Shown: piece by piece, positions 1 through 64,000 of the stretch
Layout of the letters: each line of letters opens with the position of its first letter
Numbering within the stretch: position 1 is the first letter of the stretch
Assembly: GCA_964634945.1 (NCBI GenBank)
Contig: CAZWMG010000001.1
Span: 116,825 to 180,824 of the forward strand
Origin: an uncultured Planctomycetia bacterium
GTDB lineage: Bacteria; Omnitrophota; Gorgyraeia; JABMRG01
Direction: 5' to 3'
Length of the DNA: 64,000 nucleotides
Made by a program: the position numbers and the translations under genes
Notes under the pieces: generated by a model
Told to the model about the DNA's origin: nothing
What the model saw: only the letters and a program-made list of their open reading frames with translations
Databases searched by the model: none

Positions 1-133
1 CAACATCTGTTACAAGATTTACCCTACCCTTATAGGATATTTTTTCAATCCTTCCTAAATGTTTTTTAAGAAACACACCTGCGTCTTTAGCGAGATTCTC
101 GATAAACTTTTTATATTGCATCTCTTCTTTCAT
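1..133 (-). CDS. inositol monophosphatase family protein (SuhB-like), N-terminal fragment running off the window start
   Basis: Minus-strand ATG at 133-131. Translation MKEEMQYKKFIENLAKDAGVFLKKHLGRIEKISYKGRVNLVTDV... matches the IMPase N-terminus (DLVT..D motif). Not in the ORF track because the ORF is short and truncated. Confidence 0.4.
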   Translation of the reverse strand, partial: MKEEMQYKKFIENLAKDAGVFLKKHLGRIEKISYKGRVNLVTDV

Positions 134-202
134 TACATATATCCATTTTTTATTCTTCTTATCTCTTAAAAGAAAGGTAAGCCGCCGTGCCGACTTACTT
201 TT

Positions 203-1357
203 CTAAAAACTAGGCTCTATGCATAGGGCTCTATATCGTTTTGATTTTTTTAAGCCCCCTGAGATAAAGCTCGCATTCGTCATATATTTCATTTTACACC
301 ATGTGAAAAAATATTTACGGGGCTTCATAAACCAGCACCAGTAGAAAAATTTATACGAGAAATATGCTGCAAGCAAAAAAGACGTACATACAAAAAAAGC
401 TAAGCGCGGGCCTGGAGGATTAAATACTAAGGTTATAAGGCTTATTATGAATGCGAACGCAAAGATATGTAGCAGATGAAAGTTTCCTAAATAGAGAAAC
501 CCTTTAATCGGTGATGGGATCTTTAGCACAGGATTATTAGGATAGCTACCGATAAACTGGAAGACCAATTCAATATGATTAGACGCGTATTTCTTAATCA
601 GTGGGGGGTGCGCAGCGGCATAACTGGCCCAAACCTTCTCAAGCGCTGAAAAGCTCGATCTGTGCATATGATCTACTGTTGCCTCCGGCGCAAAATAGAG
701 TTTCCACCCCTTATCCTCAATCTGTAGGCACATATCCATGTCTTCGCCGGTAGGATGGGCCCAAAATCTCGCGTTTACCTCATCAATGGCTTTTTTTCTG
801 TAAGCCACGTTTGCGGTAATAAAAAAATATGCCCTATGGCCCGCTATCTGCGTTGGGCCCCTGTCAGACAAGGGTGGAAACTCGCCTTCTTCAATAAAAC
901 CATACCGTGGAGAGACCATATTGAACCTAAAATGCTCGCAATAGGCCTCAGTAAGGTTATCTTTATCTACCTTTAGTGTATACACCTCACCTCCAACAGC
1001 GCCTATCTTTGGATCCTTGGCAAATTTGGCAAGCATGATATTGACCCAATCCTTGCACGGAGCACAATCAGCGTCAGTGAAAAAAATATAATCACCCTTT
1101 ACGCTTTCTAGTGCCTTATTTCTTGCAAAAGCAGGTGTCGGGCAGCCAGGCAACTCTAAAAGCCTTATAAAATCATATCTTTTCTGCCATGATTTAATAA
1201 TATCGAGGGTCTTATCCTTTGAGCCTCCATCAACCAGAATAATCTCCCAGTTTTTATGGGGATAATCGATCTGCAAAAGATGCTCAAAGCTCTTATTGAC
1301 CGTTCGCTCAAAATCTCGGATAGGTATTATTATTGAAATAAATGGTTTGTCACTCAT
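203..1357 (-). CDS. family 2 glycosyltransferase with C-terminal transmembrane region
   Basis: N-terminus SIIIPIRDFERTV...ILVDGGSKDKT..FTDADC (GT2 DXD-type fold). Hydrophobic C-terminal tail. Confidence 0.65.
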   Translation of the reverse strand: MSDKPFISIIIPIRDFERTVNKSFEHLLQIDYPHKNWEIILVDGGSKDKTLDIIKSWQKRYDFIRLLELPGCPTPAFARNKALESVKGDYIFFTDADCAPCKDWVNIMLAKFAKDPKIGAVGGEVYTLKVDKDNLTEAYCEHFRFNMVSPRYGFIEEGEFPPLSDRGPTQIAGHRAYFFITANVAYRKKAIDEVNARFWAHPTGEDMDMCLQIEDKGWKLYFAPEATVDHMHRSSFSALEKVWASYAAAHPPLIKKYASNHIELVFQFIGSYPNNPVLKIPSPIKGFLYLGNFHLLHIFAFAFIISLITLVFNPPGPRLAFFVCTSFLLAAYFSYKFFYWCWFMKPRKYFFTWCKMKYMTNASFISGGLKKSKRYRALCIEPSF

Positions 1358-1513
1358 ATAGGCGCCTTGTTAAAAAGTGATTGAATATTTAATATATACC
1401 CAATAATAGTGCGTGTCCACATAAACTTAGCCTGTACGTTACTTTTTTACGCACAGGCTAATCCCATAGGGATCATTTCTTAAAGTGTTATAGTTACGAT
1501 TAGGCTACCCCTG

Positions 1514-2233
1514 TTATTTATCGTCCTCATACGCTATCGCTCTGATATTCTCCAATTTGCCAAAACAGACAAGGGTATCATGAGGCTTTAACCTTGTAGA
1601 AGCGATAGGATTTATTATATTCTCCCGGTCCCTTTCCACAGAAAGCACCAGAATGTCATTAGAGCGCAATTTTGATTCAGAAAGGGTTTTTCCGCTTAGA
1701 GGGTTTTTCTTAGTAAGCTCAATCTGTGAAATTCCATACCCCTTAGCGTTTAAGAGAAGTTCTTCAAATCTGGCACGCTGCAACAGCTTTTTGTCAATCA
1801 TCTGCTCCTGGATCTTACTCATAAGGAGGTTCAAAAACCTGCTCGAATGGAATATTTTATAAATCAAAAAAAGCAGGATAAGCACAATGCTTAAATTGGC
1901 ATACTGCATAGAGGATCTAGGCACGAACCTTTCGAGAACAGGAATAATAGGCGTCACAGGACCACTGGTATTGATTGTTGTAACAAGAGTGGCTATCAAA
2001 GTAACAAACCCCGCATTACCCAGTATCATAAGCACGGAAGCTACTTTACGCCTGTCCTTATGCGCTGTTACCAGCTCAGCTTCTCTTGTTGTAAAACCTG
2101 TTCCTGTAAAAGCTGATACAGACTGAAAGTTTGCCTGATCAGAATTGAGTCCTGTAAGTTCAAAAGCGGCAGCACCGATTTTAATTACGAAATACACTAC
2201 AACAATAATAGCGATGAACACAAATACACTCAT
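1514..2233 (-). CDS. membrane protein with C-terminal TrkA-C (RCK_C)-like domain
   Basis: N-terminal TM helices, a central FTGTGFTT motif, a C-terminal TrkA-C-like segment (GKTLSESKLR..DILVLSVERD..PHDTLVCFG). Confidence 0.45.
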   Translation of the reverse strand: MSVFVFIAIIVVVYFVIKIGAAAFELTGLNSDQANFQSVSAFTGTGFTTREAELVTAHKDRRKVASVLMILGNAGFVTLIATLVTTINTSGPVTPIIPVLERFVPRSSMQYANLSIVLILLFLIYKIFHSSRFLNLLMSKIQEQMIDKKLLQRARFEELLLNAKGYGISQIELTKKNPLSGKTLSESKLRSNDILVLSVERDRENIINPIASTRLKPHDTLVCFGKLENIRAIAYEDDK

Positions 2234-2274
2234 TAAAAGGCCTCTCTCTTTTCTGTTATTGAATTCAAAAATTC

Positions 2275-2817
2275 TTATAGTGCCGCTCTTACGGCATCGG
2301 GCTTTGATCGTTGCCTATCGTCAATATCCTCAGACCATAACCCTCTTTTATTCTCATACGCTTGCTTTTCAGCCTGCAAAAGTTCTTCTCTGTATTTATC
2401 ATTAGGTGGAACTATAAGCACCTTGGCCAAGCCTGACCTTACGATCTCCGCGTTAACAAGCCTTGCATCAGGTGTAAAGACATAGACTAAAAGCCTTCCT
2501 TTAGAATCGCGCTCCATCAGGTCGAACTCCAGTCGAATATCACTGTCAAGAATCAGGTCCTCATTTAACCTTGCTGCAGATTCAGGTATCGCGTTTATGT
2601 CCGGTATATAAATACCTATATATGCGGCTAACTCATTATTTGTAAGCTTAATAACGTTACCTGAGATAACATCATCAACAGTAATCGGCACTATCTTCCC
2701 TACGGGGAACTCTACTACAGCGCCCAGCCCCTGAACCTCGGAAGAATCAATATAAACCCTATTGCCTGCGCATCCGCATAAAAGCGATATAAAAAAACAA
2801 AGTAACAATAATTTCAT
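2275..2817 (-). CDS. SNase-like (thermonuclease family) lipoprotein
   Basis: Lipobox LLCGCAG. Staphylococcal-nuclease-like motifs VIKLTNNELAAYIGIYIPD and LLVYVFTPDARLVNAEIVRSGLAKV. Confidence 0.55.
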   Translation of the reverse strand: MKLLLLCFFISLLCGCAGNRVYIDSSEVQGLGAVVEFPVGKIVPITVDDVISGNVIKLTNNELAAYIGIYIPDINAIPESAARLNEDLILDSDIRLEFDLMERDSKGRLLVYVFTPDARLVNAEIVRSGLAKVLIVPPNDKYREELLQAEKQAYENKRGLWSEDIDDRQRSKPDAVRAAL

Positions 2818-2840
2818 AAGTAAATCGCGTAATTTAACAG

Positions 2841-2874
2841 CTAAAAATAAAAGGGACTGTCCTTGGACAGCCCC
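2841..2874 (-). terminator. rho-independent terminator downstream of the 2913..3305 gene
   Basis: Hairpin gggactgtcc-tt-ggacagcccc (one mismatch). An A-run on the plus strand at 2841-2852 gives a U-tract on the minus strand. Confidence 0.5.
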
Positions 2875-2912
2875 TTTGTGCTGATTAAAGCTAAGTAAAG
2901 AATTTCGTAAAA

Positions 2913-3305
2913 CTATTTTGTCGATGTATCCGGAATAGGTACCATAGAAGGCTTTACAACCTCTTCCTGTCCTGTCTTATGCAGAGTAGCTACATCCGCA
3001 ACGCCTGAGACTGTCCTTGCAAAGGCATTTGCTATACCCTTAAGCAGGCCAACTGTTATGCCAAGAAACGGGTTATCTGAATCCTTCGTTACCGCCGCTA
3101 CAGCCTTTGGTATTTCTGTCCAGCCCAATAGCACGTTACCAGTTGTGTTCTGGAGCTTATCCTGCTCTTTATCCTGCGCTAGGGCTGATAGAGATAATGT
3201 ACTGATCGCGACACAAGCCAATATTGCAACTATTAATGACTTTTTCACTTCATTCACCTCCTCATTTTTTTTATCATAGCATAAATGAAAAACAGGCGCA
3301 AGCAA
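2913..3305 (-). CDS. small secreted/periplasmic hypothetical protein
   Basis: N-terminal signal-like hydrophobic segment (LIVAILACVAISTLSLSALA). No recognisable domain. Confidence 0.35.
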   Translation of the reverse strand: MLAPVFHLCYDKKNEEVNEVKKSLIVAILACVAISTLSLSALAQDKEQDKLQNTTGNVLLGWTEIPKAVAAVTKDSDNPFLGITVGLLKGIANAFARTVSGVADVATLHKTGQEEVVKPSMVPIPDTSTK

Positions 3306-3334
3306 AAAGTATTTTTTATTCGTGTTTTTATTGT

Positions 3335-4432
3335 TTAGCTTTTTATCAGATCTATCCTCTCGGATGCGGGGGGATGATCATAAAAGAAATGCTTAGCGAG
3401 CATTCCAGGAGTTGGATCTGATAGATTTTGCAGAGTGAGCTTTTCTATAAGATCGGAAAATACAAAAGGCTTACCGGTTATAACGATAGCGTCTTTATCA
3501 GCCTGTGTCTCATATTTTCTGGAGATCGAGTTTAATATCGGGAGAGAACATATACTGTATAGAGTGAAGACAATCGCTATTATCGGAAATGCTTCTATGC
3601 TGTATTGCGCAGAAATAAACCTAGCTGATATAGCAAAATCCAAAATAAAATTAATTATTAGGAGATTTAGCAGGATCGATAAAAAATGCAATATATTCAG
3701 CCTCCAAAAATGCATATGCTTGTGATGGGCCAGTTCATGAGCAAGCGTAGCCTCTATCTCATCGGGAGTATAATTTTCAAGCAGTGTATCCGAAAGAAGA
3801 ATTCGCTTGCTCTTTCCAATGCCGCAAACCGCGGCATTGGCCTTGGAAGTTTTCGCGCCAAGGCCTATTGTGTAGACATCAACGATCTCAATGTCCATGC
3901 TATCGGCTAATTTAGTAAGCCTCTCCTTCAATAGCTTGTCAGTGATTATTGTAAGTTTGTAAAAAAGCGGGATAACTATCTGTGGAAATATCTTCGCGAT
4001 TATTACACTCATAAAAAAATACGCGACACCTGAATATAGCCACCAAAAAACCGGTGAGATCCTTAAAAAAAGATAAAGAGATAAGATCATGATCATAGAA
4101 AGCAGTCCGGAAAATAAAACCTTTTTAATGTAATCCATTAACCATGACGATAAAGTCTGCCTTGATAGGCCAAAATCATGCTCCATTCGAAAGGATGCGG
4201 TATAGTCAAGCGGCAAGAGAATGATCTGCAAAAAGCTACCTGCGATAGCTATATATATTGCGGCTACTATGTAAGGGTTCTGCGATACCATAAGCGCAAG
4301 AGAGATCAAGAATTCAGAACCGCCGCTAAAAAATAGACCAGTGAAAAAGAGAATGGTCAGGACCCATTCGGAAACTGCTATTTTACGTTTACCAACTGAA
4401 TATAGCTTTGTTTTATCTTCACGGCTATCCAA
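3335..4432 (-). CDS. M48 family zinc metalloprotease (HtpX/Ste24-like), integral membrane
   Basis: Multiple TM helices. HExxH motif in LAHELAHHKH. C-terminal region typical of M48. Confidence 0.6.
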   Translation of the reverse strand: MDSREDKTKLYSVGKRKIAVSEWVLTILFFTGLFFSGGSEFLISLALMVSQNPYIVAAIYIAIAGSFLQIILLPLDYTASFRMEHDFGLSRQTLSSWLMDYIKKVLFSGLLSMIMILSLYLFLRISPVFWWLYSGVAYFFMSVIIAKIFPQIVIPLFYKLTIITDKLLKERLTKLADSMDIEIVDVYTIGLGAKTSKANAAVCGIGKSKRILLSDTLLENYTPDEIEATLAHELAHHKHMHFWRLNILHFLSILLNLLIINFILDFAISARFISAQYSIEAFPIIAIVFTLYSICSLPILNSISRKYETQADKDAIVITGKPFVFSDLIEKLTLQNLSDPTPGMLAKHFFYDHPPASERIDLIKS

Positions 4433-4453
4433 GTCCTGTCCCCTTATTTTTAC

Positions 4454-5347
4454 TTATTCTATACCAAGCTTTTTTAGAGAGATTTCATTTTTACGCCAGT
4501 TCTTTAAAACCTTTACCCATACTTGCATAAAAATTTTTGCACTAAACCTCTCTTCTAGCTCAACCCTGCTTAAGGTCGCTATCTCCTTGGCCATAGAACC
4601 TTTCTGCCCTACTATAATCGCTTTTTGCGATTCACGCTCAACATAAATTGTAGCGTCAATATCAAGAATTTCTTTTGTTTCGCGCTTTTGAAATCTTTCA
4701 ATAACCACTGCTACGGAGTGAGGAACCTCTTCCCTTGTCAATTGAAGGACTTTCTCTCTTATGATCTCTGCTGATGAAAAGATATCGCTCTTATCCGTAA
4801 CCTGCTCGTCAGGATAATGCTTCTCTCCCATTGGCAAGAGATTAAATATTTTCTCCTTTAGAACCTCGATATTGTCACCTGTTAGCGCGGATATCGGTAT
4901 GAATTCACTAAACGCGTACTCGCTTCTTAGCTCATCAATAACAGGTAGGAGTTTTGACTTTTTGGCAATATCTATCTTATTAAGAACAACGATTACCGGC
5001 TTTTTAGCCTCTTTTATCTTCTCCAGTATGATACGGTCCGCCTCTGAAAGGCCTGAGGTCATCTCAATCAAAAAAATAACGAGGTCTGCGCCAAGAAGTG
5101 AGTTTGAAGCCTTGTTAACCATCAATCTGCCAAGCAGCAGATGCGGCTTATGTATGCCGGGCGTATCGACAAAGATCGCCTGTTCATGCGCAGTTGTAAG
5201 TATGCCAAGGATGTTATCTCTCGTTGTCTCAGGCTTGTTCGAGACTATGGCTAATTTTTGGTTAAGAAAGGCATTCAACAGGGTAGATTTGCCCACATTT
5301 GGTTTTCCTACAATAGTCACAAAACCTGATTTATATCTAGCTGTCAC
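4454..5347 (-). CDS. era: GTPase Era
   Basis: G1 GKPNVGKSTLLN, G3 DTPGIH, NKID, C-terminal KH domain. About 300 aa. Confidence 0.85.
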   Translation of the reverse strand: MTARYKSGFVTIVGKPNVGKSTLLNAFLNQKLAIVSNKPETTRDNILGILTTAHEQAIFVDTPGIHKPHLLLGRLMVNKASNSLLGADLVIFLIEMTSGLSEADRIILEKIKEAKKPVIVVLNKIDIAKKSKLLPVIDELRSEYAFSEFIPISALTGDNIEVLKEKIFNLLPMGEKHYPDEQVTDKSDIFSSAEIIREKVLQLTREEVPHSVAVVIERFQKRETKEILDIDATIYVERESQKAIIVGQKGSMAKEIATLSRVELEERFSAKIFMQVWVKVLKNWRKNEISLKKLGIE

Positions 5348-5397
5348 TGTTTTTATACCTTACAATTTATATGTGTTTGCCAATAAAAAACAACTCG

Positions 5398-5706
5398 TCA
5401 TACCTTATAGACCAAGTCATTACTTCTTACTCTCTTTTTTGCTATAAAACCTACCTCACTGCCTTTTTTTGCTTTTTCTACATCCTTGTTATCTATCTGA
5501 AGAGAACTTAACTTCTGCTTAAAATCTGTGGTGTGGCCTTGAATATGAACTGTATCACCCGCGGATAAAGGTGTTTTAAGTTTTATAACCCCTGCCCTAC
5601 ATCGGCTAAAGTAATGCGTTATGCTTCCTATTGGCTTACCTTCGGGTTTTTTCCTTTGAGCTTTCTTTACTGATTTTTGCTTCTTAAAGAAATTGAATAT
5701 CATCAT
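5398..5706 (-). CDS. small hypothetical protein, lysine-rich N-terminus plus beta-barrel-like domain
   Basis: 102 aa. Resembles standalone EF-Tu-domain-2-like small proteins (GDTVHIQGHTTDF...VGF). Weak. Confidence 0.3.
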   Translation of the reverse strand: MMIFNFFKKQKSVKKAQRKKPEGKPIGSITHYFSRCRAGVIKLKTPLSAGDTVHIQGHTTDFKQKLSSLQIDNKDVEKAKKGSEVGFIAKKRVRSNDLVYKV

Positions 5707-5836
5707 TCACCCCCGATAGTTTAGACATTTAGTCACAGGCTTACGGTTATCGTTTACAATCTTTTAAAAAAAGTAAATAAAAAACTATGCTCATAATCAT
5801 TCTACCATATAAATATTGGCCTACAAGTCAAAGTTG

Positions 5837-8800
5837 TTACTGCCAACATATATTTTTATAATCGCATCTTCCGCATCTTTTTACGCTATCATCATATTCT
5901 TGGAGTCTTGAGAAATCAAGATTCTTGATAGATTTCCAGCAGCCTCTTATCAGGGCCTCAAGCTCGTTAACCTTTTTATCGCTAATAGTAACCCGTTTAT
6001 TGATAAAATCACCTTTTTTTAATCCATATTTTATTACACTCAGTTTTACGGGCTCAATAAAGACAAGCAGCCCTTCAGTGATCACATAACCTCTCGCGGA
6101 ACTATCCCTATCAAATAAGAGCTTATAAGCGACCAGCTGCCTAAAATAGCCTTCACAATCACTGTCTCCGAGTTCCTGTGTTTTGGAAGTCATATTTTTA
6201 ATATGGTCATCCGGTTTTCCTGTTTTATAATCAACTACTCGTACGTATGGGGATCTTTCGTCCACCAATTCAGTCTTATCATATTTACCGGTAAAGATCA
6301 AGTCGTCATCAAGCGTGACAATTAGCTTCTTCTCAAGGCCAATCGGTTTCACGGGTGCTACTGATTCTGCCTTAAACCACCCTCTAAGTGTATCGACCTG
6401 CCTGCGACAGGAGAGTTCAATCGCCTTCTCGACACCCTGATATCTTAGTTCATCTAGGAACGATGCCTTAAAAAATTTAAAATCCGGGAATTTATCTTTG
6501 TCCATGAAGTATCTATATACATCTTCTAATGCCTTGTGAACACAGTTTCCAAAGGTAAGGCCTAGCTTTTTCTGGGAAGGCAATCGCAGTACATCAGTAT
6601 AGAGAAATTTTCTCTTGCAATTTATATAGCTATTCAAGCTTGTAGGATTCAGCGTAAGATTGGATATCATATCACTCAATACAGCCTCTGTGCCGATAAA
6701 AGGATCCTTCTTGTTTGTACAGGCAAGCGCGTCCGCAAGAACAATATCCTCCTTAACTAAAGACTTACTCGCGACACTCTCTAGCCCCACTAAGGAAAGA
6801 TATGAACTGCTTATCGTCCCTGGCTTTGGGCTGGCTGTATATAGCAGGTTTGCTTTCGCGCGGGTTGACGCCACATAAAAGAGTCTTGTTTCGTCATAAA
6901 AATTCATGATCTTGACCTTATTTTTGTCAGGCGCCTTATCTTTTGTCTTGAATATTTCTGGGGGCAATGGTATCAGGTCTGATTTTAAGCGCATAGGCCA
7001 ATTCTTATCCTGCAAACAAAACGGTATAATAACAGAATGGAACTCTAGCCCCTTCGAGCCATGTGCCGTAAAAATCCTTACTCCATCCTGGCTCATCGTA
7101 ACAAGATCTCCCTGAAGAGGTATGCCATGTTCTCTCTTCATATCCAGCTCATCCATAAGATCGGAAAGCGTTAAAGCGGGACTATTGAGATCTGAAACCT
7201 TTATCATATTAATAAATGATGTTAACGCGCGAAGATCCCTTATCTTTAAGATAGCGTCATCCTTGTATGCCTTGAGAATATACTTGTATATCCCCGCGTC
7301 TTCAACATATTGTAAAAGCGCGGCGTGAACAGGACGTGTGCTAATGGACTCCAGTAGCCTCCTTATGGCCCATGCCGCTTTTGCGATTGCGCATGGGTCC
7401 TTAAAGCTTGAGCTTTTACATATAGGTAATAACCTGATATCCTTATTTAATAGCTCCGCTTTCGTATCAAGCGAATCAAAACAACTTAGAAACTCTTGAA
7501 ATAATGTTATCTCATTTGAGCGCTTATCCTCTTTATTGCGCATTCTCTTGCGCTGGAGATGCCTGATAAATTCCAGTACATCTCTCATGGGGATCTGAAA
7601 ATAATCGCTAATGAGCACCCTATACAACAAGGCGTCCTTTTCCGATATCGCGGTAATGTTTCGGGTGTCGGAAAGAGCTAGGACATCAAGCATCTGCCTG
7701 ACCCTTTTTTCTGGCGTTATATCCTCTTTTCCATCGGTTGCATATGGTATACCCGCCTTTAAGAATGTGTCTATAACCTTTAAGATCTCTTTTCTCTTGC
7801 GTACTAGTATCGCTATATTGTTGTAAGGGTGCGCCTTATCATCATCAGAGACCTCGCTTGAGGATACAATGCGGGCCTTAATCTCCTTTACCTTATTCGC
7901 TAAAAAAATAAGCTCCTCCGCCTCTGTCGTAAGCTCGTGGAACTCTATTCTTTTATCACTATAATCTTTCTTAGGCGTAAGCTCTTTTAAAGTCATCCTC
8001 TCCGCGTCAGGAAGGTTGCCTATTATCTTATCGGATATCATTATTATGTTTTTGGTAGATCTATAATTATCTTTTAACGATATTGTCTTCAATTTTGGAA
8101 AACGTGATTCAAGAAGCTTGAAATTTCCTACGGACGCCCCTTGAAAACGATAGATAGACTGGTCATCGTCTCCTACGCAACAAAGATTTGGATCCTTGCT
8201 CCTTGCAAGCTCGAACAATAACTCTAGCTGTGCCCCATTTGTATCCTGAAACTCATCTACCATTATAAATGTGTACTTCTGACACAAGGCATCCCTAATC
8301 CCTTTCTCTTTTCTAATCGCCTCAAGGGCAAAGATTATCATGTCATCAAAATCATATCTTCCGCGATCATCAAAAAGATCCCTATTCTTGCCTGCCTTGT
8401 ACTCCTCATAAAGCTTATAGACAATCGCCAGGGCTTTGATTCTGGGCAGATGTTTTTCTTCGATATAAACCCCATCAGGCTTTATGGAAGTAGCGATTCT
8501 CTCAAATTCTTTTGGCCCTATGCCCTCTTTTTTTAGTTCACTGATCTTACTCTCTATCGCGTTGCGATAAATATATGGCGCCCTGAACGGCCTAATCGGA
8601 TCTATGCCATCTGTATTATCAAGTATATACTCAAATGCCTTGACCCTTTCTATGTCTGTTATCTGTATCTTATCCCGAACATAGTTTGCGGCATCTTCTG
8701 AATCAAGTAATATGGAATTTGAAAAACTATGGAAGGTACCTGTTTCAATATCATACCCATCAGGCCCTAATATCTTTACTAGGCGTTCTTTCATGGCCTT

Positions 8801-9004
8801 TGAAGCGGCGTTTGTATAGGTAAGGATCAAGATATTCTCAGGACTTGCTTCTTTTGAATATATTATATTCGCGGCACGCACAGAGAGCAGCTCTGTCTTA
8901 CCTGTGCCAGGACCAGCTAGCACAAGAAGCGGGCCGCTTAAGGCATCGGCAGCGGCTTTTTGGCTAGAATTTAATTTTTTGTAACACTCCTTAAAGCTAT
9001 CCAT
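5837..9004 (-). CDS. UvrD/PcrA-type helicase fused to a C-terminal PD-(D/E)XK Fe-S nuclease (AddA/AddB-like single chain)
   Basis: Helicase motif I LAGPGTGKTELL and motif II VDEFQDTN. C-terminal VVDYKTGKP (PD-(D/E)XK) and terminal CGRCDYKNIC (C-x2-C-x5-C, Cas4/AddB-type cluster). Confidence 0.65.
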   Translation of the reverse strand: MDSFKECYKKLNSSQKAAADALSGPLLVLAGPGTGKTELLSVRAANIIYSKEASPENILILTYTNAASKAMKERLVKILGPDGYDIETGTFHSFSNSILLDSEDAANYVRDKIQITDIERVKAFEYILDNTDGIDPIRPFRAPYIYRNAIESKISELKKEGIGPKEFERIATSIKPDGVYIEEKHLPRIKALAIVYKLYEEYKAGKNRDLFDDRGRYDFDDMIIFALEAIRKEKGIRDALCQKYTFIMVDEFQDTNGAQLELLFELARSKDPNLCCVGDDDQSIYRFQGASVGNFKLLESRFPKLKTISLKDNYRSTKNIIMISDKIIGNLPDAERMTLKELTPKKDYSDKRIEFHELTTEAEELIFLANKVKEIKARIVSSSEVSDDDKAHPYNNIAILVRKRKEILKVIDTFLKAGIPYATDGKEDITPEKRVRQMLDVLALSDTRNITAISEKDALLYRVLISDYFQIPMRDVLEFIRHLQRKRMRNKEDKRSNEITLFQEFLSCFDSLDTKAELLNKDIRLLPICKSSSFKDPCAIAKAAWAIRRLLESISTRPVHAALLQYVEDAGIYKYILKAYKDDAILKIRDLRALTSFINMIKVSDLNSPALTLSDLMDELDMKREHGIPLQGDLVTMSQDGVRIFTAHGSKGLEFHSVIIPFCLQDKNWPMRLKSDLIPLPPEIFKTKDKAPDKNKVKIMNFYDETRLFYVASTRAKANLLYTASPKPGTISSSYLSLVGLESVASKSLVKEDIVLADALACTNKKDPFIGTEAVLSDMISNLTLNPTSLNSYINCKRKFLYTDVLRLPSQKKLGLTFGNCVHKALEDVYRYFMDKDKFPDFKFFKASFLDELRYQGVEKAIELSCRRQVDTLRGWFKAESVAPVKPIGLEKKLIVTLDDDLIFTGKYDKTELVDERSPYVRVVDYKTGKPDDHIKNMTSKTQELGDSDCEGYFRQLVAYKLLFDRDSSARGYVITEGLLVFIEPVKLSVIKYGLKKGDFINKRVTISDKKVNELEALIRGCWKSIKNLDFSRLQEYDDSVKRCGRCDYKNICWQ

Positions 9005-9005
9005 A

Positions 9006-9425
9006 TTATTTACCTATAAACTGCAAGAGGAGCTTTCGTTTACGCGGGCGGTTATCAAAATCGATAAATATAATCTGCTGCCAAGTGCCTAGAGACATCT
9101 GGTTATCATTGAATGGCACTGTCAAGGATGGGCCAAGCAGAGAAGCCCTTAGATGTGAATGACCATTCGCATCTCCCCATGTAGCATCATGCTCATAGCG
9201 CTCAGAGGATGGGATTATCTTCTCAAAGAATTTCTTTATATCTGACTCCAATGCCGGCTCATATTCTATTGTCGTAACCGCACCTGTTGAACCGATAACA
9301 AATACTGTGACTATACCAGATGAGGCCTTTTTCTTTTTGAGGATATCATTAACCTGCGGCGTTATATCCACAATATCGGTTCTTCCTTTGGTATTAAGCT
9401 CTATATAAGCTGTTGAAACAGTCAT
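9006..9425 (-). CDS. YjbQ/UPF0047 family protein
   Basis: 139 aa. Conserved GIVTVFVIGSTGAVTT...HLRASLLGPSLTVP pattern of the YjbQ family. Confidence 0.65.
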   Translation of the reverse strand: MTVSTAYIELNTKGRTDIVDITPQVNDILKKKKASSGIVTVFVIGSTGAVTTIEYEPALESDIKKFFEKIIPSSERYEHDATWGDANGHSHLRASLLGPSLTVPFNDNQMSLGTWQQIIFIDFDNRPRKRKLLLQFIGK

Positions 9426-10114
9426 CTTGCCCCCTTTTTGTCATTGTGAAAAACACACTTTTCGCAATCCGGACTTATCCTGCATACGCCCTTGGAATGG
9501 GCCACAATTAGAGCGTGGTATTCGTTAAACAGGCTCGTGTCGTGTGGTAGATTTTGCATAAAGAGGGCCTGCAAATCGTCATATTTACTTTTGCCGCGGG
9601 TTAACCCTAAACACTTGGTAATTCTACGCGTATACGCGTCAATGACAAAAATAGGCTTATCTAACGCGTACAATAATATGGAATCCGCTGTCTCGGGGCC
9701 TATGCCATTTACGCTTAAAATTTCTTCTCGCAAGGTTGAAAGCGGGGTGCACTTCATCCTGAATAACTTTCCATTATATTTGAAAAAAAGGAAATCAAGA
9801 AAGTTCTTCAGTCTTTTTGCTTTTATATTATAGTAACCACTTGGGCGTATCAATGCGGCGAGTTTATTTGCGCTAATATTGTGCAGTTTTAATGGGTGTA
9901 AGAGATCTTCTCTCTTAAGGTTGAGAATTGCCTTTTCAACATTGGACCAGTTCGTGTTCTGAGTAAGGATTGCGCCAACTACAACTTCAAAAAAAGAATC
10001 CGCAGGCCACCAATGCTGAGGCCCGTACATCTTATAGAGGATACTAAATACCTCAAGCAGCCTCGATGTTAATTTTTTACCCTGCTTAAGCCTCTTCTCA
10101 GCCATAACCTTCAT
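9422..10114 (-). CDS. nth: endonuclease III-like HhH-GPD DNA glycosylase
   Basis: HhH motif VNGIGPETADSIL. Catalytic D in LYALDKP. C-terminal Cys cluster CRISPDCEKC. Overlaps yjbQ by 4 nt. Confidence 0.65.
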   Translation of the reverse strand: MKVMAEKRLKQGKKLTSRLLEVFSILYKMYGPQHWWPADSFFEVVVGAILTQNTNWSNVEKAILNLKREDLLHPLKLHNISANKLAALIRPSGYYNIKAKRLKNFLDFLFFKYNGKLFRMKCTPLSTLREEILSVNGIGPETADSILLYALDKPIFVIDAYTRRITKCLGLTRGKSKYDDLQALFMQNLPHDTSLFNEYHALIVAHSKGVCRISPDCEKCVFHNDKKGAR

Positions 10115-10120
10115 TAGTTA

Positions 10121-10765
10121 CTACTTATAGAAATTTTTAATGATACGCAAAACATCATCGGGACTGTCTGTGATTTTATAGAGAGCGAGATCTTTTTTAC
10201 TGACAAGGCCATCCTTAAACATGGTATTCTTCATCCAGGATATCAACCCTTTCCAATATTCCTTACCAATTAAAATAACCGGAAACGGCTCTATCCTCTG
10301 CGTCTGAATTAGCGTAATAGACTCAAAGAACTCATCCATAGTGCCGAAGCCACCTGGCAGTACCACAAATGCCGACGCATACTTTACAAACATGACTTTG
10401 CGGCAAAAGAAATATCGAAAATCAATTAAATCTGTCACGTACGAGTTCGGATTCTGCACAACAGGAATATCTATGTTAAGGCCTATTGATTTGCCCCCTG
10501 CTTTTTTTGCGCCCTTGTTTGCCGCCTCCATTATACCCGTACCGGCACCTGTAATAACAGCGTATTTTGCCTTTGCCAGTTTGAATGCTATTGTTTCAGC
10601 CAGTTTGTAGGATCCGTCCTTCGGCTTGGAACGAGCAGAACCGAATATTGTAACTGCCGGACCTATGTCTGAGAGCGACTCAAACCCATCTACAAACTCG
10701 CTCATAATCCTGAAAATGCGCCATGGATCTTCCTGTGTAAAATCAACCGCTTTGAGCTTAGGCAT
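10121..10765 (-). CDS. LOG family protein (TIGR00730; cytokinin riboside 5'-monophosphate phosphoribohydrolase-like)
   Basis: VTIFGSARS...ITGAGTGIMEA...PGGFGTMDE signature motifs. Confidence 0.75.
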   Translation of the reverse strand: MPKLKAVDFTQEDPWRIFRIMSEFVDGFESLSDIGPAVTIFGSARSKPKDGSYKLAETIAFKLAKAKYAVITGAGTGIMEAANKGAKKAGGKSIGLNIDIPVVQNPNSYVTDLIDFRYFFCRKVMFVKYASAFVVLPGGFGTMDEFFESITLIQTQRIEPFPVILIGKEYWKGLISWMKNTMFKDGLVSKKDLALYKITDSPDDVLRIIKNFYK

Positions 10766-10886
10766 TATAACTCCCTTGTTTTTTTATGTATTATAACTCG
10801 TGAGAAAATAATTTACAAGACCAAAATGAAATAGCAGAAGACTACCAGGCTGTATTAAAACATGAAAAATTATAGGTTATAAGGGA

Positions 10887-12029
10887 TCAAGCGGAGTAAC
10901 GCGGCTTTTCTAGTTGGGCCTTAAGTTGTGATGAACCTACAGTGGATTTTTTTGATAAATCATAGATGTGATCTGAGATCTCAGATAGAAGGCTATTAAG
11001 CATGGCAAAGGCGGCGTAATCTGAAGGATTGCTGATCTTGATAGATTGAGTAACAATATTTATCCTCTCTAGCAGGAGATCACGTAAAACATCAATATCT
11101 TTCATATCCTTTATCTGTCTGGCTATAACAGCGGGGTCACTTGAAATATTCAAAAGCACGTATTGTTTAATAAGCAATGCTAAGACAGGTATCTCCTTAT
11201 CAGAAATAATTCCTTCTGCATTCCATCTATTTAGGACCTCATCTATTGCCTTGATTATACCCTTAGTCGATGCCTTTTCTGTCGCCTTAATTTTATTTAG
11301 GGGCTTCTCCTTCTCAAGCAGGTATTTATTATTAAGAAGCTCTAGGACCTCGATTAACAATCTCTTATTGTCGTCTGAGGCTTGAGTGCTTGTGCTATTT
11401 ATCCTGTTTGCCCATAGCATCTCCACTGCCAAAGATATTTGAGATGCTACATCGGCCCAATATAGGGTATCCATCTTTTTATTCTCTTTGATGGTAGCGA
11501 CACCAACTGATAGTTCAAGTTTAGGCTGAAAAGTGCTCTTATTAGAAAAATGCACACCTGCCTCCTTGAAAAAATCATTAGACTGCCTGTGAACCTTTAT
11601 CCTGTCACTGGCTCGTGGGAGATAGTGATCCTTAAGCATGCGAAACGCGACCTCTCGAATAATCAGATCCTTTGTCGGATCCATATGAGCAAATCCAAAT
11701 TCCACTACATTGTATTTTTTTAGAAGTCGTATCATCCTATCGATAGAGACATGACGTGATTTGCCATTTACCAGATCTATAGCCATCTTGTTGTACATGC
11801 GGTCGTTCTTGCGCAATGAAGCACTTCTAATATCTGAATGACCGCCACTCTCAGCAAAAGAGGGCTCGGTACCAGCGATTAGCAGCAGAAACATGATTAT
11901 AATAAATAAAAATATATTAAATATCTTCATAATAGTGCCTTTTTGCCTATTCATCCGAATAGAGTTACTATGTACTTTTATAATACTTATATTATATAAT
12001 AAGTATAGCATATCTTTTTGGATAGTCAA
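10887..12029 (-). CDS. secreted hypothetical protein
   Basis: Internal Met followed by the signal-like stretch IFNIFLFIIIMFLLLIAGTEPSFA. No recognisable domain. The true start is probably the internal ATG. Confidence 0.35.
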   Translation of the reverse strand: MTIQKDMLYLLYNISIIKVHSNSIRMNRQKGTIMKIFNIFLFIIIMFLLLIAGTEPSFAESGGHSDIRSASLRKNDRMYNKMAIDLVNGKSRHVSIDRMIRLLKKYNVVEFGFAHMDPTKDLIIREVAFRMLKDHYLPRASDRIKVHRQSNDFFKEAGVHFSNKSTFQPKLELSVGVATIKENKKMDTLYWADVASQISLAVEMLWANRINSTSTQASDDNKRLLIEVLELLNNKYLLEKEKPLNKIKATEKASTKGIIKAIDEVLNRWNAEGIISDKEIPVLALLIKQYVLLNISSDPAVIARQIKDMKDIDVLRDLLLERINIVTQSIKISNPSDYAAFAMLNSLLSEISDHIYDLSKKSTVGSSQLKAQLEKPRYSA

Positions 12030-12367
12030 GTGATAATTTATCTAACTTAACTTATTCTACTACAATAGGTTATGATAGTAAAACAACGTCAAATCCTTGG
12101 CAAAAACATACTGGCTCCTTTTGCTTTTATCTCTCTTTAGAGGCAAGTAATTGCTCATTGCAGGACATCGCCTCAGTGAGGTTCCTTGCTTTTCCTTATT
12201 GCCACTTTTTTTTGACTTTTTTGTGATAATGTGAAAGAAAACCCCCATTTAGAACGTCTAATATAGTGAGGGCATAAAGTTTTCAATCGATCAATATCCG
12301 TTTTTCTAAAAATATAAATATCAATTCCACATAATAGCTTTTAAACATATGAAAGGGGGTGATTTAA

Positions 12368-12628
12368 ATGAATAGCGGAATCGAAATCAAGGTTGAGCGG
12401 ATACACAAACTTGACACGGATAGCTCATTAAAAGGATTTGCTGACATATCTGTAAGCGGGTGCTTTATTGTCAAGGGCTTACGTATTGTAGCCGGTAAAA
12501 ATGGGCTCTTTGTTGGTATGCCACAACAGCTTGGTAAAGACGGTAAATGGCACAACAGGGTCTCACTTGTTGACGAGGCTGTCAAAGATAAGCTTTCCGG
12601 GCTCATACTCTCTGCTTTTGATAGCTAA
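12368..12628 (+). CDS. spoVG: SpoVG family protein
   Basis: IEIKVERIHKL..LKGFADISVSGCFIVKGLRIVAGKNGLFVGMPQQLGKDGKWHNRVSL aligns well to the SpoVG core (NGLFVAMPS..DG.FRDIAHPI). Confidence 0.8.
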   Translation: MNSGIEIKVERIHKLDTDSSLKGFADISVSGCFIVKGLRIVAGKNGLFVGMPQQLGKDGKWHNRVSLVDEAVKDKLSGLILSAFDS

Positions 12629-12637
12629 TAACGCATG

Positions 12638-12674
12638 GCGGGACAGTAAGCTGGCCTACATCTTACTGTCCCGC
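12638..12674 (+). other. perfect 13-bp stem hairpin between spoVG and yraN
   Basis: gcgggacagtaag N11 cttactgtcccgc. No downstream T-run. Followed by GGAGG and the yraN TTG start. Confidence 0.5.
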
Positions 12675-12687
12675 TGGAGGAAAGGCA

Positions 12688-13041
12688 TTGGACAAAAAAA
12701 GATTGGGCAACAAGGCTGAATCACTTGCTTGTAAACTACTCAAGAATAAGGGCTTTAAAATTATTGATAGAAACTTCAGGTGTAGGTCCGGAGAGATAGA
12801 TATAATAGCTAAAGATAATAACTATATAACTATTATAGAAGTAAGAAGCAGCACTAATTATTCTTTTCATGACCCTCTCTGTTCCTTTACGCCATTAAAA
12901 ATCAGAAGATTAAGGGTATTAGCGCAAATATGGCTTAATTGCCATAATCAAGAGGATGCCTTTGTAAGGCTTGATATCATTACAGTTGTTTTCAATGCAG
13001 GAAACAATACTATAATAAGACATATAAAAGACGCTTTTTAG
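12688..13041 (+). CDS. yraN: YraN/UPF0102 family endonuclease-like protein (TTG start)
   Basis: G..AE..A..LL...GF.I..RNFR...GEIDIIA...N..ITIIEVR pattern. Immediately precedes comM as in many genomes. Confidence 0.65.
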   Translation: MDKKRLGNKAESLACKLLKNKGFKIIDRNFRCRSGEIDIIAKDNNYITIIEVRSSTNYSFHDPLCSFTPLKIRRLRVLAQIWLNCHNQEDAFVRLDIITVVFNAGNNTIIRHIKDAF

Positions 13042-13061
13042 CGAAAAAGGGGTATATTAAT

Positions 13062-14591
13062 ATGCTTGCAAATAGTAAATCAAGGACTATTTTTGGCGTG
13101 GCTTCACGCGAGGTCGACGTGGAGATTGATATCACGTCAGGGGTTAGGTGTTTTATTATAGTTGGGCTCCCGGATACCGCATGCCGTGAGTCTGCCCAAA
13201 GAGTAATAGCGGCGCTTAAAAACTCTGGCTTTAAGCTACCAAGCCTGCGCATTACTGTAAATCTTGCTCCTGCACACCTGCGAAAAGAAGGCGCTATGCA
13301 TGACCTGGCCATAGCTGTGACCATACTTGCCGCCTTGAATATAATTGAAAAAGAACGACTTGGTAATAAAGTATTTTGCGGCGAGCTCTCGCTTGATGGC
13401 ACCTTAAGACCGGTAAAAGGGATTCTATGCGTTGCTGATGACTTAAAAAAGCATAAGAATATAGAGCTAATCATACCCTCACAAAATATATCTGAGGCAA
13501 ATGCTGCCAAAGGCCTGCATTTCGTCGCAGCCTCCTCGCTCTCTGAGGTTGTAGAGTACCTTTCTAGCGGCACAGCCCCAATTCAAAAAACAACTCATAA
13601 AAGTAAGGTGTCCCTATCAAGCATTGATTCCCATGACTATTCAGATATAAAGGGTAATTATAGCGCCAAGCGCGCGATGGAGATAGCTGTCGCTGGTGGG
13701 CACAACATTTTACTAATAGGCTCACCCGGGGCCGGAAAAACCATGTTGGCAAAACGACTACCAACAATAATGGGCAAGCTAAGTACAGAGGAATCCATAG
13801 AAACAAGTAAGATTTACAGCATTTGTGGTCTTTTGTCAGACAAGGAACTGATATCAACGCCCCCTTTTAGAGACTTACACCACTCTGTATCTGATGCCGG
13901 CATGCTTGGTGGGGGCTCACATCATATACGCCCAGGTGAGGTAAGCCTTGCCCATAATGGGGTGCTTTTTCTGGATGAACTACCTGAGTTCAAGCGGAAT
14001 GTGCTGGAGGCGCTACGGCAGCCTATTGAGCAGGGCTTGATAAGGATATCCAGAGCAAATGCCTCCTTGAGCTACCCATGCCGCTTTATGCTAGTAGCAG
14101 CCATGAACCCATGCCCGTGTGGCTTTTTGACGCATCCAAAAAAGGTCTGCTCTTGTTCGCCGGGGCAGGTTCAAAGATATCTGTCGAAAATCTCCGGGCC
14201 TCTATTAGACCGGATAGATATGCATATTGAAATTCAGCCCATTAAATACGAGCAGATGATTGAAAGGACATGCGAAACAACTTCAGCAATAATAAAGACG
14301 CGTGCCAAAAACGCCAGATGCGTGCAAAATGAACGCTACAAAAACCACAGATACAAATGCAATGGAAAGCTACCGCATAGAGACATTGAGAACTATTGTA
14401 AAGTTTCTGATGAGGCATCTGAACTACTAAGAATGGCCATGTCTGAATTATTCATAAGCGCCCGTGCCTATGATAAGATCCTTAGGGTCTCAAGAACAAT
14501 AGCGGATCTTGACAATAAACCAATAATCGGAGCTGAACAGGTCTCAGAGGCCATAAGTTACCGCTGCCTTGATACTAAGGCCTGGCTCTAA
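13062..14591 (+). CDS. comM: YifB/ComM Mg-chelatase-like AAA+ ATPase
   Basis: N-terminal Lon-like S5 domain. Walker A GSPGAGKTMLAKR, Walker B VLFLDELPEF. C-terminal ChlI-like domain. Confidence 0.85.
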   Translation: MLANSKSRTIFGVASREVDVEIDITSGVRCFIIVGLPDTACRESAQRVIAALKNSGFKLPSLRITVNLAPAHLRKEGAMHDLAIAVTILAALNIIEKERLGNKVFCGELSLDGTLRPVKGILCVADDLKKHKNIELIIPSQNISEANAAKGLHFVAASSLSEVVEYLSSGTAPIQKTTHKSKVSLSSIDSHDYSDIKGNYSAKRAMEIAVAGGHNILLIGSPGAGKTMLAKRLPTIMGKLSTEESIETSKIYSICGLLSDKELISTPPFRDLHHSVSDAGMLGGGSHHIRPGEVSLAHNGVLFLDELPEFKRNVLEALRQPIEQGLIRISRANASLSYPCRFMLVAAMNPCPCGFLTHPKKVCSCSPGQVQRYLSKISGPLLDRIDMHIEIQPIKYEQMIERTCETTSAIIKTRAKNARCVQNERYKNHRYKCNGKLPHRDIENYCKVSDEASELLRMAMSELFISARAYDKILRVSRTIADLDNKPIIGAEQVSEAISYRCLDTKAWL

Positions 14592-15398
14592 GGGACACTC
14601 TTCGCAACACATCTATTTGCAATATGTTATACACTAATTAATTTAATAATCGACCTATATTAAAGGATTTACAATGATTCGTATTCCACGCAAAGACCAA
14701 ATTCAAGACACTCTTACCTACCACATATTCAATAGAGGTAATGCCAAGCTGGATGTTTTTCATGATAATAAGGATTGTGATTATTTTATTGGGCTCATAA
14801 AGACCTATGAAGATAGATTTAATTTATATATATACAATTGGGTCTTAATGAAAAATCATTTTCATTTTTTAGCATGCATTAATAATCCAAAATTTTTATC
14901 CAAATGCTTGGGGGGACTGCAGCAAGCATATACACAGTATCATCACAAAAAATGGAATAGCGCAGGTAGGTTATGGCAAGGAAGATTTAAGAGTCAACCG
15001 ATTCAAAATGATAGATATTTCTTTGAGTGCGGAAGATATATAGAAAGGAATCCAATGCGCGCCAAGATAGTTAAGCTTCCATGGGATTATCAATATTCTA
15101 GTTGTAAATTGTACTCATTAGGAATATCGGATTCTATAACAACGACAAACCCTGGTTATAATTCCTTTTCAAACACAATAGCTATAGAATCTCGACAAAG
15201 CGAATATAGGACATGGTTAATGAGTGGGGAGAATCGGAGTTTTGTCAACATGGATAGACCTGTAGGAAATGAAGATTTTATAAAAGGCTTATTGAAAATT
15301 AATGGTCGTCTAGTTGCAAAAAAGGCAAGACGTTCATTCAAAAATTAGTAGATTACTTAGTTCATAACTATCTATGAAATAAGCAGTTAAAAAGAGTG
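14588..15398 (+). mobile_element. REPtron-like unit: RAYT/IS200-family Y1 transposase gene bracketed by 13-bp inverted repeats
   Basis: AAGGGACACTCTT at 14588-14600 and its perfect reverse complement AAGAGTGTCCCTT at 15386-15398 flank the CDS at 14674..15348. Confidence 0.55.
14674..15348 (+). CDS. REP-associated tyrosine transposase (RAYT) / IS200-like Y1 HUH transposase
   Basis: YHIFNRGN...F, HUH motif MKNHFHFL, GRLWQGRFKS, RYIERNP, catalytic-region Y in DYQYSS. Characteristic of PF01797 RAYT proteins. Confidence 0.75.
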   Translation: MIRIPRKDQIQDTLTYHIFNRGNAKLDVFHDNKDCDYFIGLIKTYEDRFNLYIYNWVLMKNHFHFLACINNPKFLSKCLGGLQQAYTQYHHKKWNSAGRLWQGRFKSQPIQNDRYFFECGRYIERNPMRAKIVKLPWDYQYSSCKLYSLGISDSITTTNPGYNSFSNTIAIESRQSEYRTWLMSGENRSFVNMDRPVGNEDFIKGLLKINGRLVAKKARRSFKN

Positions 15399-15403
15399 TC
15401 CCT

Positions 15404-16429
15404 TTATTTTGTTGCTTCAATTAGGACGCTTCTTGGCCGGAATAATATTCGGTGTGGAATAAGTAGAAACGAAAATAACTTATCAATAAGAGGGGCCCTT
15501 ATAATAGCTTTCGCTAATGTTAACTTAAAGCCCGATTTAAGGCCTCTCGATTCTTTGCGCGCTACATAATCCTTTAAAAAAGATAAATAAGTAACCTTTA
15601 TTTTGTCAAAACCGCTATTTTTAATAGCCCTTTGCCACTGCCATACCGGATAGTAGTGGTCGTTATAACCAAAATCATCAGGATGCTGTTGAGGCTTCTC
15701 AAAAACACCTACAAAGCACTCGTTCATTAAGATTGCCCTGCCACCTTTCTTAAGGACGCGGTTAAGTTCTTTAAAAGTCCTATTCAAATCTGAACTATGA
15801 TGAATAGTAGCAGCGGCAAAAATTATATCAAAAGAACCGCTTTCAAATGGGAGCCTATCCATGTCCGCATAAATTCTCTCGAAATAGAGGCCATCCCTTA
15901 AGTAAAGGTCCGCTACCTTTAAGTAGTCTGTAATATCGACAGCTACAACATCACAACCCTTTTTAGCGAATTCACGTGACGCCCAGCAAAAAGCAGCGCC
16001 TAATTCTAAGACCTTCATCTCTGGTTCAATGGACCAATTATCGATTAAGTCAAAAAAACGATGTGAGCCCTCAGCAAAATTCTGAAATGAGCCTCCCTTT
16101 TTAAAGAAATAACTCCCATCTCCCTTGGGCAATGACATAAAAAGACTGCTGAATTTCTCTATCGACTCAGGATTTACAAAAAACTCATCACCTTTCTCTG
16201 TCCTAATACGAGGCTCGTCAGAACTAGCTTTTTGCTCTTTTACTATTTCAGGTGACGGCTCAGCTAGAAAATCAGTTACCCCTTGGTCAAGTGGAAAAGA
16301 ATACTTGCATGTACTACAAAGAATGGCGCCGTCTCTATACTCATCGTATAGCCCTGTTACTGAATCTATTTTAAAGGGCCTGCCTCCACAGATCGGACAT
16401 TTCAATATCTTGATAATATCAGCTTTCAT
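15404..16429 (-). CDS. SAM-dependent methyltransferase with N-terminal Trm112-like zinc ribbon
   Basis: N-terminal CPICGG...CSTC. Class I MTase motif I VLELGAAFCW and post-I D in VVAVD. FDIIFAAATIHH. Confidence 0.55.
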   Translation of the reverse strand: MKADIIKILKCPICGGRPFKIDSVTGLYDEYRDGAILCSTCKYSFPLDQGVTDFLAEPSPEIVKEQKASSDEPRIRTEKGDEFFVNPESIEKFSSLFMSLPKGDGSYFFKKGGSFQNFAEGSHRFFDLIDNWSIEPEMKVLELGAAFCWASREFAKKGCDVVAVDITDYLKVADLYLRDGLYFERIYADMDRLPFESGSFDIIFAAATIHHSSDLNRTFKELNRVLKKGGRAILMNECFVGVFEKPQQHPDDFGYNDHYYPVWQWQRAIKNSGFDKIKVTYLSFLKDYVARKESRGLKSGFKLTLAKAIIRAPLIDKLFSFLLIPHRILFRPRSVLIEATK

Positions 16430-16431
16430 CG

Positions 16432-16980
16432 TTACATACGCCTCTTTTTAATAACATCGTGATCATCAACATCACCTTCTGATTCTCTATTTTGTTTCCA
16501 AGTTTCATATATCATGATAAGTGCTTTCGTGCTGCCGGTATCCATTATCCATTTCACCCCAAAAATCAATGCCGCCGCTAAAAATTGTATAAAATATAAT
16601 TTAAATGTGAAGGATAATAAAAAAAACCCACCCGCTACAAAAAGGTATTTATTGCGCTTAATATAACCGTCCTTAGGACGCGTTCTGGGATATTTTTTAG
16701 GCATCGATAGCACCTCTTTTAGATTTCGGTCATTTAGGTCTCTCTCAATGTTCTTATCTGGTGCGGACAAAGCAGAAAAACAGGACGCTACCTTTTTAAA
16801 ACATTTATCACACTTCGCGATGTGAGTAGCGATAACCTCTTTCTCGCATCCAGCAGAAATCGCCCCACTTACATAATCCGCTAATCTACTATCCAATGGG
16901 CATGTATCAAACAGGGCTTGGTTAGACTTTTTATATCGCAATGCGGCTCTTAATGAAACATCGAGTCCGGATTCAGGCAT
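16432..16980 (-). CDS. putative zinc-finger anti-sigma factor, membrane-anchored
   Basis: HIAKCDKCFKK (H-x3-C-x2-C) N-terminal motif and C-terminal TM helix. Overlaps the ECF sigma gene by 8 nt. Confidence 0.4.
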   Translation of the reverse strand: MPESGLDVSLRAALRYKKSNQALFDTCPLDSRLADYVSGAISAGCEKEVIATHIAKCDKCFKKVASCFSALSAPDKNIERDLNDRNLKEVLSMPKKYPRTRPKDGYIKRNKYLFVAGGFFLLSFTFKLYFIQFLAAALIFGVKWIMDTGSTKALIMIYETWKQNRESEGDVDDHDVIKKRRM

Positions 16981-17566
16981 TATACCCTCTTTCCTTTAAT
17001 TTCTCTCTAAGTAACTTCTTAACGCGAAAAATAACAGTAGAGACAGAATTTATCGACATGTCCATTATCTGCGCTATTTCACGATGCTTCAAATCATACA
17101 ATAGATCAAGTGTTATAATGCGCTCTTCCTTTAATGTAAAATTTTTAACGAGTTCGCTGATCACATTATTGAGTTGTCTGCTGTCTATTTCTGAGCGCGA
17201 TCTATCTGTCTGCATGCTCTCACAATGGTGATCTCTATAAGGACTGCCTAAACGATTAAGCCTCTTCTTATTCCTAAGAAAATCGGAAGCGACATTCTGT
17301 GCCACAATCGTAAGATAAGCTGATATCGAGCGGGGGTTTGTTATCTTGCTAAGAACATTATTGCACCATATATGCGCAAATGTTTGCTGGAATATTTCAT
17401 CAAGGTCATTTTGGCTTACATGTGAAAAGAGCTTTATGACCTTATATCTTATTGCCCTGCGCACCAAGCATGAGAACTTTTTGACAAGAGATATCCAAGC
17501 CTCTTCATCGCCAAGGATGCAAAGCCTAAGAAGCTCCCGGTCGCAGTTGTTACCTTTATCACTCAT
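16973..17566 (-). CDS. ECF-type RNA polymerase sigma factor
   Basis: Region 2 (FQQTFAHIW) and region 4 HTH (REIAQIMDMSINSVSTVIFRVKKLLRE). About 197 aa. Confidence 0.65.
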   Translation of the reverse strand: MSDKGNNCDRELLRLCILGDEEAWISLVKKFSCLVRRAIRYKVIKLFSHVSQNDLDEIFQQTFAHIWCNNVLSKITNPRSISAYLTIVAQNVASDFLRNKKRLNRLGSPYRDHHCESMQTDRSRSEIDSRQLNNVISELVKNFTLKEERIITLDLLYDLKHREIAQIMDMSINSVSTVIFRVKKLLREKLKERGYNA

Positions 17567-17588
17567 TAAATAAAACTATTTCCGCATT

Positions 17589-17837
17589 TTACTCAGGTAA
17601 AAGATTATTCTTTTTCAGAGTATTTTCAAGTTCTAATACAGCTTTTTTGAACTGCGGGAATAATTCAACGTTAAGTGAAAGTCCCTTAGCCGTAGGAACC
17701 TTGCTTCCCGCCTCTTTTGAATCAACCCATACCCTAAGATCAATTAGATCGAACCCTTTGTACTCTTTTACGCCGATCCTAATCTCCTCGAACTTGTTCT
17801 TGTTAAAGGTTGCGACAGTCTCATTCATCCTCAACAC
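17589..17837 (-). CDS. PC4/YdbC-like ssDNA-binding protein
   Basis: 82 aa. Pattern FEEIRIGVKEYKGFDLIDLRVWVDSKEAG..PTAKGLSLNVELFPQFKKAV matches the bacterial PC4-like fold. Confidence 0.45.
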   Translation of the reverse strand: MLRMNETVATFNKNKFEEIRIGVKEYKGFDLIDLRVWVDSKEAGSKVPTAKGLSLNVELFPQFKKAVLELENTLKKNNLLPE

Positions 17838-17852
17838 CTCCTTCTTTTTATT

Positions 17853-18335
17853 CTAAGCACTCTCTTGGTCAATCTGACTGATGAATCTGTTTAATAAATC
17901 CTTATCTCTCGTGTCTATCTTTAGAAATTTTACGCCTATCTTAAAGATTCTTTCTGAACTTGTGGAATCTCGCTCCACTTCATTGACCCAAGCGACTTCT
18001 CCTTTAACCACTATAGGCCTCATATCCGGTATTTTAATGTTCAACAGAACATGGCTTTTGTCAGGCATTATCTCCGGCACTTTTAAACATATGCCCTCAC
18101 CGGAAATATTTTGGCTAAAAGCATGATAAACATCATCCGCCTTTCCGGGTATACTACATTCTACATCAATCTGCTTTTCAAAACGAGCGGTCTTGCGTCT
18201 CTCTTTTAGCGTATCCCAATAGCTATCAAGTCTCGCGGAAACATGCGCCAAACTTCTTGTCCTGTGTCTCCAAAGCATAAATGCTACACAAGATAAGATA
18301 ACTATAGCGATAACGAATGACAATATACTGTGCAT
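17853..18335 (-). CDS. PilZ domain protein with N-terminal TM anchor
   Basis: RKTAR (RxxxR) and NISGEG (NxSxxG) c-di-GMP-binding motifs. Confidence 0.55.
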   Translation of the reverse strand: MHSILSFVIAIVILSCVAFMLWRHRTRSLAHVSARLDSYWDTLKERRKTARFEKQIDVECSIPGKADDVYHAFSQNISGEGICLKVPEIMPDKSHVLLNIKIPDMRPIVVKGEVAWVNEVERDSTSSERIFKIGVKFLKIDTRDKDLLNRFISQIDQESA

Positions 18336-18360
18336 ATTCGTATCCTTGTTGTAAAGCTAC

Positions 18361-18690
18361 CTACTTCTTTGGCTTATAGCCTGTAAGCGCATTACCTGTA
18401 AAGATAAGACTCTCACTCTTTGTAAGTATCTTTGACTCTATCTCTAGTACAGGATATGTGCCATCATATATCCATTCTTCCTGCACGAGCCCAACATCAT
18501 CAACCCCTATCTGTACTATCCGATCAGGCTCCCCCCACTTATCGAGCACGAAATCTTTGCTATCGCCAAGATGAAGAGGTGACGCGCCATTCCACGGTGG
18601 TATCAGCCGCTCTGGGGATGGTGCCTCAATTCCAGCACAACCTGCTCCAAGCATACTGATTACAATGCATAGGATCATTACATATCTCAT
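18361..18690 (-). CDS. small lipoprotein, hypothetical
   Basis: Signal peptide with lipobox LGAGCAG. Confidence 0.4.
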   Translation of the reverse strand: MRYVMILCIVISMLGAGCAGIEAPSPERLIPPWNGASPLHLGDSKDFVLDKWGEPDRIVQIGVDDVGLVQEEWIYDGTYPVLEIESKILTKSESLIFTGNALTGYKPKK

Positions 18691-18750
18691 GTGAAACGCT
18701 CCTTTTTTATAAAACTTATTATAATACTATATATATATAATGTCAATTGC

Positions 18751-18790
18751 AAAAAGAAAGCCCCCGAAAAAATCGGAGGCTTTCTTTTTG
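18751..18790 (-). terminator. bidirectional rho-independent terminator downstream of the porin-like gene
   Basis: aaaaa-gaaagcccccg-aaaaaat-cggaggctttc-ttttt. Confidence 0.55.
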
Positions 18791-18811
18791 TACAACCTAT
18801 CTTCTGATAAA

Positions 18812-20176
18812 TTAGAAGTCGATTGTTGTAGCTGCTACTATCTGCGCTGCTGTCTTATCCTGTGAATTATCACCCTTTGAGTAGAAATCACCTGGCCAGA
18901 ATACTCCACCACACACTGTGAATGCTACATCTTCAGTATAGTCATATGCTAACTTAGCATCAAGTTCCATACCGATTGCATCGTCACCACCTGCAACAGG
19001 TGTTTCATCAAACCAGAAATAAGTATATCTTAGATTAACGTTTATATCAGTCATAGGATCTGCTGATACAAAACCAGCTAATGAGCTCTGGTTAGTTAAG
19101 CCATTATTATTTCCATTGGCGTTTGTACCATTTGCTATATCATAAGCGGTAACCTTTGATATGTTCCTAAAATCGCCTAGGTAATTATCAAACTTGCCGC
19201 GATATATAGGGTCCCATGCTTCCCACTTACCGTCACCTGTTGCATCTGCGTTGTTACCGGAAAGATAGAGAAACTCTCCACCAAGTACTGGTGTCCACTT
19301 AACATCAGCGAATGTATAATCACCACCAATGTTTAATGCATATGCTTCACGATCTTTACCTGCTGCAGGCTCGTTTCTGTAGTCACCAAACTGAACAGCG
19401 CCTTCAGCAAATAGGTTCATGGACTCAAAAGGAACTAAGCTTCCTCTTAAACCAATAGTGTGAACCTCATCAACAGATTTTGGACCTGTTCCTGCTGCAG
19501 TAGCAACTCTATCATGCTTAAAGATATAGTAAGCTTCTGCTTCAGCATCATACTTTGTGAAATCATAACCAACATTTGCTACATATAGATCTGTATCATC
19601 ATTGTTGTTAGTAGCATTAGCATTATTATCAGAATCTATCTTTGAATAGATCAAATCGATGGTCCATGGATCATAATCAAGAGTAGCTCTGATAGCATCA
19701 AATGCTGTCATGTCACTCATTTCTCTTACTGTCACTGGTAGACCGCCTTCATCCCATATTCTGATACCGGCATTACCAATAACCAAACCCTTACCAAGCC
19801 ACATGTTCTGGCGACCGATTTGCAGTGTTAAAGGAGCATATAACATCTCCTTCAATGTTACATAAGCCTCATCAAGCTTGATATCAAACTGGGCGCTTGC
19901 ACCACCATTACTATTTTCAGCATTCCAATCTCTCTCATTGATAAGACGGATGTATGTTGATACGTTGTCTGTTAGATCTGCTTCTACGTTCAAACCAACC
20001 TGATTGATAAAGAAATTCTGGTTATCGCTATCACTGTTTTCATAATCTATATCATTTTGATATATATATGCAACTTTGATATCACCAGAAACCTTTATGT
20101 TCTGTGTTTCAGCGAAGGCTGGAACTGCAAAAGCAACTAACAGCGCTGCTACGCATATTCCTGTTAAAAATCTCAT
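18812..20176 (-). CDS. outer-membrane beta-barrel (porin-like) protein
   Basis: Signal peptide (AFAVPAFAETQ), alternating amphipathic beta pattern, rich in Y/G/N/D, C-terminal ...TTIDF ending in Phe (OMP sorting signal). Confidence 0.5.
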   Translation of the reverse strand: MRFLTGICVAALLVAFAVPAFAETQNIKVSGDIKVAYIYQNDIDYENSDSDNQNFFINQVGLNVEADLTDNVSTYIRLINERDWNAENSNGGASAQFDIKLDEAYVTLKEMLYAPLTLQIGRQNMWLGKGLVIGNAGIRIWDEGGLPVTVREMSDMTAFDAIRATLDYDPWTIDLIYSKIDSDNNANATNNNDDTDLYVANVGYDFTKYDAEAEAYYIFKHDRVATAAGTGPKSVDEVHTIGLRGSLVPFESMNLFAEGAVQFGDYRNEPAAGKDREAYALNIGGDYTFADVKWTPVLGGEFLYLSGNNADATGDGKWEAWDPIYRGKFDNYLGDFRNISKVTAYDIANGTNANGNNNGLTNQSSLAGFVSADPMTDINVNLRYTYFWFDETPVAGGDDAIGMELDAKLAYDYTEDVAFTVCGGVFWPGDFYSKGDNSQDKTAAQIVAATTIDF

Positions 20177-20411
20177 TATTTATTCTCCTTTTAATACGTT
20201 TAATCTAATTTAATAGTGATGTGCACTCTCACACAACACCTCTTGCTTTCTATGTTACTCACCATATCTTGATAATTCGTGGCTCTATTTTTTTCACCTC
20301 CTAGCTTTGCCTTATTTGAATCATCTATGGTGTTTAAATACATATTATATGGTTAAATAATATCAAATTAACAGTGCCGTGTCAATCAAAATGTAGAAAA
20401 ATCGACTTTTT

Positions 20412-20921
20412 TTAATCTTCTTTCTGTATTGACTTATAAGTTGTTGCCCTGCCTGACTTTGGGGCAACAGTTATTGTCACGAAAGTGCTCATCCCTTGGG
20501 GTTCAATCACTATAATACAATTCTGGTCTTCTCTTTCAAAATTTAATATCCTTCTGCCATATTCTAGCATATTTGTAAAGCGCCAATTATATAACGGCAT
20601 CTGGTTCTTGAAAAAGTTGACAACCTGATCTCCGCTTGACCTTCCTTTGTATTTTAATATGCCTACACGCAAAACATCATTTTCAAATGTAAATGACTGC
20701 GCTGTGATCATCTTAAATCCTGATGGCACCGGTACGTCAACGAATTTTAACGCTGTTGAAACATCCAATGCTTTTTGAGTCTTAATATCATCATCTGTAA
20801 CAGTGCCGGATGTCGCACAACCAGCTAATAATAATGAACTAATTAATATAGTAAACAATTTTCTAAAAAACATATTTACCTCCTTTTTATATATAATAGT
20901 AAAGAACAGCACAGACGTCAA
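20412..20921 (-). CDS. lipoprotein, hypothetical
   Basis: Lipobox LLAGCATSG. Confidence 0.4.
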   Translation of the reverse strand: MTSVLFFTIIYKKEVNMFFRKLFTILISSLLLAGCATSGTVTDDDIKTQKALDVSTALKFVDVPVPSGFKMITAQSFTFENDVLRVGILKYKGRSSGDQVVNFFKNQMPLYNWRFTNMLEYGRRILNFEREDQNCIIVIEPQGMSTFVTITVAPKSGRATTYKSIQKED

Positions 20922-20935
20922 GATAATACCGCAGC

Positions 20936-21604
20936 TTAACGCACTTTTTGAATAAGTGCTTTTGAGTTTCTATATGCCTGAGCTACGTCAGCACTGGAAA
21001 GGCCTGCTGATACAGCTACCTTTCTAAATATCTCATCCGATGGGATATTTTCCGGTGAATGCGAATCAGAATCTATTGTGATCATCGCTGAATATTCTTT
21101 TGCCATATTAGCAACGTGCGCGTTTGTTGTTGAATGACCCTTTCGCGTTGTAATCTCAATACAGATATTATTTTTTACCGCCAGAAGAACATCATCTTTT
21201 GTAATCGTTCCGGGATGCGCTAAGATGTCAACGCCTGCTTGTATCGCGGCTCTATTTGTGCCTTCTATGACCGGCTCTACAGGTGACTCACCATGAGCCA
21301 CTATAATCCCGGCGCCTTTTTTACGCGCATGCTTTACGAGAGGTGAAAACTGTTGTAGCGGAATATGTGTAAGCTCGACACCCGGAATAGTTTTAATCTT
21401 CCAGTATTTGTTGAGCTCTTTGGAAACCTTAATCAGAGATTCTATAATAAAATCGATATTAGATGAATCCGCATGATCAGTTATCGCGACCGCATCAAAA
21501 CCGGCAACCTCGTATCTTCTGACAAGCTCACTTGGTAAAAGGCATCCGTCACTTAACAAGCTGTGTGTGTGCAGGTCTATTAGCGGATTATCTGTTTTCA
21601 TCAT
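20936..21604 (-). CDS. PHP domain phosphoesterase
   Basis: IDLHTHSLLSDG...AITDHAD...H-rich PHP motifs. Confidence 0.6.
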   Translation of the reverse strand: MMKTDNPLIDLHTHSLLSDGCLLPSELVRRYEVAGFDAVAITDHADSSNIDFIIESLIKVSKELNKYWKIKTIPGVELTHIPLQQFSPLVKHARKKGAGIIVAHGESPVEPVIEGTNRAAIQAGVDILAHPGTITKDDVLLAVKNNICIEITTRKGHSTTNAHVANMAKEYSAMITIDSDSHSPENIPSDEIFRKVAVSAGLSSADVAQAYRNSKALIQKVR

Positions 21605-22364
21605 CTTTCCGATCTTTTAGCTCAACGAGTTTAGCATATGATAGTATCTGGTAGAATCCGCCTAAGCCTGCCATCATAAAACCTAAGAAACCGTCACGGA
21701 AGCCCTGTTTCAATATAAAAGCCTTCAGGAACCTATCTATAGTTTTTCTTATGGCGCGAGAGAGAGACATCTTTCTATTATCGCGAAGCCATTTTCGAGA
21801 TTCAAAATTCGTCTGGTGGTTCACCTTGCTGACCATATCCGCTAAATCCTTATAAGCAAGGTGGATTATTTCCGCACTTAATGTTATCCGGTCTCCCTCC
21901 ATTATCGCGGGAGGGTGATACTCCTCTTCCGCGTATCTAAACTCGCTCTTCTTAAAAAGTTTAAGCTTAGCATTAGGGTACCATCCGCCATGCTGAATCC
22001 AACGTGTACCGATATAATTTCGATGAGGGATGTTGTACCCATTGTGCGTAAAGCCGTTTTTAACTAGCGCTATGATCTCATCCCTTAATTCCGGGGTGAC
22101 TCTTTCATCGCTATCTAAACTTAATATATATTCATTCTTCGCTTTTGAATACGCAAAATTTCGCTGGATCCCCTCATTCTCCCATTTTCGCTGATGGATA
22201 TTACCAGTGTAACCACGCACAACTTCTAGAGTGTTATCTTTGCTGAAATCATCTACTATAACGATATCATCACACCACTTAACGCTCTCTAGGCAATCTA
22301 TGATCTTATCAGCTGAGTTTTTTGTCATCGTAACAACTGATAAAGGGTATCTTTTTTCTTCCAT
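21588..22364 (-). CDS. family 2 glycosyltransferase
   Basis: LSVVTMTKN..DDIVIVDDFSKDNT..SLDSDE. Overlaps the PHP gene by 17 nt. Confidence 0.6.
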   Translation of the reverse strand: MEEKRYPLSVVTMTKNSADKIIDCLESVKWCDDIVIVDDFSKDNTLEVVRGYTGNIHQRKWENEGIQRNFAYSKAKNEYILSLDSDERVTPELRDEIIALVKNGFTHNGYNIPHRNYIGTRWIQHGGWYPNAKLKLFKKSEFRYAEEEYHPPAIMEGDRITLSAEIIHLAYKDLADMVSKVNHQTNFESRKWLRDNRKMSLSRAIRKTIDRFLKAFILKQGFRDGFLGFMMAGLGGFYQILSYAKLVELKDRKDDENR

Positions 22365-22421
22365 ATTATTTTAATAGTCCTTATTTTTTCTATTAACTCC
22401 CATGTACCCATGAGTGGTACA

Positions 22422-22497
22422 TGGTGCCCCTACCGCGACTCGAACACGGCCACATGGTTTAGGAAACCACTGCTCTATCCATCTGAGCTATAGGGGC
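22422..22497 (-). tRNA. tRNA-Arg (anticodon CCU)
   Basis: Manual fold: acceptor GCCCCUA/UAGGGGC, D-stem GCUC/GAGC, anticodon stem GUGGU/ACCAU with loop UUCCUAA, T-arm CCGUG-UUCGAGU-CGCGG, discriminator A, encoded CCA. Confidence 0.85.
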
Positions 22498-22663
22498 ACA
22501 CGATTTTAATAGGCAACTAATCCATAAAGCAAAATTATATTATAAAGAGCCTGAAGTCAGAAGGTTTCATCTAACAGTTGGAAGAATGATAAAAAAACAG
22601 AACGGAGAACTCTTATCTTAAGAATTCCTAAACATCCCTGCACAATTGATGTGAAACCTTATA

Positions 22664-23182
22664 TCAATATACAACTTGTGAAAATATCTTATAACCTTTT
22701 AACTTATCGCGGCCATTTAAAAACGCTAATTCTATCATCAGGGCAATTTCAATTATCTTACCCTTCTGCTGTTTAACCAGTTCACACATAGCCTCTGCGG
22801 TACCACCAGTCGCTAACAGGTCATCTACAATTAGGATTGACTCATTTTCGCGTATAGCATCTTCGTGCATATAAAGAGTGTCGCTTCCGTACTCTAACTC
22901 ATATGAAGCCTCTATAGTTTTGTATGGAAGTTTGCCCTTTTTTCTGACAGGGACAAACCCAGCGCCAAGCTTATAAGCAAGTACGCTACCAAGAATAAAA
23001 CCGCGCGCATCAGCCGCTACCACCTTATCTATCGGCATATTTTTATACCTGTCTACAAAGATATCAATAACCTTTTGAAATGCTTGCTTGTCACCTAATA
23101 GGGTAGTAATATCTTTAAAGACAATACCCTTTTTCGGAAAATCCTGAACATCCCTTATGTGATCTTTTAAATTTATACTCAT
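22664..23182 (-). CDS. apt: adenine phosphoribosyltransferase
   Basis: PRPP-binding motif ILIVDDLLATGGTA. 172 aa. Typical APRT N-terminal region. Confidence 0.85.
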   Translation of the reverse strand: MSINLKDHIRDVQDFPKKGIVFKDITTLLGDKQAFQKVIDIFVDRYKNMPIDKVVAADARGFILGSVLAYKLGAGFVPVRKKGKLPYKTIEASYELEYGSDTLYMHEDAIRENESILIVDDLLATGGTAEAMCELVKQQKGKIIEIALMIELAFLNGRDKLKGYKIFSQVVY

Positions 23183-24027
23183 AATATATCTCCTGCTTTT
23201 ATGCCTTCTTTTATGGACTGATCAACCACAAGCTTTTTTAGCTTATCTATGGCTCTTTTTTCTATCTGCCTAACGCGCTCCTTTGTTATTTTGAGCTTCT
23301 TTGCGATCTCCTGGAGAGTAAGGATTTTCTTCTTATCCAGCCCAAATCGGAACATAAGCACCTTCTTGTCTCTTGGATCCAGCTCATCCAATAGCTTCCT
23401 GATGCTCTCGTCTCTAAGAGCATCCGACATCCTCTCGTCAGGTAATTGCGCGGATTCGTCCTCGATCAATTCAAGAAATTTACCTCCCTGCTCCTCACCA
23501 ATAGGCGTCTCCATAGATGTTGGTTGCGACTGTGCCGCCTGCGCTATCTGACCAATCTTCCTTGCGGAAAGTTTCATCCTCTTGGCAATTTCACTGGTAG
23601 CGGGGTCTCTTTTATATTTATGCTTTAGCTCCTCAATAACCTTCTTATACCTAATAATCGTTTCTACCATGTATACAGGCACCCTGATAGTCTTTCCCTG
23701 ATTAGCGATAGCTCGCATAATATATTGACGTATCCACCATGCCGCATAGGTTGAAAATCTGTAGCCTCTATCGGGGTCATATTTTTTAACGGCTTTCATA
23801 AGGCCGATATTTCCCTCTTCGATTATATCAAGCATAGGAAGGCCGGTATAAGCATACCTCTTGGCTATGTTGACTACCAACCTAAGATTTGATTGGACCA
23901 TAATCTTGGACGCACGCGAGTCCTTCCTCTTTATCCGTCCAGCCAGTCTTATCTCTTCCTCATGGCTTAAAAGCGGAAAGGCCTCTATGTCCTTAAAATA
24001 GAGCATCAGAACATTCTTATTAAACAT
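23179..24027 (-). CDS. RNA polymerase sigma-70 family factor (RpoD/RpoS-like group, compact, no region 1.1)
   Basis: Region 2.x FSTYAAWWIRQYIMRAI. Region 3. Region 4.2 LQEIAKKLKITKERVRQIEKRAIDKLK. Confidence 0.8.
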   Translation of the reverse strand: MFNKNVLMLYFKDIEAFPLLSHEEEIRLAGRIKRKDSRASKIMVQSNLRLVVNIAKRYAYTGLPMLDIIEEGNIGLMKAVKKYDPDRGYRFSTYAAWWIRQYIMRAIANQGKTIRVPVYMVETIIRYKKVIEELKHKYKRDPATSEIAKRMKLSARKIGQIAQAAQSQPTSMETPIGEEQGGKFLELIEDESAQLPDERMSDALRDESIRKLLDELDPRDKKVLMFRFGLDKKKILTLQEIAKKLKITKERVRQIEKRAIDKLKKLVVDQSIKEGIKAGDIL

Positions 24028-24055
24028 AGCTACTGTCTACTCCTTTTTGTCTAAA

Positions 24056-24190
24056 GGGGACGGTCCTAAAGGGAGCGCCCCTGAAAATTATAAAAAAACA
24101 AAATTTATAAATTCCTGAAAGACATTTTATGAAAACACTAAAAATTAGGATAACTATGTACTCAGGGGTGCCCCCTTTAGGACCGTCCCC
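24056..24190. repeat. 29-bp GC-rich inverted repeat pair separated by a 77-nt AT-rich spacer
   Basis: Left arm 24056-24084 GGGGACGGTCCTAAAGGGAGCGCCCCTGA. The reverse complement of the right arm 24162-24190 is GGGGACGGTCCTAAAGGGGGCACCCCTGA (27/29 identical). Confidence 0.8.
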
Positions 24191-24199
24191 GTAATTATT

Positions 24200-26875
24200 T
24201 TATTTTTTAATTGACGCATGTGCTGCCGCGAGCCTAGCTATAGGGACCCTGAAGGGCGAACAACTTACATAATCAAGCCCTACCCTATGACAGAACTTTA
24301 CACTCTCAGGATCACCACCATGTTCTCCACATATACCTATCTTCAAATCAGGCTTTACGCTTCGCCCCTTTTCAACGCCCATCTTAATCAACTGGCCTAT
24401 GCCATCCTGATCAATAGTAGCAAACGGGTCATTCTCAAGAATGCCATCCTCTATATATGAAGGCAGAAATTTGCCTATGTCATCTCTCGAGAATCCAAAT
24501 CCAAGTTGCGTAAGATCGTTGGTGCCAAAACTAAAGAACTCCGCCTCTGAAGCTATCTTGTCTGCTGTAAGCGCGGCACGTGGAATCTCGATCATAGTGC
24601 CGATAAGATACTTCATGCGCACCTTGTATTTCTTAAGAACCTCTTCACAGACCTCAACAGCATGATTTTTAGTAAAGACAAGCTCATTTATATGGCCCAC
24701 TAAAGGTATCATTATCTCTGGTATTATCTTTTGACCTTTTTTGGCAAGTTCACAAGCCGCACTCATAATCGCTTTCACCTGCATCCTGTATATCTCAGGA
24801 TACGTAATGCCAAGCCTGCAGCCGCGATGTCCTAGCATGGGGTTTAATTCATGCAGATTTTGACAAAGGTCTGAAATCTTCTTTCTATCAACCTTCATCA
24901 TCTTTGCCATCTCCTGCTTTTCTTTATCGGTATGAGGTAAGAACTCATGTAAGGGCGGGTCAAGCAGCCTTATCGTGACCGGCTTACCTTTCATAACCTT
25001 AAATATGCCCTTGAAATCCTTCTTCTGGAGAGGAAGTAATTTAGCAAGTGCCTTTTCACGTGCAGCGGTGTTCTCGGCAAGTATCATTGTTCTTACAAGG
25101 GGTAAACGGTCTTTACCGAAAAACATATGCTCTGTTCGGCATAAACCTATACCCTCCGCGCCAAAGCCTATTGCCACATTCGCGTCATGAGGAGTATCAG
25201 CATTCGTTCTAACCTTAAGTTTTCTTACCTTATCAGCCCAACTCATCAAGGTTCTAAAGCTTCCTGTTACTTCAGGTTTAATAAGATCAACTTCTCCGAG
25301 GATTACTTCTCCGGTATTTCCATTTAAGGTAATAACATCACCTTCCTTTATCTTCTTGCCCTTGACAACGAAGTTTTTATCATTCGCGTTTACAGTTATT
25401 TCACTGCAGCCAACAACGCAACATTTTCCCATTCCACGTCCGACCACAGCTGCATGGGAAGTCATGCCACCAAATGCTGTTAGGATACCCTGAGCAGCTG
25501 CCATACCGCCAATATCCTCCGGCGATGTCTCCAGCCTTACGAGGATAACCTTCTCGCCCTTTGTAGCCATAACCTCAGCCTTATCCGCGGTAAAGACTAC
25601 TTTTCCTACGGCCGCGCCTGGTGAGGCAGGTAACCCTTTAGCAACTACAGATAACTTTGCTTTTGTATTTATCATAGGGTGTAGCAATTGATCGAGCTGA
25701 TGCGGCTCAACCCTTAAGATCGCTTCTTCTGCAGTAATAAGACCTTCGCCTGCCATATCTACCGCAATCTTAATAGCAGCATGCGCAGTACGTTTTCCTG
25801 TCCTGGTCTGAAGAAGGTAGAGTTTCTTATCCTGTATAGTAAACTCAAGATCCTGCATATCCCTGTAATGCTTCTCAAGTCTCTTATATATTGATACAAG
25901 TTCAAGGTATACTCTCGGCATATTATCTTTAAGATCACTGATAGGTAAAGGCGTCCTTATGCCCGCGACAACATCTTCACCCTGCGCGTTCATAAGGTAC
26001 TCACCATAAAATTTCTTTTCACCTGTACCTGGGTCTCTGGTAAAAGCAACTCCGGTTCCTGACTCTTCACCTAGATTGCCAAATACCATGGCTTGAATAT
26101 TCACAGCCGTACCCCAATCATGCGGGATGGAATTTAAGTTCCTATACTTTCTCGCACGCTCGTTATTCCATGAACTGAATACCGCGTCGATCGCCATCTT
26201 AAGCTGCTTCATGGGATCCTGAGGAAAAGAAAAGCCCTTCTTCTTCTTTATCAGCTTTTTATATTCTTCTACAATTGCTTTCAGGTCTTCCGCATCCAAT
26301 TCGGTATCAAGCTTTATCTTTTTTTTCTGTTTTTTCTGATTAAGTATGTGCTCAAAATCGGCATGCTCAACACCTAATACTACATCACCGAACATCTGGC
26401 AAAATCTGCGATACGCATCATAAGCAAAACGTTCATTGCCTGATTTTTCAGCGAGCCCCTTTACCGATACATCGTTTAGACCGAGGTTAAGCACTGTGTC
26501 CATCATGCCCGGCATAGAAACCCTTGCGCCGGAGCGAACAGAAACTAGCAGAGGATCCAAATTATCGCCCAGCTTCTTACCCATTACATCCTCAAGCTTC
26601 TTAAGATTGTTCTCGATCTGCTCCATCATGAACTGAGGGTACTTTTTTTTATTCTCATAAAACTTGATGCAGGCCTCTGTTGTTATAGTAAACCCGGCAG
26701 GTACAGGTATGCCTAGCTTTGCCATCTCCGCAAGATTAGAACCCTTTCCACCAAGAAGATTTTTCATTTTTGTATTTCCTTCGCTCTTACCACCTCCGAA
26801 GAAATATACATATTTAAATTTATTTTTTTTAACTGTTTTACCCTTTGACTTCTTCTTCGCCGCTGCTGCTACCAT
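24200..26875 (-). CDS. ppdK: pyruvate, phosphate dikinase
   Basis: 891 aa. PEP-utilising motif GGMTSHAAVVGRGMGKCCVVGC. N-terminal ATP-grasp and C-terminal PEP/pyruvate TIM domain. Confidence 0.9.
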   Translation of the reverse strand: MVAAAAKKKSKGKTVKKNKFKYVYFFGGGKSEGNTKMKNLLGGKGSNLAEMAKLGIPVPAGFTITTEACIKFYENKKKYPQFMMEQIENNLKKLEDVMGKKLGDNLDPLLVSVRSGARVSMPGMMDTVLNLGLNDVSVKGLAEKSGNERFAYDAYRRFCQMFGDVVLGVEHADFEHILNQKKQKKKIKLDTELDAEDLKAIVEEYKKLIKKKKGFSFPQDPMKQLKMAIDAVFSSWNNERARKYRNLNSIPHDWGTAVNIQAMVFGNLGEESGTGVAFTRDPGTGEKKFYGEYLMNAQGEDVVAGIRTPLPISDLKDNMPRVYLELVSIYKRLEKHYRDMQDLEFTIQDKKLYLLQTRTGKRTAHAAIKIAVDMAGEGLITAEEAILRVEPHQLDQLLHPMINTKAKLSVVAKGLPASPGAAVGKVVFTADKAEVMATKGEKVILVRLETSPEDIGGMAAAQGILTAFGGMTSHAAVVGRGMGKCCVVGCSEITVNANDKNFVVKGKKIKEGDVITLNGNTGEVILGEVDLIKPEVTGSFRTLMSWADKVRKLKVRTNADTPHDANVAIGFGAEGIGLCRTEHMFFGKDRLPLVRTMILAENTAAREKALAKLLPLQKKDFKGIFKVMKGKPVTIRLLDPPLHEFLPHTDKEKQEMAKMMKVDRKKISDLCQNLHELNPMLGHRGCRLGITYPEIYRMQVKAIMSAACELAKKGQKIIPEIMIPLVGHINELVFTKNHAVEVCEEVLKKYKVRMKYLIGTMIEIPRAALTADKIASEAEFFSFGTNDLTQLGFGFSRDDIGKFLPSYIEDGILENDPFATIDQDGIGQLIKMGVEKGRSVKPDLKIGICGEHGGDPESVKFCHRVGLDYVSCSPFRVPIARLAAAHASIKK

Positions 26876-26892
26876 ATTGCTACTCCTCCTTT

Positions 26893-28968
26893 TTAAGTTT
26901 TGCCCTTGAATACAATTTTTGATAAATCTGCTATATTATCTATATAAAGCCTGTTTATACATGAAAGCAGGCCTAAGCGATTAATCCTCAAATCCTTCTT
27001 ATCAACATTAACCATCACCTTATCAAAGAAATCATGCAACACTTCTGAAAGCGATTCACTAAAAAGTTTAGTCGCCTCAATATATTTCTTGTCCGCACAA
27101 AACTGTTTAAAAACCGGCTCCATCTCTTTAAGCGCCTTGTAGAGCGCTTTTTCTTCCGGCTCCTGTAGTAATACCGGCTCAAGAGTGTAGCTATTATCCT
27201 TCGACGCTTTTACTATATTATATGTTCTTTCAACTATAGAGCAAGACTGTTCAAAATTACATTCATCAATTATACTATTTAATGCCTCCAATTTCAAGAA
27301 CGAATTGCAGATATCATCAACACTCAAATCGGTCACGGCCTCTATGATATCATGGCGATAACCAAACCGTATCTTGCAAAAATATACAAATCTATCTTTA
27401 AAGAAATCAAGAAAGATATCTTTAAGCTTATTGCCATCAAAATCACCTGGGCAGATTGGGTAAGCATAATCAAATAGATCCGATAGCGATACCTTGAGTT
27501 TTTTATTCTGTAGTATTGATATGACCGCGATAGCCTGACGCCTGAGCGCGTATACATCACGCCCACCCTTTGGGAATTTACCTATTTTGAAATAACATAT
27601 GATATTATCTATCTTATCAGCTAATGATGTCAGAACTCCGATGCTGGTAACCGGCAGTACATCATCCGCAAATCTTGGGAGATAGTGCTCACCAATGGCA
27701 TCCGCTACTTGCGTAGGTTCCTTGGAGTCAAGCGCGTAATATCGACCTATAACGCCCTGCAAACTTGGAAACTCGCCTACCATTTGCGTTAAAAGATCCG
27801 CCTTACAGAGAGATATTACGCGCAAGAGATCTCTCTTGTCGCAATCGTCAAACCTGCTTGCTTTTAACAAAAACTGCGCTATTTTCTTCAGACGATCAAC
27901 TTTTTCAGCTACAGTACCCAGCTTCTTGTGAAAGACTAAGCCATCTAAACCTTCGGCCCAAAGTTGCAACGGCTTTTTTGTATCTGCTTTATAAAAGAAA
28001 AGTGCGTCTTTAAGCCGCGCGTCGAGTACATTTTCGAAATTTTTTATAATCTGTCTTCGATTTCCATAATTTCCGTTTATCACACCAACGAATCTATTTG
28101 TAAGGCCTTTTGACTTATCCTCCAGGCAAAATACCCTTTGATGCTTAGACATGCTTGCCAAAAGAACTTCGCTTGGTATCGTCAGATACTCCTCCTTAAA
28201 AACGCCCTCTATAAAAACCGGGAACTCTACAAGGTTATTTACCTCGTTTAAAAGATACTTGTTCTCGCGCCATCTCCTCTTCTCAAGGTATGACAATATC
28301 TTTACCTTGCGAGCTTCATTATTCCATGCCACGTAATTCTTATCGAGTAATTTAAAATAATTTTCAGGGCTTTTAACCTTAATTTTTTTATACCCTAAAA
28401 ATCTATGCCCGTATGTAATGGGCGATGATCGCAAACCAGCAAATTCAAAATCCACAACCTTTTCGCCAAAGATAGCCATAATCCACCTTATTGGACGAGC
28501 GAATACAAAACCAGACTCATCCCAACGCATAGTCTTTGGAAAATCTATTATACTGATAACCTCCGGCAATACCTTAGATAATATCTCAACGTTTGACACA
28601 TCCTTCTTGTGCAGCATGACCCTTGCTTCCTGCCCGCTTTCATCAACAGAGATGTCCTTTGCTGTCGCTTTATTCTTATTTAAAAAAGCTGAGAGCGCCT
28701 TAGTCGGTCTCTTGTCACCATCATATGCTATTCTTGAAGGTGGCCCCAATATAGAAACATCCTGAGTAACAGGTATGTCTTTAATGTGAAGTATGAGCCT
28801 GCGTGGAGTGCTATAGGAGAAGACTTGATGCAGGCCTATGTTTTGGGCTTCAAACAAGCCCCGTATGGCTCCCTTGTCTCTACAGGATAGAAGCTCCAGT
28901 ACATGGCTAAAATAGCCTGAGGGTATCTCCTCAGTGCCAATTTCCATCAACAAGTCTTGTGTACTCAT
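26893..28968 (-). CDS. glyS: glycine--tRNA ligase beta subunit
   Basis: N-terminus LLMEIGTEEIPSGYF characteristic of GlyS. About 690 aa. Directly downstream of glyQ. Confidence 0.85.
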   Translation of the reverse strand: MSTQDLLMEIGTEEIPSGYFSHVLELLSCRDKGAIRGLFEAQNIGLHQVFSYSTPRRLILHIKDIPVTQDVSILGPPSRIAYDGDKRPTKALSAFLNKNKATAKDISVDESGQEARVMLHKKDVSNVEILSKVLPEVISIIDFPKTMRWDESGFVFARPIRWIMAIFGEKVVDFEFAGLRSSPITYGHRFLGYKKIKVKSPENYFKLLDKNYVAWNNEARKVKILSYLEKRRWRENKYLLNEVNNLVEFPVFIEGVFKEEYLTIPSEVLLASMSKHQRVFCLEDKSKGLTNRFVGVINGNYGNRRQIIKNFENVLDARLKDALFFYKADTKKPLQLWAEGLDGLVFHKKLGTVAEKVDRLKKIAQFLLKASRFDDCDKRDLLRVISLCKADLLTQMVGEFPSLQGVIGRYYALDSKEPTQVADAIGEHYLPRFADDVLPVTSIGVLTSLADKIDNIICYFKIGKFPKGGRDVYALRRQAIAVISILQNKKLKVSLSDLFDYAYPICPGDFDGNKLKDIFLDFFKDRFVYFCKIRFGYRHDIIEAVTDLSVDDICNSFLKLEALNSIIDECNFEQSCSIVERTYNIVKASKDNSYTLEPVLLQEPEEKALYKALKEMEPVFKQFCADKKYIEATKLFSESLSEVLHDFFDKVMVNVDKKDLRINRLGLLSCINRLYIDNIADLSKIVFKGKT

Positions 28969-29029
28969 ATTTTCGGTTCTCGGTTATATATTATAAACGC
29001 TAGCTTTTTTAATCTTTAAATACTTAACA

Positions 29030-29887
29030 TTACTCATTAAGCAGGCCTTGCCTCTTCATGTAAGCCTTTGCGCATGCCTTTGCGATATCTCTCACCCTGC
29101 CGATATAAGCAGCTCGCTCTGTAACACTTATCACTCCTCGCGCATCCAGCATGTTAAAGACATGGGATAATTTTAGCATATATTCATACGCCGGTAAAAT
29201 AAGTTCATCTTTAATTAAGCGCTGTGACTCTCTTTCATACATATCAAAAAGGGATGTCGCCATTTTCGGATCAAGTGCCTCAAAGTTATACTCTGAAGAT
29301 TCCTTTTCTCCCTCCGTATGAAGCTGTCCGTAAGTTGTATCTTTATTCCATTGGAGATCAAACGCGTTATCCTTATCCTGTAAAAACATGGCTATTCGCT
29401 CCAAACCATAGGTTATTTCACATGGAATAACCTTAAGCTCAAACCCTCCTACCTGTTGAAAGTATGTAAATTGCGTAATCTCAAGACTGTCAAGCCACAC
29501 CTCCCAACCTAGCCCACTCGCACCAAGCGTAGGAGATTCCCAATCGTCCTCTACAAAACGTATATCATGCGCTTTTGGGTTTATTCCTATTGCCTTGAGA
29601 CTTCTAATGTAGAGATCCTGAACATCCTTTGGCGCGGGCTTAACAATAACCTGGTACTGATAATATCGTTGCATCCTAAGCGGGTTATCAGCATATCTGC
29701 CATCCGCTGGCCTACGCGAAGGCTGAACATACCCAACCTTCCATGGCTTATTATCGAGGCACTTAAAAAAAGTTAGGGGATGAAACGTGCCTGCGCCGAC
29801 TTCAACATCATAGCCTGACGCTATGACAGCGCCTTCAGCGTTCCAAAATTTATTCAGCCTCTCTATTATGTCCTGAAAATATATCAT
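29030..29887 (-). CDS. glyQ: glycine--tRNA ligase alpha subunit
   Basis: [37 protein letters not shown], highly conserved GlyQ N-terminus. Confidence 0.9.
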
Positions 29888-30633
29888 AGTGTAATCTGCC
29901 TCATAAAATCAGTTGTTTTTAAATGCTCGCCAAGGTGATAAGCAATAAGCTTCTCGAGCAACCTGTTGAGTTCCATAGAAATAGAATTTGCTATCATCAG
30001 ACTGCGCAATTTCTCTCTTCTTTGCCGTATAATCATATTTACCGAAGAGATTGCCCCTCTTGATATAGGACTTGCCTGCATATCAGCGTCACGGCAGCCA
30101 GCGCACAAGAGCCCGGAAAGCCTAAAGCTAAAACATGCGTCCTTAACAATCCTGCCGGAACAATTAACGCAAGTCTCAAAGTGCGGCAAAAAACCCGCAT
30201 TATCAAGCAATTTCAATTGAAATATTATAATGGCCCTATCAATAAACCTCTCATTCGAAAAAAAATCTAATATCCATTCGAGTAACTGGTATAACGCAAT
30301 GGATTTATCCGCAAGAGGCGTGAATTTATCTACCAGCTCGACTACGTAAAAAGCTTTGACTCTTTTATCTAGATCCTCTGCGATCGTTAAATAAGGATCT
30401 ATTAGATCACACTGGGTTATCATAAAAACATCTGACTTACGCTTATCATAGAATACTATATCATATTTAGCGAATTCATGTAAGTATGACCCCATTATAG
30501 CCTGCGGTCCACGTATACCTTTTATGACTCCTTTTATCTTGCCGAAATCCTTTGCGTAAAACTGCACCATAGAGCTTGTTTCTCTCAGCTCTCTCTTTGA
30601 AAGTAATATCGCTTCGGATTTCTGTATCGCCAC
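29884..30633 (-). CDS. recO: DNA repair protein RecO
   Basis: OB-fold N-terminus and zinc motif CVNCSG...CAGC. Conserved recO-glyQ-glyS synteny. Confidence 0.65.
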
Positions 30634-31292
30634 TACCGAATACTCTCTTTTGTTTCTGAATTTGACGGCGGAGTAATAGAGCCTGCTGATATTACCACTT
30701 TAAACGCCTCTTCCACGCTTAATGATAAAGGCTTTACCTCATTTTTATTCAAGAGCACAAATAATCCGCTAGTAGGATTAGGCGTTGTCGGTATATATAC
30801 ACTTATCAGATCCTGGTCTCCCGCGGAATCCTGTAAGCCACCTTTTGCCTCAGATGTAATAAAACCTATCGTGTAGATACCTTTGCTCGGATACTCTGCC
30901 AGTATAACCTTTTTAAAGCTTGACTTTCTTTTGGAAAAAAGTGCGTTGCTTATCTCTTTTAAGGCGCCGTATACTTTATTGACCATAGGGAGCTTATATA
31001 AAAAACTCTCAAAAAACGAAAATGTTCTCCTTACAATGATAACTCTGGTCATGAGGCCTATCAATATAATAATTATCATAGCTGCCGCAAAGACAACTAC
31101 CTTGGCGAGAAACAGTCTTTGCTGTTCCTGCAATAAATATGGTTTTAAACGTATCGCCAAAGGGTTAAGCATTATGCTGTTTAAGCTTACGACTAAGAAA
31201 CGGATTATAAATGCTGTAATAGTTATCGGCAATATAACCACTATACCCGCTAAAAAGTTATCTCTTAAGAACTTCGCTATCTTTTTAATCAT
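30633..31292 (-). CDS. DUF502 family membrane protein
   Basis: N-terminal double TM with GIVVILPITITAFI pattern typical of DUF502. Confidence 0.45.
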   Translation of the reverse strand: MIKKIAKFLRDNFLAGIVVILPITITAFIIRFLVVSLNSIMLNPLAIRLKPYLLQEQQRLFLAKVVVFAAAMIIIILIGLMTRVIIVRRTFSFFESFLYKLPMVNKVYGALKEISNALFSKRKSSFKKVILAEYPSKGIYTIGFITSEAKGGLQDSAGDQDLISVYIPTTPNPTSGLFVLLNKNEVKPLSLSVEEAFKVVISAGSITPPSNSETKESIR

Positions 31293-31342
31293 CTTCTTCC
31301 TGCCTTTTTTAAATATTAGTTTTGCTAATTATTCATTCTAAA

Positions 31343-32059
31343 CTAACCCACGATTAAGCGATATATAACCAAAGTCATAAAACAGCCAAGAACAGAACCG
31401 GCGATTACTTCCCATACCGTATGATAATTACGGCTTATCCTACTCTGCGCTATCATAAAAGCTAAAACAAAGACCGCGCATATAACAAGTAAATTATGCG
31501 TAAGTAAGGATATCAGCATCCAGACAGAAAAAGCAACAGCGGAATGCCCGCTCGGCATACCGCCTCTTAAAGGCTTGCCCCTATGAAATAACGCCTTAGA
31601 CATTATAACAACACCAAGAAGAACAATTAAAATAAGAAACGATATATGCCAATCCGATTGGCTTAACTTAAAAAACTCACGCTTGAATACAACGGAAAAA
31701 ATGTTATCCCTAAAAAAAAGAAAGTAACCTACAATAACAGCATTTATAGACGCTACAAGTACGGCACCTGCGGTAACATCTTTTACCACTTTGACCCAGC
31801 TCGAATGTGAGATCTCAACATAATCCATAACAATCTCTATGGACGTATTTATCATCTCTATGATAAGCACACTGCTGCAGGTCAGCAGAAGCATGATTAG
31901 CTCTGTCCTAGTAAAATCAAGATATATACCAAAGATCAAAACAAGTAACGCAAGCAAAAAATGTATGCGCATATTACGCTGTGTCTTTATGACAAAGAGA
32001 AAACCTTCTATCGCAGCATTAAAGCTGTCTACCAGATTATGCTTATTCTTTACCCGCAT
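31343..32059 (-). CDS. dgkA: fused diacylglycerol kinase (DgkA) / PAP2 phosphatase
   Basis: N-terminal DgkA motifs (NAAIEGF, EMINTSIE). C-terminal PAP2 motifs KALFHRGKP, PSGH, SRISRNYH. Confidence 0.6.
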   Translation of the reverse strand: MRVKNKHNLVDSFNAAIEGFLFVIKTQRNMRIHFLLALLVLIFGIYLDFTRTELIMLLLTCSSVLIIEMINTSIEIVMDYVEISHSSWVKVVKDVTAGAVLVASINAVIVGYFLFFRDNIFSVVFKREFFKLSQSDWHISFLILIVLLGVVIMSKALFHRGKPLRGGMPSGHSAVAFSVWMLISLLTHNLLVICAVFVLAFMIAQSRISRNYHTVWEVIAGSVLGCFMTLVIYRLIVG

Positions 32060-32487
32060 ATCCTTTTTAATATCTCCTGCTCCTTTTTTCGCATCTTAAG
32101 CGCAGACCTAGAAGACGTATCATCATAGCCCAATAGATGCAATATGCCATGTATAATATAAAGTGACAATTCAATAAAAAAAGTATTTCCGTAACGTCTG
32201 GCATTCTCAAATGCTTCAGAGGGGCAAATTAAGATGTCGCCTAGATAGCCCTTGTGTATATCGCTGGTCATGGAATCATCATAGCCTAAGGCTATAACAT
32301 CCGTTACGCGATCCTTACAAAAATACCTGCTGTTTGCTTTTTTAATTCTGTATCTTGTAACAAAACTTAAAGCTACCTGTGTCTCTTCGGGCTGCCCAAG
32401 AGCTTGAAGCGCCTTAAAAGAGATAAGCTCGATCTTTTTTTTATTAAGCTTAATCTTTTTTTGAGCGTCTGTTATTATTATTCTCAT
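32050..32487 (-). CDS. ybeY: endoribonuclease YbeY
   Basis: HGILHLLGYDD (H-x3-H-x5-H zinc motif). Confidence 0.8.
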   Translation of the reverse strand: MRIIITDAQKKIKLNKKKIELISFKALQALGQPEETQVALSFVTRYRIKKANSRYFCKDRVTDVIALGYDDSMTSDIHKGYLGDILICPSEAFENARRYGNTFFIELSLYIIHGILHLLGYDDTSSRSALKMRKKEQEILKRICG

Positions 32488-34732
32488 ATTTTTTAAGCTT
32501 ACTATCAGGATACTCTATGCGTGAATGATAGGTAGCCGTAAGAACCCTTACAAAACTTTCGGCGATTTTATCAATATCTCTAAGCGTAAGATTGCATTCA
32601 TCAAGCTGACGATCGATAAATTTATTATTAACAATTTTCCGCACTAACTCCTTGAAATGTTGTGGTGTTGGATTCTGTAAAACACGCGAAGCGGCCTCCG
32701 CGGAATCCGCCAACATGACTATTGCCGATTCTTTCGTCTGCGGTTTGGGGCCGGCATATCTAAATGCCTCCTTACTGATAGATTCATCCTGACGCCTCTT
32801 TTCGAGCGCCTGATGATAAAAATACGTTACAACGCTGGCGCCATGGTGTTGTTGTATTATATCTTTTATGGAATTGCCTAGTTTATATTTCTCCGCAAGC
32901 TCAACACCATCTTTGACATGGTTAGTTATGACAAGCGAACTCATTGACGGAGAAAGTCCTTTATGCATATCCTTAAGTTCCTTCTTATTCTCAGCAAAAT
33001 ATTCTCCTTTTTCAATCTTACCGATATCATGGTAGTATGAGCTTATGCGGCAAAGGAGTGAGTTCGCGCCAATAGCATTTGCGGCGGTTTCAGCAAGGTT
33101 TCCAACAATTATACTATGGTGGTATGTGCCAGGAGCCTTGGTTACCATATCCCTTAATAAGGGGTGATTCAAATCAGCGAGTTCAAGCAATTTTATATCC
33201 GTAGTAAGCTTAAATAGATACTCCAACACAGGAAGAAATATCATTACAATCGCCGCTGAGACAATACCATTGGCGATACCCCACAGGCCTTGCTTTAGGA
33301 ATATATTAGGTTCAAAATTGGATATTATTCCTATGGCTGAGATAGCTATAAAATTAATTACCCCAACATAGAGCCCTGATCTTATAATATGGCTGCGTGA
33401 CCTCGCGTTAAAAATAGTACAGATTGCGAAGATGCCTCCAATCATGGAGACAAAGAATATGCTGAATTTTATACCAGCTATCAAGGTTACTATTACAGCG
33501 GCAACAACAACCACAATCGCCGCTACCCTACCATTTACAAGCAGCGTAATAAGCATAGAGACTACAGCAACAGGTATAAAATAACTAGGCAGTGGGGAAG
33601 AGACTATGAGACGCGCGGATAAGGCTACAAAGACTATCAACAAGCTCATCAATAACAAAAGCTTATCTTGTGAAAATATGCAACGCTCAAATTTTTTCAG
33701 ATAAATATATAGTATAAATATCAATAAACACATAAGAGTAACCATGCCCCAAAATTGGGAGAAGTTATCACTTGCGGCAGCCATAGTACTGACTACATCA
33801 ATCTGGGCAATGTGCTCTTTAGCGATCCTCTGTCCTCTTCTCACAACTATCTCGCCCTTCGACCTAGATTCTGTAATATAGATAGGCGTAACCGCGGAAA
33901 TGGCATCGCGTTTCGCGGAATTTGTCTCATCCTGGTTAAGCGCAAGGTTAGGTTTTACCCAATTCGAAATAAGCTTGTACAGGACATTTACCTGCTTTTT
34001 CCCTTGCATGCCATCGCTTAAGAGCAAAGGCTCTATCTTATCAAGTATGGACCCATCGGTACTTATGCTAGCTACCTTCTCATCACTCTTTTTTCTAGTA
34101 AGCCTATTGTATATTATAATATGTTCGCTTCCCTCTACGCGTAGAGCCTTTTTCATCTCTTGCGAAATAATAGGGTACGAATATATTGTCTGCAATGTCT
34201 CTAAGGCATATGACTGAAGTTTAGGCGTCTTACCTGACCCTAATAATATATCTGTCTCGTCCTTGTCAAGGTTTTCCTTAATCTTATTAAGCAACTGCTC
34301 CAGTTCGGCTGTATCATGTTCTTCTTCCGTAACAGATACCAGTTTTCTATAAGAGTCTAGGAGTATAAAAAATTCCTTTGCCTCTGACTCAGCGGATTTA
34401 AGCACCTTGTCATCAATGCTATATACAGGAATTATCTTAGCTTCAGCCGCGTCCTGATATGCCTTTGTCTTCTCTTCATCGACTCCTGATTGGTACTGAA
34501 AATCAAACGGGGCATATATATCCGCTACCGCGATATCGCCCTCATTAAGAGCTCTCCTGATAGGAAGTTTTGCGGAATACATAATACATATAATGATAAA
34601 GACGATAAAAACAGCGATCAGGACTCTTTTTATGGCCTTTGAAACCATCTGCTGTTTTTGCTGTTGTCCTGTATTTAATGAATTACCTAAATTTCTGATC
34701 CTAAATAATGCTTTTTTTATAAGTGGGGTCAT
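32450..34732 (-). CDS. pgpH: 7TM-HD (HDIG) membrane phosphohydrolase, PgpH/YqfF-like
   Basis: N-terminal extracellular region, 7 TM helices, C-terminal HD domain (HHSIIVGN...YHDIGK). Conserved pgpH-ybeY-dgkA order. Confidence 0.75.
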   Translation of the reverse strand: MTPLIKKALFRIRNLGNSLNTGQQQKQQMVSKAIKRVLIAVFIVFIIICIMYSAKLPIRRALNEGDIAVADIYAPFDFQYQSGVDEEKTKAYQDAAEAKIIPVYSIDDKVLKSAESEAKEFFILLDSYRKLVSVTEEEHDTAELEQLLNKIKENLDKDETDILLGSGKTPKLQSYALETLQTIYSYPIISQEMKKALRVEGSEHIIIYNRLTRKKSDEKVASISTDGSILDKIEPLLLSDGMQGKKQVNVLYKLISNWVKPNLALNQDETNSAKRDAISAVTPIYITESRSKGEIVVRRGQRIAKEHIAQIDVVSTMAAASDNFSQFWGMVTLMCLLIFILYIYLKKFERCIFSQDKLLLLMSLLIVFVALSARLIVSSPLPSYFIPVAVVSMLITLLVNGRVAAIVVVVAAVIVTLIAGIKFSIFFVSMIGGIFAICTIFNARSRSHIIRSGLYVGVINFIAISAIGIISNFEPNIFLKQGLWGIANGIVSAAIVMIFLPVLEYLFKLTTDIKLLELADLNHPLLRDMVTKAPGTYHHSIIVGNLAETAANAIGANSLLCRISSYYHDIGKIEKGEYFAENKKELKDMHKGLSPSMSSLVITNHVKDGVELAEKYKLGNSIKDIIQQHHGASVVTYFYHQALEKRRQDESISKEAFRYAGPKPQTKESAIVMLADSAEAASRVLQNPTPQHFKELVRKIVNNKFIDRQLDECNLTLRDIDKIAESFVRVLTATYHSRIEYPDSKLKKYENNNNRRSKKD

Positions 34733-34819
34733 CTTTTACGCCTAACTCCTTGTATGCTTTTTAAATAACATAGTCCCTATACCATTTCGAAAAAAGTGAG
34801 AAATCTTAGCCAACAAAAT

Positions 34820-35030
34820 TAGATCCTTCGTCGCGCCACTTTCAGTGGCGGAACTCAGGGTAAATTCGCTTATGTCATTCTGGTCACGTAATGCCGCCTG
34901 CCCGCCTACGGCGGGAAGAATCTAAGTCTGAATCCTTCGGATACTTTGTATCCTCAGGATAAATTCGCACTTATAAGTTACGTCGCTAAAGCTCCCTGCC
35001 TCGCCGGCAGGCGGGCGTAACTTATGTGCT
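34820..35030. repeat. tandem degenerate ~105-bp duplication containing GC-rich hairpins in an AT-rich intergenic region
   Basis: Unit 1 34820-34924 and unit 2 34925-35030 share ATCCTTCG, CAGG(G/A)TAAATTCGC(TT/AC)TAT and GCCTGCC...GGCGGG blocks. Hairpins cgcgccact-ttc-agtggcg and gcccgcc-tac-ggcggg. Confidence 0.6.
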
Positions 35031-35033
35031 CAT

Positions 35034-35699
35034 TTATTTGATATATTTTGATTCCGCTTCCTCAAGATCCGGTATAATTAGAACCGTTCCGGGCAATACA
35101 GTGCTGGGGTCTTTAAGTTTATCAGCGTTTGCCTCATATATAACTGTCCATTTGGATGCCTTATCATAAAAAGCTTTGGCAATATGTGAAAGCGTATCAC
35201 CTCTCTTAACCGTATACTCCTTGTATGCAGGGCGAATGGCCTCTTCTTCATATAATACTACTTCATCATCGCTGACAACCTCTGCCTCGACCTCTTCATA
35301 CTCATAGGCCATCACCGCATCGGTTGTTATATTGTCATATACAGGCAGGTCTTGCTCATTAACATTACTGGTGCTGGTCAGATAGCCCTGATTTCCTGTC
35401 ATATCAGTGTCGCTTGTAATTCTTTTGCGGGCTGGCGGCTTTGGCTTACTATCCTCTTTCGCAGGCTTGGCATGGATCTCTTCCCATGTAGGTAATTCAA
35501 TTTTTATATCAATATATTCTCTGTCAGCAGGCCTTGGCTCTTGAGCAGTATCGCCACTATTGCCTGTCAGATAACCCTGGTTGCCGGATACATTCTGGTC
35601 AACCCTCTCTCTGACAACCTTCTTTACGGTAACGCAACCTGTGAGCGATATTGAAGCTACCGCTACCAACAATACGATAATGTTTCTTTTCATCTGCAA
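35034..35699 (-). CDS. LysM domain lipoprotein
   Basis: Lipobox SLTGCVT. Internal duplicated GNQGYLT motif. C-terminal LysM (YTVKRGDTLSHIAKAFY...LPGTVLIIP). Confidence 0.6.
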   Translation of the reverse strand: MQMKRNIIVLLVAVASISLTGCVTVKKVVRERVDQNVSGNQGYLTGNSGDTAQEPRPADREYIDIKIELPTWEEIHAKPAKEDSKPKPPARKRITSDTDMTGNQGYLTSTSNVNEQDLPVYDNITTDAVMAYEYEEVEAEVVSDDEVVLYEEEAIRPAYKEYTVKRGDTLSHIAKAFYDKASKWTVIYEANADKLKDPSTVLPGTVLIIPDLEEAESKYIK

Positions 35700-35718
35700 C
35701 CTCCTGTTTCTATTGTTC

Positions 35719-37476
35719 TCATTCTTTTATTTTCAGCCCTAATTCATTCAGCTGCCTCTCTGAGATAAGAGACGGCGCCTGGGTCAAAGGGGATATCGCT
35801 CTTTGTGTCTTAGGAAAAGCTATTACCTCTCTGATAGAACCACACCCACACAATATTGCCACAAGCCTATCCAGGCCAGCAGCAAAGCCACCATGTGGTG
35901 GCGCACCATAGCTGAGCGCCTTTGTTAAAAAACCAAACCTCTCCTGGGCCTCCTTATTATCAATGCCGATCGTGTCAAATATTTTCGCCTGTATATCCTT
36001 GCTGTGTATTCTGATGCTTCCGCTTCCAAGCTCAACACCATTTAGCACAAGGTCATAAGAACGCGATCTTATCTTACCCGGGTCTGTTGAGAAATATTGC
36101 ATATCTTCATCGCACGGAGCTGTAAAAGGATGGTGCTCAGAGTCCCATCTCTTCTCTTCCTGGTTATACTTAAACAACGGGAAATCATTTACCCACAGAA
36201 AGTCCAATTTTGTATCATCTATTAAACCTTCATCTTGAGCGAGTTTAGTACGCAATTTAGACAGGGCGTCATTGCATAATAGCTTATCTGATGCTGCAAA
36301 AAAGATATAGTCACCCTCTGCCGCGTTAGCTTTCTTTACGATAATCGCCTGCTCTTGGGCTGAAAAAAACTTTGCTACAGGCCCTTCCGGGCCTTTTGCG
36401 CCCATCTTGATATAAGCAAGACCCTTAAGTCCTGTGGATTTCGCGAATTCAGTCAGGGCATCTATTCTACTTCGTGGCATATCCTTAGGTTTCTTTAGAT
36501 TAATAGCCTTGACTATACCATCGTTAGCGATTACATCGCTAAAGACCTTAAATCCGCATTCCTTTAATTCATCTGTAAAATCTATAAGCTCCAATGCATA
36601 TCTTCTATCGGGCTTATCACAGCCAAACCTTGCCATAGCGTCATGGTGGCTCAAAACATCAAAAGGCATCTTCATATCGATCTTAAGAGTCTCTTTAAGT
36701 ATCCTCTGCATTACCTCTTCTATCAATGAAAATATATCTTTTTCATCTACAAATGATAGCTCGATATCCAATTGCGTGAATTCTGGCTGTCGGTCCGCGC
36801 GCAAGTCTTCATCCCTAAAGCACTTTGCTATCTGAAAATACTTATCAATGCCACTAATCATCAGTATCTGCTTAAAAAGCTGCGGGGATTGTGGAAGAGC
36901 AAAGAATTTACCGATATTTACGCGGCTTGGCACGAGATAGTCGCGCGCGCCCTCAGGCGTTGACTTTGTAAGAATAGGGGTCTCGACCTCGATAAATCCT
37001 TTTTCATCAAAATAATCTCTCATGACCTTGCATACCCTGTGACGCAATAAAAGGTTCTTCTGCATCTTGGGCCGCCTCAAGTCAAGATAGCGATAAGCAT
37101 AGCGAACATCCTCTGAGATATCAGCGTCATCCGCGATCTCAAAAACAGGGGGTTGGGAAGTATTCAAAATGACAAGCTCTGAAACGACAACCTCAATCTC
37201 ACCGGTTGGTATTTTCTTATTCATTGTGCCTTCAGGCCGCATCCGCACCTTACCTTTCACCTGAACAACATATTCATCTCTTAATGCCTCTGCCTCTTTA
37301 TGCAAGGCATTGTCAATCTCAGGATTGAATACAACCTGAGTTATGCCTTCTCTGTCTCTTAGATCGATAAAGATAAGATTTCCATGGTCTCTGCGCGTTG
37401 CTACCCAGCCAGCCAATACTATATCGTTATCGAGATCCTTACTACTAAGTTCACCGCATGTATGTGTTCTTAACAT
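35719..37476 (-). CDS. aspS: aspartate--tRNA ligase
   Basis: 585 aa. N-terminal OB anticodon-binding domain, class II motifs (FRDEDLRADRQPEFTQLD, GGFAAGLDRL). Confidence 0.9.
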   Translation of the reverse strand: MLRTHTCGELSSKDLDNDIVLAGWVATRRDHGNLIFIDLRDREGITQVVFNPEIDNALHKEAEALRDEYVVQVKGKVRMRPEGTMNKKIPTGEIEVVVSELVILNTSQPPVFEIADDADISEDVRYAYRYLDLRRPKMQKNLLLRHRVCKVMRDYFDEKGFIEVETPILTKSTPEGARDYLVPSRVNIGKFFALPQSPQLFKQILMISGIDKYFQIAKCFRDEDLRADRQPEFTQLDIELSFVDEKDIFSLIEEVMQRILKETLKIDMKMPFDVLSHHDAMARFGCDKPDRRYALELIDFTDELKECGFKVFSDVIANDGIVKAINLKKPKDMPRSRIDALTEFAKSTGLKGLAYIKMGAKGPEGPVAKFFSAQEQAIIVKKANAAEGDYIFFAASDKLLCNDALSKLRTKLAQDEGLIDDTKLDFLWVNDFPLFKYNQEEKRWDSEHHPFTAPCDEDMQYFSTDPGKIRSRSYDLVLNGVELGSGSIRIHSKDIQAKIFDTIGIDNKEAQERFGFLTKALSYGAPPHGGFAAGLDRLVAILCGCGSIREVIAFPKTQRAISPLTQAPSLISERQLNELGLKIKE

Positions 37477-37574
37477 TATTTATCCTTTATCCCTAGTTTA
37501 TAAATATTAAAGCATTAAGTAGTAAGTTGTAAGTTATAAGAATTGAGTTCTACTTAAATTATACTACGTAATCC

Positions 37575-38843
37575 TTAATTCTTAATACTTAATTCTTTTT
37601 CAACTTCTTCAACAATATTATCCAACCTGACTTCTGCCTGCGACCCATCACTCATATTCTTCAAGCTCGCCTTACCTTGCTTAAGTTCATCCTCACCTAT
37701 TATGAGCACATATTCTGCTTTTACCCTATCGGCATATCGCATCTGAGCTTTCAAGGATTTATTCTGATAATCAATATCTGATGAGATATCCGCGCGCCTA
37801 AGCTTGTATAAGATATCGAAACCGACTCCATATGCCTGCTCACCTATAGTAATAACAAAAACCGACACCCCTTTATTAAGCGCGCTAGGGGGCTTTACCT
37901 CCGATAATAACCGTATGATCCTTTCCAGCCCTATCGCAAAACCTATAGCGCCCTGTTTTGGGCCGCCCAGATCTGAAACAAGGTTATCATATCGTCCACC
38001 AGCCGCAATTGCGTCTTGAGCGCCAAGTGAACTTGCTGAGACCTCAAAGACTAAACCGGTATAATAGTCTAACCCCCTAACCAATGTGTCCATTACCCTA
38101 AATTCTACACCATTGGACTCAAGTATCTCCTGTAGAGATGAAAAGTCTTTCTCGCAGTCTTGACACAATATACCTTTGATCGAAATAGCCTTAACCACTT
38201 TTTTACAACCATCACATTTACAATCAAGTACGCGCAATATATTAGTATCGTATCGCGTCTTACAATCATCGCAGAGTTCAGATATCCTATTTTTTAATTC
38301 TTTTTTTAATATATTGGTTATGTTGGATTTATCTTTTTCGCAACCTAATGAGTTTATATAAAAACTATATTTGGCTAATCCCAACTTTCTTAGGAGGTTA
38401 TCAAGTAATATTATGGTCTCAGCGTCAAGATAGGTTGAGCATGAGCCTATCGCCTCAACCCCAATCTGGTTAAACTGCCTGAATCTACCGGCCTGAGGCC
38501 TCTCGCTTCGAAACATCGGACCCATATAGTAAAGCTTTACAAAACCCTCTGTATTATCAAGCCTATTTTCAATATAAGCCCTTACTACAGAAGCTGTCTC
38601 CTCAGGACGGAGAGATATATCGCGATTGCCCTGATCCAGAAATGAATACATCTGTTTCTTTACAATATCTGTCTCTTGTCCTACGCTACGCGTAAAAAGG
38701 CGCGTCTCTTCTATGATCGGTGTACGTATCTCCTTATAGCCATACGAAGAAAAGACCTGGCGTGATATTCGCTCCACTGACTGCCACAAGCCAGATTCTG
38801 TCGGCAGGATATCCTGTGTCCCTTTTAATCTCTTAATATTCAT
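37575..38843 (-). CDS. hisS: histidine--tRNA ligase (with Cys-rich insertion)
   Basis: Class II HisRS motifs (RYADRVKAEYVLIIGEDE in the C-terminal anticodon-binding domain, GGRYD). The insertion carries CDDC...CKCDGC...CQDC. Confidence 0.85.
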   Translation of the reverse strand: MNIKRLKGTQDILPTESGLWQSVERISRQVFSSYGYKEIRTPIIEETRLFTRSVGQETDIVKKQMYSFLDQGNRDISLRPEETASVVRAYIENRLDNTEGFVKLYYMGPMFRSERPQAGRFRQFNQIGVEAIGSCSTYLDAETIILLDNLLRKLGLAKYSFYINSLGCEKDKSNITNILKKELKNRISELCDDCKTRYDTNILRVLDCKCDGCKKVVKAISIKGILCQDCEKDFSSLQEILESNGVEFRVMDTLVRGLDYYTGLVFEVSASSLGAQDAIAAGGRYDNLVSDLGGPKQGAIGFAIGLERIIRLLSEVKPPSALNKGVSVFVITIGEQAYGVGFDILYKLRRADISSDIDYQNKSLKAQMRYADRVKAEYVLIIGEDELKQGKASLKNMSDGSQAEVRLDNIVEEVEKELSIKN

Positions 38844-38981
38844 AATTTAGTCATACCTTACCGTTGTAACATAATTTATAGCATTGTTCTGTTACTCATC
38901 ATGCATATTGGGTATTGCAATAAGAATTAAACGCAATACGCGCTACGCACAACACAATACGAAATTCATTGCATAAAGCGT

Positions 38982-39254
38982 CTATCGCACGCTCTGTTTC
39001 ATTACAAGACCCGGCTTAAACGTAACAACTTTCTTAGGTGGCACTGAAACAGTCTCGCCCGTTCTAGGGTTTCTACCAGTACGCGCCTTGCGCTCTTTTA
39101 CCTTAAAAACACCGAAATTTCTAAGCTCAAGGGTCTCACCCTTTGCCAGCGATTCTATCATCGCGTCAATAGTTTTCTGGACGACCTCTTTTACTACGAT
39201 CTGTTTAATACCTGTCTCATCTGCGATTTTTATTGCTATCTCTTTTTTTGTCAT
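38982..39254 (-). CDS. hup: HU/IHF family DNA-binding protein
   Basis: 90 aa. Arm motif RNPRTGE...V..P..K. Confidence 0.8.
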   Translation of the reverse strand: MTKKEIAIKIADETGIKQIVVKEVVQKTIDAMIESLAKGETLELRNFGVFKVKERKARTGRNPRTGETVSVPPKKVVTFKPGLVMKQSVR

Positions 39255-39334
39255 ATATATTCTCCTATCTCTTAACTGTTTTAATATTGAAATTTTGTGG
39301 TGGTTTCTAGGCGCGGAGTATTCTTTTTATACAT

Positions 39335-39823
39335 CTATTGTAATATGCCTAATATGCGGGCAAGAAAGAATATGGCTAAAGCAAACACAATTATAATAAC
39401 AAAATAGGCCGCGAACCTGCCTTTCGAGGCAGGGCCTTCTTTCATGGCTGTGGGTCCATGTTGCAGATCAGAATCATTTTGCGCTTCAAGATGCCCAAGG
39501 AGCCTGTTAAGAGATATGTATGTCTGATGCCAATCATTATTTATCTTTCGCAGGGCCTCTTCTGAAAGCATAGCTATAGATTTTAGTGATATGATCTTAT
39601 TAATTATATCAAATGCGCGATCTACTGTTGTCCTTTCAACAGGTAAAGAATCTACCAGTATCTGAAGTTTTCGGGCAACAATAGACTTTGTATCTAAAAA
39701 AAGGTCTTCCTCTGCTTCAGTAATAGAGGTTTTCTTCATCGCATCCTTACATATATGGTCAAACTTTTTCCAGAGCTCTAAAAAATCTTTTGTCTTTGCG
39801 ATAGATTCTTTTCTATTCTCCAC
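39335..39823 (-). CDS. hypothetical tail-anchored membrane protein
   Basis: Soluble helical N-terminal domain and a single C-terminal TM (AAYFVIIIVFALAIFFLARILGIL). Confidence 0.3.
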   Translation of the reverse strand: MENRKESIAKTKDFLELWKKFDHICKDAMKKTSITEAEEDLFLDTKSIVARKLQILVDSLPVERTTVDRAFDIINKIISLKSIAMLSEEALRKINNDWHQTYISLNRLLGHLEAQNDSDLQHGPTAMKEGPASKGRFAAYFVIIIVFALAIFFLARILGILQ

Positions 39824-39955
39824 GCTTTTTTCCTCGCATATTATACATAGTAATATTATTATTACTACGTGAAAGTAAAATACGTTCTCTGCGGTATTTT
39901 TTACATAACTTGTTTTTATACTTTAACATATAAGAATTTTCATGTCAATATATAT

Positions 39956-42900
39956 CTATACCGTAACGCTTACTACCCCTTCACCGATAAGGGTTTCTAT
40001 CTCCGATATTAACTCGTCTGTCGGGACTACGGAGAGCCTTTTTCCGGCTGCCATCTGTACTTTCTTTTTTTCGGGGGTCATAAAATTAATATATACGGGC
40101 GTGCTACCCTTATGCTTCATAAGTATCTCGCTCAACTTTGCCAGTATATCCTTCTCTAGGCCCGTTGTAATGAGCTCTACGGAAAGCGCTTGTGTGTATT
40201 TGTTACGCGCGTCTTCAAGAGGCAGGATCTCTTCGGCGATTATCTTTGGGGTATCTTCGCGAAGATTTACCCTGCCCTTAACGAAGACCATGGCATCTTC
40301 GGCTATATTTTTCTCAGCGGTCTTAAAGCTTCTTGGAAAAACTAGCACATCGATAGTGCCCTTTAAGTCCTCTAATCTTAAAATAGCCATCTTCTCACCT
40401 GTCTTTTTTGTAAATGTATATCTCGCCTTTGTAATAATACCGCCCATTGAAACCTCGTTTCCATCATGAACCTGATTTAGTGTCTTTGTTGTAGATGTCG
40501 TATAAAGTTTTAGTGATTTCTCATATCTAGCAAGTGGGTGAGATGATATATAAAAACCTAGGAGCTCTTTCTCAAATGCCAAAAGTTGCGGCTCAGGCCA
40601 CTCTTTTATATCAGGAACTTTCTGAAAATGCGACTTAAACTTATTGTCCGCTTTAAAATCATCAAATAGGGAATATTGGCCGCTTAATCTGTCCTTCTGC
40701 AAAACACTTGCTACGTCCAAGGCATGATCCAACATGGTCATCATCTGTGAGCGCCTGAGCTTGAAGCTATCCATAGCGCCGCATTTTATAAGACTCTCTA
40801 CTACCTTTCTATTGACTAACCTTAAGTCAACATGTTCTGTAAAATCATAAATGCTGTTAAAATTGCCATGTTCTTTTCTCGCCATAACAATGGAATCGAT
40901 AGCTCCAGCGCCTATATTTTTTACCGCTGCCAAGCCAAAACGGATAGAGTTTTTAACTACTGTAAAATTAGCGAAACTTTCATTAGTATCCGGCGGCAAG
41001 ATATCTATGCCCATGCGGCGGCTCTCTTCTATATATTGGGCGACCTTGTCTGTATTGTCGCGCTCACTGGTAAGAAGCGCTGCCATAAATTCGACGGGAA
41101 AGTGCGCCTTAAGATATGCCGTACGGAAAGATATGAGCGCGTATGCCGCTGAATGGCTTTTGTTAAAACCATAATTTGAAAAGTATTCAATGAGGCTAAA
41201 CACCTTATCTGATACGCTTCTATCTATATCGTTCTTTTGACATCCTTCGACAAAGTGCTGGCGTTGTTGCTGAATTACCTCCGGATTCTTTTTGCTTATC
41301 GCGCGCCGTAAGAGATCCGCTTGGCTCAATGTAAAACCAGCCAGTGTGTTGACTATCTGCATTACCTGCTCCTGGTACAATATAATGCCATGAGTATCTT
41401 TAAGTATAGCCTCAAGTAGCGGGTGGTCGTATTTTACTCTCATGCGGCCATGCTTTCTGCTTATGAAGTCATCCACCATGCCACTTCCGATAGGGCCCGG
41501 TCTATATAGGGCAAGCAACGCTATTAAGTCCTCAAAGGCAGTGGGCTTTAACTTCCGCAAAAGGTCTCTCATGCCATGGCTTTCTACCTGGAAGACGCCT
41601 AATGACTCCGCTTTCTGAAGTAACTCATAAGTCTTCTTATCATCTAAAGGCAGAGATCCTATATCGATCTCTTTGGCTTGTGTGCGCTTTATTATCTTGA
41701 CTGCCTCATCGATAACTGTAAGGGTCTTTAGGCCTAAAAAATCCATCTTTAAAAGGCCTATCTTCTCCAGAGAAGACATGGGGTATCCGGTAGAAATCTG
41801 GTTATCACTTGATTTAAATAATGGGATATAATTTGAAAGGCCTTTTTCGCTTATAACAACACCTGCGGCATGGGTTGAAGCATGTCGTGTTACACCCTCT
41901 AAGACCGCGGCTGTATCCATAAGCTGCGTAACCCGCTTATCATTTTTGTAAAGCTGCATAAGCTCAGGCTCCTGCTCGATAGCCTTTGCGAGTGTTATAT
42001 TAAGATCATTCGGCACAAGCTTAGCTATCTTATCGGCATCCTGATACGGAAAGCCCATAACCCTGGCAACATCCCTTATAACGCCTTTGGCCAACATAGT
42101 GCCAAATGTTATGATCTGCGCGACATTTTCAATACCATATTTTTGCCTTACATAATTAATAACTTCGTCTCTTCTCTCATAACAAAAATCTATGTCAATA
42201 TCAGGCAAGCTTATTCTATCCGGATTTAAGAATCTCTCAAATAGTAGGCCATAGCGCAATGGATCGAGATCCGTTATCCCTAAGCAGTAGCTTATTACAC
42301 TACCAGCGGCAGAACCTCTACCAGGACCAACGGGTATATTATTATCCTTAGCGTATCTTATAAAATCCCACACTATTAGGAAGTAGCTCAAAAAACCGCT
42401 CTCCTGAATTACCTTAAGTTCTTTTTCGATCCTCGATTTTACGGATTCATCGATCTGGGCATACCTACTCTCGGCCCCTTCGTCAATAAGCTCCTTAAAA
42501 AAAACTTCTCGAGTCTTTCCTTTTGGCGGGGTAAAATGCGGCAGATGCGTACTTTTTAAATCAAGCTCTAGATTGCATTTCTCAGCAATAGCTACGGTGT
42601 TCTTAAGAGCCTCGGGAACATCTTTGAATACACTTAACATCTCATCATGGGTCTTAAAATAAAATTCATCAGTCTGCATGCGCATGCGATTGGGGGCATC
42701 GAGAGTTGTCTGTGTCTGAATACAAAGCAGGGCCTCCTGTGCCTTGGCATGGGGTTGCTGAAGATAATGGCAATCATTAGTCGCGACCAAACCGATATCA
42801 AGGTCTTTTCCCATCTTTACAAGAGCGTTGTTTACCTGTTTCTGTTCAGGTATACCATGGTCCATCATCTCAAGATAGAAATTTTTCTTGCCAAATAGCT

Positions 42901-43399
42901 CAGCAAACTCTCCCGCGCTGCGGTAAGCCTGGTCAAGACGATCTGACATTATAAGATGGGCTATCTCGCCTTTTAGACACGCGCTAGAACATATAAGGCC
43001 TTGAGAATGAGCGCTTAGGACCTCTTTATCAATACGCGGCTTGTAATAAAACCCTTCGGTATAACCTATACTTACAAGCTTCATAAGATTATGATAACCC
43101 TGCTGATCCTTTGCTAACAGGATCAGGTGGTATGTTGCCTCCTGAATTCCATGGCTCGATTTGTCAAATCTGCTCTCCGGCGCAATATAGACCTCACAAC
43201 CTATGATAGGTTTTATGCCTATTTTCTTACAGAGCATATAAAATTCTATAGCGCCAAACATATTTCCGTGATCAGTAATCGCAACGGAAGGCATATTATA
43301 TACATGCGCAAGATTAACAAGCTCCGCAAGCAGGCTAGCCCCATCAAGCAGGCTATATTGAGTATGGTTATGAAGGTGTACAAAATTGGAATGTTTCAT
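39956..43399 (-). CDS. dnaE: DNA polymerase III alpha subunit
   Basis: PHP N-terminus FVHLHNHTQYSLLDGA. 1147 aa. Pol III alpha core and OB domain. Confidence 0.9.
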   Translation of the reverse strand: MKHSNFVHLHNHTQYSLLDGASLLAELVNLAHVYNMPSVAITDHGNMFGAIEFYMLCKKIGIKPIIGCEVYIAPESRFDKSSHGIQEATYHLILLAKDQQGYHNLMKLVSIGYTEGFYYKPRIDKEVLSAHSQGLICSSACLKGEIAHLIMSDRLDQAYRSAGEFAELFGKKNFYLEMMDHGIPEQKQVNNALVKMGKDLDIGLVATNDCHYLQQPHAKAQEALLCIQTQTTLDAPNRMRMQTDEFYFKTHDEMLSVFKDVPEALKNTVAIAEKCNLELDLKSTHLPHFTPPKGKTREVFFKELIDEGAESRYAQIDESVKSRIEKELKVIQESGFLSYFLIVWDFIRYAKDNNIPVGPGRGSAAGSVISYCLGITDLDPLRYGLLFERFLNPDRISLPDIDIDFCYERRDEVINYVRQKYGIENVAQIITFGTMLAKGVIRDVARVMGFPYQDADKIAKLVPNDLNITLAKAIEQEPELMQLYKNDKRVTQLMDTAAVLEGVTRHASTHAAGVVISEKGLSNYIPLFKSSDNQISTGYPMSSLEKIGLLKMDFLGLKTLTVIDEAVKIIKRTQAKEIDIGSLPLDDKKTYELLQKAESLGVFQVESHGMRDLLRKLKPTAFEDLIALLALYRPGPIGSGMVDDFISRKHGRMRVKYDHPLLEAILKDTHGIILYQEQVMQIVNTLAGFTLSQADLLRRAISKKNPEVIQQQRQHFVEGCQKNDIDRSVSDKVFSLIEYFSNYGFNKSHSAAYALISFRTAYLKAHFPVEFMAALLTSERDNTDKVAQYIEESRRMGIDILPPDTNESFANFTVVKNSIRFGLAAVKNIGAGAIDSIVMARKEHGNFNSIYDFTEHVDLRLVNRKVVESLIKCGAMDSFKLRRSQMMTMLDHALDVASVLQKDRLSGQYSLFDDFKADNKFKSHFQKVPDIKEWPEPQLLAFEKELLGFYISSHPLARYEKSLKLYTTSTTKTLNQVHDGNEVSMGGIITKARYTFTKKTGEKMAILRLEDLKGTIDVLVFPRSFKTAEKNIAEDAMVFVKGRVNLREDTPKIIAEEILPLEDARNKYTQALSVELITTGLEKDILAKLSEILMKHKGSTPVYINFMTPEKKKVQMAAGKRLSVVPTDELISEIETLIGEGVVSVTV

Positions 43400-43461
43400 A
43401 GGATACTAAATATTATACTAAGGTAGGATTTTTGTCAAGGAAAAGAAACCGCTTAATCTGT

Positions 43462-43809
43462 TTATGCTGAACTATCTATTGCTTTCTGCATACCGGCAAT
43501 CGTATGAAGCTTGAGCGTCACTTTGGCAGGGGGCTCTAGCTGGATACTGAACCTCTGGTAATCAATTAGATTAAAATCAGTAATTATCTCATTATTTAAG
43601 GGCCACAAGGTCTCCGGCCCAGAAAAACCTGATAGGATTAAGCCCTGTTGCGCGTTTGAGATACCTAAAAAAGATACGAATATTAGGATCAGTAATGATA
43701 AAATCTTTACCCAGCGCATGATATTCCTTTCCAATAACAGCCTACTACTACAAAACTGGGTTGTCAATAAAAAATAATGGGCGGGCCTATTTTTATTAGG
43801 CGCGCTCAT
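43462..43809 (-). CDS. small secreted hypothetical protein
   Basis: Signal-like LSLLILIFVSFLGISNAQQ. Confidence 0.3.
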   Translation of the reverse strand: MSAPNKNRPAHYFLLTTQFCSSRLLLERNIMRWVKILSLLILIFVSFLGISNAQQGLILSGFSGPETLWPLNNEIITDFNLIDYQRFSIQLEPPAKVTLKLHTIAGMQKAIDSSA

Positions 43810-43839
43810 TCATACATATCAATATAAACTATACTACGC

Positions 43840-45000
43840 TTATTTTCCCATGCCTATACCTTGGGCCTGTTGAAATACCTTGCCTTCAGTCTGTATAGAT
43901 GGCGCGATAATAATCTCTACCAGATTCATCTCTTTTATATCCTTTGCTCCAAGACTGCCCATAGATGTTGTTAAGGCGCCCATGAGATTCTGTGAACCAT
44001 CATCCAGTTTCGCCGGGCCATAGAGAATCTCTTTAAGTGTACCTGTTGTTCCTACATGTATCCTGGTCCCGCGCGGAAGATTCGCGTGTGGTGTCGCCAT
44101 GCCCCAATGATAGCCTCTGCCCGGGGCCTCTTTCGCGCGCGCGAAGGCGGAACCTACCATTACAGCGTCCGCTCCTGACGCGAATGCCTTGCATATCTCG
44201 CCACCACGCGACATTCCACCATCTGTTACAATAGATACATAGCGTCCCTTCCTCTTAAAATAAAAATCTCTCGCCGCGGCACAATCCGCTGTTGCTGTCA
44301 CCTGCGGAACGCCTATGCCAAGAACGCCTCGCGTTGTGCAAGCGGCACCGGGGCCTATGCCTACTAATAGGCCTTCTATACCTGTGTCCATTAACTCAAG
44401 GGCGGTCTTGTAACTGCACGTGTTACCTACCATTACAGGTATACGCATCTTCTTGCAAAACTTTTTAAAATCAAGCACTTTATACTCTTTTGTCATGTGC
44501 TTAACAGTAGTAACCGTAGACTGAACAATAAAGATATCCGCTCCGGCCTTTTGCGCGATCTCACCGAAGCGTGTAGCCCTTTGCGGTATAGCACTTACAA
44601 CAGCGGGCACGTTTGCTTTCTTTATCTCTTTTATTCTTTTCTCGATAAGCTCTTCTTTTATCGGTGTTGTATATAAAGATTGTACAAGTTCTGTAGCCTT
44701 CTGGGGTGTTGCCTTGGCTATCTTATCAAGAACCTGATTAGGATTAGCGTATCTAGTCTGCACGCCCTCTAAATTTAATACCGCAAATCCACCGAGTTTA
44801 CCAAATTCTATAGCAAACTTCACATCAACTACGCCATCCATGGCCGCGGCTATTATCGGTACCTTGAATTTAATATTTCCTAACTGCCAGGTCGTATCAA
44901 CCTCATTAGGATTTACAGTAACATCGCCAGGTACAAGCGCTATCTCATCAAACCCATAACATCGCCTTGCTTTTCTATCTTTTCCAATCCACTCGCCCAT
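43840..45000 (-). CDS. IMP dehydrogenase/GMP reductase family protein lacking the CBS subdomain
   Basis: TIM-barrel IMPDH motifs [20 protein letters not shown] (catalytic Cys loop). 386 aa, too short to carry the Bateman insert. Confidence 0.7.
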
Positions 45001-45234
45001 TATTATCTCCTTAATGAATAGGTACAGGTAAAGGTAGAGGCAAAGATTTTAGACTTTCTAAAAATTTTACCTTCACCGATACATTTACCCTTTTTAAATT
45101 GACCTACATTGCACCATATATTAACCAATGAGATGTAAATTGTCAAGACAGTTTTTAACGGCTGGTTTTTCAAAACCTTTTTTCAAGACCGGTTCTCAAG
45201 CACGGGTACTTGTGCTTGAGAACCGGTCTTGAAT

Positions 45235-46644
45235 CTATTTCAGTGCGCCGCCTAAGTAACTATTGAAATCCTTATCTATCCTGTTAATATTCCTGTGATA
45301 GACCTCTTTCAACGCCTCCTGCCAGGCGCTGCCTTCTTCAAGCTCCTTTAATAGTCTCTTTATTTTATATTTTGTATAGCTTTCCATCAGATAGGTAAAG
45401 AATAATCGTGCCTGTATATATGCCGCCCTGCTATCGTCCTGGTTGGTCTTATTATCAAACATAACACTAAGTGCTTCTATTGAAAATTGCCCGTTTCTTT
45501 CAATGTATGCTGACAGGAACTTTATATCCGCGGGACTAATGTTCGGACCCGGTTCATTATATTGCGCAAAACCCTCGTGTAACCAAATAGGGATATTATT
45601 ACCGTAATTAATAAATATAATCGCGTGCGCGTATTCATGAAAAAGAATCCTTCTTAATGTCTCATCCCCTCGAGATATATCCTGGCTTTTAACACGGATC
45701 TTTCCATCGTATAGCCCTTGAGTCCAATGCGGCTGCTCTGTCGCCACTTCAAATTGATCATCAGCATAGACCACAACGGGCACAACCTCATCCAGATACA
45801 GATTAAACTCCCTTCTTAAGCTGGCGCGCGCGTCTTCCAGCATATCTGAGATCAGTGCTACATAATCTGAATCGAGCTCCTTGTCAAAGCGTATCCTAAA
45901 GCGACTCTTTCTTTTTGTTCCAAAGCCGTTCTCTATGCTACTTTCTCTTTTTAGTTTTTCTATACGTTCTTTTAGATTATCATTCTCCGGATCACGCTCT
46001 AGCGCCATGAACCAATATTCCAAGGCATCGTAAAAATTATCCTGATTGTAATAGATATTACCTGTGAAGACATAGGCTGATGGCATCTCGGGAAAAAGCT
46101 CAATAGCGTCTTTTGATAGGCGCAGTGCCTTACGATAATTTTTCTTCTTTTGCAAAGAGTCCGCGCATTGAAGCATCACGTTGTAAAGATTTTTATTTAA
46201 AGGTCTTGAATGAGGCGAATAATCCAAAGCATACTCAAGATTGTCTATAGCGGAATTATATTCATTTGAAGAGGCGTATCGCAATCCATAATTATTGTAA
46301 AATGTGGCAAGCTGCTCTCTAAATATTTCATTTTCAGGATCATATCTTAATGCCTGCTTCTCACTGTGAATAGCATTGGATAATTCATTCTTCAATGAAT
46401 AAGATGCCGCCATATTATGATAAGAGACACTCAGGTTTTTCTTAATAACCATGTTCTCCGGATCGTTCTTATGTGCGGATTCAAAGTAGATTATCGCCTC
46501 CCGGTAATTCTTCTCTCGCATCTTTTCTATGCCTTTTCGGTTAAAATCATCGGCTATAGAAGAAAAAGCAGGTAAAGGCGTAAAAGCGATAACGCTAAGA
46601 ACTAACGTAAAAAGCAAAATGGGGCACAATGCTCTGTGCCCCAT
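45235..46644 (-). CDS. secreted TPR-repeat protein with C-terminal HExxH metallopeptidase-like (peptidase MA-like) domain
   Basis: TPR repeats through the N-terminal half. HEYAHAIIF...LHEGFAQY. Probable true start is ATG at 46644 (signal peptide MGHRALCPILLFTLVLSVIAF). The track starts it at GTG 46683, overlapping the groEL stop. Confidence 0.5.
   Translation of the reverse strand: MGHRALCPILLFTLVLSVIAFTPLPAFSSIADDFNRKGIEKMREKNYREAIIYFESAHKNDPENMVIKKNLSVSYHNMAASYSLKNELSNAIHSEKQALRYDPENEIFREQLATFYNNYGLRYASSNEYNSAIDNLEYALDYSPHSRPLNKNLYNVMLQCADSLQKKKNYRKALRLSKDAIELFPEMPSAYVFTGNIYYNQDNFYDALEYWFMALERDPENDNLKERIEKLKRESSIENGFGTKRKSRFRIRFDKELDSDYVALISDMLEDARASLRREFNLYLDEVVPVVVYADDQFEVATEQPHWTQGLYDGKIRVKSQDISRGDETLRRILFHEYAHAIIFINYGNNIPIWLHEGFAQYNEPGPNISPADIKFLSAYIERNGQFSIEALSVMFDNKTNQDDSRAAYIQARLFFTYLMESYTKYKIKRLLKELEEGSAWQEALKEVYHRNINRIDKDFNSYLGGALK
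46608..46642 (-). terminator. rho-independent terminator after groEL, overlapping the first codons of the downstream TPR gene
   Basis: Hairpin ggggcaca-atgctc-tgtgcccc at 46621-46642. Minus-strand U-tract from plus-strand aaaaagcaaaat at 46608-46620. Confidence 0.5.
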
Positions 46645-46682
46645 TTTGGATGTTCTTTGTTTTTTAAGAACGTAAGATGACA

Positions 46683-48347
<1,665 letters not shown>

Positions 48348-48382
48348 TTATCGCATAAATACGATATGTTAGCATTTCAACC

Positions 48383-48673
48383 TTATTTCTTAAGTACTGC
48401 CAGTATATCCTCTTCCTTAACTATAAGCATATCTTCGCCTTCTACCCTGATTTCAGTCCCGGAATACTTGCCATATAGAACTTTATCGCCAACCTTTACT
48501 TCCATTGCTACTGTCTTGCCATTCTCTACCTTACCTTTGCCAACTGCCACTATCTTGCCTTCCTGTGGCTTTTCTTTTGCGCTGTCCGGTACAATGATGC
48601 CACCCGCTGTCTTCTCTTCAGCTTCTAACGGCTGTAAGAGCACTCTGTCCCCTAATGGTTGTACTTTAGCCAT
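48383..48673 (-). CDS. groS: co-chaperonin GroES
   Basis: 96 aa. [10 protein letters not shown]...IIVPD...GKV mobile-loop and roof motifs. Confidence 0.9.
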
Positions 48674-48697
48674 GCCTACACCTCCTTATGTATTTTT

Positions 48698-48724
48698 AGG
48701 CTTTTGTTAGCACTCTTATCTAAT
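48698..48724. promoter_or_regulatory. CIRCE operator (HrcA binding site) in the groES leader
   Basis: Perfect consensus TTAGCACTC-N9-GAGTGCTAA. About 25 nt upstream of the groES start codon. Confidence 0.9.
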
Positions 48725-48788
48725 GAGTGCTAATTAGTTTTTGCTATCATTTCCCTTTGAAAAATGGGATTTTGTTTGAAGAAAGTGT

Positions 48789-48816
48789 ATATTACCAGAT
48801 TTTCTGAACTTGTCAA
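48789..48816 (-). promoter_or_regulatory. sigma-70-type promoter for groESL
   Basis: Minus-strand TTGACA (plus coordinates 48811-48816), 16-17 nt spacer, TAATAT (48789-48794). CIRCE lies just downstream in the leader. Confidence 0.5.
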
Positions 48817-48950
48817 GTATTATTTTTGCATAATTTACGCGAAAGGAATGAGAGTAAATTATATGCAAAAATTATATCCTGAGGATGCAAAGCATCCGAA
48901 GGATCTCAAGCTTGCATAATTTACGCGAATGAGATAAGAGAAAATTATAT

Positions 48951-49850
48951 TTATTGGGAAGGGGCCTGTTTTGTTATAACACCTTGGTGGCGTGAAATTG
49001 ACGGCGTAAAACCTGTCACCTTTATAGAGGTAAGTATTCCAAGAGCAATAAATGATATCCAGAAGAGTGAAGATAACAAGTAAAATAACGTGCTTTGTAA
49101 AATAGGCTTTTTGTCTTTCATGCCTTTAAGTGAATTGAATAGGCCTATTAACGCTAGAGCAAAAATAAATAGCATAACAATATTTGAAAGCTTTATTACA
49201 CCGAAAACCGAAAAGCTATCAGCTCTTAAAAATTCATTGAAGAATCGCATAAAAGAGTACAATGCTATCACACAGAAAAAAGTAGCGCCTTTGTACTGCC
49301 TTAACTTCTTGTATTGGATAAACATTGTAATAAAAATAGCAAGCGCGGCGATCGCCGCGTAAACTTGCGTAGGATGTCTGAATCCCGGCCTTGAATAAAC
49401 ATTAACTGCCCATGGCAGATTACATCGAAGCCCGAAACAACACCCATTTAATAGGCATCCGATACGTCCTATTCCACGACTGAGCATGAGAAAAGGCGCT
49501 ATGTAATCCGCGTTCTTTAAAAAAGATGTCATTGTTATAGCTGAAAAGATCCATAGGCTTATGAATCCTAATAATGGTACTCCTAAATACGCCATACCAG
49601 ACCTACTTATAATGGTATCTAGGGGGGCTGTGGGATAGTTTATATAGTTTACCAATACGCCAAATGCCCTTGCTCCAAAAACACCAAATATCGCAAACAA
49701 CGCTCCGACAATAAATAGCTGCAAGCGCGAGAGAGCAAAATCTTTAGGCCTAAAATAGACAGCGCATAATATAGATATTATATAACTAAGATTCAAACAG
49801 AGCGTCCACGCGTGTATATTAGAACTGCCTATAACAATATATGGATACAT
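48951..49850 (-). CDS. lgt: prolipoprotein diacylglyceryl transferase
   Basis: Lgt signature HPTQVYAAI and GRIGCLLNGCCFG. Polytopic membrane protein. Confidence 0.8.
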   Translation of the reverse strand: MYPYIVIGSSNIHAWTLCLNLSYIISILCAVYFRPKDFALSRLQLFIVGALFAIFGVFGARAFGVLVNYINYPTAPLDTIISRSGMAYLGVPLLGFISLWIFSAITMTSFLKNADYIAPFLMLSRGIGRIGCLLNGCCFGLRCNLPWAVNVYSRPGFRHPTQVYAAIAALAIFITMFIQYKKLRQYKGATFFCVIALYSFMRFFNEFLRADSFSVFGVIKLSNIVMLFIFALALIGLFNSLKGMKDKKPILQSTLFYLLSSLFWISFIALGILTSIKVTGFTPSISRHQGVITKQAPSQ

Positions 49851-49855
49851 ATTTC

Positions 49856-50434
49856 CTATTTACCCGCTTCATCAGACAAAGCACGGGCAGATAGAAACTG
49901 CTTTTTTACTCTCACCCGTGTAAAGAAAAATATTACCAGTAAAAGATAAAGTAAAGAGCTTATTCTTACAATTAGAGCTGTCTGATACAACTTCTTATAT
50001 ACTAATGCGGCATACTCTTCTTCTGTAAGATCATTATCCAGCCTCAACTGTTCAGGAATAGCTGTATAGCCGGCCCATATCCTCTCTTGTGAATCAGGTG
50101 CTGTCCTCATATATTCTATAGATTTATTACTTAACGGTATAGAGATTAGAGCCATATAGAGCAATTGTATAACTGTAAGGAGCAAGACCAGTCTTCTTGC
50201 CCAATCTCTTAGCCTGAACATGTTTACCGAACCTATTATAAATGAAATATTGCTAATTATTGAATAGACTATAATAAGAATAAGGGCCGCTCGCGGCAAG
50301 ATCTGAGAAAAACCAGCCTGTATGCTACCTGTTCCTAAAAGCCTAAATATACTTATGATTAGTATGGATAACGCAAAAAATACAACGCCTGCGGACCTTC
50401 CTTTGCGTCTAATCTTTAATTCTTCGTTATTCAT
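49856..50434 (-). CDS. hypothetical 4-TM membrane protein
   Basis: Four hydrophobic helices and no known motifs. 6 nt upstream of lgt. Confidence 0.35.
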   Translation of the reverse strand: MNNEELKIRRKGRSAGVVFFALSILIISIFRLLGTGSIQAGFSQILPRAALILIIVYSIISNISFIIGSVNMFRLRDWARRLVLLLTVIQLLYMALISIPLSNKSIEYMRTAPDSQERIWAGYTAIPEQLRLDNDLTEEEYAALVYKKLYQTALIVRISSLLYLLLVIFFFTRVRVKKQFLSARALSDEAGK

Positions 50435-50558
50435 ATATCCCCCATTTATTGGCGTTTCTATAATAAGTAATTAATTATAAATATACAGTATAATATAGAT
50501 TATATCAAGCGGTATTTCTATTGATATAAGAAAAAATAAGCCGCAGACAAAAGAACAA

Positions 50559-50948
50559 TTAATAGGCCTTATCCGCTATCTTATCGATAAGATCCCTGTC
50601 TCTTTTTTTTATCTTTTCGAACTGCGTTGCTATAAAACATATCTTCGGATAGGAATCTTTTTGTGGTTTCTTATTGCGGATTACCCTGCCGATACATCTT
50701 ATCGTATGCGCGGAAAAAGGAAATATAATTTTAAAATTAACCCGCATACCTGTTGTTAAATCATCATCGTAAGTAAATAACATGCCGCCGGCGCTGAGGT
50801 TACGCACTGTTACTATATCCCACTTACTAAAACATCTCCTGATGAAAACAAAGCTTACAGTCCTAAACCATGACATAAAACTTCTCTCTATCCTCCTATG
50901 TTTTCTCTTCTCCTCCATGACATACCCCCCCTTCGGTTGAATATCCAT
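50559..50948 (-). CDS. PilZ domain c-di-GMP receptor
   Basis: RRIER (RxxxR) and NLSAGG (NxSxxG). 129 aa. Start codon 21 nt downstream of the giant-gene stop. Confidence 0.6.
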   Translation of the reverse strand: MDIQPKGGYVMEEKRKHRRIERSFMSWFRTVSFVFIRRCFSKWDIVTVRNLSAGGMLFTYDDDLTTGMRVNFKIIFPFSAHTIRCIGRVIRNKKPQKDSYPKICFIATQFEKIKKRDRDLIDKIADKAY

Positions 50949-50968
50949 AGCAATACTTCGTCATAGTA

Positions 50969-53900
50969 TTACGCGTTCTGTGCAACGAGATCATTTATTC
51001 TCTTAATCTCATCATTGTCTATAGGCTTAATCCTTATTGTCCCTGAGCCTGAATTCCCAAACATTGATTCCCAGTTTTCATTCGATATACCAATTTCAAT
51101 ACCTCTCTCGTTCATAAACGCGGCAAGTTGTTTAAATGGCACGCGGAATATTGCCAATACTACCTGTGATGCTGTCACTATATTATTTGCCGTACCAGCA
51201 GATTGTTCAACCTGTACGAATCTTGTCTGATCAGCGGTAATGGATGCAGGCTTATTGTAACGATAGACAATAGTAGCAGTACTTGCTTTCTTGAGGCCGG
51301 TTGTTACTGTTATGCCGTGCTCCTTAAGTTTACTTACTGCCTGGGCACTATTATCGCCATATACTGATATAGATACAGTCTCCTTTACATTATTAGGCAT
51401 CTTATTTATTATAACACCTAATGTCTCAGCAAGCATATCTGTAACTGTATCTGATTCCAGTACAAGAGCCTGTCCTGCTGTTATAGGCAGCTTGTAACCT
51501 TGTGTAGTAACTGTGTTAACAATATTTACCGCTGTTTGCGCTGTATCAAGGCCAAATTCCGAAACGTCAATAATGATGCCGGCAGACGCGCTCTTTGAAT
51601 CCGACACAGGCTCTGAACCGGTCTGTGTATATGATAGGCCCTTTTCAATGAGGCCTGAAGAAGACTGTTTCAATATATCTGGCGATGGCTTCTCTTCCGG
51701 ACTAATCTTAGGAGCATCGGTCGTTGTTGTTTGAGATACCGGTTCCTTACTACCTGATGTAGCCGCTGGCTGCTGTGCGTCTTCTCCCTGCTCTTTGCCT
51801 GCAGCAACATCTAATGCCTCGATATATGCCTGCATTATGAAATTATTCATATTAATTAGCTGAACGGATAAAGGCACATCTCTAACAAACTGCTTTTGTT
51901 TTAGCACCCCTTCTTTTTTGAGCCTTAATACCTCTCTCTGCGCTACAGGCTCAGCTTTTGCTCTTGCCGCTGCCTGCTGTGTTGATTGCGCCTTAGCATC
52001 CTCTAATCCATCTTCTACTGGTAAATCCTTTAATGCTGCTTCATAAGCCTTGCTAACCTTTTCTGCGGCTTTTGATAACTTAATGAACCTATTGAAAGCC
52101 CCATCAACTGCTTTTGGATTACCTTGGCTTGTTTTGTCTAATAATCCTGCGGCTACAAGCTGTGGCACAATAGCCTGTCTTGCTTTAATAGATGCCTTAT
52201 GCTCTTTCATATCGTAGCTTGGTTTTATGTTAAGAATATCTGAGAGCAGAGATGTAATCGCTGTTCTCATTTGCTCAGGACTATACTTATACTCACCTTT
52301 TACATCTTTTATACCATTTGCGATCTTCTCCTGACTATTTTTAAGGGTCTCTACAGCTTCCTTATATTCATCAGAAGCATTACCTGAGACTGCCTGATCT
52401 TCAAACTGCTCTATGGACTGCTCAACAACCTCCTCAATTATCTCATCAAAGGTCTTTCTGGTTCTAATGCCTTCTTCATTCACGTTAGTAAATGTATTTA
52501 ATCTGTATGCGTAATGGCCTTTGGCACCGCCCATCGAGTTAACGGTCTTTTCTCTTAAATAATCTACAGTCTCAAGGAACTCAGGGCTATCGTATAATAT
52601 CTTTGACATAAGCCCATCTACAATTATCTTATTCTTTATTTCATCCGCTAAATCTTTAGACAGAGAAGTAGTGAGCCATGATATCTCATCATTAAAATGT
52701 GAAAGTTCATGCAGCATCTGCTCCAGTATTAGCCAGCCGGATGCAATCTTACCGCTGGTTGCATCATGGTCTATCGCTGCTTTTGCGAATTTTATAAAGT
52801 CTCTTGATAGAGCTATTGTTGGCCGCGCTACTATGTTGCCTTCTTCGCTAAATATTACTACGCGCTCTGCCTGAGCCTTTTCAGCTACTGAACCGCCTGC
52901 TGTCTTCTTAACCATTCTAACCACAACACCATCCGGAGAGCCATTCTTAGCTGCATCCATTAGCACATCAAATAACTGTGTAAGCTCTTCACCGTTGCCT
53001 TTTTTTGATAAGTAATCTTTTATACTATCCATAGAACTGAAGGCAACATTTAATGCGTTAATAAGCTCCTTTATATCTCTTCTTGCTGAATTAGAAGATA
53101 TTGTCAGCTTATCACCTGCCCACTTTACTAGCACAGAATCAGTTGCTGTCTGCGCAAAGTCCCTGTAGACCTTTTGGACCTCTTCATAAAATCCTGATTT
53201 CATATCCAGGTTAGCGAGATGTTTTTTCATAAACTCATCTATATAAGCATCCTGGTTGTTAACCTTGTCCAATTTTATATCATGATACAACTCTGTTAGA
53301 TTAGCCTCAATATCCGCTTCATTAGCGCTTGAACTTCTTGCCTTTAAGAAACTTGTAATCCTAGCGTTTATATCTTTAACATTCAGATTGTGTATACTAA
53401 TATATGCTTTAGCATAAGAGGTTGCCGCTTCATTAAGTTCCTGATTCTTCTTCAGTAGGGGTTCCACAATCAATTCTAGTTGTTTATTGAGCTTTAATAT
53501 TTTAGCCTTTATTACCATGGATCTCTTCTTATCAACATCATCATCTAAATCAAGGGCCTGCAACTCTTCTTCTAGTGACTTCTTCTCTCTCTTAATGCGG
53601 TATATCTTTGACGCAAACAACAAGCGCTCTCTTTTTTTCTCAAGTTTTGTCTTTGCTCTTGCGTACTTAAGCGTTGCATTTGCCATGTCAAATAATTGGT
53701 CATTATCCGCGAAGGCATAGCTATCTTCTGTAAGCATCCTTGTATTATCAATATCCTGGGCAAATTCAATAGATATCGCTGCCTTTATCGCCAGATGAGT
53801 CATAACATCATCTCCCGCTATATCGCTTACCATTATGTCTATCTTCTCATCGGAGGGCTTTGCGACCTTAAACATTATTTGTTTAGCTCTAAATCTGTTC

Positions 53901-56900
53901 TTGAGCATACGTAGAGTCTTTTTAAGCTCCTTCTTCTTAGACTCTTTCTTCTGCTCCGCTATCCTATACTGCGTGATTGCTATGCGTTCCTCTAAATCAT
54001 CTATAGCGACCTTTCTTCTTAAATATTTAAGGAACTTTTCATTGCTCTTTATATCGCCTTTGTTATACGCAATTACCAATGCCTTTGCGAATTCTCGCCT
54101 TGCTGCTAAAGGTTCTTCTGTATTTAACAATGCCTTCTTAAGGTTTGTTTGAGTAAATTCTAAGCCCGGGAACTTTTTCTTCAAAGCATTATACTCTTTA
54201 GCAATCTCATATAAGCCATTAGCGTCAAAATCTTTTAAGGAGTTGCTTGTTCCTATTAGGCCTATTACGGATACTGCAATAGAGGCCTCAGAATCATCCT
54301 TTATGCTGCGGTCGTTATCCTTAAGCATCTTAACTATCTGCTGAAACTCTTCCGGCGGAAGCGCCATCTTAAGAGATATAATTTTTATAGCTACCTCAAG
54401 CACCATCATGCCTCTTACTGTAAGATTGTTATCATTATCCACCATATCGTTATCTCTCATAAATCTTACTAATTGCCCAACTGCAGCATTAGCATCTACG
54501 CTAGCATTAACAGTCCCTTCACCTTTCGCGCTCTCTATATCATCCTGAGCATCTTTTATAGCTGTTTTAAGAGCGATCTCAACCTCATCTACTGTAAGTG
54601 TTCTTTCCTCAACATCTTCATCCTGTGCTTCCAGAGTTCTTGCTGTACGTGCCTGGGCAGCTGTCAGGGTCTGCCTAAACGCTCCGGCAACATCGCCTGA
54701 GAACGATGGCAGTACATAAGGGATAAATCTTCTTGCGGCATTATAAAGCTCTGAATACGTTTCAGCATCCTTAAATGTACTCTCATATGCCTGCCCGGAC
54801 GACTTTCTCAGTATCACACCCTCGTATTCCGATAACAATGGCTTTAGTTCTCTTTCGACAATCCTTATTGATTCTGCTGTCTTAACAGATTCCATATCCT
54901 CCATAAGAGACTTTATAAATTCGACCCCAATGCTTGCGTTAGTATTGAATATCTCAGTTATCAGGGCCTCTGCATCCATAGGCTTATCCAATAGGTCGAG
55001 TGCCGCACTGCGCTGATCAGACTGCTTATCAAGTAGCTTAAGCAGATGCTTCTCAAGGACCTTTCCTTCTGATGTTTGCGCAGTCTCCGGGTTTTCGCTT
55101 CCGTATTTTCTAAGTAGATTTTTAGCTGCCTCAACAAGATAACCTTGGGCAACATCTGTTATAATGTAGGCATTTGATTTTGACATTTGTATAGCGCCTA
55201 CAACCTTAAGCATAAGCTGGGTAGCGGACTGAAAATCATTCTCAATAAACCCATCTATATCATCCTTAGAAGACGCGAACTTATCCAGAAGAGTCTTTGT
55301 ATTCTTAAATTCATCATTCTGCCTGTACTGTTCCGGTGATATCATATTGCTTAACTGAGTAAGGTTGCCCCTTAAGTACTCAAGGCGCTTTTTAAGAGAT
55401 TCTTTATTTACATAGATTACTCTTGTCGCTATATCTGATTCTGAACGTTGCACACGATAGAGCCCCTGTAGTAACAGATCTTCCGCAAGCTCATCAGCAA
55501 CTATATGTATATCAACATCACCGTTATAGTTTAATCCTATCAGGCCACCTTCATTTATGAATACAGCGTGTCCTCTTTGAGCCTGTTTTGCTATCTCATT
55601 TACATCGCCATCCTCATTAGATGCTACTATGTTATTCTCATCTTTCACAATGTATTTAACAATATCTTTATCCAGCCTATTCTGATCAGCGCCTAGGGCT
55701 TCTATCAGATCTTTTATGTTCTCTTCCTTTCGTTTCATGTTTGGATCATTCTTATCAAGTTTTTCTATCACAGAATTCTGCTCATCTATAATGCGTTGCA
55801 GCTTTTTATATATAGCATCTCTTAATCTCTTTCTTAATATGTCATCCCCCTTAATACGTCTTTCAAGCTCTTCCTGAGTACGCTTTCTCATATCTTCGTT
55901 AGCTGTATATATCGCGACACCACCTTGAGTGCGAAGCGACTCTATAGCACCGCTTACAATCTGGGCAATCAATACTTTTTCATCAGCATATTTACAAAGC
56001 ATATGGCTAGGATGTATCCTACCAAAAGTCTTATTATCTATCTCTAACTCTCTATATTCGCTCATTTTTTCATTTGCACTAGCTATCGCGCCTGGAAGCG
56101 CGGAATCATCAACACCGACAAGGTCAATCATCTTATAAACTATATCATTTCCATCACTATCTTTCGTAAATACCGGTATCTCAGAGCGCTCGAAATCAAT
56201 CTCAATTCCTGTTACCGCAGGAAGCATAGCAATTACCTCAAAGAACGTTCCTGAGCCGCCGGCAACATGCGCTCTTGAATTCATACCAAATATCTCGCGC
56301 AAAGTTGACTGCATGTTTGTCGCGTTGTAGGTAAGGCCTGTTACTAAGATCTCTTCATTATCTGTTATCTGCCTGTGTAGTTCTGCTATAGCACTATCGT
56401 CATCTGTATCATTTATGTATTTATTATGCTGTAATGCTATTGCTATAACATAACCCATATCCTGAAACATAGATGAATACTTTGCCCTGCCTTGCCCAAC
56501 AGGTACAATCTTCTTATCAGCTGTTACAAGGTAATCCTGCCCAATACGATGGTTGAGAGCCCTTAACACGCTCTCAACCTCAGACAGTTTAATGCCTTCC
56601 TTGGTAAGCTCGTTCTGAAGTTCTCTTGACGCATAAACAGCATCAAACTCTCTGTCATAGCATACCGCCATACCTGTATTCCTGTAGTTGCTTTTAAATA
56701 ACTCGACATCTCCTTTTAAATCTCTTATATTTAACTTCTTACCTTTCTTTGTCTCTAACACGCCTCCTTTAAATATCTTAAATATTTTCTCGATAGCCTC
56801 TAATTTCTCAGCTGTAACCTCTTTTTCAGCAAGACCACCTTCAATAAATGTATCTCGAACTTTCAGCACGCTATCAAATTCATCAATCCTTAAGATGTTT

Positions 56901-59900
56901 GTCTTAGCAACAGCGTTAAACAACTCATCATTTTCCGCATGCGCTATAGTATTCTGTAAATGGCCTCTTGCTTCACGGCTTATTATCACTACCTGATTAG
57001 GATCATTAAACGCCTCTGTTACCTTCTTATACGCGGCCCTCTTTCCTGCTTTTCCTTCTGCGGATGCATTTTTGAAATCATCTATCAGCTTGTCGCCGCT
57101 TACCATCTTAAGGCCAAAACCATGCAACAAGGTATATTGTGAATGCTCTAAGCCTTTATTTCCATCATCCTTATCAGATAGTGGATTTAAATACTTATCA
57201 ACTGCCTGCGGGCTTTCTAATATCACCATGCCAGCGAGATCGTTGCCTTTTATCAGACTCTCTATACACATCTCTGCTGCAAAAGCATATGTTTTACCGC
57301 CTGCCATTGATAAAGCACCGAATTTTCCTTCAAATAGACTCTTGATAAACTTCTGTTGCTTTGCACGTAATCCGATCTCCTTGTTGCTTAACGCTGACTC
57401 TCTGGCAGCAAGTAAATTAGCGATAGCAAGTCCAAATGCCAGCGCCTGAACATCATCAGTCGCGTGTTCTGTTTCATCTAGTTCAAGACAAGCTTCTTCA
57501 ACCTCATTTCTATTGCCTTTTATATCTGTCTTTGTTATTGTCACGCTTAGGCCTGTTGCGATATCTTTTACGCGATCAACAAAAGCCTTATACGCATCTC
57601 CTGAGCCCTCTGTAAGATTTTCGTATTCAACCTGTTTTTCATTCAGCTCAGACCTTCTCTCATTGATCTGATTCTGCAAAGTTGCAGCTTCTTTCTCTTT
57701 CGCCTTTTGCAGTGTCTTATTGCCATCGTTCCTTGCGCTTATTATCTCTTTTTGCAATTCATCAAAACTGGCAGTTAATTCGCTTATACCCTTTGCCATG
57801 TCTGCCATCTGATCTTTGAACAATACTATCTTCACTCTTGACTCACTATGTTTGCTGTCTGCTACATCAAGCAATTCCATTGCGCCGGAGGCTTCTTTCT
57901 GCACTGCATTCACAATAGCCTCTCCTGCTTTTTCCACAAAATCGTTCTGCTCCGGTGTTAAGGTTCTTGTTAGCTCAAGTTTTCTCAGCATCTGTTTTAT
58001 GAACTTGTTGTTAAATTGCTGATAGAATCTTCTCTTTTCAATTATCGTTTTCTGCTCATCTTCATTATTGGTTAGGCCTGCTACTATATAATCAAAGTCA
58101 TCCTGTCCGGATTCTGTATGTATCATTGCCTCGTAAAGGGCCTGACGTAGTATGTTCTTAACATAGGTATCTAATCTGGCAAAATCGAGGAATGAATCGA
58201 GCGCTGAATTTATATTAATATCATTTGCAGGCGAGGCTGCCTGAACAGCTGCTGCATTATCTATTATAGACTTCAGTATGGCTGATGTAGCTCTTGGATT
58301 ATTTTTGATAACCTGCACATATTCTTCAAATGACTCAAGCTCTAGCTCCTTCTTGGTTTCGCCATTAGCTTTAAAGCTATCTACCAATAGCCTGCTAGCT
58401 CTAGCAACGATCTCTTGTGTCTCTTCTTCAATTTGCGTAACTGTTTCCAGAGCCTGTTTTGAAGCTATCTCTGAGTCAACGTCTTTTAATGTACCGCTTA
58501 ATAACGCTTGCTCCAACATGTCTATACGATCAAGCGCATCAGAATCAACAAGCGATTTAAGATCTTTCTTATTCAATACGATCTCTTCAGTGAGCTGTTT
58601 TAACTCAACCAGAGACGCTAACCCGCCAAATTCAATCTCTGCTGTGTCTAAATTGATCTTTGATATCTTTTCTACCGCAATATCCGCAGCTTGCACTATA
58701 TTTTTGACAGATTCAGCTAAAGATGCCCTGGCTGCGTTATGCTTAATATCTTTTGCTGCCTTTGCTACGTTACCTATGACACCGGCTGCTGAAGTCGCGA
58801 AACGCGCATTGTACTGTGGAGATAGCTCAACATCTTGGCCGCTATCCTCTACAGAGGTAGTCATGTTTAAAGTGGTATTCGCGAATATGCTTCTTAAGCC
58901 TGTGCGCGTATTATCGATATCTACTTTTAGTGTCTTTATGTCTGATGCTGATGCATCGAGCTTCTGCTTCATTTGAGGCAAGGCCTGCTCTAATGTTGAT
59001 AATGCTAGCTCCATCTTTGCAGCAGCGTCAACCAGTTCTATTTGCTGCGCCTTAGTTGCTGTCTGTGAGTCTATAGCTTTTGCCTGAGCCGCAACCTGTT
59101 TAACAGCAACCTTTACCATGCCCACTGTTCTTGCCTGCGTAAGCTCGCCTGCAAAGGTCTCCTGAGCAGCATAATCCTCATATACACCTGCTATGCTTTT
59201 CTTTGATGCCTTATTAATAGATTCACACAGCTTTGTAATATTATTAGCCACCCTGGTAGCGCTATCTGTAAACTGCTTAACTGAAACACCAACTGATTTA
59301 CCATCAAGCACATCTGAAATCTCAACTACAAACTCCTGCAAACCTTCAGGCATCCAACTTAAAAACAATCTTGCCAGTATGACCTCTTTTATTGCCTCTT
59401 CATATATGCCGCCTACTATTCTACTTGAAAAGCCTCCCAATTTTCCCAACATAGTTGCTTCTGGTGCCTCAGCCAAATAAGCAAGCTTACCCTGTATAAA
59501 GCTTGATACAGCGCTAAATGATTTCGCGATAATCCTGCCTATGGTCTGAGGTAACCTAACTAGTGTTAGAAAAGTAATGGCATTAAGCGCGCCGTTAAGA
59601 AAGCTTCCGCCACTTATCGCACTTTTAAGAGTGGAATCTGCTGTGATACTAAACTTCATTGCCCAAGATGAACTTGTCCTTGCTGCAACATCCTTAAATG
59701 GGCCTGATACTCTATTTGATGTAAAGTTCGCTATCCTATGACCCAGTGCAACTAGGGCAGGGGAAAGAGCAGTAAATACCGCTGTAAAGAGTATTCTTTG
59801 CGGATTCAGGTTTTCAGCTAAGGCGTTAAGCACCGAACCTTTACCCATCTGTCGCATCGTTCCATAGATGGTTTTTAAGGCACCTGGCCTCATATTGGCT

Positions 59901-62900
59901 ACAAAATCATCTGTTATGCCAAACGTGTTAAGCCCAGCGCTTGCCATTGAACCTGCTAAATGTAATGATATGCTCATGCCATATGTCAGGTTCCAGACAG
60001 TAGCTATACCATGTTTGTACATATGTTTTGCCCATTTAGTTGAAAGGCTTGCGACTACTTTTGATGCCGCAATCAGCCTCTGAGAGGCTGCAGCCATTAT
60101 GCCTTCACCGGCAGCTGCCTTTGTTACTGCAGAAGCTACCTTTGTTGATGCTGTAGTTATCTTTGAGCCAACATAGGTAAGTGGTTTTGCCGCTATATTG
60201 AGGATTTTTGCAACAGCCTCAATAGACTTAATGCTACCAATTGTACGAGCTATAGAGGTAGTAGCTTTTAGCGCTATGTTTAAAACAGATTTAATGCCTC
60301 TTAATATGATCCCTCCCGCAGCAAGAAGCGCTATATCAATTAACATCTCTGCTCCTGCCAATGTATACTTGTAAGTGCTATCATTTTGTATCTTATACAT
60401 ATCATCTATGCTCGTTACAGTAAAATCTACATCAAAACTTTCTCCGTTAAGCAACGAAGCAACTGAGGCAGCAACATAGCCAATAGCAGAACCAAGATGA
60501 TATACTGCCCAGGAAACAGCAGCGCCCATCCTATATGCGAATAAGGCGCCTTCGCTAGCTGAATCCAATACGGATTGCTGGCCTGTACTAATATCGATAG
60601 ATGTCATCTGATATATAGTTTCGTTATTACCTGTAATATGCTGATACCAGTACTTTGTCTCTATGCTTAGACGTAATATGGATGTATCGGCATCATAACT
60701 GATATTGGCATTATCCTGGCCACTTGTAATAATAAAGCTATCATCAGATGTTCTTGTTGCTGTAACAAGCTCCTGATTGCCCTGCATATCAGTTAAAGTC
60801 TGCGAAGCTGTTATAAGCACGCCATCTCTTATATATGTGTAGCTCTTTAGCATTCCTGACGAGGTTATAACGCCGGTTGACGATGAAACAGAATTTACAG
60901 TTACGTTAATAATATCATTAGGTATAGCAATATCTGCCTGCATAGCAACGTCACCGGTTGTTTCGCCTGATGATGAATATGTTGTAACCGCAATATTCTC
61001 ATCTATGTACATACCAAGAACATCTGCTTGTTCCAGTAACTGCAACGCATTCATACCACTTAATAGTTCTGTGCTGACCTTATCTATTTGATCCTGTCTA
61101 TCTTGTCCTGTTAGCATGCAATCATAAGTAGCATCAACATATACTTCCGCAATTGTCCTTTGAAGAGCAGGGACTATTGTAGCGCTATCTTTCTCGTTGA
61201 GCTCTCCTATTGTCAAACCTAGCGCACTTAAAGTCACGTTAGGTGTGCTTAGATTTATTGATAGTCTATACTCTTTGCCAGTATATGTAAAATCTGTTAT
61301 CTTAATTGTGTGCCCACCACTAAGAACTGATAGTGCCATTAGGCTATCAGGGCTATCTGATATGAAGTTTATAGTTACGCTCAAACCATCCTTATCAGAG
61401 ACAATACCCGCACCTTTTTCTCTTGCTGTCTGGAATTGAATATTATATGATACTTCTGAGTTCTGTATATTATTCAGATACTTGCCAAAACCATCTTGCA
61501 TATTTTGCTTCTTTGCATCGATGCGTGCCTTACAATCCGCTATCTGATCTTTATCATAAAAGTCGCTATCTATCAGGGTCACCATCTGCAATAAGCCTTT
61601 GATCTCATCTGTTAAGGCATCGACTTCCGCTTCTAAATTCTCTAAAAATATTTGATTCATACATGCGGCGATTTTATAGGCTGACCAGAGACCTTTATCC
61701 TCCGCATTAACTTTATTATTAGCTAATGATTCGCTTACAAATTCATAAGGATTGTCAGGATCATCCGTAAACCAGCTACCGATTCCTTTTTGAGATTCAT
61801 ACTCTTCAAAAAGTTTTGTAGAAGCATTAACCAGGCTCTGCATATAAACGCTAAGCTTTGCAAGCTGGGCCGGATTCATATCAGCCAAACCTTGGCCATT
61901 TTCAATATCAATAAGCCCCTGTTCTGTAAGCGTATTAAGAAAAGCGTTTATGTCGCTTTCATCAAGCTTGCCCTGCGCAATACCACCTGCAAGAAGAGCG
62001 AATAAAGCGCCTATTGTTCCTGATATCTTCTGATCTGCGGGATTGCAAAGTATAGGCATCACAACAAAGCTCTGCTCATATTTCTCTGAATCCTTGTCTG
62101 TGGTATTTTTATATTTATCTATAGTCGCTAAAATCTCCACCTTTTCTTGTGCATAAGCGGCTCTCTGGGCATCTGATAGCTCATCTGAATCTGCTCCCAT
62201 AAGCCAGTCCTCCTTAACCATTAAATCAACTTCTATCTGCGAGAGCCTATCCTCAAGTTTTTCTATTAGCACACTATATGGTATGATTTTAGAAGAATCC
62301 ACTGCCTGAACAGCTATCAGATCGTTATCGCCATCTTTACCATACATGATAGTCGTTGAAAGCTCGATAAGCATCGTTATCAGCTTCTTAGCAGATGCTG
62401 ATATATTGATGTCATTGAGATACTCTTGAAGCTTCTGTTTTGACACAAACGTAATGATAGTTTTTGTAGCTTTATTGTAGCCGAGAACAAAATCTGATAG
62501 TGACATGCTTTCATTATGCCACTGCTGTAATGTTATTTTAGCCCCTTGATAAGATATTTCAGAGGTAACATCCAGGTTATCTTTTACAATAAATATCTTA
62601 TTTGTATTTTCATTATATCCGGTGCCTAATCCTATTGAGATATCTCCATCTTTCATCTCTATCTGCGTAACACCCGCTGATAATACGTAACCACCTGATT
62701 TCAAATCTTCGGCAAGTACAAATCTTCCTTGCTTATTAAGCTCTATTGTGAGGCTAGATAAATTATCTGCAAAATTAACCTCTTTTCCGTCAAATATAAC
62801 CTTAAGATTGTCTTTTGAATTCTTATCAAGCTTCGTCGTAAACAATATTCTCTTGCCTGTTGTTAGTGTTACATTAAATTCTCTGCCTGCAATCTTTGCG

Positions 62901-64000
62901 GTAAAGTTCATATTTTCTGCTATATTCAGCTTCTCTAATGGTGTAAAGTTTCCGTTATTATCCAGCACGCCTCGTTCAATATGTTTTTCGCTGTCAGGGC
63001 CGTTTATCTTTGACCTGACTACCAAGCTGTCACCACCCTCTAGTGTTGACTTGACATTAATCATCTCAAGGAATACATGCATTTTTGAATCATCACTAGT
63101 AATAATATTAATCGCTCCATCAATATCCGCGTCCCAGGATACATGTTGCACCATGCCTGAGTCATTCTTAAAAGTAAGTGAGCCAGACCTAAACTCTACG
63201 CCGCCTGCTATGCTCATCTTCATGCCCTGCCCGAATAAGCTAATCTGGCCAGTTGAAATATCTAGCTTAAACTTAAGTATTGTTGCCTCGCCTGACTCCT
63301 TATCTATATACGCACCGATACGCAGGCTTCCATCAGATAGCTTATTTATAACATGGAATTGTGAGTTTATATCTTTTGCGTTAAGATCCTTACTGCCACC
63401 TTCTACCTTGGGAACATATGTAAACTCCGCTTCTTTACCAAACTGGGCGTATATACCGGTATCATCTATTACAAATTTACCTTCTACGCCATTCAATTTT
63501 AGAGTACACTCGGCTATCTTTAAAATATCCGCTTGGTCTATTGTCTGGAACGTACCATTTTCAGTTATTGTTATATGAACTGTTATATCCTGTCCGTTCA
63601 CATCTAATTCTAATGAGTCATCAGAACCAAGGAATTGTGAAATTATCTTCTGGCTTGTAAGTTTTGTATCGTAGCTAATCTGGCCAAGTCCGGTAGGCTT
63701 GAAGCCGTCCTTTGTCCAGCTTACACTTGTGGTTTTAGTGGATTTTGAATTGTCAAAGGTGTATTTATCATATGTTACAACACAGCCTGCGGCGATACTC
63801 ATGTTCATGCCCTGGCCAAACAGAGTTATTACTCCACCGGATAATATATCAAGCTTGAACTTTAACGTTCCGCTAGCTGAGGCGCCTATTAGGGTTACAC
63901 CGTCTTTTGTGCTTGATATTGCCTTGAATTCAGAGCTTATAACTTTCGCATTATCCGGAGTGCCGCCTTTTGTCTCTTTATACCATAGCTTCGCTTCCGG
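50969..64000 (-). CDS. giant multidomain protein, >4,343 aa, N-terminus beyond window. N-terminal beta-rich repeats, hydrophobic Ala/Ser-rich segment, coiled coils, embedded SecA-like DEAD motor, distinct C-terminal domain
   Basis: Track ORF 50969..63808 (4279 aa). I extended the frame by hand to position 64000 without a stop (64 further codons, PEAKLWYKETKGG...), so the 5' end is off-window. Internal motifs are described in findings. Confidence 0.8.
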   Translation of the reverse strand, partial: PEAKLWYKETKGGTPDNAKVISSEFKAISSTKDGVTLIGASASGTLKFKLDILSGGVITLFGQGMNMSIAAGCVVTYDKYTFDNSKSTKTTSVSWTKDGFKPTGLGQISYDTKLTSQKIISQFLGSDDSLELDVNGQDITVHITITENGTFQTIDQADILKIAECTLKLNGVEGKFVIDDTGIYAQFGKEAEFTYVPKVEGGSKDLNAKDINSQFHVINKLSDGSLRIGAYIDKESGEATILKFKLDISTGQISLFGQGMKMSIAGGVEFRSGSLTFKNDSGMVQHVSWDADIDGAINIITSDDSKMHVFLEMINVKSTLEGGDSLVVRSKINGPDSEKHIERGVLDNNGNFTPLEKLNIAENMNFTAKIAGREFNVTLTTGKRILFTTKLDKNSKDNLKVIFDGKEVNFADNLSSLTIELNKQGRFVLAEDLKSGGYVLSAGVTQIEMKDGDISIGLGTGYNENTNKIFIVKDNLDVTSEISYQGAKITLQQWHNESMSLSDFVLGYNKATKTIITFVSKQKLQEYLNDINISASAKKLITMLIELSTTIMYGKDGDNDLIAVQAVDSSKIIPYSVLIEKLEDRLSQIEVDLMVKEDWLMGADSDELSDAQRAAYAQEKVEILATIDKYKNTTDKDSEKYEQSFVVMPILCNPADQKISGTIGALFALLAGGIAQGKLDESDINAFLNTLTEQGLIDIENGQGLADMNPAQLAKLSVYMQSLVNASTKLFEEYESQKGIGSWFTDDPDNPYEFVSESLANNKVNAEDKGLWSAYKIAACMNQIFLENLEAEVDALTDEIKGLLQMVTLIDSDFYDKDQIADCKARIDAKKQNMQDGFGKYLNNIQNSEVSYNIQFQTAREKGAGIVSDKDGLSVTINFISDSPDSLMALSVLSGGHTIKITDFTYTGKEYRLSINLSTPNVTLSALGLTIGELNEKDSATIVPALQRTIAEVYVDATYDCMLTGQDRQDQIDKVSTELLSGMNALQLLEQADVLGMYIDENIAVTTYSSSGETTGDVAMQADIAIPNDIINVTVNSVSSSTGVITSSGMLKSYTYIRDGVLITASQTLTDMQGNQELVTATRTSDDSFIITSGQDNANISYDADTSILRLSIETKYWYQHITGNNETIYQMTSIDISTGQQSVLDSASEGALFAYRMGAAVSWAVYHLGSAIGYVAASVASLLNGESFDVDFTVTSIDDMYKIQNDSTYKYTLAGAEMLIDIALLAAGGIILRGIKSVLNIALKATTSIARTIGSIKSIEAVAKILNIAAKPLTYVGSKITTASTKVASAVTKAAAGEGIMAAASQRLIAASKVVASLSTKWAKHMYKHGIATVWNLTYGMSISLHLAGSMASAGLNTFGITDDFVANMRPGALKTIYGTMRQMGKGSVLNALAENLNPQRILFTAVFTALSPALVALGHRIANFTSNRVSGPFKDVAARTSSSWAMKFSITADSTLKSAISGGSFLNGALNAITFLTLVRLPQTIGRIIAKSFSAVSSFIQGKLAYLAEAPEATMLGKLGGFSSRIVGGIYEEAIKEVILARLFLSWMPEGLQEFVVEISDVLDGKSVGVSVKQFTDSATRVANNITKLCESINKASKKSIAGVYEDYAAQETFAGELTQARTVGMVKVAVKQVAAQAKAIDSQTATKAQQIELVDAAAKMELALSTLEQALPQMKQKLDASASDIKTLKVDIDNTRTGLRSIFANTTLNMTTSVEDSGQDVELSPQYNARFATSAAGVIGNVAKAAKDIKHNAARASLAESVKNIVQAADIAVEKISKINLDTAEIEFGGLASLVELKQLTEEIVLNKKDLKSLVDSDALDRIDMLEQALLSGTLKDVDSEIASKQALETVTQIEEETQEIVARASRLLVDSFKANGETKKELELESFEEYVQVIKNNPRATSAILKSIIDNAAAVQAASPANDININSALDSFLDFARLDTYVKNILRQALYEAMIHTESGQDDFDYIVAGLTNNEDEQKTIIEKRRFYQQFNNKFIKQMLRKLELTRTLTPEQNDFVEKAGEAIVNAVQKEASGAMELLDVADSKHSESRVKIVLFKDQMADMAKGISELTASFDELQKEIISARNDGNKTLQKAKEKEAATLQNQINERRSELNEKQVEYENLTEGSGDAYKAFVDRVKDIATGLSVTITKTDIKGNRNEVEEACLELDETEHATDDVQALAFGLAIANLLAARESALSNKEIGLRAKQQKFIKSLFEGKFGALSMAGGKTYAFAAEMCIESLIKGNDLAGMVILESPQAVDKYLNPLSDKDDGNKGLEHSQYTLLHGFGLKMVSGDKLIDDFKNASAEGKAGKRAAYKKVTEAFNDPNQVVIISREARGHLQNTIAHAENDELFNAVAKTNILRIDEFDSVLKVRDTFIEGGLAEKEVTAEKLEAIEKIFKIFKGGVLETKKGKKLNIRDLKGDVELFKSNYRNTGMAVCYDREFDAVYASRELQNELTKEGIKLSEVESVLRALNHRIGQDYLVTADKKIVPVGQGRAKYSSMFQDMGYVIAIALQHNKYINDTDDDSAIAELHRQITDNEEILVTGLTYNATNMQSTLREIFGMNSRAHVAGGSGTFFEVIAMLPAVTGIEIDFERSEIPVFTKDSDGNDIVYKMIDLVGVDDSALPGAIASANEKMSEYRELEIDNKTFGRIHPSHMLCKYADEKVLIAQIVSGAIESLRTQGGVAIYTANEDMRKRTQEELERRIKGDDILRKRLRDAIYKKLQRIIDEQNSVIEKLDKNDPNMKRKEENIKDLIEALGADQNRLDKDIVKYIVKDENNIVASNEDGDVNEIAKQAQRGHAVFINEGGLIGLNYNGDVDIHIVADELAEDLLLQGLYRVQRSESDIATRVIYVNKESLKKRLEYLRGNLTQLSNMISPEQYRQNDEFKNTKTLLDKFASSKDDIDGFIENDFQSATQLMLKVVGAIQMSKSNAYIITDVAQGYLVEAAKNLLRKYGSENPETAQTSEGKVLEKHLLKLLDKQSDQRSAALDLLDKPMDAEALITEIFNTNASIGVEFIKSLMEDMESVKTAESIRIVERELKPLLSEYEGVILRKSSGQAYESTFKDAETYSELYNAARRFIPYVLPSFSGDVAGAFRQTLTAAQARTARTLEAQDEDVEERTLTVDEVEIALKTAIKDAQDDIESAKGEGTVNASVDANAAVGQLVRFMRDNDMVDNDNNLTVRGMMVLEVAIKIISLKMALPPEEFQQIVKMLKDNDRSIKDDSEASIAVSVIGLIGTSNSLKDFDANGLYEIAKEYNALKKKFPGLEFTQTNLKKALLNTEEPLAARREFAKALVIAYNKGDIKSNEKFLKYLRRKVAIDDLEERIAITQYRIAEQKKESKKKELKKTLRMLKNRFRAKQIMFKVAKPSDEKIDIMVSDIAGDDVMTHLAIKAAISIEFAQDIDNTRMLTEDSYAFADNDQLFDMANATLKYARAKTKLEKKRERLLFASKIYRIKREKKSLEEELQALDLDDDVDKKRSMVIKAKILKLNKQLELIVEPLLKKNQELNEAATSYAKAYISIHNLNVKDINARITSFLKARSSSANEADIEANLTELYHDIKLDKVNNQDAYIDEFMKKHLANLDMKSGFYEEVQKVYRDFAQTATDSVLVKWAGDKLTISSNSARRDIKELINALNVAFSSMDSIKDYLSKKGNGEELTQLFDVLMDAAKNGSPDGVVVRMVKKTAGGSVAEKAQAERVVIFSEEGNIVARPTIALSRDFIKFAKAAIDHDATSGKIASGWLILEQMLHELSHFNDEISWLTTSLSKDLADEIKNKIIVDGLMSKILYDSPEFLETVDYLREKTVNSMGGAKGHYAYRLNTFTNVNEEGIRTRKTFDEIIEEVVEQSIEQFEDQAVSGNASDEYKEAVETLKNSQEKIANGIKDVKGEYKYSPEQMRTAITSLLSDILNIKPSYDMKEHKASIKARQAIVPQLVAAGLLDKTSQGNPKAVDGAFNRFIKLSKAAEKVSKAYEAALKDLPVEDGLEDAKAQSTQQAAARAKAEPVAQREVLRLKKEGVLKQKQFVRDVPLSVQLINMNNFIMQAYIEALDVAAGKEQGEDAQQPAATSGSKEPVSQTTTTDAPKISPEEKPSPDILKQSSSGLIEKGLSYTQTGSEPVSDSKSASAGIIIDVSEFGLDTAQTAVNIVNTVTTQGYKLPITAGQALVLESDTVTDMLAETLGVIINKMPNNVKETVSISVYGDNSAQAVSKLKEHGITVTTGLKKASTATIVYRYNKPASITADQTRFVQVEQSAGTANNIVTASQVVLAIFRVPFKQLAAFMNERGIEIGISNENWESMFGNSGSGTIRIKPIDNDEIKRINDLVAQNA

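Follow-up and report, generated by a model that had tools for sequence, protein, structure and literature searches.

Divergent SecA-like regions that combine a SecA DEAD domain with a preprotein-binding domain but have neither scaffold nor wing have been described in giant proteins of Omnitrophota by West-Roberts et al. 2023 (bioRxiv 10.1101/2023.11.21.568195). In that work the SecA-like domains sit downstream of membrane anchors, self-export is proposed as their role in the giant proteins, similar domains are noted in some giant proteins of Actinobacteriota, and Omnitrophota are reported to be predatory or host-dependent; in a tree of SecA_DEAD domains those of the giant proteins form a long-branched clade apart from the housekeeping SecA of the same genome (bioRxiv 10.1101/2023.11.21.568195). 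A 2026 preprint adds an architecture cluster that is SecA DEAD-like (PF07517; bioRxiv 10.64898/2026.06.07.730766).

Here we analysed a 64,000-nucleotide stretch of DNA, referred to as the window, in which a motor of this kind lies in the middle of a very long open reading frame. Our reading, to which we give a probability of roughly 0.75 as a whole, is that residues about 2107-2834 of the encoded protein make up a true SecA-type ATPase module, maintained by selection, in an Omnitrophota giant protein.

The giant open reading frame and its surroundings

The giant ORF runs off the window (Table 1). Positions 63809-64000 contain no stop codon, which brings the frame to at least 4343 codons; the N-terminus of the protein is cut off by the window, so that 4279 aa is a minimum length, and because the frame is open at the window edge residue numbers counted from the ORF start are arbitrary. 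A syntenic ortholog (P0002) has at least 6691 aa, and the full length of the protein, at least 4.3 kaa, is probably about 7 kaa. All seven peptides quoted in a preliminary description of this DNA were located in this one minus-strand ORF, at most about 35 nt from where they had been placed.

The SecA-like motor is present in one copy only. The hydrophobic region lies about 700-1000 residues upstream of it, and roughly half of the homologs of full length (P0001-P0004, P0012) have a comparable hydrophobic cluster ahead of their motor. A second well-conserved block, downstream of the motor, has an invariant HExxH and is possibly a zinc protease-like module; this block gave no Pfam or PDB match, and homology to known proteases could not be detected in it. 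The domain that ends the protein is also the extreme C-terminus of orthologs P0001-P0003. In orthologs of the giant protein the N-terminal part contains YD-type repeats, a type characteristic of toxin-delivery proteins, and further giant genes adjoin its homologs.

The position of the downstream PilZ gene is shared with the ortholog's locus (L005), the locus being syntenic. Housekeeping neighbours of the giant gene fall into 90% identity clusters with Candidatus Orphnella occulta (phylum Omnitrophota), and judged by these genes the host genome is close to that organism. No secretion-system genes adjoin the giant gene in the window, and no SecY2 or Asp genes were found near it.

Table 1. Coordinates of the giant ORF, its parts, the peptides first compared with SecA, and the adjacent PilZ gene. 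Positions are those of the window; residues are those of the giant ORF.
Feature	Position	Strand	Details
Giant ORF	50969..64000	minus	4279 codons from first ATG; open at window edge
Weakly hydrophobic A/G/S/T-rich region	59558..60529	minus	residues about 1094-1417; 4-5 candidate membrane helices (hydropathy scans)
SecA-like motor module, whole	55307..57490	minus	residues 2107-2834
RecA1 lobe (NBD1), N-terminal part	56834..57373	minus	Q-motif Gln2151, Walker A, motif Ia/Ib equivalents, Walker B
Walker A / motif I, MAGGKT	57290..57307	minus	Lys2172, Thr2173; aligned to E. coli SecA GEGKT at 105-109
Peptide GALSMAGGKTYAFAAEM	57269..57319	minus	residues 2164-2180
Peptide VVIISREARGHLQNT	56948..56992	minus	
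Walker B / motif II, DEFD	56873..56884	minus	Asp2309, Glu2310; aligned to E. coli SecA DEVD 209-212
Peptide ILRIDEFDSVLKVRDTFIEGG	56834..56896	minus	
PPXD-like insert	56312..56845	minus	residues about 2322-2499; between motifs II and III; includes DYLVTADKKIVPVGQGRAKYSSMFQD
Motif III, AGGSGT	56246..56263	minus	residues 2516-2521; aligned to E. coli SecA AGMTGT at 388-393
Peptide LTYNATNMQSTLREIFGMNSRAHVAGGSGT	56246..56335	minus	
Peptide EVIAMLPAVTGIEIDFERSEIPV	56171..56239	minus	
RecA2 lobe (NBD2)	55319..56194	minus	residues about 2539-2830; beta/alpha order of model that of SecA NBD2
Long helical hairpin, three helices	55667..55897	minus	residues about 2638-2714; inserted in NBD2 (model helices 539-615)
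Motif V-like segment, peptide GHAVFINEGGLIGLNY	55526..55573	minus	placed by predicted strand order
Motif VI, QGLYRVQR	55445..55468	minus	Gln2781, Arg2785, Arg2788; aligned to E. coli SecA Q570/R574/R577
Peptide DVDIHIVADELAEDLLLQGLYRVQRSESDI	55430..55519	minus	
Second well-conserved block	52319..53131	minus	invariant HExxH (LHELSH at 52697-52711)
C-terminal domain	50972..51556	minus	about 195 aa; after Ser/Thr/Pro/Gln-rich linker
PilZ-domain gene	50559..50948	minus	Pfam PilZ E 4.7e-9; directly downstream of giant ORF

Profile and structure comparisons with SecA

When only the sequence from the window served as query, Pfam, NCBIfam and a phmmer search of PDB found no match to the motor region, and pairwise BLASTP with E. 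coli SecA was not significant. The Pfam models SecA_DEAD (PF07517) and SecA_PP_bind (PF01043) did not match the window protein at E values up to 10; the Pfam check suggested in the preliminary description, which included SecA_SW, thus found none of the three, and the best family member reached SecA_DEAD at only E 0.11. As these single-sequence searches are not significant, the similarity to SecA is statistically solid only once a family profile or a model of the structure is used.

An exhaustive HMMER search recovered 16 relatives of the motor region, nearly all of them giant proteins; the four whose source is named belong to assemblies of Omnitrophota or Chlamydiota. When a profile of the 14-sequence motor family was aligned by hhalign with one of 13 SecA and SecA2 sequences, the match covered 315 colinear columns (E 5.3e-8, probability 94.8%) against 0.037 for the reversed-sequence control, so that the resemblance first read by eye is beyond chance. 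The alignment runs from Walker A through the PPXD-like insert to motif III, ending at query residue 437 and E. coli SecA 408, and the N-terminal part of NBD1 pairs with E. coli SecA 65-217. It recovered four of the motif pairings proposed in the preliminary description (Walker A; ISREARGHLQN with TYGTNNE; Walker B together with IEGG/IISG; MQSTLREIF...AGGSGT with FQNYFRLY...AGMTGT) and its last columns take in some of a fifth, on the strand that follows motif III. For motif VI the pairing came back in a separate profile alignment; that of motif V was not recovered by profile alignment, though it is consistent with the predicted strand order.

By sequence the RecA1 core alone is nearer to DEAD-box proteins, with E 2.4e-7 against E 1e-3 for SecA. 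This, together with a best PDB sequence match of the family profile to DDX18 (E 0.004, covering the Q motif and Walker A, against E 0.2-0.55 for SecA) and weak Pfam DEAD matches in 4 of the 14 family members against SecA_DEAD in one, would fit a generic SF2 or DEAD-box nucleic-acid helicase or RNA-dependent ATPase with an unrelated insert, acting on RNA or DNA and not on polypeptides. SecA is itself a relative of the DEAD-box proteins, however (E 2.9e-9 between the profiles), and RecA1 similarity therefore does not discriminate. Over the whole module the score is 75.7 for SecA against 54 for DEAD-box, and both motif VI and the stretch from motif III to the next strand align better with SecA. 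The insert, about 180 residues long, sits at the exact PPXD site and aligns to PPXD only: taken alone it matches E. coli SecA 260-351, inside the PPXD, at P 5.5e-4, where the reversed control gives 0.59 and DEAD-box 0.23. At P about 5e-4 the significance of this sequence match is modest, but with no DEAD-box counterpart to the insert the order NBD1-PPXD-NBD2, and not that of a plain SF2 helicase, is upheld.

An AlphaFold model of the motor built with the family alignment was usable (pLDDT 76). In Foldseek the best 17 PDB matches, at E 2.5e-12 to 6e-6, were without exception SecA or SecA2, ranking above other SF2 helicases by about six orders of magnitude, and the structural comparison called for at the outset thus came out for SecA. 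Taking profiles and model together, we consider it very likely that the module is of SecA type.

Motor motifs and conservation

The motor is the best-conserved segment of the giant protein, being 60-70% identical to its orthologs where the whole protein is 34-38% identical. The Q-motif Gln2151 is invariant across the family; in the 14 family members the G, K and T of Walker A are nearly invariant, as are the D and E of Walker B and the first Gly of motif III; and the four closest sequences all have the Q, R and R of motif VI. GKT, DE, SGT and Q..R..R are conserved, and distant family members keep the same motifs. After DEFD an IEGG hinge, which pairs with IISG of E. coli SecA, leads into the insert. 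The NBD2 lobe is conserved in 10 homologs; its helical hairpin, by contrast with the 60-70% of the rest of the motor, is only 25-39% identical to that of orthologs, and is shorter or absent in distant relatives, which show gaps there in the family alignment.

Several catalytic residues had been described as substituted and the motor as possibly degenerate. For the most part this does not hold: DEFD is an ordinary DExD box, and QGLYRVQR departs from QxxGRxxR by a single change, Gly to Tyr, keeping the Gln and both Arg within the most conserved segment of the protein. Motif V is the exception. Here the family has the consensus TNExGLxGxDY, where the window reads INEGGLIGLNY, the change of Asp to Asn being found in this clade, and the equivalent of R509 (NMAGRGTD) of E. 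coli SecA is Leu in a pairing that comes from the strand order of the model and not from a significant alignment. This Arg is needed for SecA function, as seen with an R509K mutant.

Neither Pfam nor profiles of residues 2800-3300, whose scores with SecA do not exceed those with reversed SecA, revealed a helical scaffold, two-helix finger, wing (SecA_SW) or C-terminal domain of SecA after NBD2. With these domains undetected and Leu at the R509 position, calling the motor complete was too strong. Because no scaffold or two-helix-finger equivalent was found, a SecA-like engagement of SecY is doubtful.

Proposed function and alternative explanations

Going by its residues, the module is probably an active copy of the motor part of SecA: a DEAD-box-like RecA1, a PPXD-like insert that would bind polypeptide, and a RecA2 with a variable helical hairpin, placed in what is presumably the cytoplasmic part of a probably membrane-associated giant protein. 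It would bind and hydrolyse ATP and grip an unfolded polypeptide in the cleft between the insert and the second lobe, with SecYEG or another conduit as the path for the chain. A role of the module in export is a tentative proposal. Since the motor is C-terminal to the putative anchor, it cannot act co-translationally on the N-terminal part of the protein.

The alternative that survives best, although we think it rather unlikely, is an active SecA-derived polypeptide motor with a job other than self-export of the giant protein, such as that of an unfoldase or chaperone, the delivery of other proteins (e.g. effectors against prey or host cells) or the regulation of the HExxH module. It would suit a motor placed on the C-terminal side of the putative anchor, with some 900 residues between it and the conserved HExxH block downstream, orthologs with toxin-delivery-type YD repeats at the N-terminus, homologs adjoined by giant genes, and a phylum reported as predatory or host-dependent. 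Against it stand the want of detectable protease homology in the HExxH block and of adjoining secretion-system genes in this window.

It is improbable that the module is a degenerate, catalytically dead SecA-derived scaffold serving as a structural or binding element, the fallback offered in the preliminary description. The non-canonical motif V, with no Arg at the R509 position and Asn for Asp, the Tyr in motif VI and the missing regulatory C-domain of SecA would agree with such decay, but the Walker A Lys and Thr, the Walker B Asp and Glu, motif III, the Q-motif Gln and the motif VI arginines are all kept, are invariant in close relatives and recur in distant ones, and a motor that is the most conserved part of an otherwise fast-evolving protein shows the pattern typical of a constrained enzyme. 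Least probable of all is the nucleic-acid helicase weighed above, given the whole-module score, the position of the insert and the Foldseek preference.

Comparison with known systems

With the DEAD-box RNA helicases (E. coli RhlE, human DDX18) the motor has in common the Q motif, GxGKT-x-AF and the DExD box. It differs from them in its 180-residue insert between motifs II and III, which departs from their compact two-lobe core, in motifs Ia, Ib and V, and in a whole-module score below that for SecA.

The N68 part of canonical SecA (NBD1-PPXD-NBD2; PDB 5k9t, 3bxz) has the same domain order and PPXD insertion point, shares Walker A, Walker B, motif III and motif VI, and gives the best structural matches. 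Its identity to the motor is about 12-16%. Canonical SecA is free-standing, whereas the motor described here is fused inside a giant protein, has no detected scaffold, two-helix finger, wing or zinc-binding C-terminus, lacks the motif V Arg and has an extra helical hairpin in NBD2.

The SecA2 proteins of accessory Sec systems are dedicated to the export of very large adhesins or of specific substrates. The likeness to SecA2 would be that of a specialised SecA paralog beside a housekeeping SecA, linked to very large surface proteins, and SecA2 structures 6t4h and 4uaq are among the top structural matches of the motor. SecA2 is a separate protein that keeps the scaffold domain and has SecY or SecY2 as its partner, while the motor here is fused in cis.

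The closest systems are the SecA-like domains published in giant proteins, with which our motor has in common the phylum, the giant host protein, the strong divergence, a layout of DEAD motor and PPXD in which no scaffold or wing is seen, and the hypothesis of self-export. Where the published proteins have a transmembrane region upstream, ours has weakly hydrophobic candidate helices. At a length of at least 4.3 kaa, with an ortholog of at least 6.7 kaa, our host protein falls far short of the published ones (> 30 kaa, or at least 10 kaa), and the published domains were found by Pfam models to which this motor and its orthologs are invisible. The preliminary description knew of no described system like this one; the arrangement is in fact that of West-Roberts et al. 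2023 (bioRxiv 10.1101/2023.11.21.568195). By phylum and architecture the module belongs to that class of SecA-like domains in Omnitrophota giant proteins, and is a divergent, Pfam-invisible new example of it and not a new kind of system.

The giant gene and its neighbourhood

The region described as a SecA-like motor lies in a giant open reading frame on an ordinary bacterial chromosome segment with a G+C content of about 40%. The listing of this ORF begins at the first ATG (63808), which is not the real start, and residue numbers are therefore relative to an arbitrary position. In the same frame the minus strand has no stop codon from 63809 to 64000, the edge of the window, so the gene runs past the window and the 4279 aa listed are a minimum. 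All seven peptides quoted in the preliminary description were recovered in this one minus-strand ORF within a few dozen bases of the positions assigned to them, and the stretch flagged there corresponds to residues about 2137-2803 of the giant protein, in which the motor module is present in a single copy.

The GroEL, DnaE and PPDK proteins of the window share 90% identity clusters with proteins of Candidatus Orphnella occulta, which the NCBI taxonomy places in Candidatus Omnitrophota. A housekeeping SecA, judged by size and domains, was not found among the ORFs of the 64-kb window. The PilZ gene adjoins the giant gene both here and at the locus of the close homolog P0002, which suggests a conserved operon-like pairing.

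Positions of the giant gene, its parts and its neighbours in the window
Feature	Position	Strand	Remarks
Giant ORF	50969-63808	minus	4279 aa as listed
Motor module	55307-57490	minus	Residues 2107-2834
Three-helix hairpin (~77 residues) in second RecA lobe	55667-55897	minus	From AlphaFold model
Second most conserved block, with invariant HExxH	52319-53131	minus	LHELSH at 52697-52711 (four sequences); 57-60% identity to orthologs
Conserved ~195-aa domain	50972-51556	minus	Extreme C-terminus of giant protein and of orthologs P0001-P0003
Small PilZ-domain gene (c-di-GMP-binding type)	50559-50948	minus	Directly 3' of giant gene; counterpart in P0002 locus (L005) at 20394-20672
Genes downstream of giant gene			PilZ protein, Lgt, GroES/GroEL, TPR-peptidase, IMPDH-family enzyme, DnaE, HisRS, AspRS, PPDK, GlyQS

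Relatives of the motor

With the window sequence alone, searches of the giant protein and the motor region against Pfam, NCBIfam, PHROGs and PADLOC, and with phmmer against the PDB, gave nothing meaningful; the Pfam SecA families in particular, which the preliminary description had proposed searching, returned none, and BLASTP of the motor region against E. coli SecA was not significant. An exhaustive HMMER search of 1.84 billion cluster representatives detected 16 relatives, five of them at E < 1e-30. Most of these are themselves giant (up to 7348 aa), and those with a source name come from metagenome-assembled genomes of Omnitrophota and Chlamydiota. One further relative, in an Omnitrophota single-cell genome, came from a GTDB scan with alignment A2, while a genome-collection scan with the single protein as query and a metagenome scan gave zero relatives. 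A word-indexed homolog search, whether with the region alone or with A1 (our 14-sequence family alignment of the motor region) as query, gave zero matches, against relatives of up to 59% identity found by exhaustive HMMER. The 8000-candidate word filter of that search apparently saturates on lysine- and glutamate-rich giant proteins.

The closest relatives in the motor region are P0001 (59% identical) and P0002 (56%). P0002 is at least 6691 aa long and begins at the edge of its contig; the gene order at its locus (giant gene, PilZ, hypothetical, Lgt, GroES, GroEL, TPR-peptidase, IMPDH, DnaE) is syntenic with the window, which makes P0002 an ortholog. The contexts of three distant homologs had zero Pfam matches and were uninformative. 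The distant motor-bearing homologs at L024 34077-42047 and L025 22298-29896 adjoin further very long genes (> 3475 aa and > 2533 aa), and the surroundings of both are devoid of Pfam matches.

Conserved motifs of the motor

Alignment A1 conserves an invariant glutamine (Q motif), xGxGKT, LES/VEK..AV.K, VVIS..ARGHL.N, and RIDE[FIV][DH] followed by SYI.GG. There follows a variable insert containing I.PVG.G.AK..S.FQD, then the motif III block T.MQS.LREIF....AGGSGT and, past a variable linker, II.TNE.GL.G.DY and LL.Q..GR..R. The giant protein keeps the Q-motif glutamine, Lys2172/Thr2173 of Walker A, Asp2309/Glu2310 of Walker B, the SGT of motif III, and the motif VI residues Gln2781/Arg2785/Arg2788, which align to Q570/R574/R577 of E. 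coli SecA; the retained nucleotide-binding residues and the motif VI Gln and Arg residues are invariant among the closest relatives.

The preliminary description had read DEFD and QGLYRVQR as substitutions of catalytic residues, and hence the motor as possibly degenerate. DEFD conforms to the ordinary DExD box, and in QGLYRVQR the glycine alone is altered; the true deviation is in motif V (INEGGLIGLNY), where leucine occupies the position of E. coli SecA R509 family-wide and aspartate is replaced by asparagine in the clade of the window. In comparisons with its two orthologs, the motor shows 58-71% identity per 100-residue block, compared with 34-38% on average over the whole protein, and this conservation argues for a functional and against a degenerate motor. 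The hairpin of the second RecA lobe diverges far more quickly than the remaining motor (25-39% identity to orthologs) and is short or absent in distant family members.

SecA or a generic helicase

We compared the module with SecA and with generic helicases by profile and by structure. A homolog search with E. coli SecA gave only enterobacterial SecA at least 89% identical, and a diverse SecA/SecA2 profile of 13 sequences was therefore built from E. coli and plasmid-database records. Using hhalign, A1 aligned to this profile with a probability of 94.8% (E 5.3e-8, 315 columns; reversed-sequence control, 0.037), with residues 21-437 of the query region running colinear to E. coli SecA 65-408 through Walker A, the TYGTNNE block, Walker B/IISG, the core of the preprotein cross-linking domain (PPXD) and AGGSGT/AGMTGT. 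In the PPXD core, the query peptide DYLVTADKKIVPVGQ-GRAKYSSMFQD is paired with the SecA PPXD. The insert alone (region residues 228-395) aligned to E. coli SecA 260-351, inside the PPXD (P 5.5e-4; control 0.59), and the motif VI piece to E. coli SecA 570-587 (P 1e-3).

For comparison, a DEAD-box profile was made from five helicases of E. coli. Taken alone, the RecA1 part is nearer to this profile (E 2.4e-7) than to SecA (E 1e-3), in agreement with weak HMMER matches to DDX18 and, in four family members, to Pfam DEAD. SecA itself, however, matches the DEAD-box profile (E 2.9e-9), so that this closeness does not contradict kinship with SecA. The whole module scores 54 against the DEAD-box profile and 75.7 against the SecA profile, and the insert had no match to the five-helicase profile (P 0.23). 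Judged by these profiles, the SecA-specific signal resides in the insert, the motif III region, motif VI and the overall architecture.

AlphaFold without an alignment was unusable (pLDDT 39); with A1 it gave a model of pLDDT 75.9 and pTM 0.61. In a Foldseek search of this model against the PDB, the best 17 matches were all SecA or SecA2 (E 2.5e-12 to 5.7e-6), and the first non-SecA matches (MDA5, SRCAP, eIF4A and others) appeared from E 8.7e-6. The highest target-normalised TM-score among the SecA matches was 0.46, to SecA-N68, the NBD1-PPXD-NBD2 fragment, some short DEAD-box targets scoring higher. The earlier proposal of a SecA-like motor rather than a generic helicase is supported, and we consider the module likely to be a SecA-type polypeptide-handling ATPase.

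Parts of SecA that were not detected

The motor had been called apparently complete, which was overstated. Neither the Pfam SecA_SW domain nor the SecA C-terminal domain was detected in the giant protein, and scaffold and wing, sought in the conserved residues 2800-3300 downstream of the motor and in the upstream coiled coil, gave no profile signal above reversed SecA. By these profiles, N68 is the only part of SecA to which the module corresponds. It lies outside the canonical SecA family: no scaffold or wing was found, the motif V arginine is replaced, and it stays below the Pfam thresholds.

The remainder of the giant protein

Upstream of the motor, residues about 1094-1417 are rich in A, G, S and T, with four or five candidate helices of weak hydrophobicity. 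The stretch from this cluster to the motor contains long helical segments, and about half of the full-length homologs have a comparable hydrophobic cluster ahead of their motor. The HExxH block, which had no sequence match in Pfam or the PDB, may be a zinc metalloprotease-like module. The C-terminal domain, which is preceded by a low-complexity linker rich in Ser, Thr, Pro, Gln and Ala, had no family match.

P0002 has an N-terminal extension of about 2500 residues, in which residues 1-700 (L005 199 onward) carry YD/RHS-like repeats (YDDNGNLI, YDSRGNVI and others), followed by a hydrophobic-helix cluster, and P0001 is annotated by JGI as 'YD repeat-containing protein'. Beyond 64000 the giant gene may encode YD/RHS-like repeats as in P0002. 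A peptide upstream of the ATG at 63808, GTLKFKLDILSGGVITLFGQGMNMSIAAG, resembles ILKFKLDISTGQISLFGQGMKMSIAGG about 195 residues further on, a likeness which hints that modules recur towards the N-terminus, although a self-BLAST there gave no significant internal repeat.

Possible mechanism

The module plausibly works like the SecA motor core. Being an ATPase, the motor would have to face the cytoplasm, tethered by the upstream helices, with its RecA lobes opening and closing upon ATP binding and hydrolysis, and the PPXD-like domain could close over a polypeptide as it does in SecA. Isolated SecA N68 is a deregulated ATPase and is not known to translocate by itself. With no two-helix finger or scaffold, the motor would need a way of coupling to SecY other than that of SecA. 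That the motor exports its own giant protein is a reasonable hypothesis.

The loss of the scaffold, two-helix finger and motif V arginine, together with candidate membrane helices that could serve as a tether, might also be read as a SecA-derived motor independent of SecYEG. Such a self-contained auto-translocation or effector-injection device would move its own N-terminal adhesin/YD-repeat part, or HExxH-processed cargo, across the membrane of a predatory or symbiotic nanobacterium; we regard this as improbable. That the module is the only SecA of the cell was rejected as unlikely, since it has no detected scaffold and wing, and normal SecA is reported in comparable genomes (West-Roberts et al. 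2023).

Comparison with known systems

Two stand-alone 'hypothetical proteins' of 773 and 731 aa, at L016 1471-3792 (Photobacterium damselae plasmid p1_508) and L014 109-2304 (Miltoncostaea oceani plasmid), are 26-34% identical to E. coli SecA in its motor part and are unannotated SecA-like paralogs on large plasmids.

The preliminary description knew of no described system of this kind, but SecA-like domains in giant proteins of Omnitrophota have already been published. West-Roberts et al. 2023 (bioRxiv 10.1101/2023.11.21.568195) reported normal SecA, SecYEG, SecB and SecD alongside them in the genomes concerned and raised the possibility that these domains export the giant protein that carries them. 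A 2026 preprint (bioRxiv 10.64898/2026.06.07.730766) described, for Omnitrophota proteins of 10 kaa or more, a PF07517 architecture cluster with 20 members. This literature raises the question whether SecA-like motors of the fused type are active ATPases that export the giant proteins to which they belong, and the present module suits it: with about 730 well-conserved residues and nameable catalytic positions (K2172, D2309/E2310, R2785, R2788), it makes a practical construct.

The feature is an annotation-invisible example of known, functionally uncharacterised giant-protein SecA-like motors, and knowledge of this kind of system is unchanged by it. What it adds is range: such motors extend beyond the Pfam-detected proteins of > 10-30 kaa to a syntenic and conserved family of shorter proteins (4-7 kaa), which standard annotation reports as having 'no domains', so that Pfam-based surveys undercount them. 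The window module is like the published Omnitrophota domains in phylum, architecture and apparent position, and unlike them it belongs to a much shorter protein family and is undetectable by Pfam models.

Follow-up and report, generated by a model that had tools for sequence, protein, structure and literature searches.

A conserved hydrophobic module upstream of a SecA-like ATPase in a giant protein of Candidatus Omnitrophota

A giant protein of a Candidatus Omnitrophota bacterium contains a discrete hydrophobic module upstream of a SecA-like ATPase. The module may attach the protein to the cytoplasmic membrane, a reading to which we give a probability of roughly 45%. The case for transmembrane (TM) helices within it is mixed. 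It is best read as a membrane-anchoring or membrane-binding part of a protein of a published class, the Omnitrophota giants in which TM regions occur together with a divergent SecA domain.

The giant ORF and its host

The window, a DNA stretch of 64,000 nucleotides, holds an ORF of at least 4342 codons on its minus strand (50969..63997), and all features described below lie on this strand. Because the ORF runs into the window edge, 4342 amino acids is a minimum length for the protein. The giant protein named in the earlier note is thus longer than 4279 amino acids. Residues are numbered from the ATG at 63808, which is only the first in-frame ATG in a frame open to the window edge. The N-terminal region (aa 1–1082, 60563..63808) had no database match. 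It aligns to aa 2585–3516 of an ortholog, P0001, which has at least 6757 amino acids and likewise runs off the end of its contig. A structural model covered only the last ~70 residues of this region, with beta strands of low confidence at aa 1000–1068. Immediately downstream of the giant ORF lies a PilZ-domain gene (50559..50948), which is syntenic in the ortholog locus L085.

The host phylum is Candidatus Omnitrophota. The GroEL encoded in the window is 79% identical to that of Candidatus Omnitrophota bin81 (CP070655.1), and the best GroEL matches are mostly from Omnitrophota MAGs. The giant ORF has a chromosomal housekeeping context, with DnaE, aminoacyl-tRNA synthetases, GroEL and Lgt nearby, and the synteny of the locus is kept on the chromosome of a relative. 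Sequence comparison characterises the giant protein as fast-evolving: in the syntenic relative it has 36% identity versus 91% for GroEL.

Composition and parts of the module

The hydrophobic Ala/Ser/Gly/Thr-rich module spans aa 1083–1487 (59348..60562). The amino acids A, S, G, T, I, L and V make up 66% of it, compared with 51% in the rest of the protein. Acidic residues are three-fold depleted (D 2.5% and E 2.7%, versus 7.6% and 7.7% elsewhere), and A, G, S and W are enriched, Trp four-fold. The GRAVY is +0.44 over the 405 amino acids and −0.34 for the remaining protein. Of all 405-residue segments of the protein, the most hydrophobic begins at aa 1080, with a GRAVY of 0.46. This value exceeded all of 500 whole-protein shuffles (mean 0.10, sd 0.08), which establishes the compositional anomaly as real and in this place. 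A segment of about 400 residues rich in A/S/G/T/I/L/V, noticed earlier at 59350–60560, is thereby borne out.

The four peptides quoted for this segment all occur in the translation of the minus-strand ORF. Three had been described as uncharged: YKYTLAGAEMLIDIALLAAGGIILRGI (aa 1146–1172, window 60293–60373), ILFTAVFTALSPALVALGH (aa 1339–1357, 59738–59794) and LNGALNAITFLTLVRLPQTI (aa 1404–1423, 59540–59599). Only ILFTAVFTALSPALVALGH is uncharged; the first contains K, E1154, D1158 and R, and the third contains R1418. The fourth, KITTAS...VVASL (aa 1216–1255, 60044–60163), had been quoted as amphipathic and is weakly so, with a helical hydrophobic moment of 0.06–0.40. Amphipathic runs are present at aa 1174–1213, with a moment of ~0.5.

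The module is predicted to be helical, in an AlphaFold2 model that is uninformative at a mean pLDDT of 35. From the N-terminus, it begins with h0 (aa 1094–1122, 60443..60529), an uncharged 29-residue helix with a Kyte–Doolittle (KD) value of 1.11. The hydrophobicity of h0 varies across the homologs (KD 0.39–1.57), and in P0004 it reaches a KD of 2.01. A loop with a conserved SIDxMYK motif (aa 1123–1148, 60365..60442) is neutral to acidic in the family. It leads to hA, TLAGAEMLIDIALLAAGGIILRGIK (aa 1149–1173, 60290..60364), with a KD peak of 1.89 and the conserved E1154 and D1158; the latter is invariant in the family. A Lys/Arg-rich amphipathic linker follows (aa 1174–1265, 60014..60289; 13 K+R, 2 D+E). 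Its mean hydrophobic moment is equalled by ~1% of shuffles, and its strongest helices are those at aa 1174–1213. The linker is 26 to 117 amino acids long in homologs, is the least conserved part of the module and is absent in P0003.

After the linker comes h2 (aa 1266–1299, 59912..60013), an uncharged 34-residue stretch with a conserved WNLTYxMS motif and a KD of 0.68. A loop with the conserved motif MRPGxxKT...QMGxGSVL (aa 1300–1338, 59795..59911) separates it from hB, ILFTAVFTALSPALVALGH (59738..59794), with a KD of 1.76 and a GES trapezoid value of 1.61. A mid-helix Pro or Gly is conserved in hB, and a K/R-rich flank follows it in all five sequences. By these features, hB is the best TM candidate in the module. 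The uncharged helix h4 (aa 1396–1417, 59558..59623) lies in an indel-rich, poorly aligned stretch. The most conserved motif, YEExxKExILARLFLSWxPxxxQEFxVEFSDILDG (aa 1468–1504, 59297..59407), sits at the module's C-terminal edge.

Among 1.84 billion representative proteins, an exhaustive HMMER search turned up just four that are related to the module (P0001–P0004). All are giant or truncated proteins, and one of the four is syntenic. The module and its motifs are conserved in all five members, which supports the earlier note in treating the segment as a module. Since the relatives are few, and all are giant or truncated proteins that carry it, the module is a conserved, family-specific domain. 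Sequence and profile searches gave no match to it in Pfam, PHROGs, NCBIfam or PDB sequences.

Linker and SecA-like motor

A charged Ala/Ser/Lys/Glu-rich linker (aa 1505–2100, 57509..59296) follows the module. It is predicted to be helical at both ends and is poorly conserved, with 21–37% identity to P0001. The P-loop motor, ~680 residues downstream of the module, is a two-RecA ATPase of the SF2/SecA-like type (aa ~2130–2810, 55379..57421). No other part of the giant protein is conserved as well as this one, at 50–65% identity to P0001. Its motifs are a Walker A (MAGGKTYAF, aa 2168), a DExD box (RIDEFDSVL, aa 2307) and a motif III (GGSGT, aa 2517). Between the DExD box and motif III lies an insert of ~200 amino acids, giving a motif II to III spacing of ~205 amino acids.

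Support for an assignment to SF2/SecA-type ATPases comes only from fold and motifs. The motif order is that of canonical SecA (E. coli P10408; PDB 2fsf, 3bxz, 3jv2): Q/Walker A, DExD, a ~200-residue insert at the PPXD position, motif III and then the second RecA domain. The insert occupies the place of the preprotein-binding domain, and its size makes the motif II–III spacing resemble SecA and not helicases. In contrast to canonical SecA, the HSD, the HWD and the C-terminal linker were not detected, and the motor is an internal part of a giant protein. Local hhalign matches were in register and co-linear for the Walker A motif (P=0.014) and the PPXD stem DY[IL]V...G[RK]...D (P=0.004). The E. 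coli SecA sequence used for comparison was validated against PDB 2fsf (1891 bits).

The SecA-like motor announced by the earlier note has support in its motif order and local matches, but not in global sequence similarity, which was insignificant: hhalign gave a probability of at most 8.5% and Smith–Waterman a z of 0.4. Phmmer and hmmsearch of the motor against PDB yielded no significant match. PF07517 (SecA_DEAD) matched neither the whole protein at E≤0.1 nor three motor sequences at E≤10. In Foldseek, the motor model (pLDDT 49) matched SecA 3jv2_B with E=2e-3, a probability of 0.77 and a TM-score of ~0.17, and SF2 helicases score as well as SecA by fold.

Transmembrane helices or a soluble domain

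Only hA and hB reach a KD of 1.6 in the module. They also exceed it at the homologous positions in P0001, P0002 and P0004, and the family-averaged values are 1.75 for hA and 1.69 for hB. In P0004, hB has a Wimley–White octanol sum of −9.0. Two windows of KD≥1.6 are no more than chance: composition shuffles average 2.5, with P(n≥2) = 0.84. The 19-residue KD average has a variance of z = −0.9 in the module and of −0.5 to −1.7 in the four homologs, versus z = +5.0 in a control, the polytopic domain of the neighbour protein at the related locus L088. Soluble parts of the giant protein show a hydropathy spread like that of the module, without segregation. In simple sums on the Hessa biological scale, h0–h4 reach +3.3 to +6.3 kcal/mol versus −1.5 to +1.1 kcal/mol for the L088 TM helices. 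By these z values and sums, the module lacks the segregation of hydrophobic segments from polar loops that is typical of polytopic proteins. In a TopPred-like GES scan, only hB (1.61) fell within the range of true TM helices of a related Omnitrophota protein (1.6–2.2). A buried strand of the ATPase core scored 1.37, as high as h0, h2 and h4. Judged on these scales, the module falls well short of the membrane character of a standard multi-pass domain.

These values would also suit a soluble, Ala-rich, all-helical domain. Its hydrophobic helices would form a core, or an interface to the giant protein or a partner, and have no membrane role. This is the best-surviving alternative, though an unlikely one. 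The even hydropathy, the chance number of TM-like windows, the insertion energies and the score of the ATPase core strand, which equals most candidate helices, speak for it. So do charged or polar residues that are invariant inside the helices or in the stretches that join them (D1158, K1312, the QMGxGS motif and YEExxKE...EFxVE). However, so high a GRAVY (+0.44) along 400 residues, only 5% of them acidic, is unusual in a soluble domain. Tyr, Trp and Lys are placed at helix ends (STYKY-hA, KWAKHMYK...WNLTY-h2), and this protein class is strongly expected to be membrane-anchored. The soluble domain also disagrees with an excess of K and R in alternate loops that is conserved among the homologs. 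In all five sequences, the net charge is +2 to +16 after hA and +3 to +7 after hB. The intervening loops have −4 to +2 in the family and are about neutral before hA and hB. Positive loops after hA and hB and neutral ones before them follow the positive-inside rule and would place the C-terminal ATPase in the cytoplasm.

Possible membrane attachment and alternative functions

Attachment to the cytoplasmic membrane may be pictured as follows. Helices hA and hB, possibly together with h0 and h2, would form one or two hairpins of weak hydrophobicity that enter the bilayer partway or span it. Between them, amphipathic helices rich in lysine would rest against the inner leaflet, which is anionic. 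This arrangement would hold the SecA-like ATPase and the charged linker on the cytoplasmic face. We infer, rather than show, that the module inserts into the membrane, how many times and in which orientation it would cross, and that module and motor might cooperate. In the ortholog P0001, a clear-cut TM cluster with KD up to 2.83 lies further upstream, so whatever the module does, the family is membrane-bound. About 94% of the Omnitrophota proteins of at least 10,000 amino acids have TM helices or a signal peptide (10.64898/2026.06.07.730766). Omnitrophota giants combine TM regions with divergent SecA_DEAD domains (10.1101/2023.11.21.568195; 10.64898/2026.06.07.730766), and for SecA-like domains without a scaffold, adjacent TM regions were proposed as the anchor (10.1101/2023.11.21.568195).

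The target membrane could instead be that of a prey or host, with the module as a conditionally inserting pore-forming or translocation domain. Marginally hydrophobic helices that bear acidic residues and lie among cationic amphipathic helices are a general signature of domains switching from a soluble to a membrane state. The module has marginal hydrophobicity, conserved acidic residues (AExxID) and cationic amphipathic helices around them. The very fast evolution of the gene would fit, and Omnitrophota are inferred predators or episymbionts whose giant ORFs were proposed to act on host surfaces (PMC10066038). We consider such a function improbable. The module has no homology to any pore-forming or translocator family searched, and there are no signs of secretion or processing. 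It lies mid-chain in a protein exceeding 4300 amino acids, and the ATPase directly downstream depends on ATP from the cytoplasm. The amphipathic linker, the least conserved of all parts, is missing from P0003. The pore-forming domain of colicins, the T domain of diphtheria toxin and the delivery region of large clostridial toxins are functional analogies only: neither sequences nor profiles show similarity, and the module has twice their length, lies mid-protein and gives no sign of release.

Module and motor may also work together. Among the four members of sufficient length to judge, three have both in a single chain; P0003 stops at the Walker A motif. It is quite improbable that they form a self-contained export or insertion device, independent of SecYEG, that threads the protein's own N-terminal region through or alongside the module, or drives the module into a prey membrane. 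A built-in conduit or insertase with which the SecA-like motor exports the N-terminal region of the giant protein has very slim chances. [quoted passage not shown] In CP070780.1, the module-bearing ORF has no motor but is the neighbour, in divergent orientation, of a protein with SecA_DEAD and multiple TM helices. The conduit is purely inferential, though: Pfam gave no SecY or YidC similarity at the thresholds used, hydrophobicity is weak with no polytopic pattern, and the ~680 residues between module and motor are a poorly conserved linker.

A phage tape-measure-like or T3SS-translocator-like segment from a mobile element, as the earlier note's likeness to T3SS or T5SS translocators and tape measures would imply, is rejected: the resemblance to IpaB/SipB/YopB/SseC and tape-measure proteins is a superficial one of Ala/Gly/Ser/Lys-rich composition and of helical segments beside one or two hydrophobic segments, neither the giant protein nor the five module sequences had a PHROGs or Pfam match, megablast of the locus DNA found no phage or plasmid records, the 23 window proteins scanned included no T3SS, phage or tail genes, and the neighbours are those of a syntenic housekeeping chromosome.

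Comparison with Omnitrophota giants

The main published clue to the open question of how Omnitrophota produce, anchor and employ their giant proteins is the recurrent pairing of hydrophobic regions with SecA-like motors lacking a scaffold. The protein shares with the described giants (West-Roberts et al. 2023; Nielsen & Lui 2026) the phylum, a very long, poorly annotated and fast-evolving ORF, and the pairing of a hydrophobic, predicted helical region with a SecA-like motor without SecA scaffold and wing domains. It may differ in size, since the catalogues start at 10,000 (Nielsen & Lui) or above 30,000 amino acids (West-Roberts et al.), whereas at least 4342 are found here and at least 6757 in P0001. 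The motor is below any Pfam threshold for PF07517, the module resembles TM sequence far less than does the polytopic cluster of the PF07517-positive L088 protein, and the module's detectable relatives are just those four. Catalogues built on Pfam and length cut-offs thus miss divergent members of this class. The family at this locus is comparatively small, at five sequences, and both the motor and the discrete module of 400 residues can be aligned and delimited within it. With the invariants D1158, the MRPG/QMGxGS loop, the hB proline and the YEE...SDILDG motif, ideas on anchoring and self-export become testable.

The giant open reading frame

The interval 59350-60560 lies inside a single very long minus-strand ORF (50969..63808 from its first ATG), whose product is called the giant protein here. 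Residues are numbered from this ATG. The frame has no stop upstream of 63808 and is open for 63 more codons to the window edge (window 63809-63997). The giant protein is thus cut N-terminally by the window, and therefore the length of 4279 aa counted from the first ATG and statements on the N-terminus are unreliable. Positions 50969..63997 (minus strand) encode 4342 residues without a stop, and the protein has at least 4342 aa. The apparent N-terminus (MNMSIAAGC) could suggest a lipoprotein; this was rejected because the ATG is internal to the open frame. The ORF listing had no frame of at least 100 aa on the opposite strand overlapping the interval.

Composition of the hydrophobic module

The Ala/Ser/Gly/Thr-rich module (aa 1083-1487, window 59348-60562) is a real compositional anomaly. 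The hydrophobic composition described in the earlier note was confirmed by a GRAVY of +0.44, versus -0.34 in the remainder of the giant protein. The most hydrophobic 405-residue window begins at aa 1080, and its GRAVY of 0.46, about 4.5 sd over whole-protein shuffles, was reached by none of 500 shuffles. Alanine (15.6%), serine (10.6%) and glycine (8.4%) are abundant, tryptophan is four-fold enriched, and Asp and Glu together account for 5.2% versus 15.3% elsewhere.

All four peptides quoted in that note are present (aa 1146-1172, 1339-1357, 1404-1423 and 1216-1255). Three had been called uncharged. This holds only for ILFTAVFTALSPALVALGH; the first contains E1154 and D1158 and the third R1418. 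Uncharged runs are no signal in themselves, being expected from the module composition. The run quoted as amphipathic has a low helical moment, and strong amphipathicity is located at aa 1174-1213 instead.

Relatives of the module

An exhaustive phmmer search with aa 1000-1600 against 1.84 billion representative proteins yielded exactly four relatives, P0001 to P0004. P0001 (6691 aa, E=1e-82, cut by a contig end) shares 36% identity with the giant protein over aa 61-4279 of the latter. Upstream of the aligned part, its aa 1-1040 (positions 199-3320 of its locus L085) comprise YD/RHS-like repeats, a transmembrane (TM) cluster and Trp-rich amphipathic repeats. This TM cluster is unambiguous (aa 690-780, Kyte-Doolittle (KD) values up to 2.83). 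P0002 (1707 aa) is from NCBI genome record CP070780.1, where its gene stands alone, with an ORF of 1691 aa that stops short of the motor, the ATPase region of the giant protein. In this locus (L088, genes at 983-9511 minus and 10183-15258 plus), it divergently adjoins the gene for a 2842-aa protein, called the L088 protein here, in which HEAT repeats and a PF07517 SecA_DEAD domain are combined with about 12 strong TM helices in a polytopic domain. Even when encoded by separate genes, module and SecA-like motor may be linked in function. P0003 (2342 aa) is truncated at the Walker A motif, and P0004 has 5328 aa.

Only exhaustive HMMER found these relatives; word-indexed searches with the module, the motor and the module alignment returned nothing. 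Scans of genome contigs with the module and of metagenome contigs with the module and motor alignments revealed no relatives. Exact-protein look-up of the giant and the PilZ protein encoded nearby gave no match; for GroEL, the only matches were short Logan contigs. Neither sequence nor profile searches against Pfam, PHROGs, NCBIfam and PDB returned anything meaningful for the giant protein, module or motor. The module stands apart as an orphan domain and has four relatives worldwide.

Anatomy of the module

The order of elements was read from the five-sequence alignment, in which the module corresponds to aa 3517-3941 of P0001, 868-1275 of P0002, 900-1240 of P0003 and 1132-1569 of P0004. Helix h0 (aa 1094-1122) is followed by a loop with SIDxMYK and by hA (aa 1149-1173), which has the motif AExxIDIxLL and an invariant D1158. 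A K/R-rich amphipathic linker (aa 1174-1265) contains 13 Lys and Arg versus 2 Asp and Glu, and its length varies from 26 to 117 aa across the family. Helix h2 (aa 1266-1299, WNLTYxMS) and a loop with MRPGxxKT...QMGxGSVL precede hB (aa 1339-1357, LFTAVFTALxP). After a second K/R-rich loop, the poorly aligned h4 (aa 1396-1417) leads to the strongly conserved YEExxKExILARLFLSWxPxxxQEFxVEFSDILDG. AlphaFold2, run with a shallow alignment, placed helices throughout the module at a mean pLDDT of 35; the model was therefore kept out of the fold search. The module has no internal duplication and is similar neither to the TM cluster upstream in P0001 nor to the L088 protein's TM domain.

Membrane association

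The earlier note saw TM-like helices and uncharged stretches of membrane-spanning length. Helices hA and hB are above the KD threshold in the giant protein and at the matching positions of P0001, P0002 and P0004, with family-averaged values of 1.75 (hA) and 1.69 (hB). P0004 is more hydrophobic still (h0, KD 2.01). The loop charge alternates in all five sequences, positive after hA and hB and neutral before. This pattern fits the positive-inside rule and would place the ATPase in the cytoplasm. A central Pro or Gly is conserved in hB (P1350 in the giant protein), and in the alignment the helices are flanked by aromatic residues and Lys.

Other observations count against TM helices. Random ordering of the module composition gives as many KD-positive windows (mean 2.5). 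The 19-residue profile is not blocky, with z of -0.9 in the module and -0.5 to -1.7 in the homologs; z is -0.5 to -2.4 in soluble parts of the giant protein and +5.0 in the L088 protein's genuine TM domain. Simple sums on the Hessa scale are +3.3 to +6.3 kcal/mol for the module and -1.5 to +1.1 for control helices. In a TopPred-like scan with the GES hydrophobicity scale, only hB (1.61) is within the control range of 1.6-2.2, and a buried strand of the ATPase (1.37) is as high as h0, h2 and h4. In addition, hA has conserved acidic residues. We read the module as membrane-associating, with no more than one or two weak spans and with cationic amphipathic helices lying on the surface, and not as a classical polytopic domain.

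The motor

The motor (aa ~2130-2810) has invariant GGKT (2170-2173), DEFD (2309) and GGSGT (2517) motifs and is the best-conserved part of the giant protein (50-65% identity to P0001). Within the module, the second half (46-47%) also exceeds the giant's average of 38%. In SecA, the preprotein-binding domain is inserted between motif II and motif III; in SF2 helicases, these motifs are about 30 residues apart. The spacing of about 205 residues in the motor resembles SecA and is unlike SF2 helicases.

The motor has no sequence or profile match in Pfam or PDB. With hhalign, only the Q/Walker A region aligned to the validated E. coli SecA and to a three-sequence SecA profile. Compared globally with E. 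coli SecA, the motor reached significance neither by hhalign nor by Smith-Waterman alignment tested against shuffles (z 0.4). A restricted comparison placed the PPXD stem in register (P=0.004), pairing DYLVT..KIVPVG..GRAKY..FQD with DYIVK..VIIVDEHTGR....WSD. At the Walker A region, the motor matches the PF07517-positive L088 protein (E=7e-4), which in turn matches E. coli SecA by BLAST (2e-11). An AlphaFold2 model of the motor (pLDDT 49) had Foldseek matches to SecA (E=2e-3) and to INO80/SWR1. That the motor is an SF2-type two-RecA ATPase has good support; formal support for SecA likeness is modest, and a SecA-like motor is plausible.

Comparison with known systems

The likeness to translocators and tape-measure proteins proposed in the earlier note was not borne out: neither the giant protein nor the module has a Pfam or PHROGs match. 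Module and motor might together form a self-contained export or insertion device, a speculative reading that we consider improbable. Omnitrophota are noted for giant ORFs (PMC10066038), and about 94% of their proteins of at least 10,000 aa have TM helices or a signal peptide (10.64898/2026.06.07.730766). The giant protein acts like, and is probably a member of, a broad class of Omnitrophota giants in which hydrophobic regions are paired with divergent SecA-like motors. It departs from the criteria by which that class has been defined: it has no PF07517 match, and its length, at least 4342 aa with a cut N-terminus, may lie below the cut-offs used so far. It will not surprise a specialist and offers useful and tractable access to an open question.

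Other regions of the giant protein

Upstream of the ATG, LKFKLDILSGGVITLFGQGMNMSIAAG...SVSW (63820-63900, aa -30 to -1) recurs as LKFKLDISTGQISLFGQGMKMSIAGG...HVSW at aa 178-225 (aa 178-205 at 63190-63280). The N-terminal region may thus be built of repeat units of about 190 aa. Longer repeats did not show up in a BLAST self-comparison of the giant protein. An uncharged hydrophobic segment, KISGTIGALFALLAGGIAQGK, is located at aa 594-614 (window 61967-62029; GES 1.56, KD 1.47) in a poorly conserved N-terminal stretch with 10% identity to P0001.

In the C-terminal half, an HExxH motif at aa 3700-3704 (window 52697-52711) reads HELSH, as in P0004, and HEMAH in P0001. Its surroundings (~52200-53100) are among the best-conserved stretches of this half (57-58% identity to P0001). 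The motif could be a metalloprotease-like site; there is no Pfam match. A C-terminal domain of about 200 aa (aa 4080-4279, window 50972-51571) is conserved, and all three full-length relatives end in ...IRIKPIDN..I.RIN.LV.QNA.

Genomic context

The window is ordinary bacterial chromosome. It encodes DnaE, HisRS, AspRS, GlyRS alpha and beta, PPDK, GroEL, Lgt, IMPDH and an AddA-like helicase-nuclease. Megablast matched neither phage nor plasmid records. GroEL shares 79% identity with that of Candidatus Omnitrophota bin81, and most next best matches are Omnitrophota MAGs. A tblastn search of the giant protein against 84 loci centred on GroEL, those of the closest Omnitrophota genomes among them, had no match; the giant gene is thus absent from the GroEL-adjacent position in GTDB representatives.

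The window and the P0001 locus share the gene order giant, PilZ, ~190-aa ORF, Lgt, GroES/EL, TPR-peptidase, IMPDH and DnaE. GroEL and IMPDH are 91% identical between the two and DnaE 80%. These syntenic neighbours are far better conserved than the giant, which must therefore evolve very fast. The PilZ-domain gene, the uncharacterised ~190-aa gene and Lgt come after the giant gene in both loci (window 48951-50948, L085 20394-22176). Their products share only 43-55% identity, so these genes evolve fast along with the giant gene.

Nearly all genes of the window (1-64000) are on the minus strand. GC skew stays negative from end to end, and its cumulative curve declines monotonically except for a flat stretch at 12-16 kb, consistent with a position within a single replichore. 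The sole RNA gene detected is a tRNA-Arg(CCT) at 22422-22497.
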